A stretch of DNA of 63,974 nt, filler included, from Candidatus Babelota bacterium (GCA_017999075.1; 6 parts of 6 records of this genome joined end to end with filler, not necessarily neighbours in it); one strand, 5' to 3'; counted from the first letter of the whole stretch, positions 1-63,974 are shown. Numbers and translations: made by a program. The notes: generated by a model not told the origin, from the sequence alone.

Positions 1-3000
1 GTTCCTGTCCATACTCCATCCAAATTATTAATTAAATATTGAGAATTTAAAATTTCATTCACAAATAATTCTACAGTATCTCCATTTCCGCTTTCGCGCG
101 TAGTTCCTGAAATTGACAATACCTGATAATCAGTATCATAATTATCTGACGGTGAAGTAATTTTGATTTCGGGTGTTCCAAAATAATTAATTGAAACTGT
201 GTCATAAGCACTTCTGTCAAATTTATCTGTCAATTTCAAAGTTATACTATCACCATAATTTATTAACGCGCCTGTTCCGTTCCAAGTTCCGTTTAAACTT
301 GAAATTGAAAATTGGGAATTGACAATTCCGTTTACATAAATTGTTACAGTATCATTAGATTTAGAATTATTAGTAGTGCCGCTAATTGTTATAACGGAAA
401 TTAATGTATCGGAATTATTGACAGGAGAAAGAATTTTAACAGACAGTTCTCCATAATAATTCATTATATAAGTATCATAATAATTCCGTCCGAATCTATC
501 AGAAAGTTTAACGGTTACAGAATCATTGTATCCGTTTAATTCCGCTGTTCCGGTCCAATCTCCATTTAAATTTATGATTGAGAATTCAGAATTGAATATG
601 CCGTTCACATAAATTGTTACTGTATCATTTACACGTGTATTATTAGTAGTTCCAAAAAGATTTATACTTCTGACAAAAGTATCTAAATTATCTGAAGGTG
701 CTGTAAGACCAGCCGAAGGTTCAGCAAAATAATTTACAGTTACAGTATCATAATTTATACGTCCGAACTTGTCGGTAAATTTTACAGTAAGGCTATCATT
801 ATATCCGGTTAATGACGCTGTGCCAGTCCAGTTTCCGTTTAAACTTAAAACCGAGAATTGAGAATTTAGAATTCCGTTTACGTAAATTATTACTGTATCA
901 TTTATTTGAGAATTATCAGATGTTCCGTTTACAATAATTACAGCAGCCATAGTATCATAATTGTTTAAAGGATTTGTAATTAAAACAGAAGGATAAGACA
1001 AATAATTTACCGTAACCGAATCATTAACATTTTCATTTAATTCAGGATAAACAGTTACGCTTATAATATTATTCACGCCTGTTAATTTGGCTGTTCCATT
1101 CCAAGCTCCGTTATTATTTGCAAGAGTAACAGAATCCTGGAATATTCCGTTAACATAAATCCATAAAGTATCGCCTGATTTTGTATTATAAGTGGTTCCT
1201 GATACAAAAATAATCTGAGTTAAAGTATCATATCCTGTTTGGGGAGCAGATATCTCAAGTAAAACTCCGGCAAAATAATTTAAGAATATAGTATCCGAAT
1301 ATATTCTTGAGAACCTGTCTTTTATTTCAGCAACTATAGTATTAGCCTGATCAGTAAAATGAGCTGTTCCTGTCCATACGGCATTTAATCCGGAAATTAA
1401 AATTTGCGAATTAAAAATTCCATTCACATAAATCATTACAGTATCGCCTGATTGCGAATTATAACTCGTTCCTGAAACTATAATATCCTGTATATTTGTG
1501 TCGTTATTATTTAACGGATGTGTTATAGCAAAAGATAAATAAGGCAAATAATTTACTGTGATTGATGAAGTGTTATATTCGCCAAATTTAGTCTGGACAA
1601 CCGCAAATACTGTATCAGACTGATTAGTTAAAGTTACTGTTCCTCCAAACACGGAATTTAAAGATGTCACAGGTATTATATTATTTAAAACATTATTAAC
1701 ATATAAAAATACAGTATCTCCTATATTTGTCCAAGCAGTAGTGCCGGAAACCAGTATTTGGTTTACTGTTGTGTCGCATACAAAATTAGAATTAACAGGA
1801 TTATTTATAAAAATACTTGGATGAGAATAATAATTTCCGAAAATCGTATCATAATAAATTCTGTTAAACCTGTCGGTAAATTTTATTGTTATAACATCAG
1901 AATTACCGGTTAATGAAGCAGTACAACTCCACGTTCCATTGAACCCTGAAATTAAAAACCTGGAATTAAAAACTGAATTAACATAAACCTCAACTGTATC
2001 TCCTGTCCCGCTTTCAATAGTAGTTCCTGAAATTATTATGGTTTGAACATTGGTGTCAAAATTATTTTGAGGATAAACAATTTCAACTGAAGGAGTTTTA
2101 AAATAATTTGCAAAAATCGTATCATAAGAATTACGTCCGAATTTATCAATTAATTTTACAGTAATTGTATCGCCTGTGTTAGCTAATATTCCAGTGCCTG
2201 TCCAGTTCCCGTTCAAACTTAAAATTGAGAACTGAGAATGAACAATTCCATTTACGTAAATTATTACGGTATCATTTATTAGAGAATTTGATGTTGTTCC
2301 GTTTACTGTTATTAATGAATTCATAGTATCATAATTATTTTCAGGACTAATAATTTTTACGTTTAAAGTACTGAAATAATTTAATACAACCGTATCATAA
2401 AAATTTCTTCCAAATCTGTCAGTCAATTTTACAGTTACGGAATCATTATATCCGGTTAAATAGGCAGTGCCTGTCCAGTTACCGTTCAAACTTAAAATTG
2501 AGAATTGAGAATTAAAAATTCCATTAACATAAATTGATGCAGTATCGTTTATTTGTGTATTATATGTTGTACCTGACAATATTATTATCTGAACAATTGT
2601 ATCATAATTATTTTGAGGACTCATAATTTGAATGGATGGTTCAACAAAATAATTCACTGTTATAGTATCATAATTTATACGTCCGAACTGATCAGTAAAT
2701 TTTACAGTAAGACTATCATTATGTCCTGTTAACACTGCAGTACCTGTCCAGTTCCCGTTTAAACTTAAAATTGAGAATTGAGAGTTTGCAATTCCGTTCA
2801 CATAAATTGTTACAGTATCATTTATTTGTGAATTAATAGTTGTTCCGCTGACAGTAATTATAAGAGACATTGTTTCATAATTATTTTGCGGACTTGTAAT
2901 TGAAACTAACGGATTTGATAAATAATTAATCACAACAGAATCGCTGACGGATAAATTCAATCGAGGATATACTGTTACAATAACAGTATCATTGATTCCG

Positions 3001-4020
3001 GTTAATGCAGCAGTTCCTGTCCAATTTCCGTTATTATTTGAAAGAGTAACAGAATCCTGAAGTATGGAATTGACAAAAATAAATAATGTGTCACCAGTCA
3101 TTGTATTAAAAGTAGTTCCCGAAACATAAATGATTTGAGTAAAAGTATCATAACCTGTTTGCAGATTGGAAATCTCCACTGAAGGTTGGCCAAAATAATT
3201 AATTGTTATTGTATCATAATATGTTCTTCCGAACTGATCCGTAACTTTTGCAGTTATGCTGTCTGACTGAGCTGTCACACGGGCGGTCCCTGTCCATGAG
3301 CCATTCATCCCGGTAATTGATATTTGTGAATTAAAAATACCATTCACATAAATTATTACAGTATCGCCTGATTTAGAATTATAAGTTGTGCCGGAAATAT
3401 TTATATTCTGCTGATTGGTATCGTGATTATTTTCAGGATAACCCAATTCCATAGATAGAGAAGGAAAATAATTTACAATAATATATGCAGTGTCATTTCT
3501 GTTAAACCTGTCTGTGACAACTGCATAAACAGTTTCTGTCTGATTATTAAGCGCAGCAGTTCCGGAAAATGTCCCATTAATAGAAGTTATAGTATTAACA
3601 GAATTCAAAATTCCATTACAAAAAATATTAACAGTATCTCCGTAATTTGTCTGATAAGTAGTTCCTGAAACATTTATAATTTGAACAATAGTGTCATAAC
3701 TTAAATTTGATATAACCGGATACGAAACAGAAATTGATATTGACTGATAATAATTTACTGTTATAGTATCGTAAGATGTTCGTCCGAACTTATCCGATAA
3801 TTTTACTGTTATACTGTCTCCATAACCTGTTAAAACAGCTGTTCCTGAAAAGTTACCGTTAGCAGAGTTTAAAACAAAATAAGTATTTTCCAATGAATTA
3901 GTATAAATTGTTACGGTATCACCTATTAAAGAATTCAGCGTGGTTCCCTGAATATACACAATATTCTGTAAAGTATCATAAAAATCAATCGGAGAATTTA
4001 TATTAACAAAAAGTTCCGGA
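1..4020 (-). repeat. About 14.5 tandem ~273-279 bp coding repeats (Ig-like domains) arranged as a 1920-bp, 7-domain super-repeat
   Basis: Recurring consensus SPxNNYDT...VSGTT...DTVTIYVNGIxNSQFSI...WTGTAxLTGxxDSxTVKxTDxFGRxxYDTxTVNY. Best-matching DNA blocks are offset by exactly 1920 bp (751/2671, 1021/2941, 1441/3361, 1711/3631). Confidence 0.88.
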
Positions 4021-7000
4021 GAATTATAAATTATCTGATAAGAGTTTGAGTACCAGCTCTGGTTATAAAAACATTTTCCATTTGTTATATGACTGTCAAA
4101 GGATGAAATTCTGTAATAATACGTTTCTCCGATAATCAGTCCTGAATCAATAAATTGAGTATCATCAGGATTATGAATTGAAGCAATAATATAATTTTCC
4201 CAATTATTTGTATCTGAATAACGGCTTCTGTATAAATTATATCCTGATAAATCAGAATCTGATAAACCCAGTAAATTATTGTATTCATCATTAACAGGTT
4301 TTGACCAGCGTATTGATAATTGTCCAGGAACAGAAGTGTCATATCCGGCAAATGATGGAGTTTGAGGAGAAACCGTATCAGAACTGAATAAAGTATCAAT
4401 TTCCGTTATTCTAAACGGAGTCCACAACACATTACCTGACAAAACTTTAAATTTTGATGATAAAACGGAAGAATCAGAAGTATTCCAATAATTATTTCTG
4501 AAATCAAAATTATACAAAACTTCATTATAAACCGCAGAATCAGGATTTGCCGGTGAGCCTGTCCAATTATTTTTTTCAATTGTATCAGCTGAAGATATTC
4601 CGGTAATATAATAACCATAAGAATAATTTGAATTCAATGTATTCTGAATAAATTTATTGTTAATAGAATCGTTTATTTGAAAACCGAAACCTGTTCCAGT
4701 CAGATTTTCAGAAATATTGTTTGAAACAAAACTATTATAATTTGAATTTGAATTAACATATATTCCGGCAGCAGAATTATATTTTGAATTATTATTTTTA
4801 AAATAGTTGTAAGATGATGTGCTGAAATTAAAACCGTAATACGAATTATTGTCTGCAATATTATTATAAATTTGATTTTGGTTGCTTCCCATTATAGTAT
4901 AACCGTCATAGGAATTATATTTGGAAATATTATCGTGAACTGCTGAATATGATACAGAACTAAGATAAAAACCTCGTCCTTCGCCTTTCTGAACATAATT
5001 ATATCTAATAACATTATAATTTCCTGAGGATACATACAATCCATTATAATTATTGTAAAACCAGCAATTTTCAATTAAAACTGAATCAGATGATGCAATA
5101 TAAATTCCTCCGTTAGATGTCTTGCCGTTCACATTAAAATAACATGAAGAAACCACAGAAGTATCCGAATTATCAAAATATAATCCATAACCGCAATCTC
5201 TTATTTGAAAATTTCTCACATATATATTTTTTCTGTTTTGAGCATAAATCCCATATAAAGATGCAGTATTAGAATCTCCAGCAGGATCAATCACTGTCAA
5301 TACCGAATCAGAACCGATTAAAGTAATATTATCGGTATCTATTGAAACCGTTTCAGCATAAATTCCATTGTATATAAATACAGTATCAAAAGGTTCAACC
5401 ATACTTAATGCTTTATAAATTGTCTGATACGGCAATGTTTCAGAACCGTTTCCTGTCAAGTCATTTCCTGTATCTGAACTCACGTACCATTTAGGACCAT
5501 TATAATTTTCTACAGGAATAATAGATTTTGTATCAGAATACCAGCTTTCATTGTTATACAAAACCGAATTATTATAATGACTGTCAAAAACTGTTATGCG
5601 GTAAACATAGTTTGTTCCGTTTAGAACGTCAGTATCAATCCACTGACGTAAATCCCTGTCAGCAGTATAAACAACATTAATGTACCAGTTTGCAGTGTCA
5701 AAATTAGTGTTTAATCCGCTGACATTAGATTTGAATATATGAAATCCAGCCCATCCAGTATTATTATTTGTTATTGCTGAACCGTCATAATTGTATGCAG
5801 GAGTGTCCCACTGAATAATTACCATTCCTGAATCTTCTGAAATCGAAGTGATTTGAATTGCAGCAGGAACTACAGTATCATAAGTCAAATCAGTATCAAG
5901 TTCGTTAAACCTGAAAGGAACAAAGGAAATTCTGTGAGGATAGTTTCCATTAATCCTGTTATAAATTCTATCTGTATCAGTGCTGCCGAAATAATTGTAA
6001 CTGAAATCAAACTGATTATCAGAAGCATTGAAAATTCCGGTATCTGAATTTACAATGTTATTATTTATTACTGAATCATAAGAACAGTTAGTTCCTATAT
6101 AAACTGCATAACTGTCATTCGACTGAATTTTGTTGTATCCTATTTTGTTGTTTCCGGAATTAGCCAGATAAATTCCGACTCCGTTGATTCCGGCACCATC
6201 GATAATCATATTTTCCAAAACAATATTTGAATATCCGTTTTGTAAATGCAATCCTGCACCGGAATTATTTTTTATGGTGTTAAACCGTAATATATTAGTT
6301 TCACCGTTATTTAAAACCAAAGCGTTTCCAAAATTATTCTGTATCCAGTTAGAACTCAATAAACCGCTGTTAAATGAAATTAAATTCAATGCAGTATTAA
6401 AAGAATTATTTATGATATTTTCAATAATAAAATTATCAGTATTTAAAATAGAAGAATAGGAATCAAATAATATTGAATAATAATTATTATCAAAAACAGA
6501 TAAAGTCGTATAACTGTTTTTACATCCATAAAATGCCAGAGCTTTGTAATTATTCGTAAATGAGGTGGTTACTATATATACCGTGTCGCTGTTTTGAACA
6601 ATGATTCCTGCATTTGAAGAATTTCCGCAATATGAAACATATATAGAATCAAATCTGGTATTATCCGAATTAAATAAATGAACGCCTGTTCCACATTCAG
6701 TAAGAGTAAAATACTGGAATCTTACATTCGTAACATTGCAATAAATTCCGGTCAATCCCGGAGTAGATGAATCTCCTGAAGGATTAATAACAGTAGCATC
6801 TCTTGACTCGCCTTTAATCCATAATCCTGTATCATCAGTGATATAAATTGTTTCGGTATAAATTCCATTAAACAGATATATGGTATCATATCCGTTGTCA
6901 GGATTCAAATAATTCAGAGCATATTCAATTTTATTAAAAGCAGTAGACGTATCATTTTTAGAAGGATTGCTGCTGTCGCCCGAATTAGAAACATATACAA

Positions 7001-10000
7001 TCATGCTTCCTGTATCTTGAAAAACATAGATGAAACTGTCTGTTCCTGAAGTATAGTAATTCCAATAAGATGCTATACTGTCACCCACGCCGTCGTTTAT
7101 ACCAAGTTTAATATAATTTATTCCGAATCTTAAATTATTCGTTTGAACAATGTAATACTGTGAATCATTTCTGCAGGAAACATCATATTCAGGAGAACTG
7201 AAATCTGAATTATTATCAATCAGCAGATGAATATCAGTCTGCGGATTTAAATCTGCATCAGAATAATTCCAATTTAAAACAAAAGTATCATTTTTGTTAA
7301 ACCGCAAATTAATGTTAGGAGTATATCCGTTTAAAGTCAAATTGTTTGCAACCGGAGAAATATTAGATCTGGCTGCAAAAGGATTACTGTCTCCGAAATA
7401 TCCTATATAATAAACTGCATTATTATTATCGGCAGAATTATCAAAATCCAAATCAACATTTTCAGGACATATTCCGGTTTCATTTGTTATACTTGAAAAA
7501 CCAGATCCATAATAAATGTTTCCTGCGGGTAAAGAATCATAATAATTATTTTTTAAAGATACTGCATTAAACAGATTGGTTGATAAACTGTCATAAAATA
7601 TATTGTTAAAATAATACGTATCATTTGCAGAATTCGAAGTAACCGAACTATAACACGATAAGAATAAATTATTATATATACCAACTTTTATAGAAATTCC
7701 ACCGGTAAAATTTAATGCATTGTTTGATATATTTTCAAATGTGTTATTTACAATAAAAGTAGTATCGGCGCTTCCTATACTATATGATACCGCATTATAT
7801 ACATTTTTAAAATAATTATTCAATACTTTGTCGCTTTCATATATTTTCACAGCATCTGAAGAAATATTCAAAAATTTATTGTTAAAAAATTTTGAATTTC
7901 CATATAACCCGTCAACTCCATAATAACAATTTATAAAATTGCAATGTTTTATTATTGAATTGGAATTTGAAGAAGCATTAATAAAATCTACAGCTTTATA
8001 AAAATTAACGAAATCACAATTTGAAATATATAAATTATCAAGAGGTTCAGGTGCAATGCTGTTTGCTGCAAATAAGATATTATCAGTATTTGAACTGTCT
8101 GCTCCGGTAAAATAAAATCCTCCAACTCTTACACCTGGTTTAAAAATTACACGTATTCCGGAATTAAAAAAGAATTTAGGTTTTGTATCATTTATTTCAT
8201 CATACCCTGAATGAAACAGTTTTGAAATTATAAGCATTCCTGTATCAAGATAAAGAGTATCGCTTACAGTATAAGAATCTGAAGAATGAGAATATACAAC
8301 AATTGTATCGAATCCATTATTAGGATTTAATAGGTTTAGTGCTGCTGCAAGAGAAGGAAATGCTGTAGCAGTATCTCCTGAAGCAGGGTTGCTCGCATTA
8401 CCTAAATCACTTACATAAACTTTTATGCTGCCTGTATCGTAAAACTGCGGAGTATTTACTTTAAACGAATTTGAATACCAGCTTTTATTATAAAACTGCT
8501 GATTCGCGTAAACATGAGAATCATAGGCTGAAATTTTATAATAATATGTTTCACCTGAAGAAACAGTATTGTCAGTAAAATTAGTATCATCTGCATTATA
8601 GAATGTATTTACTAAATATGGCTCCCAATTATTCGTATCACTTTGAGTAAAACGGTATAATGTGTATCCTGCAATCTGCGTATCTCCTGAAGTTAAAATT
8701 CCTCCTTCTTCTTCATTTACAGGTTTACTCCAAACTAAAGTAACCTGTCCGTAAACCGAACTATCGGCATTTAAAATTACAGGCGATGCAGGCGCTACAG
8801 TATCAGCATTTAAAGAAGTATCTATTTTTGAAGTCCTGTAAGGAACAAAATCAATTTTATCAGCTTGAACTCCGCCGATCATATTTCTTATTATTGAAGA
8901 ATCACTTGTTCCCCAATAATTATATTCAAAATTTATAACTGATGCAGATGCTGAAGTAACAGCCATATTAGGCGAATGCATAGACGGAATAATAACATTT
9001 TTCTGGAATGTATCTCCTGAACCTGCAGTATAATTTATCTGGTAATTGGCATTTGAATCAAAAGTATTCTGAAATACATAACAGTTGGTGCCTGCGCTGC
9101 CAAACTCTATTCCATAACCCGCATTATTTTTAATTATATTACGTTCAATACGCATATCGCTGAAAAATACCATACTTATACCGTCAATACCGTTACGATA
9201 TATCAAATTATCAGTAATATTGTTGCTTATAGCAGTATTTATCATTATGCCATCTGATAAATTGTAACAGATATTATTTCCGGATATTAAATTGCTGTCG
9301 CTTGAAGAAATCATATTAAAACCATACTGTCCATTACTGTAAATATTGTTGTTCACAAATTTATTGTTCAAACTTGCCGACAGATAAAATCCGTCCCACG
9401 TATTGGTTTCAGAAATATTATTATAAAAATAGTTTGAATCGCTGTTATTGTTTAAAGAAAACCCGTCAGAGGATACTGATGCTCTGTTTCCTGTAAACAA
9501 ATTTGAATCTGCGTTATCCATCATAAATGCGGCCTGATTAGTATTCCCTGAACTTATATTATATTGAAATATATTGTTAAACGAACCAGAAATCCAGAAA
9601 CCGTATCCTGCTCCTGAAGGTATATAACAATTTGAAATGATATTCCCTGAAGCGCCGTTCTGTAAATACATTGCGCTGCCGCCGTTAACAGAACCGTCAA
9701 GTTTAACAGAATCTATCACAGATGAATCCACATTATTAAACCAGATATTATTTCTTCCATTTGTAACCCGAATATTTTTCAAGTATAAATTTGATTTGTT
9801 TAAAGCATAAATTCCGCGCGCTGCCTGAGCTGTTGTATTATTGAAATTTATTATTGTTGACACAGAATCAACACCTATAACTGAAATGCAATTTGTATCT
9901 ATAACAAAAGTATCATTTTCAAGATATGTGCCGGCATCAATATAAATTGTATCTCCTTCAGTTAAGAATCCTTCGAGATCGTTTAAAAACCGTTTGGGTG

Positions 10001-11115
10001 AGAATTTTGATACGCCATAATTTGAGCTTGAACCAAAAGCATAACAGAACGAATCTCCTGAAACAGAAGTATCGTTAATATACCAGACATTCGGCTGATT
10101 GGTGTCAATCCCGCCGTAATGATAAACTTTCATTGAATTGGAATACCATGATTCATTGTAAAATTTCTTCCCAGAATTCAAATGCGAATCAAACGCGGTA
10201 ACTCTATAATAATAAGTCTCACCTGAACTCACACTGTAATCAATATAAAAATTCGGTTTATAACCCGATGATACTATTATGGTATCATATAAAAATTTAT
10301 ACCAGTCGCCTGTATCTTCGTTTACATCAAGCTGATTTTTTAATGCTCTGAAAATATGGAATCCTGAAATATGCTCGTTATTATCATAATTTAACGATTG
10401 TCCAAGTTCATCTATTACAGGAGTATCGAAATATATAACTATAAATTGCGTTAATACCGTATCATATGATGTTATTGTCATTGTATTAGGAGCAACAGTA
10501 TCTGCGCCTGTTGCTGTGTCAATTTCAGAAAACCTATATGGCGACCATATAACTTTACCGCTAATCCCATTTATTTTCAAGGCTAATCCTGAAGAATCTG
10601 CAGTTGACCAGTAATTATTCCTAAAATTATAAGTTGTATCATTACTTGTATTAATTAACACTGCAGAATCAGGAAAATATGGCGATGGAATAAAATTATT
10701 AGATATAAATGTATCCGCTGACGACATTCCTGTAATATAAAAACCATAATTGAAATTTGAATCAACAGTATTTTGAGAAAAATAATTATTATCAGAACTG
10801 CTAACACAAATTCCATAACCGTTTACTGTTTTATTGTTAGAAACCATATTATTGGTAATTATGTTATGGGATGATGTATCAAGAAAAATTCCAATATTTG
10901 AATTATACCGAGAAATATTGTCTGTTATTGTATTATTATTGCTTTCGATCAAATAAATTCCATAATTCGCGTTAAATTGAGACAAATTATTTGAAACAGT
11001 ATTGTATTCAGAAACATTTAACCTTATACCTCTATAATTATTGTATTCTGATATGTTATTAGATATAGTACAATTATTAGAATAATCAATAAAAATACCA
11101 TTATTACTGTTATAC
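1..11115 (-). CDS. Giant surface/adhesin-like protein, internal fragment (~3700 aa, open at both ends): right-handed beta-helix (NosD/DUF1565-like) and FN3-like modules, then tandem Ig-like repeats
   Basis: Manual translation gives the same minus frame at both ends and in the middle: YNSNNGIFIDYSNNCTISNN near 11110, WYVSSDTGNDLTGNGSETLPYQTIYKAL near 5490, GDTVELFVNEILNSQYLINNLDGVWTG near 1. The ORF track lists nothing in this frame, as expected if it has no stop inside the window. Confidence 0.92.
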
Positions 11116-11215
11116 NNNNNNNNNNNNNNNNNNNNNNNNNNNNNNNNNNNNNNNNNNNNTTAATTAATTAANNNNNNNNNNNNNNNNNNNNNNNNNNNNN
11201 NNNNNNNNNNNNNNN
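11116..11215. other. Artificial contig linker
   Basis: N-run, TTAATTAATTAA (stops in all frames), N-run. Confidence 0.99.
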
Positions 11216-12020
11216 CAGCTGCTATATGCATCGGACCGCTGTCATTTGTTAAAAAAAAAGAACACAATTTTATAGATGAGAACAATTCCTGCAAACTTGT
11301 TTTTCCAATCAAATTAATTAAATTTATTTTTCTGTCAACAGATCTTAAAATATTATCACCTATTGAAACTTCATTTTTCGAACCAAATAAAACAGGTATT
11401 ATATTTGTATTTTTTAAACAAAAATAATTTATAACTTCAGCAAAATATTCAGGAAGCCATCGTTTAGCTGGACCGAACGCTGCTCCAGGATTTATCCCCA
11501 AATATTTTTTATTATTAAATATAAACCATTTTTTTTTTACTGCGCTGTCGATTTCTTCAATAGTGTTCAAAAATATTTTAGGTGTGTCAATTTTTTTTCC
11601 AAAATTGGCATACGCAAGCTCAAGGTGTAAAAAAACTTGATGTTGGGATTTTATTTTTTCAGTTAATTTTACAGGATTTGATAAAAAAAATTTTCTGTAT
11701 TGTGTAGCCCATCCGCTGATTTTTTTTACATTTCCAAGTTTAAAAATAATTGCAGACGATAAAGATTTAGGAAGCAATATACCGTTTTCAAACTTTTGTT
11801 CACGCAGGTATTTTATCAATCCAATCTTATTTTTCTTATCATCAATTTCAATAACCGTATCAATATAATTATTATTTTTATATACTTCAGCAACCCAAGG
11901 TCTACTTATAACAGTAATTTTAATTTCAGGATCACTTTTTTTAAGGCTTTCAAAAAATGGAGATGACATAACCGCATCTCCTATCCAATTCAATCCTTTT
12001 ACTACTATTCTGCTATCCAT
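11216..12020 (-). CDS. waaF: Lipopolysaccharide heptosyltransferase II (GT9), 3' truncated by contig end
   Basis: NWIGDAVMS, INPGAAFGPAKRW and TNDSGPMHIAA motifs. True start is MDSRIVVKG at 12020; the longer ORF call runs into the tRNA. Confidence 0.9.
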
Positions 12021-12049
12021 TAAACAATTGATAAAATCCTGATAAGATA

Positions 12050-12140
12050 TGGCGGAGAAGTAGGGATTCGAACCCCAGGAGGACTCATCGCCCTCAACGG
12101 TTTTCAAGACCGCCGCCTTAAACCGCTCGGCCACTTCTCC
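12050..12140 (-). tRNA. tRNA-Ser(TGA)
   Basis: GGAGAAG acceptor, anticodon arm GCGGT-CTTGAAA-ACCGT, long variable arm, GGTTCGAATCC T-loop, encoded CCA. Confidence 0.97.
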
Positions 12141-12381
12141 GAATTTAGTTTATATTTTATTCGCAAAAAAATCTTAAAATTATAAAATTTTCAGCTAATT
12201 TAATAAAATTATATAAAAAATAATCTGTTTGTCAAGCGGTTTTTAAAGTTTTTTAAGTTTTTAACTTTTTAACTTTTCATTAAATCAGTGATATGAAAAT
12301 ATAATTCAACCAAACAAAATAAACTCCAGGATTTATTTTCCTTACCTTACTATGTGTTCATATAGTTTTTGGTAAAAATAT

Positions 12382-14442
12382 TTAAAAGACGTACGTCATA
12401 TTTAATTGATAATTATGTACTTTATAGGGAGTTTCTCCTCCTGTCTGTCTATCATTTTTATAAGTCAATCTCAATGAATTTTTAGTTGAAATATAATATT
12501 TGAATTCAAACTTGTTATTAAAAGAACGTTCTGAAACATCATAAATTTTATTATATTTGTATCCTAAGCTTACTAACATTAACAGTTTTTTAGGAAACAA
12601 CGTAAAATTAAAATCCGTATTTGCCATATAAAACCTGTTTGATCCGTCATAATATTCCGATTTGGAACCTAGTAAATAACTTGAAACAGCTATTTGATCT
12701 GATAAAAATTTATCATTATATGTCAGTGATATACTTTTAGAATTCATATCACCGTCATCTCCAGTTTTATCCGCAGTGTTTGAATAATTGCCTGATACAA
12801 TTAATTTTCCCGCACCTCTGTTAACGCGTCTTGAATAAGCAAGTTTCAAACTTGTTTTAAATTTTTTCATATATCCATCTTCACTGTCAGATTTTTTCAA
12901 ATATGCAGTAAACGCTATATTTTCATTATCATTGATTTGAAAATTCGAAGTATTATTGTATATCCAATAACTGCTTTTCAATTTATTGGTATCAGGTTCC
13001 AATTCATCGTATATTTCAAAATAACCCTGAAAATTATATTTATCAACAGAATATTCGTAGTCCAGAATAAATCCGTCATATCCCGTATAATTAGAATTTA
13101 AATAAGGATTTCCAGCAGTATAATAATTATTTCCGAATTTTTTATATTGAAGTTTAGTGCGTGCGTTTGAAGTTAAATTATATGTCATTTCCGTTTTTAA
13201 TGCATAATCCGAAACATTCGAATTATTATAATAAAAACTGTCTCCGTCATTTTTTAATATTGAATTAGAATATTCTAAACTAAACGCCGAATTATTTCCT
13301 AACGCTTTTGTTACATATTCTGCAGAATATACATAATTGTCTATCGGTCCCATAAAAGGAGTCCCTGTATCCAAAGAATTTTTATCATCGTTGGCGCCGA
13401 ACATAGTCAAATTAAACCTGTGCTGCTTTATAAATTCCACGCTTGTTCTTAAGCCGTAAATATACTGCTGAAATTCAGGAGTTGAATTTTTATCTGTAAT
13501 CTTTTCGTATTGATTAGATACCCCCGCAAAAAATTCTCCGTTATATTTTTCCGAAAAGTAAATAAATTGCGCACCTTCAATTTTGTTATTTGATAAAGTA
13601 TAATCGCTGTATTGAGGATAATATTGCCCTATTATATATTTTTTATCAGGATCTGTAAATTCAAACCTTAATGATTCAAATTGCAATTTTTTCTGCTGAC
13701 GCCTGTCATTATAAGAATTCACCATTATTCCTGAAAATTGAGTTTTGCTAAGATTTCCTGATGCAACATATCCTGTTTTAAAAGTCGAACCTTTATCATA
13801 ATTCACATTATTCCCAGAGTTATCTATAGAAACATATTCAATTTCCGTAAATACAGAACCAGATATCTGCGATTTTGAAGAATAATCTTCCTTTATTTTT
13901 TTACTATGTTCTGAAACAGCGTTATAAATATTTCTGTCCGAATTATTTATCAAATAAATTATTTTTTCAAACGAATCTATTTCTTTTACAAATTTTGATG
14001 TTGATTCATGATAATTTAAATATTTATCATAATATTTCTTGAATTTTTCCAGATATAAGGAATTATTCCCGGTATTGTAATAATCATTCTGGGACAATAC
14101 CGAAAGATAATAATATGCGCTTCCTTTTTCTCCATCATATGTATCTTTCTTTTTAGTTACCAATTCATATAAAAATTTCGCTGTGTCATAATCTCCAAAT
14201 AATCTGTATATATGCGCAGCAGTCAAATAATCCTGAGTTTTTATTTTTTCTTTATTTTTACGGATATCTTCAATAAATTTTTTAATATTCTCTATATTAG
14301 TTTTTTCAGATTCAATTATTTCCGAATTGTTTATACTGCCTCTATTTTCCTCAGTTTGAGAAAAAAGATTTTGACAATATAAAAATATTATTAAAGATGA
14401 TATTATACTTATTTTTAAAAATTTATGATGTTTTATTGTCAT
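12382..14442 (-). CDS. Exported protein with N-terminal TPR-like helices and a probable outer-membrane beta-barrel
   Basis: Signal peptide, helical TPR-like segment, alternating aromatic beta strands, C-terminal YQLNMTYVF (terminal Phe). Confidence 0.65.
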   Translation of the reverse strand: MTIKHHKFLKISIISSLIIFLYCQNLFSQTEENRGSINNSEIIESEKTNIENIKKFIEDIRKNKEKIKTQDYLTAAHIYRLFGDYDTAKFLYELVTKKKDTYDGEKGSAYYYLSVLSQNDYYNTGNNSLYLEKFKKYYDKYLNYHESTSKFVKEIDSFEKIIYLINNSDRNIYNAVSEHSKKIKEDYSSKSQISGSVFTEIEYVSIDNSGNNVNYDKGSTFKTGYVASGNLSKTQFSGIMVNSYNDRRQQKKLQFESLRFEFTDPDKKYIIGQYYPQYSDYTLSNNKIEGAQFIYFSEKYNGEFFAGVSNQYEKITDKNSTPEFQQYIYGLRTSVEFIKQHRFNLTMFGANDDKNSLDTGTPFMGPIDNYVYSAEYVTKALGNNSAFSLEYSNSILKNDGDSFYYNNSNVSDYALKTEMTYNLTSNARTKLQYKKFGNNYYTAGNPYLNSNYTGYDGFILDYEYSVDKYNFQGYFEIYDELEPDTNKLKSSYWIYNNTSNFQINDNENIAFTAYLKKSDSEDGYMKKFKTSLKLAYSRRVNRGAGKLIVSGNYSNTADKTGDDGDMNSKSISLTYNDKFLSDQIAVSSYLLGSKSEYYDGSNRFYMANTDFNFTLFPKKLLMLVSLGYKYNKIYDVSERSFNNKFEFKYYISTKNSLRLTYKNDRQTGGETPYKVHNYQLNMTYVF

Positions 14443-14469
14443 TATCCTTGATCCCTTAAATTAATTTTA

Positions 14470-16050
14470 TTATCTAATTTCCAAATTAACAGTTTTCGTT
14501 GAAACATTTTCAGCGCGGTCAGAAGCTTTTACTGTAATATTCTGGTATATTGTCATATTTTTTTTGTGACCTGGAGGAGCAGGCGGCAAATCCGGTCTGA
14601 TAATATTCAACCTTGCTTCCCATACTTGATATGAATCTTTTTCATTTCCTTCAACACGTTTAAATGAAATATTATTAGATTCAACTTTATAAACTCCGCT
14701 GGTAGGTTCAGAATCTCTGATTTTCAAGGTTACAATATTATCTGTTACAACAGAAACAACATCAATCTCAGGAGCAAATGAATCAAGTTTTTGAATTTTT
14801 CTATCAACCTTTTTTCTGCCCGCTAAATAATAAACATATTGATTTTCTCCTGATTCAATTCCATTTCTTGAACCTTTAATCCTTACTTTTATATTTGCAC
14901 TTTTTTCTTCTGCGCTTATATCAAGAGTATTTTCTCCCTGTTCTAAAATCCAGCTGTATTTTATATTAGAACTAGAGCCTGGCAATTCATCGTTATTCAA
15001 TTTTACAGAAAAAAGATTATCAGGTAATTTCAAAGTTATCGAATTAATTCTAAAAATACCGGCACTGTTTGTTCTCCCGAAATATTCCAATGATTCGTTT
15101 TCAACAATTATTGTAACTGTTATTTCTCCTTCTATTCCTTCGCCTTCATTGTTTCTCCATTCTCCTGAAATATCAGGAATAATTACCTGTTTGGCAAATA
15201 CTGCAGTACCTGCTATTTCTACCTGTTTTTTATTAGTCCATTCTAAAATGTTAGAACTCGTAATATTTATAGAAGCCTCTGCTCCGCGGTTAATAACACT
15301 GTTAGCAGCAGGGAAATTAATTCTTGGTGAAGGAAGTTTACCGTATTGTTCTTGTTCAAAATTCTGTAAGGCTTCAATTGAACTTGTCTGTATATCCGGT
15401 GAAACAGAACCTGCGTCAAGTCTGCTTTCTTCTTCTTCTTTTAATTTTTTCTGTTCTTCAAACATTTGCATATCGGTTTTTAATGAAATAGGCAAAAGCG
15501 TTTCCCCTTCTTTGGCTGTTTCTTTTTTACTTATAGTACCCCGCTTACTTACTGCTATTTTTTCCGATTTGTTCAAAATAGTGTTTTTCCCATACGCTTC
15601 TATTTCAACAGTTCCATCTATAACAAGAAACTTTGATCCGTCAAATCCGTCAGCAACCTCAAAATCTGTTCCTCGCACTCCGGCTACTGCTACTGGAGTA
15701 ATTATTGTAAAACTGCTTCCCTGATTTATTTTTTTCATTACATTAGCTCGAACTCCTCCAAAATTTATTTTTAAATCAGGTGACGCAGTTGTTCCTGAAA
15801 CAGTCACTACAGAATTTTCTACAATTTTTAAAACGCTTCCATCGTCAAGTTTTACTATAGCAGACGATGCAAGAAATGTTTTTATAACATCGCCATTTTC
15901 AATTTTCATATTTAAATAAGCATGTGCCCAGCCGCTGCCTTTTTTTTGTATCTGGACATCACCTTCAACAAAATTCAGTATTCCGCCTGCTAACAATTGT
16001 ATTTCCAGCATAATCAGAAAAATAATATTTAAAATACATATTTTTTTCAT
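14470..16050 (-). CDS. FecR-domain exported protein with C-terminal Ig-like region
   Basis: GDVIKTFLASSAIVKLDDGS and ITPVAVAGVRGTDF FecR motifs; signal peptide. Confidence 0.8.
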   Translation of the reverse strand: MKKICILNIIFLIMLEIQLLAGGILNFVEGDVQIQKKGSGWAHAYLNMKIENGDVIKTFLASSAIVKLDDGSVLKIVENSVVTVSGTTASPDLKINFGGVRANVMKKINQGSSFTIITPVAVAGVRGTDFEVADGFDGSKFLVIDGTVEIEAYGKNTILNKSEKIAVSKRGTISKKETAKEGETLLPISLKTDMQMFEEQKKLKEEEESRLDAGSVSPDIQTSSIEALQNFEQEQYGKLPSPRINFPAANSVINRGAEASINITSSNILEWTNKKQVEIAGTAVFAKQVIIPDISGEWRNNEGEGIEGEITVTIIVENESLEYFGRTNSAGIFRINSITLKLPDNLFSVKLNNDELPGSSSNIKYSWILEQGENTLDISAEEKSANIKVRIKGSRNGIESGENQYVYYLAGRKKVDRKIQKLDSFAPEIDVVSVVTDNIVTLKIRDSEPTSGVYKVESNNISFKRVEGNEKDSYQVWEARLNIIRPDLPPAPPGHKKNMTIYQNITVKASDRAENVSTKTVNLEIR

Positions 16051-16051
16051 T

Positions 16052-17353
16052 TTATTTTACTCCGTTGTTATTTTGTTTTAAAAGTTTTAACGATTTTTCA
16101 GCAATAATATTGGTTGGTTCTATTTGTAAAATTATATGATATTCGTTTATCGCAGCTTTATAATTTCCTAACATTGCATGACAGTATGCCATCCATAATC
16201 TTGCATTTATATGATACGGATTTATTTGAACTGCACTATTGAATAACAGTAACGCATTAAAATAATCTTTTTTCAAATAAACTCTATACCCTGATTTCAT
16301 CAATTCATTCAATTCTATAAAATTATTTTTTTGATATATTGAACTGTTTTCTTGTTTTATTTCATATGAACTGTTATTTTTTATTGTGTTATCAGCAAGT
16401 TCAGATGACTTTCCAAATGAATAGTCTATTGAAAATTTATGACTGTTACCAAAATCTCCAAACGGTTCGTATGCATAATCAATATTTAATTTATCAAGTT
16501 TAAATCCCAATCCGAAAACCAAACCATTGTCTGTCTCATTTACTGAATTATATCCGCATCTAAATGATATTAAACTTAACGGATTTATTTCTGTTCCTAA
16601 GCAATAATCCAATTTTTCATTTTTCGTATAAATTATATCCCCATTCAAAGTAATAAATTCTTTATCAAACAAATTTGTTGTAAACCCTGTTTTTATCTGA
16701 ATCGGAAGCGGTTCACTTTTTTGATCAAATTTAAGTTTCGTCCCTAAATTAAATATGCCTGCTCCAACTTTTATATTATTTTTAAGTTTAATTATCATCC
16801 CGAAATCTATTGCTATAGCCGCAGCCTTATATCCATATATTTTCTGACTTATATATTTTCCTGATATCCCGAATAAAAATTTTTTTCCTTTTTTTATTGA
16901 ATAACTTGTCTGTAACGTTAAATCAGAACCTTTAAACTTTTCATTTGTTTTAGCGTCAGCCCAAGGATTTGAAGGGTCCAACGCGTATATAGTAACATCT
17001 TCTTCTCCGTAATTGCCATAATTAACCGAAAACGCAGCATAATGATTTTTTTCAAATGCCGGCATCCCCACAGAAACATAATTAATTTTTATATCTTCAG
17101 CCAATGTATGATGCATAAAACCAAGTTTTATCGAATCTAAATCAGCAAGTCCAGCCGGATTACGGTTAGAAGAAAATATATCCCCGCTTACAGCAGTATA
17201 TGCTCCGCCTAAACTTATTGATCTGGCTCCTGCTCCAAATAACAAAAACTCTCCTGCATTCAAACCATTATTATAATTTTTAGAATTAATAGCCGTTTTC
17301 TCAATAGCTATTAAAATAATCACTGATAAAAACAGCGCTATTATTTTATTCAT
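16052..17353 (-). CDS. PorV/PorQ-family outer-membrane beta-barrel with C-terminal TPR
   Basis: FLLFGAGARSISLGGAYTAVSGD...NPAGLA and IDYAYEPFGDFGNSHKFSI motifs; TPR-like C-terminus (ARLWMAYCHAMLGNYKAAINEY). Confidence 0.82.
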   Translation of the reverse strand: MNKIIALFLSVIILIAIEKTAINSKNYNNGLNAGEFLLFGAGARSISLGGAYTAVSGDIFSSNRNPAGLADLDSIKLGFMHHTLAEDIKINYVSVGMPAFEKNHYAAFSVNYGNYGEEDVTIYALDPSNPWADAKTNEKFKGSDLTLQTSYSIKKGKKFLFGISGKYISQKIYGYKAAAIAIDFGMIIKLKNNIKVGAGIFNLGTKLKFDQKSEPLPIQIKTGFTTNLFDKEFITLNGDIIYTKNEKLDYCLGTEINPLSLISFRCGYNSVNETDNGLVFGLGFKLDKLNIDYAYEPFGDFGNSHKFSIDYSFGKSSELADNTIKNNSSYEIKQENSSIYQKNNFIELNELMKSGYRVYLKKDYFNALLLFNSAVQINPYHINARLWMAYCHAMLGNYKAAINEYHIILQIEPTNIIAEKSLKLLKQNNNGVK

Positions 17354-17424
17354 TTTAAATACCTTTAAAAAAAATTTTAATTTTTATAACTTAAAATTCA
17401 GCAAATATAATTTTAAAACATTAC

Positions 17425-20400
17425 TCACCTTATTACAGCAAGTTTCCCTGTTTTTTTCGTTCCATTAATTTTTACTGCATATAAATACCATCCTGATGCC
17501 AATTCATTTCCTGAACCATTACATCCGTCCCACTGCCAGAAACTCTGATTCCCGATATGATAATATTCTTTAACTAATTTCCCTGTTACTGTATAAATCT
17601 TTATTTCCGCGCCTGCGGTTATTCCTCCGAATATTATCCCTGACTGACCGTCTTTCACATTAGTATACTGCCTTCCATGATTATTATTCGCATTCGGTAT
17701 ATACGGGTTCGGATAAACTATCACATTATCGCAATTACTTATTATAGGAGCTCTCAATATTTCAAGATATTCTTTAGTCCCTATTTTTACAACAAATTCA
17801 GATTCCATTCCATTTTGACCGCTTGAAAGTTTTAATCCTGTTTGTTCCCGCATATTGATTAAAGTGTGTGTCCGTATATTTTCAAGATATATTTCAAAAT
17901 TATCCGGTATCCCTGAAACATAATTCCATTTCAATTCTATTTCAGTGTTTGAAACATCTGTGGATAAAGTAAAATACCAGAATTTATACGTATCGAACGG
18001 TTTTCTTATATCAGATGAATATTGAGTAATTTCATTATTCCATGTTTCACGCGAAAATGACAATTCAAGATAATCATCCGCAAGACGCGGCGCTTTAAAT
18101 TTATCATTCCTATCAAAATTTTCTTCAGATGTACTTGAAACGCCTATAAAATTATTTTTATCATAATGTCTTGCAGATTCAGCTGAAAGTTCAATAAACC
18201 ATTCATTCTGTCCCTGATTTTTTTTAGGAGCCAATTGTTGGGGCACTGTATCAAGGTATGACTGAGACGGAGAAACAAAATTTGCATCATATAATAACTG
18301 ACAATTCTTATGTACATACAGCCAAGCTCCGAAATATGGTTTTAAATAAGCTTTTTCAACTGTCAATGCAGGAGTCTGAATATATCCGTACTGTTCACTG
18401 TCAGAACGTTCATACCAGTATAACGCATTCTGTATTATCCCGTTTTCCTCAGCCTGATATGGAGAATAACTTTTGTTTCCATAAATTATTTTACAGTTGT
18501 CCCAGTCAACATAATAATAATTAGGATTACCTATTTGATTCCAGCCTGCATACAAATTCACTGTTTTATTCTGTTCTATGGTTTGACTTCCTGTCAGCGA
18601 AATAGTTTTTGTATCAGTTACATTATAATTACCTGTGAATTTAAACCAGTATGATTTTCCCCGTTCAAATCCTGATGGTTTTACATATTTAGTGTTCCAC
18701 CTGTCAAAACTGTTGTTAGAACTCCAAATATACAAATAATTCCTGTCTCCAACAGACATAAACTGATTATATAAAGTTTGCTGCGACTGAACAGGTATTG
18801 AAAACATCGACCAATTGTTTTTATAAAATTCTCGTTCTGTTGTTTCAAGTTCTATGTATTCGCTTATTCCTGAACCCGTTTCACTTATTTTAAATATATA
18901 TGACCCTGCTTTTTTCAGGGGACGTATTTTTAAATAATATGTTCTATCAATTTCAGATAATGTATAATCAGGCACAAAATCAGAAGGTGATACAGCAGTT
19001 AATTTAATAACGGAATTTGGAATAATTTTGCCATTTTTATCTTTCACATTTATTATAATATTAGCGCTGTAATCATTTATGCTTAATAACTGATATTGTC
19101 CTGACTGTATTACAATCCTGTCAGGATTTGAATAAGAATTAATAAACACTTTACTTTCCGCAGTTCTTCCAAATCTGTCTGTTATAACTGCGCGTATAGT
19201 ATCTCCGTTATTTGTTATGCCTATAAATGCCGACCAGTTATTATCAAATCCCGCAGTCGTTACATAAGTGTTGAAAATATCATTATCATACAATGTTATA
19301 ACATCTCCGTTTCCATTTCCCGTAACATTTCCGGATACTGCAATATATGCAGCTCCTGTTTCATAATTATTTCCTGGACTGGTTATTGAAATCGATAATC
19401 CTGAATAATATGATACTATCACAGTATCATAGCTTGTCCTGTTGAATTTATCTGTAAGTTTAACACTTACTTTATCGTTTAATCCTGATAACGAAATCAT
19501 ATCTGACCAATTCATATTTGAAGACACCTGTGATACAGACTGGATTTCATTATTTTTATATATAACTACACTATCCCCTGATTTACAGTTCAATGCTGTG
19601 CCTGATACAATTATCGAATTTGAAAATGTGTCACTGTTATTTATCGGAGCATTGATTTTTATACAAGGTTCAGAGTAATAATTTATAACTTTTGAAGAAG
19701 AAACTGCGGTATCTCCGAAAACCCTAATAATTTCTGCATAAATTTCATTCACTCCTTCATTCAATGTTATAACTGAATTCCAATTATTCAAATACACTGA
19801 AGCAGTATTTACTGCCGTATGATTATTATATATTACAACAATATCTCCTGTTTTAGAGTTTAGGGAGGTTCCGTAAACTATTACTGAAGAAACAAACGTA
19901 TCCTGACTTACGGTAATAATACTTATTTTCGGAACAGAATAATAATTCACTGTTATAGTATCATAAGTCACGCCTCCGTAACCTGTAACTTTTGCAGTTA
20001 TTTTATCGCCAAAACCTGTTAAATTCACGAATCCTTCAAATCCTGAATTTATTCCGGATAACGAAGAACTATAATTCAATATCCCATTAACATAAATCTG
20101 AATACTGTCTCCATATCGCGTATTTTCCGTAGTCCCTGCAATTTTTATTGATTTTATGGAAGTGTCTGTATAAACAGGATAAACAATTTTTACATTTGGA
20201 ACAGAATTATAAATTATAAAAGTTGTATCAATATATCCGCTCTGATTTCCTGCATTATCTGTTGAATTTACTTTTATCAGTATATTTGAGTTATAATATG
20301 AACTCATATTGTATTCCCACGATGAAAAACATAATTCTCCTGAACCTGTATTTGATTTATCTGTTACAGAAACATTTTCCGCCAGACAAATATCATAGAT

Positions 20401-22254
20401 TTCATCAAAATCAGTGTCAGCGTCTATACTTAAAAAAACTCCTGATATTTCTGATGCCTGTTTGCCTGAGATATCTCCTCTGCCGTCAATATCAGACGCA
20501 GAACCTGTAATAGTAAACGCAGGACTGTTGAAAACCTGGTTATTATCAGGAAAAATTATTGATGCTGAGGGTTTAGTATTGTCAAGAGATATGTATAACG
20601 AATCAGTTTTACTGTTTCCTGCTAAATCTTTAACAGTTATATAAATCGGCAAATTTTCATTATCAAGAATCGTATTGGTATTTCTGATAACATATCTTAA
20701 ATTTATCAAATACCCTGAACTCAAATTAAAAGATACATTACCAGAATCAAACAATGAATCAGCCATTGAAAAATCAACGTTTATACTGGATGCGTCTATG
20801 ATTTCACTATAGGCAGCCGTAACTTCTACTAAATCACCATTTTTAAAATATGTTTTATTTATATATGAACTTGTAATTGAAGGTTTATTATTGTCTAATA
20901 TAATAATCTGGCTATCTATTTGATTTAATACTGAAAAACCTCCGTCAGATATTATTATTGGAATTGTCCCTGATTTTACACTTATCGCGTTTGAAGCAGA
21001 AATCTGATACGAAATATAAGAATATCCTGTATCCGAATTGTTCACAATAACATTCATCGGTTCAAAATAACTGTCAAACCCTGAAAAATCAGGAATAACA
21101 GTTATGTTAGACGAATCATTTTCATTTGCCGACCATTTAATTCCTAATCTTATTATATCTCCGTTTTTATAATAATAATCTGAATCAAGTACTTCTGTAT
21201 TTATAAACACAGGTTCTACGCAATTCAGCAAAGCGTATGACGCAGAATAATATTGAGTATCTGCAGAAATATTCCCGAACTTATCAGAAGCAGTTATATA
21301 GCAATGATATATTCCACTTGATATAATATTACCTTCGCTGCTTTTATTTATCCTGTATTCTACAGTGAACGAACCGTCAAAATTATCTTTTACAATAACG
21401 CTATCAGCAGAAAATACAGAATCGAATTCACTGAAATCCGGTTTCAATATTATGGTATCTTCATAATTATAATTACTGATATTCACTGTGACAACTATTG
21501 TTTCTCCCTTCATATAACTGTTTTTATTCATATTCGAGCCTGCAAATACAGGCGCCTGAAAATCAAATATTATTATTATTGTATCAGCGCTGTATCTACC
21601 AAAATTATCTTTAAGCACAGCGTTTATAACATCTGTTCCACTTGTAGTTTCAGATAAATAATATTCCCAGTTCTCATTGTTTGAACTTACAGGTATTTCA
21701 TATTTCAGTATACCATTTACATATAACGAAATCGTATCTCCTGATTTTGAATTTAAACTTGTACCTTTTAAAACAACCATATTCGAATTTGTATCATTAT
21801 AATTAGATGGCGAAATTATTTTTATTGAAAAATCAGAATAATAATTCACTGTTATCGTATCGTATGCAGTTCTTCCGAATGAATCGGTTAATTCTGCAAT
21901 TACGCTATCGCCTAATCCTGTCAGTATTGCCATTCCGCTGAATACTCCGTTTGCTGATGAAATCAAAAACGGTGTATTCGGATTTGAATTCGTATATATT
22001 GTCACCATATTGCCTGACTGTGAATTCAGAGTTGTTCCTGATACTGTTATTACCTGAACCGATGTGTCATAACTTGACGATGACGGCAATTGAATTTCTA
22101 TTTTAGGAAATGGGTAATAATTAATAGTTATCGTATCATACGCATTTATTCCAAACCTGTCAGTAAGTTTTACGCATACAATGTCTCCGGTTTTTGTAAG
22201 TGCAGCTGTTCCGCTCCACGATCCGTTTGTCCCTGTTACTAAACTTATATTCTG
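17425..22254 (-). CDS. Giant Ig-repeat surface protein, C-terminal fragment (at least 1609 aa) ending in a T9SS-type/FlgD-like C-terminal domain
   Basis: The frame stays open upstream of the called start 22089 up to the contig end (QNISLVTGTNGSWSGTAALTKTGD...YDTITINYY). Same Ig repeat consensus as contig 1. C-terminus VYPNPY...IKIYTVTGKLV...WDG...LASGWYLY...KLAVIR. Confidence 0.88.
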   Translation of the reverse strand, partial: QNISLVTGTNGSWSGTAALTKTGDIVCVKLTDRFGINAYDTITINYYPFPKIEIQLPSSSSYDTSVQVITVSGTTLNSQSGNMVTIYTNSNPNTPFLISSANGVFSGMAILTGLGDSVIAELTDSFGRTAYDTITVNYYSDFSIKIISPSNYNDTNSNMVVLKGTSLNSKSGDTISLYVNGILKYEIPVSSNNENWEYYLSETTSGTDVINAVLKDNFGRYSADTIIIIFDFQAPVFAGSNMNKNSYMKGETIVVTVNISNYNYEDTIILKPDFSEFDSVFSADSVIVKDNFDGSFTVEYRINKSSEGNIISSGIYHCYITASDKFGNISADTQYYSASYALLNCVEPVFINTEVLDSDYYYKNGDIIRLGIKWSANENDSSNITVIPDFSGFDSYFEPMNVIVNNSDTGYSYISYQISASNAISVKSGTIPIIISDGGFSVLNQIDSQIIILDNNKPSITSSYINKTYFKNGDLVEVTAAYSEIIDASSINVDFSMADSLFDSGNVSFNLSSGYLINLRYVIRNTNTILDNENLPIYITVKDLAGNSKTDSLYISLDNTKPSASIIFPDNNQVFNSPAFTITGSASDIDGRGDISGKQASEISGVFLSIDADTDFDEIYDICLAENVSVTDKSNTGSGELCFSSWEYNMSSYYNSNILIKVNSTDNAGNQSGYIDTTFIIYNSVPNVKIVYPVYTDTSIKSIKIAGTTENTRYGDSIQIYVNGILNYSSSLSGINSGFEGFVNLTGFGDKITAKVTGYGGVTYDTITVNYYSVPKISIITVSQDTFVSSVIVYGTSLNSKTGDIVVIYNNHTAVNTASVYLNNWNSVITLNEGVNEIYAEIIRVFGDTAVSSSKVINYYSEPCIKINAPINNSDTFSNSIIVSGTALNCKSGDSVVIYKNNEIQSVSQVSSNMNWSDMISLSGLNDKVSVKLTDKFNRTSYDTVIVSYYSGLSISITSPGNNYETGAAYIAVSGNVTGNGNGDVITLYDNDIFNTYVTTAGFDNNWSAFIGITNNGDTIRAVITDRFGRTAESKVFINSYSNPDRIVIQSGQYQLLSINDYSANIIINVKDKNGKIIPNSVIKLTAVSPSDFVPDYTLSEIDRTYYLKIRPLKKAGSYIFKISETGSGISEYIELETTEREFYKNNWSMFSIPVQSQQTLYNQFMSVGDRNYLYIWSSNNSFDRWNTKYVKPSGFERGKSYWFKFTGNYNVTDTKTISLTGSQTIEQNKTVNLYAGWNQIGNPNYYYVDWDNCKIIYGNKSYSPYQAEENGIIQNALYWYERSDSEQYGYIQTPALTVEKAYLKPYFGAWLYVHKNCQLLYDANFVSPSQSYLDTVPQQLAPKKNQGQNEWFIELSAESARHYDKNNFIGVSSTSEENFDRNDKFKAPRLADDYLELSFSRETWNNEITQYSSDIRKPFDTYKFWYFTLSTDVSNTEIELKWNYVSGIPDNFEIYLENIRTHTLINMREQTGLKLSSGQNGMESEFVVKIGTKEYLEILRAPIISNCDNVIVYPNPYIPNANNNHGRQYTNVKDGQSGIIFGGITAGAEIKIYTVTGKLVKEYYHIGNQSFWQWDGCNGSGNELASGWYLYAVKINGTKKTGKLAVIR

Positions 22255-22354
22255 NNNNNNNNNNNNNNNNNNNNNNNNNNNNNNNNNNNNNNNNNNNNTT
22301 AATTAATTAANNNNNNNNNNNNNNNNNNNNNNNNNNNNNNNNNNNNNNNNNNNN
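22255..22354. other. Artificial contig linker
   Basis: N-run, TTAATTAATTAA, N-run. Confidence 0.99.
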
Positions 22355-23331
22355 GCAAACTTTACTTTGCAGAATTAGGGCTTTATTATTTCAATGCAAG
22401 ATTTTTTGATCCGCGGACAGCGTCTTTTATATCTCCAGACCCTGCGGACATAGATTTAAATGACCCGTTCACTTTTGCAAACCCCTATGCTTTTTGTAAT
22501 AATAATCCGTGGAGGTATACGGATCCCACGGGGATGTGGGTTAATGAAACTAATGAAAAGGGTTATCCACAATATAAGAGTAGAGGATTGGATATTGTTG
22601 ATAAAGCATATGATAGTATTTTAAATGTTGGTGGATTATTGCCTGGCGTTGGTTCTACTGCATGTAATATAGCTTCTAATATAAAAAGTTTTTCTAATAA
22701 TTCCGCTGGTAGAAATACATTTGAAATTACGTCAACAGGAATTGATCTTGCCGGCGATATAACCGAAAAATTATCTTTAAAAGCTTTAGGAAAATTATGC
22801 GGGGCATATCAATTATACGGTTCTGGGAAAAATTTTTTAGAAGCAATAAGTAATTATAATTCTCTAATTTTTGAAATAGCTCGGGAAAGATACGGTGGTA
22901 TTGTACAACCTACCAAAACATATCAACCAGCTGATATTTATACTAAAGCAAAAGAAAATATAGTTCGAAGCCATAATAATAATCTTTACACTTATAAAAA
23001 AAATGATGAAATTCTATATTCTACGTATGATAACGAAGTTTTTCACGCTCAAATTGCATGCAAAATAATTGAAGATGTTCAATTAAAATTACTTGAATTC
23101 TTTTTAGCTAATAATGATAAGGCAACAAATGACATAAAAAAATATAAATCTTTTGACATAAGTACTATTAAACATAAAGCAGTTTTTAATAATTTTTATA
23201 AAATTTTTAAACCAAAATTGGCAAAATATTCAGAAATTATTTTTAAAGTTCCGGATATCAAAGATTCGCAAGAAAAATATTTAAGAGCCGAGGATGGATG
23301 GAATGAATACCAAATTGTTCCGGATAACTAA
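22355..23331 (+). CDS. RHS repeat-associated core protein, C-terminal fragment with a ~265-aa putative toxin domain
   Basis: Frame upstream of ORF 22534 reads LGLYYFNARFFDPRTASFISPDP...NPYAFCNNNPWRYTDPTG, the Rhs core and DPxG cleavage motif. 5' truncated. Confidence 0.92.
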
Positions 23332-24316
23332 ATTATTATTGATTTGTAGTGTTATTTTTTTTTCCTATTGTACTGAAAATGCCAGTCAGTCTTCAAATGA
23401 TTTTAAAAATTCCGATAAAAATTACGATACTAATTATGAAAAAAAAATTCCCGATAACCCTCAACAAATATATGATATAACCCAAAATATAATCCGTAAA
23501 ATAAAAACAAATCCAGACTATATAAATGTAGAAGATAATTTTAATTTTTTAATATATCTATATACTCATAATAAAAAATACATCAATGCACATGAGTATT
23601 ATTCAAAAGGCATAAGAAGCGATATTATAGGTTCATTTAAAAAAAGTAAATCTGTTTTAAGTGATACTCAGATTGCTATTATTGAAAATCTTCCTGATAC
23701 ACGACTTCAATTTATTAATTTTCTCTTTGAAATGGGTTCAAAAAAATATTCTGATGATTATCTAATCAATATATTAAATAAAAAATTCGATAATTTGGTT
23801 AATAAAAATGATTCTTTGGAATATGATGATGTTTTTATATGTGTTGAAATATTAAATAAAATGCAATCAAAAAAAGCCATACCTTTAATAAAAAAAATTA
23901 TTTATAAAACTGACGATCATGCTTTGATATCAGCTTCTTTTCGCCTATTGAGTAAAGCAAATGAAAAGGATGTTATACCATATATTTATAATTTTTTAAC
24001 TTCCGCAAGGAGTCAATATGAATCAAGCATTTTGGGTAATTTTAAATATATCCAAGATGAAAAAACTATTGATTTTTTAATTGATTATGCTAACAATAAA
24101 ATAATTAAGCAGATAAACAAACATGATGATTTTTATAATTATACTGACTTAAGTAATATAATTGATGTATTTCAAATTGTAAAAGATAAAAAAGCAATAC
24201 CTTTTTTATATAAATTAAAAAACAAAGAAATTATTATAAATTTCAATAGATCGACTACATCAAAAGCTTTAATGGATGATGTTGAAAAAGCTATTCAAGA
24301 AATTGAAGGGAAATAA
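23294..24316 (+). CDS. Putative immunity protein, exported/lipoprotein-like with HEAT-like repeats
   Basis: Overlaps the toxin stop; hydrophobic N-terminus ending FFSYC; repeated KKAIPLI / KDVIPYI / EKTIDFL / KKAIPFL HEAT-like motifs. Confidence 0.65.
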   Translation: MDGMNTKLFRITKLLLICSVIFFSYCTENASQSSNDFKNSDKNYDTNYEKKIPDNPQQIYDITQNIIRKIKTNPDYINVEDNFNFLIYLYTHNKKYINAHEYYSKGIRSDIIGSFKKSKSVLSDTQIAIIENLPDTRLQFINFLFEMGSKKYSDDYLINILNKKFDNLVNKNDSLEYDDVFICVEILNKMQSKKAIPLIKKIIYKTDDHALISASFRLLSKANEKDVIPYIYNFLTSARSQYESSILGNFKYIQDEKTIDFLIDYANNKIIKQINKHDDFYNYTDLSNIIDVFQIVKDKKAIPFLYKLKNKEIIINFNRSTTSKALMDDVEKAIQEIEGK

Positions 24317-24489
24317 TCCTCTTACTGGCTACAAAATCAATCCGCGTGCATTGTAAATTTACAAATTGGTACCAGGTTTCTTCTTTCGCCTTTTTCATTT
24401 TTTGATGATAAAAATAGTGTCATTCTTCTACATTTCTACATTTACAATTTTCAACTTTGATTTTTCCTTGCTTTCAATTTTTTTCCAAT

Positions 24490-24960
24490 TCCTCCCCTCG
24501 TTCGTTCCGGCTTCGGTCGGCTGCGTATGTTTGCGGATGTTCGCCCAGTGTCGCATATCAGCGCCGATATACGACACAGGGCTGCCGCAAACCGCAGCCT
24601 TAGTCGGCAGTGCTTACACTGCCGCTCGCAGTCGCTCAAAAAATAAATAAAACGTTTTACCTTCAATTCATCGCATAGCCTTTCGGCTATTATTTTTTTT
24701 CGCTCCTGCGGCCGCTTGCGCGGACACCGTGCGCCGTTCTCTCTCTCGGGGAGGAATATTCCGAACACTCGCAACGATAGCCAAACGCTCGCGCTGATGG
24801 ACGCACGAAGCAACGCTGGCGTAAGTTCTCAAATTCCGGCGATTGAATCATTGCTGTCTGCTTCGTCATCACCAATCACATCACACACCGCAGACTTTGA
24901 CAAATACCAAGCCCACCCGCCGAAGCATAGCAAGTTTGCCGTGCACCCTTCAGAAATAAT
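24490..24960. other. GC-rich, hairpin-dense non-coding tract (structured RNA or ssDNA signal)
   Basis: Consecutive stems at 24507-24520, 24548-24577, 24580-24599, 24605-24624 and 24675-24690. Confidence 0.6.
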
Positions 24961-25312
24961 TTTGCATATTTTTTTTCAGCCAACAAATTTATATTTTAAC
25001 CAGCAAAAACAAATCACTGAAACCCCGAAAAATAAAGCATTTCAATAATACACAAATCTAAAACCGCATAAAACACTTACTTTCAACGCTTCAATATTCC
25101 AATCGCTGAAACCTATATAAAAATCTATATTTAAAATCAATACTAATTACGAACCCTTTAAAATCCGGCATTTCAATGTCTTTTAATTCAGGGTGCTTCG
25201 CCCACAAAGGAAAACTGCGGGTGCTTTGCAAACTTGCTAATCTCCGGCGGGTCAAGACTTGCGCGAGTAATCGCCCGCCGTCCTGCCCGAATCCCGCTTG
25301 CGCCGCCCGCGC

Positions 25313-25725
25313 AAACCTCCCCGTCCCGCCAAATTTTTTTGCGCCGTCATTCAGGACAAAAAATGATGATGGAGTATACATAATATCAATATTATGTAGA
25401 CCCGAAGGGCGAAGCGGCGCGGGAGTATCAAGCCAACTTACGATAAGATAATCTTATCGGAAGTAAGCCCGACCAGTCGAAGCCGCGCCTGCAATCTGAC
25501 ACGATGTCAGATAGGCAAGGATTGCCGGTGCAGAGTGCGGCGGAGGCGGGCGGGCTGGTGGCTGGTGGCAGGCGAGCCGCCGACATTGAAAAAAAATAAT
25601 TTTAAACAAAGGCGGCTCAGTCTGACAGATACTCCAAGCCGCCGCTCCAATCATCATTTAGCAATTCGTTTCAATTCATTTCTCAAAAGGCGGCAATCCT
25701 TTTATTTGGCGGGACGGGGAGGTTT
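25313..25725. repeat. Perfect 22-bp inverted repeat pair (25313-25334 and 25704-25725)
   Basis: AAACCTCCCCGTCCCGCCAAAT and ATTTGGCGGGACGGGGAGGTTT. Confidence 0.95.
25373..25464. other. Two Xer/dif-like tyrosine recombinase core sites
   Basis: AGTATACATAA-tatcaata-TTATGTAGACC (25373-25402) and ACTTACGATAA-gataatc-TTATCGGAAGT (25436-25464): 11-bp arms with inner ATAA/TTAT, as in dif. Confidence 0.7.
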
Positions 25726-25881
25726 TGCATTGCAATAAATCATTGCCGCAAATCACAATTGTAATTCATTGCAGTAAATCAATTGTAATTCGCGCCGCAT
25801 TAGGCAAATCGAAAAATGGCGGAGGGTGTTCAGCAAAAACAAATTTGCTACGGGGATTAGATATTTTAATAAAAAAATAAT

Positions 25882-25940
25882 TTGACATTACACTACAGTT
25901 ATTATAATATTGGCTTAAATGTAGTTTAATTGTAGTTTAT
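25882..25940 (+). promoter_or_regulatory. Sigma70-type promoter with ACTACA/TGTAGT operator-like repeats
   Basis: TTGACA (25882), 17 bp, TAATAT (25905); ACTACA in the spacer and TGTAGTTTA twice downstream. Confidence 0.6.
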
Positions 25941-25956
25941 TTTTCAAGAAAATATT

Positions 25957-26277
25957 ATGGAACTTTTAATTTCTATTTTGCAGGAAGAATTAGAAAACTC
26001 TAAAAATAAATTAAAACATTATGCGGAAAAATCTCCGATTCTTGCAAAAGCGCATTTACAACCAATTATAAAGGGCAAACAAAAATATTATTATTTAAAA
26101 TATCGTTCCGGCATTAAAATCAAATCTGAATATATAGGAAAACTATCAAAAGAAGAATTACAAAAATACAATCTTGAAATAGCCGAAGCCAAAAAAGAAA
26201 AGGAAATAATTCGTAAACTCAAAAATAGAATAAGATTTATTGAAAAAAGCTTGAAATACAAATCATTGACGGAATAA
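25957..26277 (+). CDS. Small basic protein, putative antitoxin/regulator partner of the nucleotidyltransferase
   Basis: IKGKQKYYYLKYRSGIKIKSEYIGK beta motif flanked by coiled coils; 5 bp upstream of the next gene. Confidence 0.6.
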   Translation: MELLISILQEELENSKNKLKHYAEKSPILAKAHLQPIIKGKQKYYYLKYRSGIKIKSEYIGKLSKEELQKYNLEIAEAKKEKEIIRKLKNRIRFIEKSLKYKSLTE

Positions 26278-26282
26278 ATAAA

Positions 26283-26963
26283 ATGAACCAAAAAAACGAA
26301 TTTAATAAAATCATACAAATAATTTTAGATAATGATTTATCAGAAAAAATAATTCTTATTGGCAGTTGGGCGTATTATTTATATTGCACAAAATTATTTT
26401 CAAAACCAAAAGAATTATCTACATTACGTACAACCGATATTGATTTTTATATTCCGAGACATTTACGAATGGATAAAAATATTAATGTTTGTAAAATTTT
26501 AAAAGAAAACGGTTATGAACACACAAAAGACATTGACGGATACGATAGATTTTTTTCACAGGATTTTAATATTGAATTTATTACAGATGAAATCGGCGCA
26601 GGTTCAAACAAACCATATCATTTAAAAAAATTGAATCTTGAAATCGTTCAACTTCGTTATACAAATTTATTAAGTCAAAATATAATAGAAATACCTTTTG
26701 CAAAAAATCAAATAATAAAAGTTCCGCAGCCAGAAAATTTCGCGCTTCATAAATTAATCATTGCAAATTTAAGGAAAAACAAAGGGAAAACAGATAAAGA
26801 CATACAGCAAGCAGTTGACATAATTAAAATTCTTATTCAAACAAAACAATTTTGCAAAATTAAAGAATTATATAATCAATTGCCTAAGAAATGGCGTAAA
26901 CGGATAGACAAAACTTTAGAAACTGCTAACGAATTTTATTTAAAAAATTTAATCAAAACATAA
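26283..26963 (+). CDS. Nucleotidyltransferase-fold protein (GSU2403/AbiEii-like)
   Basis: ILIGSWA, RTTDIDF, PENFALHKLI and KTDKDIQQA motifs. Confidence 0.75.
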   Translation: MNQKNEFNKIIQIILDNDLSEKIILIGSWAYYLYCTKLFSKPKELSTLRTTDIDFYIPRHLRMDKNINVCKILKENGYEHTKDIDGYDRFFSQDFNIEFITDEIGAGSNKPYHLKKLNLEIVQLRYTNLLSQNIIEIPFAKNQIIKVPQPENFALHKLIIANLRKNKGKTDKDIQQAVDIIKILIQTKQFCKIKELYNQLPKKWRKRIDKTLETANEFYLKNLIKT

Positions 26964-26971
26964 ATAATAAG

Positions 26972-27337
26972 TTATTTCATTAAATCAATTTTAGCTTTAA
27001 AAACTATAGATTTGATAACTTCTTTTATTATTTTTTTTCTTTCATCATCAATTTTTTCTACACCTTCAAAAAGTTCAATCAATTCTTTATCTTTCAATCT
27101 GTCTTTTGCCTCACTGTTTATTTCACCGGTAAGAATATAATCTATTGATGTTCCTAATGCTCGTGATAAGTATATTAATGTTTCAGCTGCCGGAATTATC
27201 TTATCATGTTCATATTTAGAAATCTGATTGTTGTCTACATTAATTTTAGTTGCCAATTCCAACTGTGATAATTTTTTATGCTGTCGCAATTCTTTAATTC
27301 GGTTGCCTAAAGTTTGTTTTATTTGTTTTTCTTTCAT
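26972..27337 (-). CDS. XRE-family HTH repressor
   Basis: LGNRIKELRQHKKLSQLELA...ISKYE...P...LSRALGTSIDYIL; divergent from the replication operon. Confidence 0.92.
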   Translation of the reverse strand: MKEKQIKQTLGNRIKELRQHKKLSQLELATKINVDNNQISKYEHDKIIPAAETLIYLSRALGTSIDYILTGEINSEAKDRLKDKELIELFEGVEKIDDERKKIIKEVIKSIVFKAKIDLMK

Positions 27338-27435
27338 CTCAAATTTGCCTCAATATTATTATTAAATTTCTATAAACATAATATTCTTTTAAAATTTTTA
27401 CAAGAAATAATTTTGAGCTGAAATAAAAAAACTGC

Positions 27436-27464
27436 TTGACAATTTAGTATCTACATACTAATAT
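27436..27464 (+). promoter_or_regulatory. Replication-operon promoter with a palindromic operator in the spacer
   Basis: TTGACA (27436), 17 bp, TAATAT (27459); TTAGTAT-ctac-ATACTAA palindrome at 27444-27461. Confidence 0.7.
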
Positions 27465-27554
27465 TTTAATTATAATACTAAAATGAATTTTTGGATTTTT
27501 TTTTAATTTTTCCGCTTTTAGCGGTCAGAAAAGTAAAAAAAGGGAATAGAAAAG

Positions 27555-27603
27555 AAAAAAGGACGTTCAGTTAATCAGTTTGGTCGCCGATAACCGAACG
27601 CCC
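27555..27603 (-). terminator. Intrinsic terminator of the antisense RNA
   Basis: Minus strand GGGCGUUCGGUUA...UAACUGAACGUCC (13 bp, two G-U pairs that pair only on this strand) followed by UUUUUU. Confidence 0.7.
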
Positions 27604-27642
27604 CGGCAAATTAAAAACGACTTAGTAAGCCGTTAATAATTA
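27555..27642 (-). ncRNA. Putative counter-transcribed antisense sRNA (~90 nt)
   Basis: Bounded by a consensus minus-strand promoter and a minus-strand intrinsic terminator, within the leader of the primase operon. Confidence 0.65.
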
Positions 27643-27648
27643 AACAGA

Positions 27649-27677
27649 ATTATACCACAGAAACGGCTCACAGTCAA
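27649..27677 (-). promoter_or_regulatory. Antisense promoter
   Basis: Minus strand TTGACT (27677-27672), 17 bp, TATAAT (27654-27649), with extended TG motif (TGgTATAAT). Confidence 0.72.
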
Positions 27678-27808
27678 TTTAATTCCTCAATTTTTAATTC
27701 CCTGTTTTTCGCGGTTTCTAAATATAACCGCGAAAATTTAGCAGTTTTCTAAATTCATAACGAAAACTGCAATTCTAAATAAATTATAGACGGCGGGAGG
27801 TGAAAACA

Positions 27809-28150
27809 ATGTCAGTAAAACTTAGCGATGTTTGGAATTGCGCGTATTTGTTAATCAACGGCGTTCAGATTGATAATGTTGAAGTAATAAACAATAACGA
27901 AAAATTATCAGTTTATTTTGTATTATCAGGAAAGGACGCGGAAAAACTCGATATGGAATTTAAGACCGGAAAAGCAAGCGCGAACATTACGCAGTTAAAA
28001 TTAACTGTTACGCATTTAAAAGATTTGATGTTCGACAAGCTGCGCGAAACGCGCGACCAGCAAAATTTTTCAAAACAAAATCTTATAAGGAAGGGAATTA
28101 AAAATGATAACCGTTTCAAAAGAAACTATCAGCAAAGCCAAAACTTCTAA
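27809..28150 (+). CDS. Small hypothetical protein leading the replication operon
   Basis: GGAGG RBS 8 nt before ATG 27809 (preferred over GTG 27800); overlaps the primase start. Confidence 0.7.
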   Translation: MSVKLSDVWNCAYLLINGVQIDNVEVINNNEKLSVYFVLSGKDAEKLDMEFKTGKASANITQLKLTVTHLKDLMFDKLRETRDQQNFSKQNLIRKGIKNDNRFKRNYQQSQNF

Positions 28151-30908
28151 CAATATTATAGAAGTCCTGCAGGAATGCGGAATTAAACTAATCAAAGAAA
28201 ATAATCACTTCAAAGCAATCTGCCCGTTTCACGAGGACAAAGAACCGTCATTAAAAGTTGATCCGCAAAAACAAGTTTATAATTGTTTCGGCTGCGGAAA
28301 CGGCGGAGACATAATCAAGTTTTTAATTGATTACAAAAAAATCGAATTTAAAGACGCTGTAAATTTTTTGTTGAGACGCGCTGGACTTCCTGAATTGATA
28401 ATTGACAATGAACAATTGACAATTACAAAAAAAAATTTAAATCACAAACCTATAATTGAAACACATCAAACAACCGAAAATGGAAAGCTGCAAAACACAG
28501 AAACACAATCCCCCCCCACCACCGCAAACGAAAAAAAAGAAATGACCGAAGCTGAGCGCGTTTCATTATTGAATCGTGTTGTTGAGTTTTATCATCAGAA
28601 ATTTTTAGAAAGCGAAAAGGCGCAAAATTATTTATTTCTAACACGCAAAATAAAAAATAAAAATCTCGCAAACCTATATAAAATCGGCTTTTGCGACGGT
28701 TCTTTAATGAAAACAATCGAGACACAACCCGAATACAAAACGCAATTAGTAACGCTCGGCGTTATCAAACAAAATGAAAAAACAAAACAATATTTTGAAG
28801 CGTTTAAAAACTGCATTGTGTTTCCAATATTCGACGAAGAAAATAATTGTGTGAATATTTACGGCAGAAAAATTATTGACGGCGAAATCAAACACTTGTA
28901 TTTATCCGGTTCAAATAAAGGCGTTTTTAATTGGCAGGCGGTAAAACAAAACGACGCGATAATAATTACCGAATGTATAATTGACGCATTTTCATTTATT
29001 GATTCAGGCGTTGAAAATGTTGTTTCGCTGTATGGAAAAAACAGCAGTCCAAAAGAAATGCTGCAATTATTCAAACAATACAAAACCAAAAAAATTTATT
29101 TTGCTTTAGATAATGACAATGACGGAAACAATACGCAGATAAAATTAACCGAATTATTTTCAAATGAGCTGCCGAACGCAAACCTTTACAAAATCAATAT
29201 TCCAAACGCTAAAGACATAAACGATTATTATTGTTTAAACATAGATAAAACACAGTGTTTGAGCGATTTAATCAAAAACAATTGCGAAGCGTTAAGAATA
29301 ATAAAACCGCTGAAAGAAAAAGTTGAAATCACATACGCGGATAAATATATTGTAATAAAAATCAAAGACATTATTTATAAAATCAAAGGGTTCAGCATAG
29401 CTGATCAACAGCGTTATCAAACGCAATTAAAGATCAATCTGCGGACAATTTATGATAATAATAATTACATTGACACGATTGATTTATATTCCGCTAAATC
29501 CCGCGAGACTTATAAAAAAGACTGCGCTGAAGAACTCGGAATTTTAGAAGAAACAATCAAAGACGATCTGAAAATAATAATTCAAAATCTTGAAGAAATG
29601 CTTGAAAGCAAGCAATTTTCGGCTTCCGCTAAAGAATATGAAATGACGGAATCTGAAAAGAACGAAGCATTGGAATTTTTGAAATCAAGAAATTTGTTTA
29701 AAATTATTCTTGATGATTTTGAAACCGGCGGATACATCGGCGAAGAAACTAACAAGCTGGCGGGATACCTCGCCGCTGTATCGCGCAAACTGCTTGAGCC
29801 GCTTTCCATTATGATTATGTCAAGGTCGGCGGGCGGAAAATCGACGCTGTTAGATCATGTTTTAAGTTTTATGCCGCCGGAAGAATATATAAAATACACA
29901 TCAGTAACAGGTCAGGCATTATATTATAAAGACGAAAATTCAATGGTCAATAAACTGCTTGCGATTGCAGAGGAAGAAGGAGCGGAAAAGGCGACATATT
30001 CGTTGAAAACATTTCAATCGGACAAGGAACTTAATATTGCTTCAACCGGAAAAGATCCGGTTTCCGGCAAATTAAAAACATTCGATTATAAAGTAAAAGG
30101 ACCGGTTTCATTATTTCTGACAACAACCGCCGCTGAAATAAATTACGAATTATTAAACAGGTTTATCGTTCTGACCGTTGACGAGGGTAAAATCCAAACA
30201 AACAATATTCAGGACCAGCAGCGTAATTCATTCACGCTCGAAGGGATTATCAAACAAAAGAAAAATGACACTGTTATCAGGAAACACCAAAACGCGCAGC
30301 GCCTTTTAAAACCGCTTGCCGTAGCGATTCCATACGCAAAATATTTATCTTACGGCGACGAGCAACTACGCGCAAGACGCGACAATAAAAAATATTTAAA
30401 TATAATTTGTTCAATTGCATTTTTACATCAGTATCAGCGCGAAATAAAAAAATATCAAAGCGGAAATATTATGTTTGATTATATCAACGCAGACCTTGAC
30501 GACCTCGAAGAAGCAAACAAATTAGCTGAAAAAATATTGATTCATACGCTCGACGAACTCGCTCCGCCTTCCCGCGATTTATTAAAAATAATAAATGAAA
30601 TGACTGAAAAACAGCGAAAAAACAAGGAAAAAGAAAAGAATAAAAACGATGACCCGATATCATTCACGCGCCGCGAAATTCGGGAAAATTCCAGATGGAG
30701 CGATTTTCAGATCAGGACGCATATCAAACAATTGGAAGATTTTGAATATATCCAAATTTTATCAGGGAATCAAGGCAAAAAATATTCGTATCAATTAATT
30801 TATGAAGGGAGTTACGGCAATAAACCGACAATAAAACTGACTTCAAAAGCGGAAGTTTTAGAAAAAATGCGGTTGGAAAAAGAACTTGAAAAAGCTTCTA
30901 AAAACTGA
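28104..30908 (+). CDS. DnaG-like primase (CHC2 zinc finger and TOPRIM) fused to a P-loop NTPase/helicase
   Basis: CPFHEDKEPS...NCFGCG zinc finger; IITECIIDA...ALDNDNDG TOPRIM; SRSAGGKST Walker A; LLAIAEEE Walker B-like. Confidence 0.9.
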   Translation: MITVSKETISKAKTSNNIIEVLQECGIKLIKENNHFKAICPFHEDKEPSLKVDPQKQVYNCFGCGNGGDIIKFLIDYKKIEFKDAVNFLLRRAGLPELIIDNEQLTITKKNLNHKPIIETHQTTENGKLQNTETQSPPTTANEKKEMTEAERVSLLNRVVEFYHQKFLESEKAQNYLFLTRKIKNKNLANLYKIGFCDGSLMKTIETQPEYKTQLVTLGVIKQNEKTKQYFEAFKNCIVFPIFDEENNCVNIYGRKIIDGEIKHLYLSGSNKGVFNWQAVKQNDAIIITECIIDAFSFIDSGVENVVSLYGKNSSPKEMLQLFKQYKTKKIYFALDNDNDGNNTQIKLTELFSNELPNANLYKINIPNAKDINDYYCLNIDKTQCLSDLIKNNCEALRIIKPLKEKVEITYADKYIVIKIKDIIYKIKGFSIADQQRYQTQLKINLRTIYDNNNYIDTIDLYSAKSRETYKKDCAEELGILEETIKDDLKIIIQNLEEMLESKQFSASAKEYEMTESEKNEALEFLKSRNLFKIILDDFETGGYIGEETNKLAGYLAAVSRKLLEPLSIMIMSRSAGGKSTLLDHVLSFMPPEEYIKYTSVTGQALYYKDENSMVNKLLAIAEEEGAEKATYSLKTFQSDKELNIASTGKDPVSGKLKTFDYKVKGPVSLFLTTTAAEINYELLNRFIVLTVDEGKIQTNNIQDQQRNSFTLEGIIKQKKNDTVIRKHQNAQRLLKPLAVAIPYAKYLSYGDEQLRARRDNKKYLNIICSIAFLHQYQREIKKYQSGNIMFDYINADLDDLEEANKLAEKILIHTLDELAPPSRDLLKIINEMTEKQRKNKEKEKNKNDDPISFTRREIRENSRWSDFQIRTHIKQLEDFEYIQILSGNQGKKYSYQLIYEGSYGNKPTIKLTSKAEVLEKMRLEKELEKASKN

Positions 30909-30927
30909 ATTTTGGAGTTATTTTTAT

Positions 30928-31055
30928 AACTTCGTGATTTTTTTAGCAACTTCGAGATAACTTCGAGATGACAAAATCACGAAGTTTGAGAACTCTGAAA
31001 CGCTGTATTTTATGTGGGTTTCAGCGTTTTTTTATGCAACTTCTATAACTTCTAA
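30928..31055. repeat. Iteron-like AACTTC(G/T) repeats and inverted repeats, putative origin
   Basis: AACTTCGTGA, AACTTCGAGA twice, 14-bp inverted copy (30928-30941 and 30973-30986), AACTTCTA twice. Confidence 0.6.
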
Positions 31056-31192
31056 ATTTCGCGTTGTGTGTTTTTTTAATTTTTTGTATTTAAAAAAAAT
31101 AAAACGCTTCATTATTTTTCAGAGCGGGTTAAATAAAAAATTGTTCCAATTTTTTGAGGCGGCAAAATAGAAATGGATTGGAGGATTAACAA

Positions 31193-32116
31193 ATGAATTA
31201 CTATGAAAAATTAAACGAATACATCGAGTATTTACAAAGTTTGAATTACGTTCAGGCTACAATAAAAGGCCGGAAATTACGGCTTTTGAAATTCATTGAC
31301 TGGCTTAATGAAAACAAATTTGCCGGTAAAAATTTAAATGTTGAAATCATCGAAAAATACAAAGACTATTTGATTCATAAACCAAACGAAAATTTTAAAA
31401 GCAAAAAAAATATAGCTGTCAGCACACAGATCAGGCGATTGATTTATATAAAACAATTTTGCTTATTTCTTGTAAAAACCGGTGTTTTACTGCATAACCC
31501 GGTAAGTTTAATCAAATATCCAAAAGTATATTATAAAATAAAATGGAAATTAATTACAGACGAACAACTTGCGGAAAAAATAAAAAACTATGAGTTGAAT
31601 TCGCCTGAAGATTACCGCAATCTCGCTATTGTAAAATTGCTGTATTCAAGCGGAATGCGAGCTGCCGAATTAGTATACGTAGAATTAGCCGACATAGATT
31701 ATGAAACTGAATTTGTCCGCATACGGCAGGCAAAAGGCGGAAAAGAACGGGTTGAGCCGATAAGCGCGGACACTGTAAAAACCTTGAAAAATTATGTTGA
31801 AAATCACAGGCCTGCACTTATAAATCACCTGTCGAAAAATTTTTTATTCGTATCCGGCGCAGGCGGAATACTGACAAATCCGGCATTATCTCGTTACATT
31901 CAAAAAGTAATCGGCAAAGAATATACGGCGCACTGTTTGCGCGTAGCGTGTTCTACGCATATGATGAAATACGGCGCTGATATACGTTTTGTTCAGCAGC
32001 AGCTCGGACATACTTCTTTAAATTCGATTGAACCCTATATACGGCTCGAAAAAAGCGAATTGAAAAAAATTCACACGCAGACACATCCGGCTGAAAAGAG
32101 GAAAAACAATGAATAA
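31193..32116 (+). CDS. XerC/XerD-like tyrosine recombinase 1
   Basis: SSGMRAAE, KGGKER, HCLR, LGH and Y catalytic motifs. Confidence 0.92.
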   Translation: MNYYEKLNEYIEYLQSLNYVQATIKGRKLRLLKFIDWLNENKFAGKNLNVEIIEKYKDYLIHKPNENFKSKKNIAVSTQIRRLIYIKQFCLFLVKTGVLLHNPVSLIKYPKVYYKIKWKLITDEQLAEKIKNYELNSPEDYRNLAIVKLLYSSGMRAAELVYVELADIDYETEFVRIRQAKGGKERVEPISADTVKTLKNYVENHRPALINHLSKNFLFVSGAGGILTNPALSRYIQKVIGKEYTAHCLRVACSTHMMKYGADIRFVQQQLGHTSLNSIEPYIRLEKSELKKIHTQTHPAEKRKNNE

Positions 32117-33038
32117 AATCGAAGAATGGAAAAAACTTTTTTTACAGCATTTGTATGCAAATAATTACAGCGAAAGCGCTCGGATAAATTATAATAGCGC
32201 GGTAAAAATTTATTTAAAATATTTGTCCGCAAATAATATTAAAGACGATAAAATATTCGAATATAAAACCGCGTTCGGATTCAAACAATATTTATCCGAA
32301 TACATAAATGCGCGCACAGGCCAAAAATTAACTGACAGCTCAATGCAAAATATTATGAGCAATATCAAAAAATTTCATTGCTGGTTAATAAAAAATTCAT
32401 TCATTTTCGTCAATCCTTTTGACGCGCTTGAATCATTTAAATCAAGTAAAATCCGGCTTAAACGCAGTATTCCGCTCGAAGATGTTTACAAGATATTAGC
32501 GCAGCCTGACTTAAAAAAAAATACAGGTTTCCGCGACAGGACAATGCTTGAAGTATTTTTTTCAACAGGCATACGCCGGGCAGAATTACAAAAATTAAAT
32601 ATTTACGACATCGATTTTACAAACGGACTTTTAAAAGTTCAGGGCAAAGGCGCGAAAGACAGAATTGTGCCAATCGGCTCAACCGCGCTTTCATTTTTAC
32701 GTAATTATATTGATAAAATCCGCCCGCAATTTTTAAAAGCTGACTCAGGCGAAGTTTTATTTTTAAGCTCTTACGGACCGGGCTTGAATTTAGCTACAAT
32801 CGGAGTATACACAAAAAAATATATAAAAGAATCGGGCGTAAAACAAAAATATTCCTGTCACAGTTTCAGGCATACGTGCGCCGTTGAAATGCTGAAAGGC
32901 AATGCTAATATTAAACATATCCAGGAAATGCTCGGACATTCAAAAATAACTACAACGCAGGTTTATACAAATATTTTACCTGTTGATTTGAAAAAAGTAC
33001 ATCTGCGCACGCACCCCTCGAATTGGATTTTCATCTAA
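32109..33038 (+). CDS. XerC/XerD-like tyrosine recombinase 2
   Basis: STGIRRAEL, GKGAKDR, HSFRH, LGHSKITTTQVYT; overlaps recombinase 1 by 8 bp. Confidence 0.94.
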   Translation: MNKIEEWKKLFLQHLYANNYSESARINYNSAVKIYLKYLSANNIKDDKIFEYKTAFGFKQYLSEYINARTGQKLTDSSMQNIMSNIKKFHCWLIKNSFIFVNPFDALESFKSSKIRLKRSIPLEDVYKILAQPDLKKNTGFRDRTMLEVFFSTGIRRAELQKLNIYDIDFTNGLLKVQGKGAKDRIVPIGSTALSFLRNYIDKIRPQFLKADSGEVLFLSSYGPGLNLATIGVYTKKYIKESGVKQKYSCHSFRHTCAVEMLKGNANIKHIQEMLGHSKITTTQVYTNILPVDLKKVHLRTHPSNWIFI

Positions 33039-33067
33039 GCGCGCACGCACCCCTCGAATTGGATTTT
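33005..33067 (+). repeat. 27-bp perfect direct repeat straddling the recombinase 2 stop codon
   Basis: GCGCACGCACCCCTCGAATTGGATTTT at 33005-33031 and 33041-33067. Confidence 0.95.
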
Positions 33068-33216
33068 TTTGTAAAAAAAAATAATACTTGTGGATATTTT
33101 ATTATAAAGTATAATTTCACTAATTAAAAATTTCGATAATAATTTTATAAATAAAAATCTTAAAAATATTGATTTTTATCGTGTTTTATCAATAAAAAAA
33201 TTAGTTGAATATTGAA

Positions 33217-33380
33217 ATGAAAAATCAAAAATTATTTAAATTATTTTTGCTGATAATTTCAATTTTTTTACTCATACCAATAACCGCATACAGCGCATTC
33301 GAACCGACAATAAAATTAAGTTTTCAAAGCGAAAATTTTTTAATAAACCGTGAAGTCATAAAGGAAAAAAACGAGTTAAG
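33217..33380 (+). CDS. N-terminus of a secreted protein (signal peptide), truncated by contig end
   Basis: MKNQKLFKLFLLIISIFLLIPITAYSA, an SPI-like signal; frame open to the contig end. Confidence 0.7.
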
Positions 33381-33480
33381 NNNNNNNNNNNNNNNNNNNN
33401 NNNNNNNNNNNNNNNNNNNNNNNNTTAATTAATTAANNNNNNNNNNNNNNNNNNNNNNNNNNNNNNNNNNNNNNNNNNNN
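33381..33480. other. Artificial contig linker
   Basis: N-run, TTAATTAATTAA, N-run. Confidence 0.99.
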
Positions 33481-33977
33481 AACACAAAAAAGGTATGATG
33501 GGTTGGGATATGCGCAAAGGAATGGAAGCTGCCGAAGGAAAATATTTATGCGTTATAGATGGCGATGGTCAGTTTCCTATTGAAAGCATAGAATTATGTT
33601 TTAGACTTATTAAAGAAAAAAATCTGGATTTTGTAAAAACCTACCGTGAAAAAAGAGAGGATGGAATTTACCGAATTATTTTATCAGACGTTTATAATTT
33701 TGTGTTCGGAATATTGTTTCCTAATTTAAACTGCAAAGACGCAAATTCAAAACCTAAAATTATTACAAGCGAAGCTTACAAAAAAATGACTTTATCGTCA
33801 GATGACTGGTTTCTTGACGCTGAAATAATTATTAATGTCCGAAAATTAAAACTGAAATTTGAAGAAATTCCAATACATTTCAGTAAAATTTACTCACGCG
33901 AATCGTTTGTAAAATTCAACGCTATATTTGAATTCATAAAAAACCTTATAAGATTCCGTATAAAAGAGTTTTTTTAA
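33481..33977 (+). CDS. GT2 glycosyltransferase (DPM1-like), 5' truncated
   Basis: IDGDGQF DxD motif; DANSKPK; WFLDAE. Confidence 0.85.
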
Positions 33978-33986
33978 ACAGTTTTC

Positions 33987-35207
33987 ATGAAAAAAATATA
34001 TTTTTCAGCAGCAATAATTTTTATAATTTTTCTAAAACTTTTTATAAGTTTGATTATGCATGATTTTTTTATTGCTCCTGATTCTTATAAATATTTATCT
34101 GTTGCCAAAAATATCGCCGCAGGAAACGGCATGAAAAATTCCGATGGGCAGCCACATATAAAAGTAGGAATTCTATATGGAATTTTTTTATCATTGTTTT
34201 TCAAATCAGGAATATCTAATTATTCTGCAATAATATTTATTCAAAGCGTTATTTTAGGTTTTCTCCTTTTCTGGATTGTAATAAAAATTTACGCCAGATT
34301 TTATAAAATCAAACCGCGTGATTATTGGATTTTACTTATTATTATCACATTTTATCCGCCTATATTTGGAGCATCATTTTTTTTATTGACTGAGATGCTG
34401 TTTATGGTTCTATTTTACAGTTCACTTCATTTCTACTTTTTATTCACCGAAAAAAAAATATACACTCACCTGATTTTTTCCGCAATGCTCGCAGGAGCAT
34501 CAGCTTTGACAAGATCAGTAATATTTTTATTTCCATTTATTACTGCTTCGATATTAATACTATATTCGATTTTTAAAAAACAAAATTTTATAAAAACAGT
34601 ATTCAATTCAATTGTTTTTTTATTTTTCTTCAGTTTGGTTATTATGCCGTTGTCTTTAAGAAATTATCTTGTATTCAAAAAAATTATTCCAATTTCAATC
34701 AGCGGCGGTTCAATATACGGAGGATACCTTGCAGCTAAATTCGGTGAAGAAAATTTTTGGGGATTGCCTCAGCTTAAAGAATTTTCTAAAATAAAAAATG
34801 ACATTGAGCGAGACGAAAAGTTAAAAATACTTGATAAACAATTTTTAAATGATAATTTTAAAGAATTCGCCAAATATTCTTTTATAAAATTTTTCAGGTT
34901 CTTTTATGAAATACCAGGCAGCAAAAAATTGTTAAGTAATAATAAACTTATACTAATTGTTTTAACTTTAATTCATTTCTCGGTATTATTATTATCTGCA
35001 GCCGGAATTTTTCTGCTCTTGCTCTTGCAGAAACGGCAAAACATATTTTTACCTATTATTTTTATTGGTTATACAGCATTTATTCATTCCATATCGTTTG
35101 CCAACGGAAGATACAGGCTTCCAATTGAACCTTTATTGTTGATATTTGCTGTTATAAGTTTAAATTACTTAATGGATAAATACAATATTTTCAATAAAAA
35201 GACATAA
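33987..35207 (+). CDS. Polytopic membrane glycosyltransferase (GT-C, PMT/ArnT-like)
   Basis: PDSYKYLSVAKNIAAGNG, LLTEML, ALTRS and RYRLPIEP motifs; many TM helices. Confidence 0.75.
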   Translation: MKKIYFSAAIIFIIFLKLFISLIMHDFFIAPDSYKYLSVAKNIAAGNGMKNSDGQPHIKVGILYGIFLSLFFKSGISNYSAIIFIQSVILGFLLFWIVIKIYARFYKIKPRDYWILLIIITFYPPIFGASFFLLTEMLFMVLFYSSLHFYFLFTEKKIYTHLIFSAMLAGASALTRSVIFLFPFITASILILYSIFKKQNFIKTVFNSIVFLFFFSLVIMPLSLRNYLVFKKIIPISISGGSIYGGYLAAKFGEENFWGLPQLKEFSKIKNDIERDEKLKILDKQFLNDNFKEFAKYSFIKFFRFFYEIPGSKKLLSNNKLILIVLTLIHFSVLLLSAAGIFLLLLLQKRQNIFLPIIFIGYTAFIHSISFANGRYRLPIEPLLLIFAVISLNYLMDKYNIFNKKT

Positions 35208-35366
35208 AAAAAATAATTTTTATGCAATCAAAAAATTGCAGTACTGAAAATTTATTTGAATAATTAAGCATTAATTATAATATAAAGCAATTTTTCAATA
35301 TTTTATTGCAGTTTTCACGTTTAATTATAATATAATATAAAAAACTTTATATCAGAGGTTATCATT

Positions 35367-36164
35367 TTGGATTATATAAATCATGAAATAGAACATGAAA
35401 AAGAACAACTCGGCAAAATAAAAGATACGCTATGCCGGGATATAATAACGAATAAACATTTCAAACATATAAACAGAGATATACTTAGTAATAAAAAATT
35501 TATAGACATAGGTTGCGGCAGCGGATTATATGTTAGATGGTCAGCGGAAAATTATTCAAGATATTCTGCAGGAATAGATATTTCTTTTGATAAAATAAAT
35601 TATTATAATAAAAAAAAAATGATATTTGACGGTAATTCTGTAGATTTACCTGAAAATGCTTTTTTTATTATCGGAGATATGCAGAGAGATCTTCCGTTAA
35701 AAAATTCTACTTTTGATGTTGTTGGTATTTTTCAGGCGCTTCATCATTATTCGGAAGACAATATCAACTTTTTTTTTAAGGAAGCAAAACGATTATCAAA
35801 ATCAGGCGGATATTTAATTATATCAGATCCGAACGGAGATCACTTTCTGAGAAAAATCGGCAATGCAATAGGAAGATATATGAATTTTATGACTCCTAAC
35901 GAATGTGCATTCGGAAAAAATAAAATAATTGAAACTGCAGCTAAATATGGATATGTTCTCGAACATATAAAAGGAATGAACTATACTGCAGAAATTATTC
36001 ATCATCTTGCTTTGGCTATTGATTATAAATATCCATTTTTAGGAAATTTTGTTCACATTTTGGAACATCCATGCATATTCATTGACAACTTTTTGGAACG
36101 TTTTTACAAACTTTCTTTGTTTTTCGGATGGAGACTTGTATTTGTTTTTAAAATGAAAGAATAA
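35367..36164 (+). CDS. Class I SAM-dependent methyltransferase
   Basis: IDIGCGSG, GIDIS, LPLKNSTFDVV, ALHH. Confidence 0.85.
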   Translation: MDYINHEIEHEKEQLGKIKDTLCRDIITNKHFKHINRDILSNKKFIDIGCGSGLYVRWSAENYSRYSAGIDISFDKINYYNKKKMIFDGNSVDLPENAFFIIGDMQRDLPLKNSTFDVVGIFQALHHYSEDNINFFFKEAKRLSKSGGYLIISDPNGDHFLRKIGNAIGRYMNFMTPNECAFGKNKIIETAAKYGYVLEHIKGMNYTAEIIHHLALAIDYKYPFLGNFVHILEHPCIFIDNFLERFYKLSLFFGWRLVFVFKMKE

Positions 36165-36168
36165 AAAT

Positions 36169-37209
36169 TTAAAATTTGAATATACCGAATATTGTATTTG
36201 TAAAGCTTGACATAACTGATTGTTCGCGCTGATCTTCAAGGTTTTCACTTATTTTTTCTATAGTATGTTTGGTCGTGTTATATAATTCAGTATCGGAAAT
36301 AAGCTTTCCTATAGTTCCTTCTCCGTTTTTAATTTTTTCAGTTATCTGGGAAATATTAGTAAAACTTGTTTTTACAGGTTCAATAGTCTGTTTTAATCCT
36401 GAAATTATTTCATCTATATTTTTTTCATTTTTAGCTATCACATTATCAATACGTTTAAACGATGATTTGATATTTTCTATAGATACAAGCAGTTCATCAT
36501 ATAATTTAGGATCATTTATTATCTTACCTAATGTCCCTTTCCCGTCTTTTATGGTTGCAGTAATTACTTCTATATTATTCAAAGATTTATTTAAATCAGG
36601 CATTGATTTTTCGAGATAATCAAGTACATTCGAAATTTTAGGTTTTGATTCTACTGTTATTTCTTCTATGTTAGCTATAAAACTTTTTATTTTATTTTTG
36701 TTATCATCAAGAATGTCATAAAATTTGTTTAAAACTTTTGACTGATTGGCATTTAAATCTTTAACAAGAATCTTGGTTTCATTAGCAGTTTCAGTTATGC
36801 TTGAAATCAATTTTTCAATATCCGCTTCTTCAACGCTTGTTATAACCTCATTGTTTTTAAAAAAATCATTGCTTTTTCCAAATGAAACAGAAATATGTTT
36901 GGCTCCCATCAAATTTTCCATTTGCAATTTTACAACTGCGTCTTTCCTTATTTTCTTATCACCGTCTATTCTTATTTTAATCCTGATTTTATTTGTACTC
37001 ATATCAGGCTCAATTTTAATTACCCTGCCTATTTTTAATCCGGCAAGTTTTACAGGAGAATTATTTTCTATTCCGGAAACACCGGCAAAATAAGCGTATA
37101 AATCATAATAGTTATTATTAAATTCAATATGTTTTACTTTCAAAATAATAACAACAAATATTGTTAATGCCGCAAGAAAAAATAATCCAACTTTAATTTC
37201 TTTATTCAT
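36169..37209 (-). CDS. mlaD: MlaD/MCE-family protein
   Basis: EIKVGLFF TM helix; GIENNSPVKLAGLKIGRV; two GKGTLGKII-type repeats. Confidence 0.85.
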   Translation of the reverse strand: MNKEIKVGLFFLAALTIFVVIILKVKHIEFNNNYYDLYAYFAGVSGIENNSPVKLAGLKIGRVIKIEPDMSTNKIRIKIRIDGDKKIRKDAVVKLQMENLMGAKHISVSFGKSNDFFKNNEVITSVEEADIEKLISSITETANETKILVKDLNANQSKVLNKFYDILDDNKNKIKSFIANIEEITVESKPKISNVLDYLEKSMPDLNKSLNNIEVITATIKDGKGTLGKIINDPKLYDELLVSIENIKSSFKRIDNVIAKNEKNIDEIISGLKQTIEPVKTSFTNISQITEKIKNGEGTIGKLISDTELYNTTKHTIEKISENLEDQREQSVMSSFTNTIFGIFKF

Positions 37210-37221
37210 TTTGTATTGTTT

Positions 37222-37503
37222 TCATAAAAAATTATAATGTTTTTTAACATCTTCTTTCACAGTCCACTTGCATTTCAATCCTTTTTTAAATGTAACGAAA
37301 TCCCCTGCTTTTATTTCATAATCTTTTTCTGAAGTTTTAACAGTAACTTTCCCTTCAAGTATATAACATTGTTCGTCAGTATCATAATACCAATCAAACA
37401 CGGATCTTTCTTTTGTCCATATTCCCCAGGTTTCAACACCCATTTTTTGCAATTCATCCTGTGTTTTTTTTTCGATAATAACCAGATCAGCCATTATTAT
37501 CAC
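37222..37503 (-). CDS. Cupin-domain protein (cupin_3/DUF861-like)
   Basis: WGIWTKERSVFDWYYDTDEQCYILEG...GDFVTFKKGLKCKW...KKHY. Confidence 0.85.
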   Translation of the reverse strand: MIIMADLVIIEKKTQDELQKMGVETWGIWTKERSVFDWYYDTDEQCYILEGKVTVKTSEKDYEIKAGDFVTFKKGLKCKWTVKEDVKKHYNFL

Positions 37504-37545
37504 CTCTTCCTCATTTATTTAATTTTAATTTTTATCGGAGATTGT

Positions 37546-38433
37546 TTATACGAATTCTATAAATTTTTTATAAAATTTCGGTATGTCAGGCAATCTGCTT
37601 ATAAATGATTTGAACATAGAATTTATCAGTTCAGGAGTAAACTTTATATAATTCAAAACTTCCTTATCAAGTTCAGGCAACTTATATTCTTCAATTTCAC
37701 CAATATTCAAACCTGTAGCAAAAATATCGCTTATTTGAATAACAGAAGCTTCTATCTTATAAGGAGAATTATTTATTGTCCTATAATTTTCAACTGTATG
37801 CAATATTATTTCCTGATATTCAAAATATTTTAAAATTGCTACTACAAATTTAATTTGAAATGAATGTCCATATAATATTTTTTCAACTTCATAATAGTTC
37901 AATTGTTCCGCTTTCGCTTCTTCCATTATATCAAAATAAATTCCTTTATCAAACCCAAGCAGAACCATTTTTCCAAAATTATGATAAAAACCGCTTAAAA
38001 AAATTTCAAACTTTTCATCTGTTTTTTTGGTTACAGATGGATATATGGATTCTGCTATTAATCCAACAGTTATATTATGAAAAAATTGACTCTTCAATTC
38101 AGGATTAAATTCTACCAGCAAATCTTTTATTATTATATGAAGTACAATCGTTTCCATTATCTTATGTTTTCCAAGAATAACAATAGCAGAACTCAAATTG
38201 GTGATTTCTGATTTCGGAGAATATACAGAGTTATTAAATATTCCAGAAATATTTTTTATAAAAGCTCCGTCAATTTCACTGATATATTTCTCAATTTCAC
38301 GTATATTGCCGGTTGCAAACAATTTTCTTACAGTCTGAACCTTATTCAGCGTTCCAAAATTAATAAAACTCTTTACAATTCTGTTATAAATATCTTCGAA
38401 AATTTTATTCATATAATTCTGGATTTTTGTCAA
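37546..38433 (-). CDS. HDOD-domain signalling protein (degenerate); start may be the downstream MNKIF
   Basis: NNSVYSPKSEITNLSSAIVILG, FLSGFYHNFGKMVL, EKILYGHS. Confidence 0.75.
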   Translation of the reverse strand: MTKIQNYMNKIFEDIYNRIVKSFINFGTLNKVQTVRKLFATGNIREIEKYISEIDGAFIKNISGIFNNSVYSPKSEITNLSSAIVILGKHKIMETIVLHIIIKDLLVEFNPELKSQFFHNITVGLIAESIYPSVTKKTDEKFEIFLSGFYHNFGKMVLLGFDKGIYFDIMEEAKAEQLNYYEVEKILYGHSFQIKFVVAILKYFEYQEIILHTVENYRTINNSPYKIEASVIQISDIFATGLNIGEIEEYKLPELDKEVLNYIKFTPELINSMFKSFISRLPDIPKFYKKFIEFV

Positions 38434-38767
38434 GCAGATACTCCACAGATTTTAACGTTAAGTTTTTTAAAAATACATACAATTTATTTCCCGAATGAGG
38501 TTCAAACATTCGTTTAACTGCCTGTTCAACTTCTTCTTTCTTCAATTCTGCAGGTGTTTTTCTTTTCAGAACAGTTTCAAACACAATAACTTTTAACGAA
38601 GGCTCATTCGAAAAATATTTTTTCAAACGTTCTATATTTTTATCATTAAGCACCGAATCTTTAGGCGCTATTATTTTCCCGTCTTTATCCTGTATATTTG
38701 CAGCAAGTATAAAACCTGGCTGCAATTGTTCAATTTTAATTTCACGTTTTACTGCCGGGTTATTCAA
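38405..38767 (-). CDS. Small protein resembling the N-terminal accessory domain of HD-GYP proteins
   Basis: IEQLQPGFILAANIQDKDGKIIAPKDSVLNDKNIERLK. Confidence 0.6.
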   Translation of the reverse strand: MNNPAVKREIKIEQLQPGFILAANIQDKDGKIIAPKDSVLNDKNIERLKKYFSNEPSLKVIVFETVLKRKTPAELKKEEVEQAVKRMFEPHSGNKLYVFLKNLTLKSVEYLLDKNPELYE

Positions 38768-38791
38768 TTTTTTTCTTCTTTCATAAAATTT

Positions 38792-39088
38792 TTATTTATT
38801 TTTTTTCCTTAAACTGCCATCTTCATTAAATGTAATTATATTTTCAGGATAAATCCAAAAGCTAATTATATTATTTATTGAATCCTGATGTCTTATTTCC
38901 AGCGGCATGCCATACTTCAATTTTATTTTTTTTTGATCTTCAGAAAGTTTTGAATCCTCAATTTGAACTCTGTCATCAAATGAATAATTCAATTTTTTTA
39001 CGCGTTTAAACTGCCTTATAATGAATGTCAGTCCGCCTATCATTATAATCAAAATTATTAAATTTAATTTAGACGCAGTTTCAAACAT
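38792..39088 (-). CDS. Hypothetical single-TM protein
   Basis: ORF in operon, N-terminal TM helix. Confidence 0.6.
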   Translation of the reverse strand: MFETASKLNLIILIIMIGGLTFIIRQFKRVKKLNYSFDDRVQIEDSKLSEDQKKIKLKYGMPLEIRHQDSINNIISFWIYPENIITFNEDGSLRKKNK

Positions 39089-39105
39089 TTTTTTATTAAA
39101 AAATT

Positions 39106-41421
39106 TTATAATGAAAATAATATGCCGCCGGCCGATAAAATAAATACCGGAAGACCGAGCTGCTTATAATTTGTTTTAACTTTATCCCAGAACAATGTCG
39201 GCTGTCCCGGTATTTCAATAGTTTCTTCGTTTAAATAAACCGTATTTCCTACAATATCAGAAACGCTTACATACGCAAGAATTAATTCAGATTTCAATAT
39301 TTGAGGATCTCCGATAATTTTTCCATAATATTCATTTGTTTTAGAATTATAAACTAAATCCGCTTGAAACTTTCTGCCTGTATTGTCTTTATCTATTAAT
39401 ATAACTTTTGCATTTTTAGATAAAGGCGAGTTTGCATCAACTGCTATCAAAGTAACAGTCAAAACAGCCTGATCTCCTTGAAAATCAGGAGTTATGCGCA
39501 AAGATTTCAAAACCGGTTTTGAATTATCATAAATAATAGGTATTTCCTTATATCCGACTCCATCTAAACTTAAAGTAATAACATTGCGGCCTCTATCCAA
39601 AGTCAGATCACGCGACCATTCACCGTATTTAACATCAAGAATTTCATTATTAAATACTGCCTCGCCCCTCACATTATAAGTGTGAATCGCCCAATTTGGT
39701 ATAGTCGAATATACGATGTTATTCAAACAAACAAGCTGCATATCATAATCTACATGTACTGTTTTATAAACTTTATTAACATTTCCTGCTTCATCAACAG
39801 TTTCAATCATAATAACATTAGTTCCCTGGTTCATAGGAACATTTGTCCGGAATTCTCCATTTTTATCAGGAATTATAGAAAATCTGTTGATTGTAATATT
39901 TTTCCCTGGTTCTGTAAACCCATGAATTTTTACATATTTTTCATTTGTTATTTCATCATCTATCGGAGATATTATTGTCAACCTCGGCGATATCGTATCA
40001 ATAATAAATGTTCTGTATTCCCCGGAAAAACCGTTAAATCCATTTTTATCTATTGGTATTATCCTCCAAAAATATTTTCCATCAAGTAAAGCCGAAGATT
40101 TAACTTTAGAATTTTTTACAGTTTCTTCAAAAACAAGTTTATTAAACATTTCATCTTCTGCAATCTGAACAAGATAATAATCAGCGCCTTTTAAAGGCTG
40201 CCACAATAATTCAGGAACAGAAGTTTTTGAATAAACATTATTTATAGGAGATGATAATAATACTGGTTCCAATAATTTTTCAGGTTTAGACGGAGCTGCT
40301 CCAGGAAAAATATATACACCGTTTCCATTAGGAATTCCAATACGTTCGCTACGGCTCATCAGGTTGCCAGAACCATAATACAATTCATATTTTATTGTTC
40401 CGTCAATAAGCAGACTTGCTGTTAAAGCTCCGTTAAATTCCATTAACGAATCAAGACATTCAACTTCATTAACAACTTTGACAGGCAATCCATCGCGCGT
40501 TTTATAATTAATTGAACCACGCAACAGGAGAGCCTTTGAGTATAAGGTATTATTCCTAATATCATATACGCAACGTTTGATTTCTATTTCGGAGTTCGAT
40601 CTTACTGAAATGCTTGATCCGTCTTCAAAAGTTATTACAGCATTAGATAATGCGCCTGTTCTAATTTTGTCTCCGCTATTCAATATTTTATCTATATTGG
40701 CAGATGCTGGTGTCCACATATAATCTTTTGCATTATACAAATCAACTCTGCCTTTAATTTGAACAAGTTTAACTTTCTTTAAAATTATTGTTTCTACCTG
40801 AACATTTATCTTCAACTTTTCCGCAAGTATTTTAACTTTTTCAAATAATTCCGCTGCTACATCTTTATTATTAAGCGCAATTTCTTTTTTAATATCATCC
40901 AGAGTTTTAATTATCTGAAAATACTCTCTCTGATTTTTTATCATACTGTCTTTTGCAAGCAACTCATTAAATTCATTTTCAAACTGCCTTAAATCCTTTT
41001 CTATTTTCGATTCTTCAACAATTTTTTCTTCAATTACAATTTTTGGAGGTTCTACAATTTTTATTTCCTTTTTAGATTTAGATTTTGATTTTGATATTTT
41101 GGTTTTTGAAGCTGGTTTAACTGAAACTTTTTCGGTTCTTGGGTTTTTCCCTGTTTCCTCGGCCTTCAATTCTCCTTCAGGAATTTTAATTTTCATTCCT
41201 GGAATCAGAACATCAGGATTTTCCAAATTATTATATTTTGAAAGGGAATTCCATTTCAGGGGATCTTTTAAATATTCTTGAGAAATCGACCATAGTGTAT
41301 CTCCTGATTTAACAGTTACTTCTTTTAATTTATCTTCCGATACAAGCCCTGATTTACAAATTAAAATTATTATTATAATATTTAAAAAATATTTTTTCAT
41401 AGACATAGAGTTCCCCCGCAA
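39106..41421 (-). CDS. LysM + FecR + Ig-like exported protein with C-terminal membrane anchor
   Basis: VKSGDTLWSISQEYL...NPDVLIPGMKIKIP LysM; GDKIRTGALSNAVITFEDGS FecR; probable start MKKYF. Confidence 0.82.
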   Translation of the reverse strand: MRGNSMSMKKYFLNIIIIILICKSGLVSEDKLKEVTVKSGDTLWSISQEYLKDPLKWNSLSKYNNLENPDVLIPGMKIKIPEGELKAEETGKNPRTEKVSVKPASKTKISKSKSKSKKEIKIVEPPKIVIEEKIVEESKIEKDLRQFENEFNELLAKDSMIKNQREYFQIIKTLDDIKKEIALNNKDVAAELFEKVKILAEKLKINVQVETIILKKVKLVQIKGRVDLYNAKDYMWTPASANIDKILNSGDKIRTGALSNAVITFEDGSSISVRSNSEIEIKRCVYDIRNNTLYSKALLLRGSINYKTRDGLPVKVVNEVECLDSLMEFNGALTASLLIDGTIKYELYYGSGNLMSRSERIGIPNGNGVYIFPGAAPSKPEKLLEPVLLSSPINNVYSKTSVPELLWQPLKGADYYLVQIAEDEMFNKLVFEETVKNSKVKSSALLDGKYFWRIIPIDKNGFNGFSGEYRTFIIDTISPRLTIISPIDDEITNEKYVKIHGFTEPGKNITINRFSIIPDKNGEFRTNVPMNQGTNVIMIETVDEAGNVNKVYKTVHVDYDMQLVCLNNIVYSTIPNWAIHTYNVRGEAVFNNEILDVKYGEWSRDLTLDRGRNVITLSLDGVGYKEIPIIYDNSKPVLKSLRITPDFQGDQAVLTVTLIAVDANSPLSKNAKVILIDKDNTGRKFQADLVYNSKTNEYYGKIIGDPQILKSELILAYVSVSDIVGNTVYLNEETIEIPGQPTLFWDKVKTNYKQLGLPVFILSAGGILFSL

Positions 41422-41554
41422 TTATTTTTTATAATTATAATCTTTATTTTTTGATTGTCAATATAAAAATATTATTGTATAAAAAAAACTTTATTGCTTT
41501 TTTCAAACTTTTGAAATAAATTATTTTGAAAAAATATTTTTTTCAAAATTTTTC

Positions 41555-43213
41555 GTGATATCGGGATATAATAATATGAAACATAAAATTTTAATTTTGA
41601 TTTTATCTTGTTTATTTATAAACTTTACATCAGGATTAATTTCCGCAGCTTCTCAGGAAAATGCACAATCAAATAAAATAGACACATCAGGAATCGATAA
41701 AATCATCATTGTTTCTGAATGCTGGGAAAAATGGACTAATGAAGACAGCACCGGTTTAGTATTTGATTTGGCTGACATTATTTTCAATTCTGCAGGCATT
41801 AAATACGAAATTCTTTATACTAACTATGATGACGCAATATCATCAGTTCAAAATTTAAAAGCAGATATAGCAATCGGTCTTTATGAAAATGAATATCCAA
41901 ATTTAATTTATCCCAAATGGAGTTTTGATAATGATAATATATCAGCAATGTTTTTAAAAAATAAAAATATCAAATGGAAACATGAACAAACACTAAAAAA
42001 TAAAAAATGCGGATTTATTCAAGGATACAGTTTGGATAAATATATTCAGGTTCCTGTTCAGCAATTTGAACTTGATACCAGAACAGAACTTTTAAAAATG
42101 CTTATTTCCGGAAAAATTGATTTTATACTTGACGCATCTGATGAATTAGAAAAAATTTCTTTTTCTGAAGGAGTTAAAAAAGAAGATTTTATTATTAAAA
42201 CCGTAAAAAATATTAAAGTATTCTGGGCATTTCAAAATAGTAAACGTGGTTCAAAACTTCAAAATATCTGGGATCAAAATTATAAAGAATTATTTTTTTC
42301 AGGCAGATTAAAACCGATTCACGAAAAATGGTTCAATAAAAAAAATGATGGTTCAGAAGATGTTCAGGATGCATCAAACCCAAACATTGTTTCTGAGGTT
42401 AATAATTCTGCAGCCAACTCTTCTGAAGAAGTAAAAGGAAAATCAGAAAAAACACAAAATGATCTCCGTTTTTCAAATAAAAATAATTCATCGGAAAATG
42501 TCAAATTCGAAATAATACCTAATACTGATACTACCGGTATTGAAAAGGTGTTAATAATGTCAGAATCGTGGAAAAACTGGACTAATACAGACAGCACTGG
42601 TTTGGTTTTCGATCTTGTTAATTCAATTTTTTCAACTTATGGAATTGATGTTGAAATCAATTATGTTCCTTATGATGTATCTGTAAAAAATCTTATCGAA
42701 AAAAAAACTGATATTGCTGTTGGCGTGTACGAAAATGAAATAGAAAACATCATATATCCCAAATGGAATTTTACTATAGACAACATAAGCGCGGTTTGTC
42801 TTAAAAACACCAATACTAAATGGAATGGCGAAAAAAATATTGAAAATAAAAAATGCGGATATATAAAAGGCTACAATTACGATAAATACTTTTCAGTTTC
42901 AATTTTACCTGTTGAAAAAGAAACAAGAGCCGAACTTATGTCAGCTTTAGATAACCATGAAATAGATTTTTTCCTGGATACGGTAATTGAGATAGATGAT
43001 TATTTTAATTCAAATAATATTGTTAAAAACAATTATGAAATAAAACATCTTAAAAACCTAAAAATATATTTTGGTTTTCAAAATTCTAAAAAAGGAATAA
43101 AACTTAAAGATCACTGGGATTTGATGTTCAAAAATTATTTTTACAATGGTTATTTTAAAAAATTTTATGAAAAATGGCAAAAGGATTATAATTTCAAAAT
43201 TTTACAGCAATAA
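41555..43213 (+). CDS. Tandem-duplicated substrate-binding protein (amino-acid ABC/SBP family 3-like)
   Basis: Two homologous halves (SECWEKWTNEDSTGLVFDL and SESWKNWTNTDSTGLVFDL); signal peptide. Confidence 0.8.
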   Translation: MISGYNNMKHKILILILSCLFINFTSGLISAASQENAQSNKIDTSGIDKIIIVSECWEKWTNEDSTGLVFDLADIIFNSAGIKYEILYTNYDDAISSVQNLKADIAIGLYENEYPNLIYPKWSFDNDNISAMFLKNKNIKWKHEQTLKNKKCGFIQGYSLDKYIQVPVQQFELDTRTELLKMLISGKIDFILDASDELEKISFSEGVKKEDFIIKTVKNIKVFWAFQNSKRGSKLQNIWDQNYKELFFSGRLKPIHEKWFNKKNDGSEDVQDASNPNIVSEVNNSAANSSEEVKGKSEKTQNDLRFSNKNNSSENVKFEIIPNTDTTGIEKVLIMSESWKNWTNTDSTGLVFDLVNSIFSTYGIDVEINYVPYDVSVKNLIEKKTDIAVGVYENEIENIIYPKWNFTIDNISAVCLKNTNTKWNGEKNIENKKCGYIKGYNYDKYFSVSILPVEKETRAELMSALDNHEIDFFLDTVIEIDDYFNSNNIVKNNYEIKHLKNLKIYFGFQNSKKGIKLKDHWDLMFKNYFYNGYFKKFYEKWQKDYNFKILQQ

Positions 43214-43344
43214 ATTTTATTTTAAAATCTTCAACATATTTATTTATAATATCTATTTAGATTTGAACCGGATATATTTCTGACATTATTTAAAAATATT
43301 ATGTAATTATTATTTATATTCAAAAAAAGCATCAGGAGAAAATA

Positions 43345-43782
43345 ATGCTATATGCTAATAAAGGAATAATGTTTGCATTTTCAGCAATGATAATCTGGGG
43401 GTTTTGCCCAATTTTGGTGAAATTGGGAGTTAAAAGCATTTCTTCTATTAGCGCATTTGAAATTCGCACTATAGGCGTAATATTTTTTTTTCTCATATTC
43501 AGTATGGTTTCAGGACGCATAGTATCATATCCGGCTTTAGTAAGCAATAATTTTAAAACAACATTATATCTTTTTCTTGAGGGATTTCTTGGCGCATTTT
43601 TTGGACAAATCATGTATTATACCGCTCAAAAATATTGGGATGCTTCCAAAACAGTTGTTGTTGTATCTGCTTTTCCTGTAGTCACGCTCATACTCGCTTC
43701 TATAATTTTAAAAGAACCTATTACTATAAAAAAAACTTTCGGAATAATACTGGTTTTAACAGGATTTTATTTTATAAAATAA
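43345..43782 (+). CDS. EamA/DMT-family transporter
   Basis: Five TM helices; ILKEPITIKKTFGIIL. Confidence 0.85.
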   Translation: MLYANKGIMFAFSAMIIWGFCPILVKLGVKSISSISAFEIRTIGVIFFFLIFSMVSGRIVSYPALVSNNFKTTLYLFLEGFLGAFFGQIMYYTAQKYWDASKTVVVVSAFPVVTLILASIILKEPITIKKTFGIILVLTGFYFIK

Positions 43783-43800
43783 ACTACGGAGAATAATGAA

Positions 43801-44367
43801 ATGTCAAAAACAAAAATTTATATTATTATTTTGTCAGTTATATTCTTGTCAAACTGCACGACGTCACGTCATTCTTTAAAATATTCCGATAACTTTTCTA
43901 TTCAATCCTCTCCTGTAAAAATAAAATATAAAATTAAACCCGGCGAAAATATTGAAGGGAAATTTGTTATAAGCAGATGGTTTTGGCTTTTCAGATCTCC
44001 TGCTACAATAAATATTGCAGATAATATATATGCGATCGAACCTGATAAATCCTCATCTCAATCCATTTTTGATAATGCCGGAGTTATAAACACTATTTCT
44101 CCTGTTCCAATTATTGTATCACTTGTAAAACCTATTTCCGACTGGTTTAAAAACGACAATCTCATAAACACTGCAAAGGCTGCTGCTGTATATGAAGCTT
44201 GCGAACAAAATAATTACAATATTATTTTAACACCGGTTTACGAATGTAAAATTACAAGTTTCCTTTTTTATAAAAGGATAAAAGTAGTTGTAAAAGGAAA
44301 AGGAGCTCATATTTCTGAAATAATAGTTGATGATGAAAACCTTTCAAACACAAATCCAAAACAGTAA
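43801..44367 (+). CDS. Hypothetical lipoprotein
   Basis: Lipobox-like LSNC after a hydrophobic stretch. Confidence 0.65.
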   Translation: MSKTKIYIIILSVIFLSNCTTSRHSLKYSDNFSIQSSPVKIKYKIKPGENIEGKFVISRWFWLFRSPATINIADNIYAIEPDKSSSQSIFDNAGVINTISPVPIIVSLVKPISDWFKNDNLINTAKAAAVYEACEQNNYNIILTPVYECKITSFLFYKRIKVVVKGKGAHISEIIVDDENLSNTNPKQ

Positions 44368-44490
44368 ACCGAAAAATCGAGATTATTTTTTTATTTCTTA
44401 ATAATATTATAATTTATTTAATTATAATATAAATATTCGGGTTGAATATTCGTTAATATGAACATCAATTTTTTTATTATCATTTATAAG

Positions 44491-44590
44491 NNNNNNNNNN
44501 NNNNNNNNNNNNNNNNNNNNNNNNNNNNNNNNNNTTAATTAATTAANNNNNNNNNNNNNNNNNNNNNNNNNNNNNNNNNNNNNNNNNNNN
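44491..44590. other. Artificial contig linker
   Basis: N-run, TTAATTAATTAA, N-run. Confidence 0.99.
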
Positions 44591-45744
44591 ATTAACCCGA
44601 TTACGTAAGCTGAAGATATTGACAAAGCCAATAAAGAAAACATAAAAATTCTTTCATAATATCTCAAAACTGAAAACATCGGAATAAATTTTATCAGAGT
44701 CATCGGAAATATTAAAGAATAAAAAGTTATCATTAATCCGAATATAAAAAAAACAGCTACAATTATTTTAATATGGCTTTGAATTTCCGAATATTTAAAA
44801 AAAATAAACATAAAAAAAATAGGCAAAATACCTGCATATTCAACATATCTCATTATATTAGATATATAAAATTTTCTTAATGGAAGCCATAAATTTCTCA
44901 ACGATTCGTTATATAAACCTGTAAAATCAGGAATTATTACATTAAAAAGATTCAATACTTTTAATCCGGCCAAATTAGAATTTTTTTCAAATACAAATTC
45001 CGGAGTGTTTAAAACAAAATTAAAAAAACTTAACAGAAGCGGAGATGCAACAACAAAAAAAATTACTGATGCGGCAAATAAATTTCCTGCAACCAAACTT
45101 ATTTTTTTTGAGAAGATGGATTTAAATTTAATGATCAGGATTATCATGCACGCCAAAAAAGTATAATAAAAATATTGCGGATGACCTGCAAGAAATTGCA
45201 GACCAAAAAGCATCCCTATGGTTATTGAATATTTGTAATTAAATGTTTTTATCCATTTAAATAAACAAATCAGGATCCAAGGGAAATATGTCAGAGTGGC
45301 AATTATATCAAGAAATCCTGATGCCGAAATATAATAATTGGAAAAAATAAAAACAAATGTTCCTATGCCTGCAGAAAAAAGATTGAGTTCAAATTCTTTT
45401 AAAAAGAACATCATTCCTATTCCAAACAAAACTATATGAAACAATTGAAACAGCTGGATTTGATGAAATATGTCAAACCATAAAAATATATATGTGAACG
45501 GGTAAAATACTTGATTAGTAGGAAAATTCGCATGTTCTATTCCTCCATGTGTGAACGGATTCCATTCGGGAATATTGTATTGAGAAATCTGATTTTTTAA
45601 AAATATTTTTACTGGAACGAATATATCTGCGGAATCTCCTTCCCATAAGATCTGGTCATAAAAAAAATATCTGTATGAATAAGCGAATATTATAATAATC
45701 GAAAATAAAATAATATATAAAATTAACTGTGAGTGTTTTTGCAT
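44591..45744 (-). CDS. YfhO-like polytopic membrane glycosyltransferase, 3' truncated
   Basis: GD...P...PEWNPFTHGG...VFYPF, LAGHPQ, YAGILP, LRYYER. Confidence 0.75.
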
Positions 45745-45768
45745 TGTTTATGAACAATAATTTTTATT

Positions 45769-45846
45769 TGGCAGAGCTGAAGGGAGCGGGGGATCTTCGG
45801 ATTCCAGAATGCAAAAGCTGCGCTCTCCCAGCTCAGCTACGGCCCC
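45769..45846 (-). pseudogene. Degenerate tRNA-Ala(TGC)-like element
   Basis: GGGGCCGTAGCTGAGCTGGGAGAGCGC...TTGCA...CAGCTCT-G-CCA: Ala-type 5' half, G3:U70 and CCA kept; anticodon stem and T-loop disrupted. Confidence 0.75.
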
Positions 45847-45901
45847 TCATACACTAAAACAATAAAAGCCCAGTTTTTCAAAATCAAACTAAATACAAAA
45901 A

Positions 45902-46921
45902 TCAGTTTATCTTAACAAATCCGGAATCCCAGATTTTTTTCATAATATCAGATTTTAATAAAGTAATTTTGATGTTAAACAATCTTCGTTCTTTTTTTTC
46001 TATGTAAATTTTATATTTAGTTTCAATGATTTCTTTATTAACAGGGCTCAAAGAATTGTAACTCCTGTTGAATTCTTTAATTGATAATTCATTTTTTATA
46101 TCTTTTTCAGTTATATAATTTTTGTTATTCAATCTGACTATGGCATATCCTAAAACATCTTTTCCGCTTTCAGAAGTTACAGGAAAAATTCCGGATGTTC
46201 CTCCGTCTTTCAATCGATACAGCATATATTCAACAGCAAGAAGGCTTTCGCCTATATCTTTAATTCCTATTTTTCCATCTGCAGTTTTAATTTTATCAGA
46301 AGAATATTTTTTGGCTAGTTCTTCAAACTTTTCACCGCGCCGGAGTTTTAACAAGACGTCCATTATTTCGTTTACTTCATTTGTCATAATAATGGAATAA
46401 TCATATTTCATAAATAAATCTTCATTTGTTATAATAATATTTCCGGCAATCTGAGAATTTACAAATTTATCATATATAAGTTTTTTTTTCAATTCTTCAG
46501 ACTGATTTAACTGTTCCATTAATCTTTCAAAATAAGATTGTTCTGTTAAATTTTCTTTGGCAAGAAATTTACTAAATTCTTCATCGCTTGGGAAAGAAGA
46601 TTTATCTTCTTCTATTTTATTCAGAGCTATATTTTTCAAATCATCGCTATCAATATCTATTTTATACTTTTTGGTAACCTGAGAGAAAAGTTTATCTTCA
46701 ATCAGTTCAATAAGAATTTTTTTCAATAATTCCGGATTATTAACGTCTATGCCCTGAGCAATATAACCTAATGTCATTTTGTTGATGTCTATCAAAGATA
46801 TAATATCATCATTTACATAAGCAGAAATATTATTCAAAGTATAACTGCATAATGATATTGAAGATATTAAACATATAATAAATGTGCAAATAATTTTTTT
46901 CATTGTTTTAATTTTGTACAA
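45902..46921 (-). CDS. SurA/PrsA-like peptidyl-prolyl isomerase chaperone
   Basis: ISAYVNDDII SurA N-terminus; GEKFEELAKKYSSD...GKIG parvulin motif. Confidence 0.75.
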   Translation of the reverse strand: MYKIKTMKKIICTFIICLISSISLCSYTLNNISAYVNDDIISLIDINKMTLGYIAQGIDVNNPELLKKILIELIEDKLFSQVTKKYKIDIDSDDLKNIALNKIEEDKSSFPSDEEFSKFLAKENLTEQSYFERLMEQLNQSEELKKKLIYDKFVNSQIAGNIIITNEDLFMKYDYSIIMTNEVNEIMDVLLKLRRGEKFEELAKKYSSDKIKTADGKIGIKDIGESLLAVEYMLYRLKDGGTSGIFPVTSESGKDVLGYAIVRLNNKNYITEKDIKNELSIKEFNRSYNSLSPVNKEIIETKYKIYIEKKERRLFNIKITLLKSDIMKKIWDSGFVKIN

Positions 46922-47048
46922 AAAAATAATTTATTCATAATATAATATTCATATATCATTTATATAATTTTTGGTAAAAAGTCAATAAAAATCAAATAAT
47001 TAATAAATAAAATTTGACAAAGAAAAATTTTTTTAATATTATAATATC

Positions 47049-48131
47049 ATGAAATTAAAAAATCATACTGATGTTAAACAATTTAATTCCTCAAAAATAT
47101 TGAACCATCCTAAACGAATCAGCGAATGGCTTGAAACAGGCAATACGTCTCCTATAACTTATGAATTAGATTTAACAAACAACTGCAACAGCGAATGCCC
47201 GTATTGCTTCGGGTTTAAAGACAGAACTAAATATAAAATTTCACTTGATAAAAAATTTATATTCGACATTCTATCACAAATTAAAAAATTCAATGGAAAA
47301 GCCGTAACTTTTACAGGAGGCGGCGAACCTTTAATGAATTCAAATATAAATGATGCAATAAAATACGCAAAAAAAATAGGACTTGATGTTGGTGTAATAA
47401 CTAACGGTATTCTATTAAATATTTCAATAGGAGAAACTATTTTAAAAAACGCAACCTGGCTGAGAGTAAGCTTAGACGCTGCAACTCCTGAAATATACAA
47501 AAAATCTCATGGACTTAATTCCGATTTTTTTTATAAAGTTTGCGAAAATATAAAAAATATAACAAGTTTAAAAAAAAAATTACATAGCTCCACTACTGTA
47601 GGAATAGGTTTTTTAACATTCAAAGAATCATCTCCTGACATAATAAAATTCGCCAAACTCGGGAAAAAATTGGGAGTGGATTATTCCCAGTTCAGACCTC
47701 TCTTAACCTCATACGGTTACAAAAAAAAATCTTATGAACGGACTAACTCAAAAATAATATCAAAAAAAATTACTAAAGCCTTAGAATTATCTTCCGAAGG
47801 TTATGACGTATTATATTCAAAACATAAATATGATACAGAATTATATGAAAAAAATTTAAGGAATTACGATAAATGTCACGGTCATCATTTTGCAGCTGTG
47901 ATATCTGCTGATAAAAAAATGTATTTATGCTGCCATTTGCGGGGAGTTCAAAAATATTGTATTGGGGATTTATCGAAACATTCACTCAAACAAATTTGGC
48001 TCAGCGAACATAGAAAAAATATTTTCGAAAATATTGATTTTAAAGATTGCCCGTATTTATGCAGATGCGATTCGTTCAACACAATTTTATGGAACATTAA
48101 ACAACCAAAAAATCATATTAATTTTCTTTAA
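47049..48131 (+). CDS. Radical SAM protein with SPASM/twitch domain
   Basis: CNSECPYC, FTGGGEPL, C-terminal C...YLCC...IGDL...CPYLCRC. Confidence 0.9.
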   Translation: MKLKNHTDVKQFNSSKILNHPKRISEWLETGNTSPITYELDLTNNCNSECPYCFGFKDRTKYKISLDKKFIFDILSQIKKFNGKAVTFTGGGEPLMNSNINDAIKYAKKIGLDVGVITNGILLNISIGETILKNATWLRVSLDAATPEIYKKSHGLNSDFFYKVCENIKNITSLKKKLHSSTTVGIGFLTFKESSPDIIKFAKLGKKLGVDYSQFRPLLTSYGYKKKSYERTNSKIISKKITKALELSSEGYDVLYSKHKYDTELYEKNLRNYDKCHGHHFAAVISADKKMYLCCHLRGVQKYCIGDLSKHSLKQIWLSEHRKNIFENIDFKDCPYLCRCDSFNTILWNIKQPKNHINFL

Positions 48132-48137
48132 TTCGAC

Positions 48138-49544
48138 ATGGCAAAAATTTTAATATTCACGACAGAACTTACTTCTATTTCCGGTTTATCCACAGGCGGC
48201 AGAGGAATTAGAATTCAAAATCTAATAAACGGATTAAAATTACATAATCATAATGTAATAACATCATTTTTAGCAGAAAACATTGCTTATATTGAGACGC
48301 AAAAAAAAATCAAAGTGCCCGAAGAATACAAAATACATTGCCATCAATACGAATACAGTAAAATTATTACAGAAATAAATCCGGACGTTATAATATTCAG
48401 TCCTTGGACTCTCGCAATTTCATATAATAATAAAAAATTTAAAAATATTCCTGTTGTAATTGATATGCCGGGAATGTTGACACTTGAAAACATTTATGAC
48501 AAAACAGAAGAAAACTTTTTTTTTCTTGCAAAAAAAATATATTCGCTTAACAAAGCTGACTTGTTCTGCATTTCAAATCCAAGACAAAAATATTTTTTAT
48601 ACCCGTTGTTAATAATGGCAGGAGCAGATTTAAAAAAAAAACCTTTAATTCAAGTTCCAATAAGTTATTCGGACGATATTCCGGAACATAAATCTTATCC
48701 TTCTCCTCCGGTATTCGTATTCAGCGGGATTCTCTGGAAATGGCAGAATTACGGCGATTCGTTAAATGTCATTGCTGATTATATTTCAAAATCAGGCGGA
48801 AAATTAGATTTATTTTGCGGAAATTTTATATATAAAAAAGAAGACAGATCATTAGATAATCTAAAAAAAAATAAATCTGTTAATGTTAACGGTTTGGTTG
48901 ACCATGATATTTTAATAGAAAAATATCTTCAATCATCTGCGGCAATTGAATTATATTTGCCGAATCCGGAACGCGAACTTGCCACTACTACACGCACATT
49001 CGAATATTTTTGGTCCGGACTGCCTGTTATTTATTCAAAAGGAATGTTTTTAGCGGAATTCATTAAAGAATATGACGCAGGATGGGTGGTTGATCCTGCA
49101 AATAAAAATGAATTGATAAATGTTTTAGAAGAAATAACCACGAATCCTGAAATATGCAAAACCAAAGGAACCAATGCTCAAAAACTTCTAAAAGAAAAAT
49201 TCAATAATTATGCGTCCACCTCAAAATTATCCGAATTTTGTTCAAACCCGAAAAAACTTAATAATAAAAACAATTTTATCTCATTTTTATCAGAAGAAAA
49301 CATAAAAAAATCTGATAAAATCAGGCATTTAAAAAACACAGTTCTGTCTCATATAAATAACGAAATCAGTCTTAAAAACAAACAAAATTCAGAATTGATT
49401 TCTGAAAATATTTTTCTAAAAAAAATCAATAAAGAGCTCGAAACAGATTTAACCCGAATAAAAAACAGATTGATTTTCAGAAGTTTATTAAAAATCAAAA
49501 AAATCTTCGAATTAATAAAAGATTTAATTCTTCTGAAAAAATAA
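48138..49544 (+). CDS. GT4-like glycosyltransferase with C-terminal coiled coil
   Basis: TRTFEYFWSGLPVI, EYDAGWVVDP. Confidence 0.8.
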   Translation: MAKILIFTTELTSISGLSTGGRGIRIQNLINGLKLHNHNVITSFLAENIAYIETQKKIKVPEEYKIHCHQYEYSKIITEINPDVIIFSPWTLAISYNNKKFKNIPVVIDMPGMLTLENIYDKTEENFFFLAKKIYSLNKADLFCISNPRQKYFLYPLLIMAGADLKKKPLIQVPISYSDDIPEHKSYPSPPVFVFSGILWKWQNYGDSLNVIADYISKSGGKLDLFCGNFIYKKEDRSLDNLKKNKSVNVNGLVDHDILIEKYLQSSAAIELYLPNPERELATTTRTFEYFWSGLPVIYSKGMFLAEFIKEYDAGWVVDPANKNELINVLEEITTNPEICKTKGTNAQKLLKEKFNNYASTSKLSEFCSNPKKLNNKNNFISFLSEENIKKSDKIRHLKNTVLSHINNEISLKNKQNSELISENIFLKKINKELETDLTRIKNRLIFRSLLKIKKIFELIKDLILLKK

Positions 49545-49571
49545 AACATTATTTTTTCATCAATTTTAGAA

Positions 49572-51479
49572 TTATTGTTTTTGAAATTGCGTATTGTAGT
49601 AATATGCGTATAATCCATTTTTATTCAGCAGCTGCTGATGATTTCCTATTTCAGCTATTTCTCCATCTTTTAAAACAAGAATTATATCAGCATTAACAAT
49701 TGTTGATAACCGGTGTGCAATTACAAATGTCGTATATTTTTTCATAAGGTTATCAATAGCATTTTGAACAAGTTTTTCAGATTCGGAATCAAGCGATGAG
49801 GTAGCTTCATCTAAAATAAGTACAGAAGCAGGTTTATAAATCGCTCTTGCTATAGCTATTCTTTGTTTTTGCCCTACTGAAAGAAGTTGCCCTCTGTCTC
49901 CAATTACAGAATCAAATCCGTCTTTAATCTGCATAATAAAATCGTAAGCATTGGCAAGCTTAGCGGCTTCAATTACGCGTTCCATATCAGGTTCGGTTTC
50001 AGGGAAACATATGTTATTTTTTATAGTATCATTAAACAAAAAAATTTCCTGTTCTACAATAGCTATATTTTTTCTCAAAGAATTTAGAGAATAATTCTTA
50101 ATGTTTATTCTGTCAAAAGAAATTATGCCTGAAGAAACGTCATAAAATCTCGGCAGAAGATTGACAAGAGTTGTTTTTCCTGTTCCGCTCGGTCCTATTA
50201 TTGCCGCGGTTTTACCTGCATTAACCGTAAAAGAAATATTTTTCAAAATTTCATTTTCTTCCGGTCCATACGAAAAACACACATTATTAAATGTTACCAG
50301 TTTGGTTACTTTTTCCAATTCAATAGGTTGTTCCTGCTCAACAATGTCGTCTTTAACATTTAATATTTCAGTTATTCTGCCAAGCATAACATTGACTTGA
50401 TGATAATTTACGTTTAACTGAGTCAATTCTTTAATAGGTTTATACATAGTCATCAGCGCGGCAATAAAAGTAATAATTGTGCCGCTGGTCAATTCATCGT
50501 TTTCAGAAAAATACAATGCAGCCCACATTACCGCTATAACTCCGAACATAGTGAACAGTTCTATTACAGGAGAAGCAAGTATCTGTAATTTCCACGATTT
50601 TAAATTCTGCACAAAAAAAATTTCGTTTTCGGATTTAAATTTTGAATTAAGTCTATTTTCAGCAGTAAACGCCTTTATAATTTTTATTCCATATATGCTT
50701 TCCTGCAAATACTGAGTTATATCGCTGATTTTCAATTGAATTTTCAAAATATATTTTCTTATCATTTTTCCAAAAAAATATATTATCAATCCTGCAGCAG
50801 GAACTATTGTAAAAGCTATTAAAGAAAGTTTCCAGGAAATCATAAAAACAAAAATTGTCAGAAAAAATATTTCAGCAGGTTTTTCAATGGTCTGAATTAT
50901 TAAAGTTGATAAAGTAGATTGAAGAACAGAAATGTCATTTGTAAACCTTGACAGCAAATCACCGGCTTTCTGATTTGAATAAAATTTAAAAGGCATAGAA
51001 AGAATTTTTTCATACATTTTTATTCTAATGTCCTTTATAACAGCTCCAACCGCATAAATCAATGTATAACTATGACAAAATTTAAAGAACCCTTTTAAAA
51101 AAGACATTATTATCAAATATCCGGAAATAAAAACGAATATATATTTTTTATTAAAAGTATATTTCTTGGCAAGCATTGATTTTATTTTTACAGTTAATTC
51201 TTTAGAAACTGATTTTGCTACAGGAACTTTTTTATTAATATATGATAATTTGGAAACAACTTTTTCAGGAACTTTATATTCAATAACAACATTTTTTTGA
51301 AATAATTTATCGACAAAAGGTTTTAAAATCCATAATTGAAGCGGACTGGTTAATGAAAAAAGAATCATAAAAACAACCGATACTATTATTAAAACTTTAT
51401 ATTTTGCTACAAAAGGTTTTAAAAAATTCCAATTAGCCGAAAAATTATTATTTTCCATACTGTTTTTGTTATCAGCCAC
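49572..51479 (-). CDS. MsbA-like ABC transporter, permease/ATPase fusion
   Basis: GPSGTGKT, LSVGQKQRIAIAR, LILDEATSSLD, IAHRLST. Confidence 0.9.
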   Translation of the reverse strand: MADNKNSMENNNFSANWNFLKPFVAKYKVLIIVSVVFMILFSLTSPLQLWILKPFVDKLFQKNVVIEYKVPEKVVSKLSYINKKVPVAKSVSKELTVKIKSMLAKKYTFNKKYIFVFISGYLIIMSFLKGFFKFCHSYTLIYAVGAVIKDIRIKMYEKILSMPFKFYSNQKAGDLLSRFTNDISVLQSTLSTLIIQTIEKPAEIFFLTIFVFMISWKLSLIAFTIVPAAGLIIYFFGKMIRKYILKIQLKISDITQYLQESIYGIKIIKAFTAENRLNSKFKSENEIFFVQNLKSWKLQILASPVIELFTMFGVIAVMWAALYFSENDELTSGTIITFIAALMTMYKPIKELTQLNVNYHQVNVMLGRITEILNVKDDIVEQEQPIELEKVTKLVTFNNVCFSYGPEENEILKNISFTVNAGKTAAIIGPSGTGKTTLVNLLPRFYDVSSGIISFDRINIKNYSLNSLRKNIAIVEQEIFLFNDTIKNNICFPETEPDMERVIEAAKLANAYDFIMQIKDGFDSVIGDRGQLLSVGQKQRIAIARAIYKPASVLILDEATSSLDSESEKLVQNAIDNLMKKYTTFVIAHRLSTIVNADIILVLKDGEIAEIGNHQQLLNKNGLYAYYYNTQFQKQ

Positions 51480-51532
51480 TATTTTTATATTACTCCGGTA
51501 TTTTTTTTAGGGAAGATTTAAAGAATTATAAA

Positions 51533-51826
51533 TCAATCATCAAAATATTTCAAACGCTGAAGTTCTTTGTATTCTTCGTCCGTAATAATTTCATAAAGTT
51601 TTAATGCTCCACCACATCCTGATTTAGGACATAAATATAACGATTTTCCTTTGCCGTAAGAATACTCAATTTCTTCTTTACTATAAACATGATAGAAATT
51701 ATTAGAACACCTGAAATGATCATGAAATCTGTTATGTCCTGCATTAGACATTCTTCTTAATAGAAATACTATTAAGATTGATAAGAATAAAACTATAATA
51801 AATTGAATAAATCCAAAATTTTCCAT
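51533..51826 (-). CDS. Small TM protein with possible zinc-binding C-terminus
   Basis: N-terminal TM helix; CSNNFYH...CPKSGCGG. Confidence 0.55.
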   Translation of the reverse strand: MENFGFIQFIIVLFLSILIVFLLRRMSNAGHNRFHDHFRCSNNFYHVYSKEEIEYSYGKGKSLYLCPKSGCGGALKLYEIITDEEYKELQRLKYFDD

Positions 51827-51940
51827 GAAATTAATATTATTTTATAAACAAATGTTTGTCAATAATTTTTTTGTTGATAATTAATAAAAGTCAAGTATAA
51901 TAAAAACAATAAAACATAATGTATTAAATATGTAAAAATT

Positions 51941-52930
51941 ATGATACGCCTTGAAAACATAACAAAAAAATTCTATAACAATACAGTTCTTGACAATATA
52001 TCTTTTGAAATAACACGCGGTGATATTGTAGGATTTCTCGGCCCAAACGGAGCTGGAAAAACTACAGCAATGAGAATAATTACAACATATATACAACCTG
52101 ACGAAGGAAAACTATTCATAAACGGCATAAATGCACTTGAGAACCAGGATGAAATAAAAAAAATCATTGGATATCTGCCTGAAAATGTCCCTGTTTATCC
52201 TGAAATGCGTGTTATTGAGTTCCTTGAATATAGAGCATTAATAAAAGGGGTATCAGGGAAAAATATAAAAAAACGCTTATCCGATTCAATGGAAAAAACA
52301 GGAATTACCGATGTTTCAAAAAAAATCATAGGACAGCTATCCAAAGGATATACTCAAAGAGTCGGAATTGCAGACGCATTATTATCCGATCCTAAAATAT
52401 TGATTCTTGACGAACCCACAAGCGGACTTGATCCTAACCAAAGAGTTCATACGAGAAATCTTATTAAAAATTTAGGTTCTGACAAAACCATTATCTTATC
52501 TACTCATATTTTACCTGAAGTCGAAACTTCATGTCATAATGTATTGATAATTAATAAAGGAAAAATCATTGCCAGAGAAAAAGTGGGGGATATTGATAAA
52601 CTTACCGGAATAAAAGGATTTAATTATCACGTTGTTTTAGGGATTGGTTCTACAAAAAAAAATCAAGTATATGATTGTAATCCTGAAAGTCATGCTGATT
52701 GTATTGAAAAAAAAATATCTGCATTCAGTGAGATATACAAATATACTATTTTATCAAAAGAAACAAATCTAATTGAACTTGAAATTATTTTTAAAAACAA
52801 TAATATTTCTCTTGATAATTTTTTTATATTTGCCGCTGAAAATAATTTAACTATACGTGAATTAACTCCTAATAAAAATTCTCTTGAAAACATTTTTATT
52901 TCTCTGACTTCTACAGTTGACGGAGACTGA
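51941..52930 (+). CDS. ABC transporter ATP-binding protein, GldA-like
   Basis: GPNGAGKTT, LSKGYTQRVG, LDEPTSGLDP, STHILPEVE. Confidence 0.88.
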   Translation: MIRLENITKKFYNNTVLDNISFEITRGDIVGFLGPNGAGKTTAMRIITTYIQPDEGKLFINGINALENQDEIKKIIGYLPENVPVYPEMRVIEFLEYRALIKGVSGKNIKKRLSDSMEKTGITDVSKKIIGQLSKGYTQRVGIADALLSDPKILILDEPTSGLDPNQRVHTRNLIKNLGSDKTIILSTHILPEVETSCHNVLIINKGKIIAREKVGDIDKLTGIKGFNYHVVLGIGSTKKNQVYDCNPESHADCIEKKISAFSEIYKYTILSKETNLIELEIIFKNNNISLDNFFIFAAENNLTIRELTPNKNSLENIFISLTSTVDGD

Positions 52931-53675
52931 ATTTATGAAAAAAATTTATATACTGGCAAAACGCGAGTTTTTGAGTTATTTTACAAGTCCTTTAGGGTTC
53001 ATTACTCTTACATGTTTTCTAATTTTAAACGGCATAATATTCTGGATGATTGCGGATATAACAAACCGTCCTGACAGTCCCTATGGAGCAGTTATGCGGT
53101 TATTTTTCGGAGGAACAATTTTTTATTGGCTGTTTTTATTCGTATTCATTCCTGTAATAACAATGAAGTTATTCTCTGAAGAAATAAAATCAGGATCAAT
53201 AGAATTACTTATAACTGCTCCATTAAAAGAATATCAAATAGTTTTAGGGAAATTCACAGGAGCATTTTTATTTTACATTTTTTTATGGATTCCGACAATA
53301 ATTTACCCGTTAATATTAAGCAGCTACACATCAATTGATTACGGCCCTGTTTTATCAGGTTATATAGGTTCTGTATTAATCGGTCTTTTATTTATCAGCA
53401 TTGGAATGTTCAGTTCTACGGTAACAAAATCACAAGTCAGTTCTGCTATATTATGTTTCGCAATTCTTGCAGTATTGTTTTTATCAGGTCTTGCAGGAGG
53501 TCTTTTCACTGATGAAAAAACCATAAAATTTTTGGATTATATAAATATATTGAATTATATAGAAACTTTTGGAAAAGGAATACTTGATACAAGAGCGTTA
53601 ATATTCTTAATTTCCTGTTCTGCAGGAATAATTTTTTTAAATATCAAATACCTCGAAACAAGGAAGTGGGTATAA
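52917..53675 (+). CDS. ABC-2 permease, GldF-like
   Basis: KREFLSYFTSP, TMKLFSEEIKSGSIELLITAP...GKF. Confidence 0.85.
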   Translation: MTETEFMKKIYILAKREFLSYFTSPLGFITLTCFLILNGIIFWMIADITNRPDSPYGAVMRLFFGGTIFYWLFLFVFIPVITMKLFSEEIKSGSIELLITAPLKEYQIVLGKFTGAFLFYIFLWIPTIIYPLILSSYTSIDYGPVLSGYIGSVLIGLLFISIGMFSSTVTKSQVSSAILCFAILAVLFLSGLAGGLFTDEKTIKFLDYINILNYIETFGKGILDTRALIFLISCSAGIIFLNIKYLETRKWV

Positions 53676-53684
53676 AAAATTATT

Positions 53685-55202
53685 ATGAGTTATACTGTCA
53701 AACGAATTAACTTTTCAATAATAATCATACTCGTTACAGCGGTATTGGTTATGATAAATTATTTATCTTACCGCCATTATTACAGATTTGACTGTACAAA
53801 ATCAAATATTTACAGTTTATCTGATTATACGGAAAAAGTTCTTGATAAAATAAAAAATCCAATGCATATTTGGGTTTTCATTCCTTCGAATATTGAATTA
53901 TATGAAAACATTCAGGAATTACTTAATACATATAAAAGCTATAACAAAAACATAGCTATAGAATATATTGATCCTATAAAAAACCAGTTGAAAGCTAATG
54001 AAATCGCAAAAAAATATAATCTTACTTCCCCTGATTTAGTTATATTCGAATATGATGAGCAGGTTAAATATGTAACCTATAATGACATAGTTGAGTATGA
54101 TTATATTTATGGGCGTACTCCAAAAATTTCAAGTTTTAAAGGGGAACAGAAATTCACATCAATAATACTTTCTATTATAGAAAAAGAAAAAAAAACAGTT
54201 TATTTTACAGAAGGTCATAACGAACGGAAAATTGAAAGTTCCGAATCATACGACGGGTTCGATATTTTAAAACAAGAAATTCTTGAAAAAGGAAATTTCA
54301 ATGTTAAGCCCCTGTTAACTGTAACATTAGAAAAAATACCTGATGACTGTTCGCTCCTTGTTATACTTGCTCCTGAATTTGATTTTTTACAGGAAGAAAT
54401 TAAACTGATTTCCGAATATTTAGAATCAGGCGGCAAGTTGATGGTCTGTCTTGAACCGTCTATAGGAAAAAAAGATCATAAATTACTCTTATTTTCGAAC
54501 TTTTTAAAAAAATACGGCATACATTTCGATAATACTCTTCTTCTTGACCCGTCAAACAATTTTCCATTATTCGGAAAAGGATCTATAGTCGCATCTGAAT
54601 ATGACCATACAGGAATAACAAAATTTCTTTCAGAACGAAAATTGCCTTCGATATTTAACATATCTACTTCTTTATCCGAAATTCCTACAGATAAAAATGT
54701 TAAAATTAAAACTTTAATAAAAACTTCAGAATCCGCTTTTCAGGAAAAAAATCTTACTGATTTGAAAAATATAAAATATAACAAAACCGACAATTCTCAA
54801 AAACAATATGGAATAGCGCTTTTATCTGAACCTGACAAACTTGAAAATATAGATTCGCAAGATATGAAATTAAACAATTCCGTTAAATATGAAACATCTC
54901 AAATTTCCTCTAATAAACTCTATTGCAAAAATGAAGGTTTTGCTTTGCTTGCAGTTGGCGATGCTGATTTTATGTCAAATAACCTGATTAATAATGCGGG
55001 TAATTTGACATTTGTAAGAAACGCTATAAACTATCTCACAGAAAAAAAAGAATTAATAAGTTTCCCTGCAAAATCTCCTGAAAAAGTACAACTTACTTTA
55101 GCTTCTAATGATATGTTTTTCATATTTTTTGTTTCTTTAATTGCATTGCCTGTTATTTCAATTTTATCAGGAATTTTAATTTGGTGGAGGAGAAAAAAAT
55201 AA
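53685..55202 (+). CDS. GldG-like ABC auxiliary protein
   Basis: RFDCTKSNIYSLS, GEQKFTS, YFTEGHNER, C-terminal TM helix with WWRRKK. Confidence 0.85.
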   Translation: MSYTVKRINFSIIIILVTAVLVMINYLSYRHYYRFDCTKSNIYSLSDYTEKVLDKIKNPMHIWVFIPSNIELYENIQELLNTYKSYNKNIAIEYIDPIKNQLKANEIAKKYNLTSPDLVIFEYDEQVKYVTYNDIVEYDYIYGRTPKISSFKGEQKFTSIILSIIEKEKKTVYFTEGHNERKIESSESYDGFDILKQEILEKGNFNVKPLLTVTLEKIPDDCSLLVILAPEFDFLQEEIKLISEYLESGGKLMVCLEPSIGKKDHKLLLFSNFLKKYGIHFDNTLLLDPSNNFPLFGKGSIVASEYDHTGITKFLSERKLPSIFNISTSLSEIPTDKNVKIKTLIKTSESAFQEKNLTDLKNIKYNKTDNSQKQYGIALLSEPDKLENIDSQDMKLNNSVKYETSQISSNKLYCKNEGFALLAVGDADFMSNNLINNAGNLTFVRNAINYLTEKKELISFPAKSPEKVQLTLASNDMFFIFFVSLIALPVISILSGILIWWRRKK

Positions 55203-55205
55203 ATA

Positions 55206-55577
55206 ATGAAATTAAAACCACTGGTTATATTAACAATAATATGCTTATGTCTCGGCATATATATTTTTTTAGTTGATAAAAACAAAAAATCAACCGATGA
55301 AATTTTACAATCAGATCAAAGCATAATTCCTTTTTCAAAAAATGCTGTTACAGAAATTTCGATAAACTCTATAACATTTTCAAGAAAACAGGGAACAGAC
55401 GAATGGACAATAACAGAACCTGTAAAATCAGATGTTGACAACGAATATTTTCAATTCTTCTTATCTCGAATTTTTGATATGAAATTTATTCAGAAACAAA
55501 AAATTTCAGAACAAGAATTATCTCAATTCGAAATAAACGTCAAAAACAAACTGAATATGATTAACTCTGTTACAGGA
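55206..55577 (+). CDS. DUF4340-like protein, 3' truncated
   Basis: N-terminal TM helix; WTITEPVKSDVD; usual position after gldG. Confidence 0.65.
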
Positions 55578-55677
55578 NNNNNNNNNNNNNNNNNNNNNNN
55601 NNNNNNNNNNNNNNNNNNNNNTTAATTAATTAANNNNNNNNNNNNNNNNNNNNNNNNNNNNNNNNNNNNNNNNNNNN
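55578..55677. other. Artificial contig linker
   Basis: N-run, TTAATTAATTAA, N-run. Confidence 0.99.
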
Positions 55678-58600
55678 CTGAAATATTTCTTTTATCCCTA
55701 TCTCTGTCTTTAATCTTTTCCTTATTCCTGATACTGCCTGAATCGCTTTTATGCTCTGCCCTCCCATTTCAAAAAAATTATCATTAATTCCTATATTTTT
55801 GATTTTCAAGATATCTTCAAAAATAGATATAATGAATTTTTCATTCTCATTCGTAGGAGCAGTATACTCTGATTTTAACAATTGCAAATTTTCTGTCGGT
55901 TTTGGTAAATTTTTTTTATCAATTTTTCCATTTCTGTTTAATGGCATTTTTTCAATTTGAATCATAAACGATGGAATCATATATGAAGGTAATTTCTCAG
56001 ATATAAATTTTCTCAACTCATTTATATCAATTCGTGCATCAGAAGTATAATAAGCAGCCAATTCATTGTTTTCCGTAACAATAACTACTATTTCTTTTAC
56101 ACCAGAATATTCAGAAATACGATTTTCTATTTCACCTGTTTCTATACGATATCCGCGTATTTTAACCTGCTGATCAATCCTTCCCAAATATACGATTTCA
56201 CCATTTTCAAGGTAAACTCCTGCATCACCTGATTTGTATAGTTTCATTTTTTTATCAAACACATCAAATAAAATAAAACGTTCGTAATTCAATTCAGGTC
56301 TTTTCAAATAACCCCGGCAAACTCCATATCCGCCAACAAAAATTTCACCGGGTATTCCAATTGGGACCACATTCAAATTTCTGTCAAACAAAAATATATT
56401 TAATGAAGGGATTGGTTTTCCAATATTGCTTTTCCCATTTTCAATTTCTTCAACAGTAATTTTTTTAAATGTAACGTGCACTGTAGTTTCAGTTATGCCA
56501 TACATGTTGATCAATTCAACTTCAGGATACATAGCATGAAATTTACCAAGCAGCGCAGGTTTCAATGCTTCTCCTCCAAATATTACATATCTAATTGCAA
56601 GTTCTGATTTTTTTCTATGAAGCGCAACTTCCATAAGATTATTAAACGCACCTGGAGTCTGATTCAATACAGTAACTTTATTATCCAATAAAATATTATA
56701 AAAAGAATATGTATCTTTCGCTTCATCCGCAGAAACTATTATCAGTTTGCCTCCATACAAAAGCGCTCCATACATTTCCCATACAGAAAAATCAAAACAA
56801 TAAGAATGAAATAATGTCCATACATCTTTATCAGAAAAAACAAATTGAAAATTATGAGGAAACATCAAACTGACTACATTTCTATGTTCTATCATAGCGC
56901 CTTTAGGAACTCCAGTTGTTCCTGACGTATAAATTATATATAACAAAGATTCTGGTTTAATACGGATATCGGGATTCGTTTTTTTATCATAGCTTAACAC
57001 CGCTATATTTAAGGATTTTATTCCGTACTTTTCATTTTCAAAAGATATGCTGCTGTCACAAGTAAGTATTATTCTGCAATTTGAATCCCTTATCATAAAA
57101 CTCTTCCGTTCATCAGGATATGAAATTTCCAGCGGCAGATAAGCGCATCCGGCTTTTATTATTCCTAGTATGGCTATTATAATATTCTCAGAACGCTCTA
57201 TTTCAAGAGCTATTATTTCTTCTTCTTCAACCTTGATAATATCAATTAAATAATTGGCTATACAATTTGATTTTTCATTAAGTTCAGCATAAGTCAGTTT
57301 TATATTCTTGAAAACAAGCGCTACAGCATCAGGTCTTTTTGCCGCCTGTTCTTCAAACAAATCAACAATGGTTTTATCAAACGGATAATCCGCAATTCGA
57401 TTATTAAATTTTTTTATTATTTCAATTTCTGCTAACGGTATAATATTAATTTGACCTATCTTCATTTCTATATTTTTTATCAAAGATTCCAGTAAAGCAA
57501 TAAAATGTCCGAACATTTTATTAATACGTGTTTCCAAAAATATGTCAGTGTTATATTCAATAAAACACTGTATCTTTTCATCCTTTGTTTCCGAAAAGAT
57601 AAAAGTTATATCAAACTTACTGCTGTTCGACTCAAGTTCTTTAGTTTTCAAAATTGTTCCGCATATATTGAATTCAACAGATTCATTATTCTGCAAAACA
57701 ATCAAAACATCAAATAAAGGCGAACGGCTTGTATCCCTTGCAAGTTTTAGATCATCCACAAGTCTGTCAAACGGATAAATCTCATTATCATAAGCTTCAA
57801 TTGCTGTGTTTTTTACAGAAAACAAAAACTGTTCAAATGTCATTTCGGAATCAATATAATCACGGAGCGCAACAGTATTTAAATAAAGTCCGATTTGATT
57901 TTCAAATAAAGGATGAATTCGTCCGGCTAATGGCGTCCCTGTTATTATATCATTCTGATTCGTGTAACGGTATAACAATACTTTCACTGCAGCAGTAAGA
58001 GTTATAAAAAGACTGGTTCCTTTATCTTTACAGATATTTTTTATTCCTGCAGTAATCTCATTGTTTATTGAAAAACTCAATGTTTTTCCATTGTATGTTT
58101 TCACTTCAGGCCTATTATAATCAGCAGGAATCTGTAAAGAAGGAATATCTCCGGAAAATTTATTCAACCAGTATTCTCTAACTTTACCTATTTTTTCAGT
58201 ACGCAATAATTCATTCTGCCAGGCGGCGTAATCTTTGTATTGAAGTTTCATAGCGGCAAGAATGGGCTCTCTATTTTCAATCCGAGATTCGTATAATTCC
58301 ATTATTTCTTTCATCATAACATTCATTGACCAGCCGTCGGATATTATGTGATGCATATTAAATAACAACAGGTATTTATCTGCTGCTGTTTTTAATATTT
58401 TTATTTTCATTAGCGGGCCTGTTTCCAAATTGAATTGAGAATTGATAATTGAGAATTGATAATTGAGAATTAAAGATTCCGAATTATCTGTTTTTGAAAT
58501 ATCTTCGTATTCAAAATAATTTTCAAATTTCAATTTTTCTTTATCTACTATTTTTTGTTTGGGTTCTCCATTAATCGTAACAAAAACAGTTCTCAATATT

Positions 58601-58980
58601 TCGTGACGATCAATAAGTTCATATACAGCATTACGCATATAATCAGCATAAAAATTGCCATTAATTTCAATTAATGCGGGAATATTATATGCAATGTTTT
58701 GACCTTCAAATTGAGATAGTATCCAAAACCTGCGTTGTGCGTTTGATAATTCGTAATATTCTTTATTTTCACAAAGGCTGATCGATTCATATTCAATTTC
58801 ATCAGACTTTTTTTGAATTTCTGAAAGTATTTTTTTTATTTCGACTTTATTTTCACGCAAAGTTTTAAGCATTTCAGCGGTAAGTATATTTTTTGAATCG
58901 ATTATCTTTATATCATTTTCTTTTAAAAATATATTCACGCCTTTCTGTTTTAATTCATAAAGACAGGAAATGATATTCAT
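55678..58980 (-). CDS. NRPS: TubC_N-like docking domain, C, A(Thr), T; 3' truncated
   Basis: HHIISDGWS, YTSGTTGVPKG, FFEMGGQSI; specificity residues read by eye as DFWNIGMVHK (Thr). Confidence 0.93.
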
Positions 58981-60719
58981 AGATTAATGTTTTCCTCTTT
59001 TTTTATCAAATATTTAATTGTATAATATTCTTCGTTGTGAAATTTTTCAAAAAAATCTATAAGTTTATCTTTAAACAATGGGTTATTTGACAGTTCAAAA
59101 AAAATTTCCACCACATCATCATTTGACAAACCTTTATCTGAATTATATAAAATAAAAAATTCTTCATCAGGCTGTTCAGGCAATATTTTAATTCCGTATA
59201 AATCAGGATTCTCATAAATTCTGCTACCCTTATTAAGCATAAAAATGTGCAGACGTAAAATTCCGATTTTCTCGGCATTTTTAACCAAAAATTCCACTGT
59301 ATCTGATATTTCTTTTTTTGTCTCGGAAGGGAATCCTAAAATAATATTCAGTTCAACCAACACTCCATTATCATAACATATATCAAGAAGCTTTTGAGCT
59401 GTATCAGCTTCAAATCCTTTGTTCATTAAATTAATAATTCTTTGATTGGCAGATTCCATCCCAAAAGAAAGCATAATCATTCCGGCTTCAGAAGCAGGTT
59501 TTATAAGTTCTTCAAATTTTTTTTCCAAACGAGCCATTGACCCGAAATATACCTTAATATTATTATTTTTTAAAAATCCAGTCAGTTTTTTTAACATTTT
59601 CGGAGAGATTGCTTCATCATATATAGGAATAACTGTAACATCATAATTATTTTTATAATTTAACAACGACTTTTCAACAGTGTCATAAGGCAATTCCCGA
59701 AACTTTTTATCAAGTATATCTGCATGAACGCAAAACGAGCATTTACTCCAATAACATCCCCTGTTTGTCAGCAAAGGTGCGGAAATAAACGGTGAAAAAT
59801 ATTTTTTACCCAGAGGAATTCCGGTTAAATCCAATACGGGCAATTTATTAACATCTATTATTTCTTTTTTCCGGTTTATAATTATTTTGTTTCTGATTTT
59901 ATCGTAGTACACCAATCCTGGTATTTTTTTTAAATATTCAACATCATTAATATTTTGACATAATTCAAGCAATGCTTCTTCTCCTTCACCTATTACTCCA
60001 AATGGATTCAAATAAGAAATAATATTTCCGATTTTATCGTCTGTCACAGAATATATGTTATCGGATAATTGAAAAAATGTTGAAAATAAACCGCTAAAAA
60101 ATGCTCCGCCTGTAACAATAGGAATATTAAAATTTTTTTTAATAATGTTGACTAATTGAAAATAAGGATTTATTTGAGTATAAAAACTTATTGATATTCC
60201 AATTATATCAGGCTTAACAGAAAAAATTTCATTAATAATTTCGTTCTTATAATAATCATAATAAATACTGTTTTCAAGATTTTCATAAATGGCAGTATTA
60301 AATTCTCCGCATAAACTAATAATATTAGGATAATTACTCACCGATGAGAATACAATCAAATCATTAATTGTTTTTATATCTTCTTCAAAACATTTCTTTG
60401 AAATATTAATCTTGTCATTACAGCAAATTTTTTTGATACGTTTTTTATAATCTTTAATTTTCGAAAGAGTTTCATTAAATATTTGACTATAATTTTGATA
60501 TTTCTCAGCAGGCGTTTTTTCTTCCCTTAAAATTTTTTTACTTAAATCGATTTTTTTAAATAATCTTTCAGGCTGTAAATAATAGTTTAAAAATTCTACT
60601 GCCGTATCACAGCACAACGATTCTATTTTATTTTTTCTTAAGTAACTGTTTAAACATATTAAACTTAAAGGAGGGATAAACGGAGACAGCCCTGGTAACG
60701 ATAATAATAATATTTTCAT
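58977..60719 (-). CDS. Cobalamin-binding radical SAM enzyme (class B methyltransferase-like)
   Basis: PPLSL N-terminus, PDIIGISI, GGAF, GEGEEAL, RGCYWSKCSFC (Cx4Cx2C), SFGMESANQRI. Confidence 0.88.
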   Translation of the reverse strand: MKILLLSLPGLSPFIPPLSLICLNSYLRKNKIESLCCDTAVEFLNYYLQPERLFKKIDLSKKILREEKTPAEKYQNYSQIFNETLSKIKDYKKRIKKICCNDKINISKKCFEEDIKTINDLIVFSSVSNYPNIISLCGEFNTAIYENLENSIYYDYYKNEIINEIFSVKPDIIGISISFYTQINPYFQLVNIIKKNFNIPIVTGGAFFSGLFSTFFQLSDNIYSVTDDKIGNIISYLNPFGVIGEGEEALLELCQNINDVEYLKKIPGLVYYDKIRNKIIINRKKEIIDVNKLPVLDLTGIPLGKKYFSPFISAPLLTNRGCYWSKCSFCVHADILDKKFRELPYDTVEKSLLNYKNNYDVTVIPIYDEAISPKMLKKLTGFLKNNNIKVYFGSMARLEKKFEELIKPASEAGMIMLSFGMESANQRIINLMNKGFEADTAQKLLDICYDNGVLVELNIILGFPSETKKEISDTVEFLVKNAEKIGILRLHIFMLNKGSRIYENPDLYGIKILPEQPDEEFFILYNSDKGLSNDDVVEIFFELSNNPLFKDKLIDFFEKFHNEEYYTIKYLIKKEENINL

Positions 60720-60755
60720 AAAAACCTCTTTAATTTTTTTTAATAAAAATTAATA

Positions 60756-63700
60756 TTATAAATCAATAGCGTTATTCAAATCTTCTCTTTTTATTTCATC
60801 GGAATTTAAAATTTCCTTTGATAAACATATATATTCTGCTAATTCTTTAATCGTCTGATATTGAAAAATTTCTTTTATTCCAATATCTATTTTTAAATCT
60901 TTCTTTATTCTTGTTGAAACCTGAACTGCTTTCAAACTATGCCCTCCGATTTCAAAAAAATTTTCAAAAACGCTGATTTTTTCTATTTTTAACACTTCGC
61001 TCCATATTTGCATAACTACTTTTTCAGTTTCGGTTTCAGGGGCTTTATATTCTTTTTCTGTAATCAAAGAGCTTTTCAGAGGCATCGGCAGATTTTTTTT
61101 ATCTATTTTACCGTTCTGATTTAGCGGCATCTTATCAAGTTCTACAAAATACGCAGGAATCATATAAGCAGGCAGAAATTTTCCTAAAAATTCACGAATC
61201 TCGCCTACTGCCAGTTTCAAATTCCCTGATTTATTAATACTGGTTCGCGAATCTTTAAAATCATTACGATTTTCATTCCCGGCTAATTTTTCGATTCGAT
61301 TATTTTCCAATTCGTAATTTTTCAAAGTATAATACGCTATCAGTTCATTTTCTTCGCCACGTATCTTTTTTGCAATAACAACATTTTCTTTTATTGCAGA
61401 ATGTTTTGACAGCACAGACTCAATTTCTCCGAGTTCTATCCTCAATCCGCGTATTTTTACCTGGTCATCTATTCTGCCTAAAAACTCAATTTCTCCATTT
61501 TCATTCCATCTCCCGATATCTCCTGTCCGGTATATTCTATTTCCATTCCATTCAATAAATTTTTCTGCTGTTAATTTTTCATTACTCAAATATCCGCGAG
61601 CCAAACCTGGGCCTGCTATACATATTTCTCCAGAAATGTTTATTGGCGACAATGCCTGCCCGTTTAAAATATAAATTTTCAGATTTGATATAGGACTGCC
61701 AATAGGTACATTATTTTTTAATTTATAATCTTTTTTTAATTTAAAAATTGTTGCGCACACTGATATTTCAGTCGGTCCATACGCATTATAACAATTACAA
61801 TAATTTTTATAGTATTCTAAATCATTTACATTCGCAGATTCACCTGCTGTTATTATAAAATCAAGTTTTCTAATTATTTCTTTGTTGCATAACGAAAGAA
61901 AAGACGGTGTAAAAGTTCCGCCTGTAATATTATTTTCAGCAATATAATTTTCAAAAGATAAAATATTCAGTTTGGTTTGTTCTGGAACTATATATAGTGA
62001 TGCCCCGCCCAACAATGAAATAAATATTTCATATATTGATGCGTCAAACATATTTGATGAAATTTGCAGCAGCCTCATATTCTGTTGGATGTTTACTGCT
62101 TTTATTTGATACAATATCATATTTACAAATCCTGAATGGCAGATCATCACTCCTTTCGGATTACCTGTTGAACCTGACGTGTAAAGTATATAAGCTAATG
62201 ATAAGGGATTATTATTATATATCTTGGATATTATCTTATAAGATAATATATCTTCAATTGATATATATTCATTCTCTTCAGATTCAATTTTGTCAATCTT
62301 TGAATTTTTATCAATTAAAATAAATTTAGCTCTGCTTTCATTTAAAATATGTTTTTTTCTTTCTGCCGGATAACCTGAAACTAGCGGCAGATACACTCCG
62401 CCTGCTTTCATAATGCCAAGAATAGCAGCTATCCAAAAATAAGAACGTTCCATTTCTACAACTATTATTTCTTCGGCTTTTATATTTTTTTCTTTAATTA
62501 AATAACCGGCAATATAATTTGAATCCTCATTCAACTCATAGTATGTATATTTTTTATCATCGAATACTACAGCTGCATTTTCAGGTATTTTTCCAACCTG
62601 TTCTTCAAATAATTGCGTTATAGTTTTATTTTTCGGATAATCAATTTCTGTTGCGTTAAATTGATAAATCAATTTATTTTTTTCTTCTTCCGGCAGAATA
62701 TTTATTTCACTTATTTTTTTAGAATCATCCGATGTTACATCTTTTACAAGTTCGATAAAATGAGCAAATAACCTGTTTATTCTTGACTCAGAATAAATAT
62801 CTAAGTTATATTCTATTGCCATTGTAATCTCATTATTTGATGTTTCGGCAAAATTAAATGTCATATCAAATTTGCTTATATTACTTTCCACATGCTTATG
62901 TTTTATTTTGGCTCCGCTTAATTTAATTTCAGTTTCGTCATTATTCTGGAGCACCACCATTACATCAAAAACTGGAGAGCGGCTCGTATCCCGCTTCAAA
63001 TTTAACGTTTCAACTAATTTATCAAATGGATAGATTTCATTCTGATATGCTTCAAGAGCTGTTTCCCTGACTTTATCCAAAAATTCTTTAAACATCATTT
63101 CTCCAGTTATGCTATCTCGCAGAGCTAACGTGTTCACATAAAAACCAATCTGATTAGCTAAATCAGGATGAATCCTTCCGGCTATCGGAGAACCGATTAT
63201 TATATCTCCAGCGCCAGTATAACGATGCAATAATATTTTAACTGCTGATGTCAAAAACATAAATAAACTTGAATTGTGCTTCAGGCATAATTTTCTTATT
63301 TTATCCGAAATATCTTTTGTCAATATTCCTTCAAACGTATTCCCTCTAAATGTCTGAACAGGAGGACGCTGTTCATCTGACGGCATTTCCAAAACAGGAA
63401 TTTCACCCGAAAATTTCTCAAGCCAATATTCACGAGCTTTATCTATTTTTTCCGAATCTAATAATTCATTTTGCCACAATGCATAATCTTTATATTGTAT
63501 ATTTAACTTTTTTAAATTAGTTTCACGTTTCTCAATTTTTGAATTATAAAATTCCATAATATCTTTTATAAGTATATTCATTGACCAGCCGTCTGATATT
63601 ATATGATGCATATTAAACAATAATAAAAATTTTTGTTCACAAATTTTTATAAGTTTTATTTTCATCAGCGGAAGACTTGTCAAATCAAATTTGTAATTTA

Positions 63701-63974
63701 TAATTGATAATTTCAGATTATCATTTACGGATTCCTGATTATTATTTTCAGAAATATCTTCGTAATCAAAATAATTTTCAATTTTCAATTTTTCATTTTC
63801 AATTATTCTTTGTTTCGGTTCGCCGTTAATTATTATAAATATTGTCCGCAATATTTCGTGACGCTCGACTAATTCATATATAGATATTCTGAAATATTCT
63901 ATATTTAAATTTCCTTCAATTTCAAGAGCCGCAGGCATATTATATGCGTTTTTCTGTTCTTCAAATTGCGACAA
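60756..63974 (-). CDS. NRPS module C, A(Phe/Tyr-like), T; 5' truncated by window end
   Basis: HHIISDGWS, YTSGSTGNPKG, FFEIGGHSL; specificity residues read by eye as DAYTIAAVCK; no TE. Confidence 0.93.
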   Translation of the reverse strand: MSQFEEQKNAYNMPAALEIEGNLNIEYFRISIYELVERHEILRTIFIIINGEPKQRIIENEKLKIENYFDYEDISENNNQESVNDNLKLSIINYKFDLTSLPLMKIKLIKICEQKFLLLFNMHHIISDGWSMNILIKDIMEFYNSKIEKRETNLKKLNIQYKDYALWQNELLDSEKIDKAREYWLEKFSGEIPVLEMPSDEQRPPVQTFRGNTFEGILTKDISDKIRKLCLKHNSSLFMFLTSAVKILLHRYTGAGDIIIGSPIAGRIHPDLANQIGFYVNTLALRDSITGEMMFKEFLDKVRETALEAYQNEIYPFDKLVETLNLKRDTSRSPVFDVMVVLQNNDETEIKLSGAKIKHKHVESNISKFDMTFNFAETSNNEITMAIEYNLDIYSESRINRLFAHFIELVKDVTSDDSKKISEINILPEEEKNKLIYQFNATEIDYPKNKTITQLFEEQVGKIPENAAVVFDDKKYTYYELNEDSNYIAGYLIKEKNIKAEEIIVVEMERSYFWIAAILGIMKAGGVYLPLVSGYPAERKKHILNESRAKFILIDKNSKIDKIESEENEYISIEDILSYKIISKIYNNNPLSLAYILYTSGSTGNPKGVMICHSGFVNMILYQIKAVNIQQNMRLLQISSNMFDASIYEIFISLLGGASLYIVPEQTKLNILSFENYIAENNITGGTFTPSFLSLCNKEIIRKLDFIITAGESANVNDLEYYKNYCNCYNAYGPTEISVCATIFKLKKDYKLKNNVPIGSPISNLKIYILNGQALSPINISGEICIAGPGLARGYLSNEKLTAEKFIEWNGNRIYRTGDIGRWNENGEIEFLGRIDDQVKIRGLRIELGEIESVLSKHSAIKENVVIAKKIRGEENELIAYYTLKNYELENNRIEKLAGNENRNDFKDSRTSINKSGNLKLAVGEIREFLGKFLPAYMIPAYFVELDKMPLNQNGKIDKKNLPMPLKSSLITEKEYKAPETETEKVVMQIWSEVLKIEKISVFENFFEIGGHSLKAVQVSTRIKKDLKIDIGIKEIFQYQTIKELAEYICLSKEILNSDEIKREDLNNAIDL

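Follow-up and report, generated by a model that had tools for sequence, protein, structure and literature searches.

A probable circular form of a replicative integrative element family that carries Rhs toxin-tip and candidate immunity cassettes

Organization of the contig

The locus under study occupies positions 22355-33380 of the window, i.e., the whole analyzed stretch of 63,974 nucleotides (filler included) from the Candidatus Babelota bacterium assembly GCA_017999075.1. These coordinates represent one entire contig of the concatenated assembly and mark contig ends only. The contig is flanked at 22255-22354 and 33381-33480 by spacers composed of N44, TTAATTAATTAA and N44, and the neighbouring window sequence is therefore unrelated to it. 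It comprises 11,026 bases in the window, to which 164 junction bases located outside the window are to be added (see below). Its features are as follows:

22355-23331, + strand: 3' part of the tip ORF, Rhs core end and C-terminal tip (TIGR03696)
23294-24316, + strand: 340-aa ORF, candidate immunity protein (assigned from its place next to the tip)
24340-25900: GC-rich (38-42%) noncoding stretch (composition)
25957-26963, + strand: 106-aa ORF and 226-aa NTP_transf_8 nucleotidyltransferase (PF12281)
26972-27337, - strand: XRE-family repressor, 121 aa (HTH_3, E 4e-15)
27436-27705: control region with promoter-like sites, hairpins and an invariant block
27800-28150, + strand: small conserved DUF5659-like protein (alignment of 21 homologues)
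28104-30908, + strand: DnaG-type primase fused to a predicted MCM-like AAA+ helicase, 934 aa (Pfam, PDB profile, Foldseek)
30928-31052: iteron cluster, candidate origin (repeat count; conservation in loci L001-L004)
31193-32116, + strand: tyrosine recombinase 1, Xer-like, 307 aa (Phage_integrase, E 3e-31)
32109-33038, + strand: tyrosine recombinase 2, Xer-like, 309 aa (Phage_integrase, E 1.5e-36)
33005-33074: 3' end of recombinase gene 2, duplicated in tandem (36 bp; 2 matches, 0 expected)
33205-33380, + strand: 5' part of the tip ORF, with an ATG start (ORF list and sequence)

The module recognized in the preliminary description, consisting of an XRE repressor, a small ORF, a primase-helicase, iterons and two overlapping recombinase genes, was found in place in its entirety. 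That description had also reported the absence of capsid, terminase and conjugation genes, and indeed no match to such families was obtained when nine ORFs of the contig were scanned against PHROGs and the contig's ORFs were searched against Pfam.

Circular closure and the Rhs tip

Evidence for closure was obtained from two sets of Logan contigs of low depth (4 in X2). In the independent metagenome run X2, from a study other than that of the likely source, a contig of 572 nt covers 33281-33380 and then 22355-22662, with 164 letters between these two segments. In X1, two end contigs overrun the ends by 58 and 136 nt, which again yields 164 nt if they overlap by 30 nt. The X2 join points either to a circle of 11,190 bp or to an identical tandem repeat, as the two give the same signal. 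Furthermore, a 263-nt junction unitig in X1 is present at twice the depth of the remainder, and a second context, not visible in the data, therefore exists.

The contig starts inside an RHS-repeat-associated core end of the PxxxxDPxGL type (approximately 22363-22539, ...ELGLYYFNARFFDP...NNNPWRYTDPTGMW), which precedes the variable tip. This assignment is based on a TIGR03696 match (E 6.7e-14, 52 bits against a cut-off of 32.5) and on a match to our own Rhs-end HMM (E 1e-27), a model built from hits within the same loci on which it was used. Of an Rhs core, the contig contains no more than the final ~60 residues, with no YD-repeat shell being detected, as judged by the lack of an RHS_repeat match on the contig in Pfam. 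The Rhs piece is a short core end rather than a neighbouring full toxin gene, and in relatives this core end is the attachment site itself. The 263-aa C-terminal tip returned no Pfam, PADLOC or PDB relative.

At the opposite extremity, the ORF that starts at 33205 exhibits a signal-peptide-like N-terminus (MKNQKLFKLFLLIISIFLLIPITAYSA...), is preceded by a promoter-like TTGTGG/17/TATAAT sequence (read by eye) and runs off the contig end. Frame arithmetic (176+164+2 = 342 = 3x114) places this ORF in frame with the Rhs-end frame, provided that the 164 nt contain no stop codon. A single continuous tip ORF across the junction is predicted from this arithmetic only, the 164 bases being outside the data and the same proviso applying; assuming that the ends are joined as a circle, the core end has only ~114 codons in front of it, of which 55 lie outside the data.

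The 340-aa ORF, whose lipoprotein-type N-terminus (...VIFFSYC) and helical-repeat-like sequence were both recognized by eye, yielded no family or PDB relative and is regarded as a candidate immunity protein for the tip; its slot is occupied by a different, 159-aa ORF in L003. The Rhs toxin/immunity pair of the preliminary description corresponds to a core end, a tip and a candidate immunity gene. In this qualified form, the proposal that the element carries such a cargo is upheld.

Downstream, the GC-rich stretch contains three long hairpins (about 24489-24760, 24915-25252 and 25313-25725; inverted repeats I1 and I8), with fold z-scores of -6.1, -4.2 and -10.3. Segments 24788-24918 and 25734-25882 are conserved in relatives, and L003 is devoid of the 24919-25733 portion. 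Sequence from inside the third hairpin is found again in another X1 contig.

Nucleotidyltransferase pair, repressor and control region

What had been called a nucleotidyltransferase pair comprises one protein with such a domain (26283-26963, NTP_transf_8, PF12281, E 1.4e-21), while the upstream 106-aa ORF matched no family; the two together gave no PADLOC match. The same slot is occupied by DUF4160/DUF2442 in L003, by ParE in L002 and by VbhA in J. lividum, and the two genes probably constitute an addiction or toxin-antitoxin-like pair.

The XRE repressor, which gives an RstR-like match (E 5.6e-20) below the family cut-off, is found at the same position and in the same orientation in many relatives, and is encoded divergently from the small ORF at 27800-28150. 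In the control region, two promoter-like sites face each other (27436-27464 on the + strand and 27677-27649 on the - strand); the region also contains two conserved putative hairpins with one compensatory change in each, and a 45-nt block that is invariant across four relatives. The small ORF overlaps the start of the primase gene, and DUF5659 was matched by six of its 21 homologues (best E 1.9e-6).

Primase-helicase and candidate origin

The primase half of the 934-aa protein comprises a zinc ribbon, a catalytic core and a Toprim domain (Pfam: Zn_ribbon_DnaG, E 1e-27; DNAG_N; Toprim_2), and is further supported by a PDB profile match to DnaG 2au3 (E 1e-57); the protein also matches PF27228. 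The primase is followed by the helicase, which has a C-terminal winged-helix-like end. When the model of the C-terminal part (pLDDT 83) was compared by Foldseek, it matched MCM subunits (E 1e-10, probability 1.0), with a query-normalised TM of 0.44, and the sequence contains a Walker A motif, GGKST. The protein thus combines a DnaG-type primase with a hexameric-helicase-type NTPase and is, as modelled, a primase fused to an MCM-like helicase.

Directly downstream, the sequence AACTTCG[T/A]GAT occurs at 30928-30986 in three direct copies and one inverted copy, followed by two AACTTCTA repeats at 31038 and 31047. Six AACTTC were counted within ~130 nt, against ~7.6 expected over both strands of the whole 11 kb. 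The cluster is conserved in L001-L004, with all copies changing together in L004, and an AT-rich stretch follows it. Clustered direct repeats beside an initiator gene with an adjoining AT-rich stretch are what is expected of iterons, and this region may represent the replication origin. The autonomous replication module suggested earlier is therefore supported both by the fused primase-helicase and by adjoining iterons that change in concert in a relative. One direct and one inverted copy together form a 28-bp palindromic site with 11-bp arms and a 6-bp spacer (30959-30986), which is probably the dif-like site of the preliminary description.

The recombinase pair

The two recombinase genes overlap by 8 nt, and both products possess the full R-K-H-R-H-Y set of Xer-like, 'simple'-type tyrosine recombinases (PF00589), confirming that the element encodes its own, catalytically complete recombinase pair. 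Among 49 pairs, this set is present in 49/49 second-position and 47-49/49 first-position recombinases. First- and second-position proteins fall into an imperfect two-clade split (91 of 98) with weak support (0.51), and the two recombinases may work as a heteromer. Assignment as XerC or XerD proper was rejected, as both proteins score below the NCBIfam equivalog cut-offs (160-213 bits versus 329.6 for XerD and 335.15 for XerC). An IntI-type integrase was likewise rejected (TIGR02249, 77 and 82 bits versus a cut-off of 265).

Related modules and their linkage to Rhs core ends

The search for primase relatives returned 4,986 proteins at E<=0.001 among 8,000 scored. A relative is encoded by 222 genome stretches, of which the best 80 were kept, giving 79 loci that constitute a non-random sample. 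In the 84 loci fetched, which represent many phyla, the same module was observed 85 times. Two recombinase genes accompany the primase in 60 of these 85 modules and one in 13, while none is visible in the other 12, many of which are in loci that end soon after the primase.

Association with Rhs sequences is frequent on both sides of the module. An Rhs core end is present within 6 kb upstream in 31 of the 39 modules with at least 3 kb of upstream sequence (none in 8/39), and within 2 kb downstream in 25 of the 41 two-recombinase modules with at least 900 bp of downstream sequence (none in 16/41). Where there is room on both sides, at least one Rhs end was found in 22/23 modules. All 95 Rhs core ends in these loci are on the primase strand. 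The nearest upstream ends belong to frames of at least 3 kb in 11 of 38 cases, with 11 more being cut by the locus start, while the nearest downstream ends are in frames of less than 1.5 kb in 28/28 cases.

The order XRE, primase and two recombinases, for which the preliminary description had proposed a comparison of homologous loci, is conserved and linked to Rhs ends with variable tips. For example, the contig and L003 share a backbone and differ in their tips, while in L056 two tandem backbones that are 96.6% alike carry different tips. Tandem arrays comprise three copies in L013 and two in L056. In L001, a gene with RHS repeats begins right after recombinase 2, which raises the possibility that this subfamily carries an rhs gene of its own and not a tip alone.

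Exact ends and insertion sites in relatives

Two loci from one genome, L016 and L017, share 6,888 bp at 99.985% identity and are the only two copies in that genome; the exact ends of the element are therefore defined. In L017, the left end lies within a 1,295-aa ORF, an in-frame fusion that contains 14 RHS-repeat stretches, and the right end is followed by a truncated Rhs end and the displaced old tip. When the right end is joined to the left end, the sequence AATACTT-AGGGCA-AGGTATT is obtained, i.e., inverted arms around a 6-bp spacer, and this core falls on R-A-R-Y-Y codons. The crossover in L017 is located at the element ends and not at the repeats that follow the primase gene. Breaks at this codon recur in other lineages, including L080, in which the 7-bp arms are perfect (CCATCTA/TAGATGG). 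The L016 copy interrupts an InlB-B-repeat gene with which it has only AGG in common, and homologous recombination is therefore excluded for that event.

This evidence for integration derives entirely from relatives with 32-42% primase identity. For the present element and close relatives (>60% primase identity), no integrated copy, attB, attL or attR was seen, and the junction region in the window displays no clear inverted-repeat core at the equivalent codons. The preliminary description had considered all att sites to be visible, a statement that does not hold, as the crossover site of this copy could not be fixed and 164 junction bases lie outside the window.

Proposed mode of action and alternative interpretations

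We consider it probable that the contig represents the circular form, either a plasmid-like episome or an excised circle, of a replicative integrative element family that delivers Rhs toxin-tip/immunity cassettes; integration of this very copy, the site it would use, its regulation and its movement between cells are extrapolated, integration being so from the relatives. In the proposed scheme, the XRE repressor and the face-to-face promoters would control an operon encoding the DUF5659 protein, the primase-MCM helicase and the two tyrosine recombinases, and the primase-helicase would replicate the circle, starting in the iteron/AT-rich region that follows its own gene directly. The recombinase pair would act jointly, in the manner of XerC/XerD. 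Its core site would be formed by codons for the conserved Rhs core end, and the pair would insert the circle into a chromosomal rhs gene. Such an insertion would fuse the resident Rhs shell in frame to the tip of the element, with the matching immunity gene alongside, and would leave the previous tip/immunity pair orphaned further downstream; tandem arrays would arise when insertion is repeated. The toxin-antitoxin-like pair would stabilise the episome.

An ordinary small plasmid that never integrates is an alternative, but an unlikely reading. Here, the primase-helicase and iterons would replicate the molecule, the Xer-like recombinases would resolve multimers at the 28-bp 11-6-11 site, and the pair of secreted Rhs-tail protein and lipoprotein as well as the nucleotidyltransferase pair would serve as competition and addiction modules. 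The circle join in X2, the position of the dif-like palindrome of iteron units directly upstream of the recombinase genes and its conservation in close relatives, the own promoter-like site, start codon and signal peptide of the tip ORF, the toxin-antitoxin-like pairs in the same slot in relatives, and the lack of an integrated close relative among the loci found are all in agreement with it. However, modules of the same family and gene order are chromosomal with precise ends in rhs genes, and the L017 crossover is at the element ends rather than at the post-primase repeats. In addition, a stand-alone protein with just the last ~60 core residues and no shell for its tip looks more like a spare part than like a finished toxin. 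A chromosomal island or tandem array in an rhs locus, with the apparent circle arising in assembly from repeated Rhs sequence or from two identical tandem copies, appears more improbable still. The arrays in L013 and L056 set a precedent for it, and the double-depth X1 junction unitig behaves as a repeat at exactly the point where the contig broke, but the X2 contig crosses this repeat from unique sequence (33281-33380) into the unique tip (to 22662) with a depth equal to that of the remainder, and the tandem copies of relatives carry different tips and could not close a circle on one tip.

The preliminary description had also likened the element to an IMEX or a satellite. An IMEX integrated at dif by the XerCD of its host and a PICI-like satellite mobilised by a helper phage are readings to which we assign very little probability. 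The layout of repressor, divergent operon, primase-helicase and iterons does resemble that of staphylococcal pathogenicity islands, and the recombinases are Xer-like. Nevertheless, the scans of the contig revealed no gene for a capsid, for a large or small terminase or for interference, and none of 175 matching phage records holds at least 80% of the primase; a PICI/SaPI-type satellite was rejected on the finding of no PHROG structural or packaging family in the nine ORFs scanned. IMEXs use the host XerCD at dif, whereas this element encodes two recombinases of its own, both under the XerC/XerD cut-offs, and its relatives occupy rhs core ends, or in one case an InlB-repeat gene, and not dif; the IMEX assignment was rejected on these grounds.

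Returning to the favoured reading of a free circle of an integrative family, we lean, with only slightly more conviction than doubt, towards a broader proposal, namely that Rhs 'C-terminal displacement' has its missing vehicle in these elements. As such, they would be self-replicating episomes, present in at least ten phyla, each with one toxin-tip/immunity cassette and a heteromeric Xer-like pair that reads a core site in the Rhs core-end codons; integration would re-arm an Rhs shell in frame and successive integrations would generate orphan arrays, the window holding a free circle with an intact attP. Relatives spliced into the ends of Rhs toxin genes in many phyla would explain the swapping of bacterial toxin ends.

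Relationship to known systems

The C-terminal displacement model states that new tips on a short core fragment enter on a circular episome and insert at the rhs core end, the old tip becoming a downstream orphan; core fragments with tips attached are predicted to exist in an episomal reservoir, and host homologous recombination is invoked (Jackson et al. 2009, PMC2935791). The full rhs genes upstream and short orphans downstream in relatives, together with the circular contig, match this model. In contrast to it, the circle described here has a replication module and two tyrosine recombinases, and relatives exhibit precise ends, an inverted-repeat core and one insertion in an unrelated gene.

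The rAID system also links an Xer-like tyrosine recombinase to orphan immunity arrays and toxin fragments of polymorphic toxin systems, with recombinase-driven accumulation being suspected (PMC12247911). As described in Bacteroidales, it involves one recombinase followed by arrays of co-oriented short orphan immunity genes with conserved intergenic motifs, with no primase-helicase, XRE switch, circular form or defined in-frame insertion into the rhs core end mentioned in the passages covered. The contig holds a single pair of a tip and a candidate immunity gene. The word 'primase' is absent from the first 300,000 of the 357,715 characters of a 2012 text discussed with rAID.

Tn6283 is likewise a small, non-conjugative, circle-forming integrative element with more than one tyrosine recombinase gene; its recombinases, IntA (467 aa) and IntB (731 aa), are both large and show little similarity to one another, and no replication protein is reported in the passages covered (PMC5991714). 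Here, in contrast, two ~310-aa Xer-like paralogues are encoded by overlapping genes next to a primase-helicase, and the target is protein-coding with its frame kept. Tn554 and recombinase-in-trio elements are further integrative elements with more than one tyrosine recombinase gene. SaPIs/PICIs and pSAM2 combine a repressor divergent from a primase/initiator operon, iterons by the replication gene and an integrase, and alternate between integrated and circular states. The present element differs from these in its lack of packaging/helper genes among the families searched, in having two recombinases at the far end of the operon, and in its DnaG-type primase with a predicted MCM-like helicase fused to it. 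In integrons, a tyrosine recombinase inserts cassettes at a fixed site, the newest being expressed and older ones being pushed downstream. The GC-rich imperfect palindromes after the cassette in the window are reminiscent of this arrangement, whereas here it would be the whole replicon that inserts rather than a bare cassette, and expression would be achieved by translational fusion to the resident gene rather than from a promoter.

Gene content of the element contig

The element occupies one whole contig of 11,026 bases (window 22355-33380). All genes named in the preliminary description were found on it, and, as that description also claimed, no capsid, terminase or conjugation family matched among the contig ORFs scanned. 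The first bases of the contig fall within an Rhs core end (TIGR03696, E 6.7e-14), which is followed by a 263-aa tip, i.e., the predicted C-terminal toxin end, and by a 340-aa lipoprotein ORF, the candidate immunity protein. No family and no solved relative was returned for the tip or the lipoprotein ORF, and the tip, the candidate immunity protein and the nucleotidyltransferase pair gave zero matches in PADLOC or PDB. Downstream of a GC-rich stretch lie a 106-aa ORF, an NTP_transf_8 nucleotidyltransferase and, on the minus strand, an XRE repressor. A 460-nt control region then precedes a small DUF5659-like ORF, which overlaps the gene for a 934-aa DnaG-type primase, and the last genes of the contig are two tyrosine recombinase genes with an 8 nt overlap (recombinases 1 and 2).

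Features of the window
11116-11215, 22255-22354, 33381-33480, 44491-44590 and 55578-55677: spacers; features crossing them are artefacts
25313-25725: third hairpin of the GC-rich stretch, 413 nt, with 22-nt perfect terminal inverted repeats
27436-27705: face-to-face promoter-like sites in the interval that separates XRE from the primase operon
33005-33074: 36-bp tandem duplication, in which the last codons of recombinase 2 are repeated directly after its stop, 27 bases being identical

Six contigs of ~11 kb make up the window, with N44 + TTAATTAATTAA + N44 between consecutive ones. The five besides the element contig have typical chromosomal genes, such as NRPS, ABC transporters and a giant beta-helix protein, and gave no match in an Rhs-end search. 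An ORF of >3,661 aa takes up the first contig (window 3-10985); 1,662 aa of it were scanned and show beta-helix/NosD repeats. On the last contig (window 55630-63974) a radical-SAM gene lies between two NRPS modules (condensation, adenylation and carrier domains). The sole Rfam match at the gathering threshold in the window was a tRNA; RT-17 and Ysr197, which matched the contig at E<=1, were taken as chance, both lying far under their gathering scores.

Relatives of the element and their linkage to Rhs ends

Close relatives were found on five metagenome contigs (L001-L005), with primase identities of 52-80%. The order primase, recombinase 1, recombinase 2 is kept in L001-L004, i.e., in all four that extend beyond the primase gene, and the small ORF before the primase is present in L002-L005, L001 starting within the primase gene. 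L003 likewise starts with an Rhs end, its tip and the 159-aa ORF downstream differing from those of the window; a single GC-rich hairpin (z -12.4) comes after this ORF, then a DUF4160/DUF2442 pair and the XRE gene, and ParE fills the slot of that pair in L002. In L001, an RHS-repeat gene (E 1.9e-21) begins 300 nt after recombinase 2. Comparison of the ends of the window copy, L001, L002 and L003 with all loci yielded no shared right-end motif. Near the contig end of L002 (7760-8031), two direct repeats of ~120 nt, 93% alike, were observed 3' of recombinase 2.

As a whole, the primase family is large: of 8,000 proteins scored, 4,986 reach E<=0.001; contigs of 3-12 kb carry most of the relatives among the 120 matches listed, and 0 of 175 matching phage records cover 80% of the primase protein. 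A scan of one genome per species returned 222 stretches with a primase relative, the best 80 of which correspond to 79 loci. These belong to Nitrospirota, Desulfobacterota, Omnitrophota, Acidobacteriota, Bacillota, Spirochaetes, FCPU426 and others, and a genome often holds several copies. Together with L001-L004, these loci hold 85 primase modules: two recombinase genes are present in 60, one in 13 and none is visible in 12, many of the latter loci stopping shortly after the primase.

The linkage to Rhs was scored in these loci, which are the best-scoring third of the genome matches, using a core-end HMM made from tblastn matches in the very loci scored; it gave 95 matches, 95/95 of them on the primase strand. 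An Rhs end lies within 6 kb upstream in 31 of the 39 modules with at least 3 kb of upstream room, and within 2 kb downstream in 25 of the 41 two-recombinase modules with at least 900 bp of downstream room, while at least one Rhs end accompanies 22 of the 23 modules with room on both sides. Among the 38 nearest upstream Rhs ends, 11 are in open frames of at least 3 kb and 11 more in frames cut by the locus start; the nearest downstream Rhs ends are all (28/28) in frames of <1.5 kb, with a median of 711 nt.

Full-length relatives of 33-37% identity are carried by a Janthinobacterium lividum plasmid, Caballeronia and Ralstonia megaplasmids and Leptospira plasmids. In J. lividum, the annotated genes begin with a large repeat toxin that has an Rhs end; then follow, in this order, a small ORF, VbhA, HTH, a toprim protein, XerC and small ORFs that include Imm26.

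Locus with the same layout on a plasmid
L086, Janthinobacterium lividum HAMBI_1919 plasmid, 306313-327123: same layout, one annotated recombinase gene, small-ORF array including Imm26

Insertion of relatives at the Rhs core end

Exact ends of a member of the family were apparent from L016 and L017, the only two copies in one genome, which are on the same 6.2-Mb contig and have 6,888 bp in common at 99.985% identity. Its first codons, AGG GCA AGG TAT TAT GAT (R A R Y Y D), belong to an Rhs core end; the shared segment then contains the tip, two small ORFs, XRE, the primase and both recombinases, and ends 187 bp past recombinase 2, at ...GGAATACTTAGG. In L017, a 1,295-aa ORF with 14 RHS-repeat stretches (E 8e-104) crosses the left end into the element tip, and directly beyond the right end lies a further Rhs end, truncated to HMM positions 12-55, with a different tip and then a TPR ORF. 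When joined, the right and left ends read AATACTT-AGGGCA-AGGTATT, which has the form of a tyrosine-recombinase core site. L013, L014 and L045 break at the same codon (GAAATCT|TGGCAC AGATTCT), as does L080 (CCATCTA-GTCCGTAA-TAGATGG, with perfect 7-bp arms), and in one further lineage the break is located about 12 codons upstream, at a P-G-Q-Y-Y-D motif.

The L016 copy (7780-7900, 14770-14900) lies not in rhs but within a gene whose product has a divergent InlB B-repeat domain, and only AGG is common to the element ends and this target, which excludes homologous recombination for this insertion; the gene is a secondary insertion site. In L056 (4681-18107), two backbones that are 96.6% alike lie in tandem with a different Rhs tip before each. 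Such tandem arrays of two or three related elements, which are present in L056 and span the whole L013 locus, look like the record of successive insertions.

It is thus very likely that the family consists of small replicative integrative elements which insert at the conserved Rhs core end. Insertion would fuse the element's own tip to the resident Rhs shell and would push the old tip downstream.

Both window recombinases possess the complete R-K-H-R-H-Y set, which is also complete in 49/49 second-position and 47-49/49 first-position proteins of 49 pairs from relatives, and both score well under the XerC and XerD equivalog cut-offs. In the recombinase tree, a single split with weak support (0.51) sorts 91 of 98 tips by first or second position. 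As an att site, the 27-nt repeat 3' of recombinase 2 was rejected, the window having no third copy.

Replication protein and iterons

The N-terminal 400 residues of the primase match solved DnaG primases (2au3, E 1e-57), while its C-terminal 500 residues are annotated as PF27228 (precomputed annotations) and carry a Walker A motif. A structure model of this C-terminal part, built from 25 homologues (pLDDT 83, pTM 0.72), matched MCM2-7 and archaeal MCM chains in Foldseek (E 1e-10 to 1e-7, probability 1.0, TM about 0.44 normalised to the query). On the DnaG match and the modelled fold, the 934-aa protein is a primase fused to an MCM-like AAA+ helicase. Such a fusion of a bacterial DnaG-type primase is an unusual replication protein.

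An iteron cluster, followed by an AT-rich stretch, is located just 3' of the primase gene and consists of four copies of AACTTCG[T/A]GAT, three direct and one inverted, together with two AACTTCTA. In L004, the repeat unit has changed from ACTTCGAG to ACCTTGAG alike in direct and inverted copies, the pattern expected of protein-binding sites, and the region is read as a candidate origin. The inverted copy and one of the direct copies together make up a 28-bp 11-6-11 palindrome (30959-30986). When inverted 9-bp arms separated by 6-8-bp spacers were sought in an unbiased scan, 30 sites appeared vs 9.9 in shuffles, mostly AT runs, this palindrome being the sole standout; it could be a recombinase site instead of part of an origin. 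In L017, three copies of TTGTAGGGT follow the primase gene (12630-12675), a further copy is present near the right end (14680-14710), and all of these resemble the element crossover core (TTAGGGCA). Owing to this resemblance, the 'iterons' of some lineages may be recombinase-binding sites.

Topology of the window copy

The contig was found in five public sequencing runs, and the Logan contigs of four of these were compared with it. In run X2, which belongs to a different study from the probable source, a 572-nt contig (depth 4) spans from the contig end to its start: its first 100 letters are 33281-33380, letters 265-572 are 22355-22662, and 164 letters lie between. In run X1, the end contigs extend past the element contig by 58 and 136 letters, which with a 30-letter overlap again gives 164. 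The join in X2 and the equal length in X1 indicate an 11,190-bp circle or an identical tandem. The contig and L001-L006 have no terminal overlap, so the case for circularity is drawn solely from these Logan contigs. Other joints (e.g., 24249>33135 and 28442>33144) were dismissed as chance or as other organisms, their shorter sides being only 20-27 letters.

An ORF from 33205 with a signal-peptide-like N-terminus shares the reading frame of the Rhs end (176+164+2 = 342) and would run into it provided that the unseen 164 nt are stop-free. The predicted product of ~438 aa would comprise a signal peptide, a short linker, the Rhs core end and the tip, without a YD-repeat shell.

We consider this copy to be probably a circle rather than a tandem. 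A chromosomal tandem would yield the same end-to-start join, and the 263-nt junction unitig of X1 has a depth of 21.8 vs 10.6-11.3 for the rest, so a second context has the same segment; this rival is judged unlikely and comes second. The first rival in rank is an ordinary plasmid on which the recombinases would serve to resolve multimers at the iteron palindrome, a reading which the circle and the position of the palindrome would suit and to which the precise breaks at the Rhs core end in relatives are foreign; it is judged unlikely. That the window copy itself integrates into rhs genes is favoured by a narrow margin, and the overall statement, i.e., a replicative family inserting into rhs with the window copy as a circular member, is held with somewhat greater, if modest, confidence.

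Relation to models of tip displacement

The toxic ends of Rhs and other polymorphic toxins change fast. To our knowledge, neither a tip-carrying episome for Rhs displacement nor a dedicated enzyme is known. A family of small replicons that encode their own recombinases and insert precisely at the Rhs core end would provide the missing episome as well as the enzyme, would account for orphan tips accumulating downstream of rhs genes, and would make tip displacement testable in cultivated carriers, e.g., Janthinobacterium lividum HAMBI_1919 or Desulfosarcina alkanivorans PL12, which has loci L025 and L039. A recombinase pair acting on a protein-coding motif with the reading frame kept would, furthermore, bear on site-specific recombination generally.

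Displacement by tips on hypothetical circular episomes has been favoured since 2009, when Jackson et al. proposed C-terminal displacement via episomal circles with the tip attached to a core fragment (PMC2935791). Zhang et al. (2012) noted that XerC/D genes adjoin polyimmunity loci (PMC3482391). In Bacteroidales, rAID systems couple orphan immunity arrays to a tyrosine recombinase (PMC12247911), and a 2026 preprint, citing another source, mentions Xer-dependent systems beside polyimmunity loci in Xenorhabdus and Photorhabdus (10.64898/2026.07.13.738213). Tn6283 has two unlike tyrosine recombinases and no reported replication protein (PMC5991714). No description of an rhs-inserted element with a primase-helicase and a recombinase pair was found in the literature searched, subscription journals and supplementary files being outside its scope; this type of element may have been described before, e.g., in the gene-neighbourhood supplements of PMC3482391.

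Control region and GC-rich stretch

Upstream of the small ORF lies a 200-nt noncoding block with 77% conservation, of which 45 nt are invariant. The minus-strand promoter-like site (TTGACT/17/TATAAT with TG) is a near-consensus promoter that faces a plus-strand promoter and lies within this 45-nt block, which is invariant in four relatives whose primases are just 52-80% identical to that of the window. The predicted promoters may form a face-to-face switch or give a countertranscript. A structured RNA in this region was not retained, since a consensus fold from four sequences only, with one compensatory change per hairpin, is too little for such a claim.

The 1.5 kb of noncoding DNA after the lipoprotein ORF has a GC content of 38-42%, vs about 30% elsewhere, and folds as three long hairpins (z-scores -6.1, -4.2 and -10.3). 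Beside the hairpins are two segments that are conserved in relatives (24788-24918 and 25734-25882). Loose ends are present at 25604, within the third hairpin, in three runs. In run X1, a separate 3,443-nt contig of higher depth matches the interior of this hairpin over 210 nt, 15 mismatches and 4 gaps included, and L003 lacks window 24919-25733, where two of the three hairpins lie. On the basis of this absence and recurrence, the GC-rich stretch appears to consist, at least in part, of inserted MITE-like repeats.
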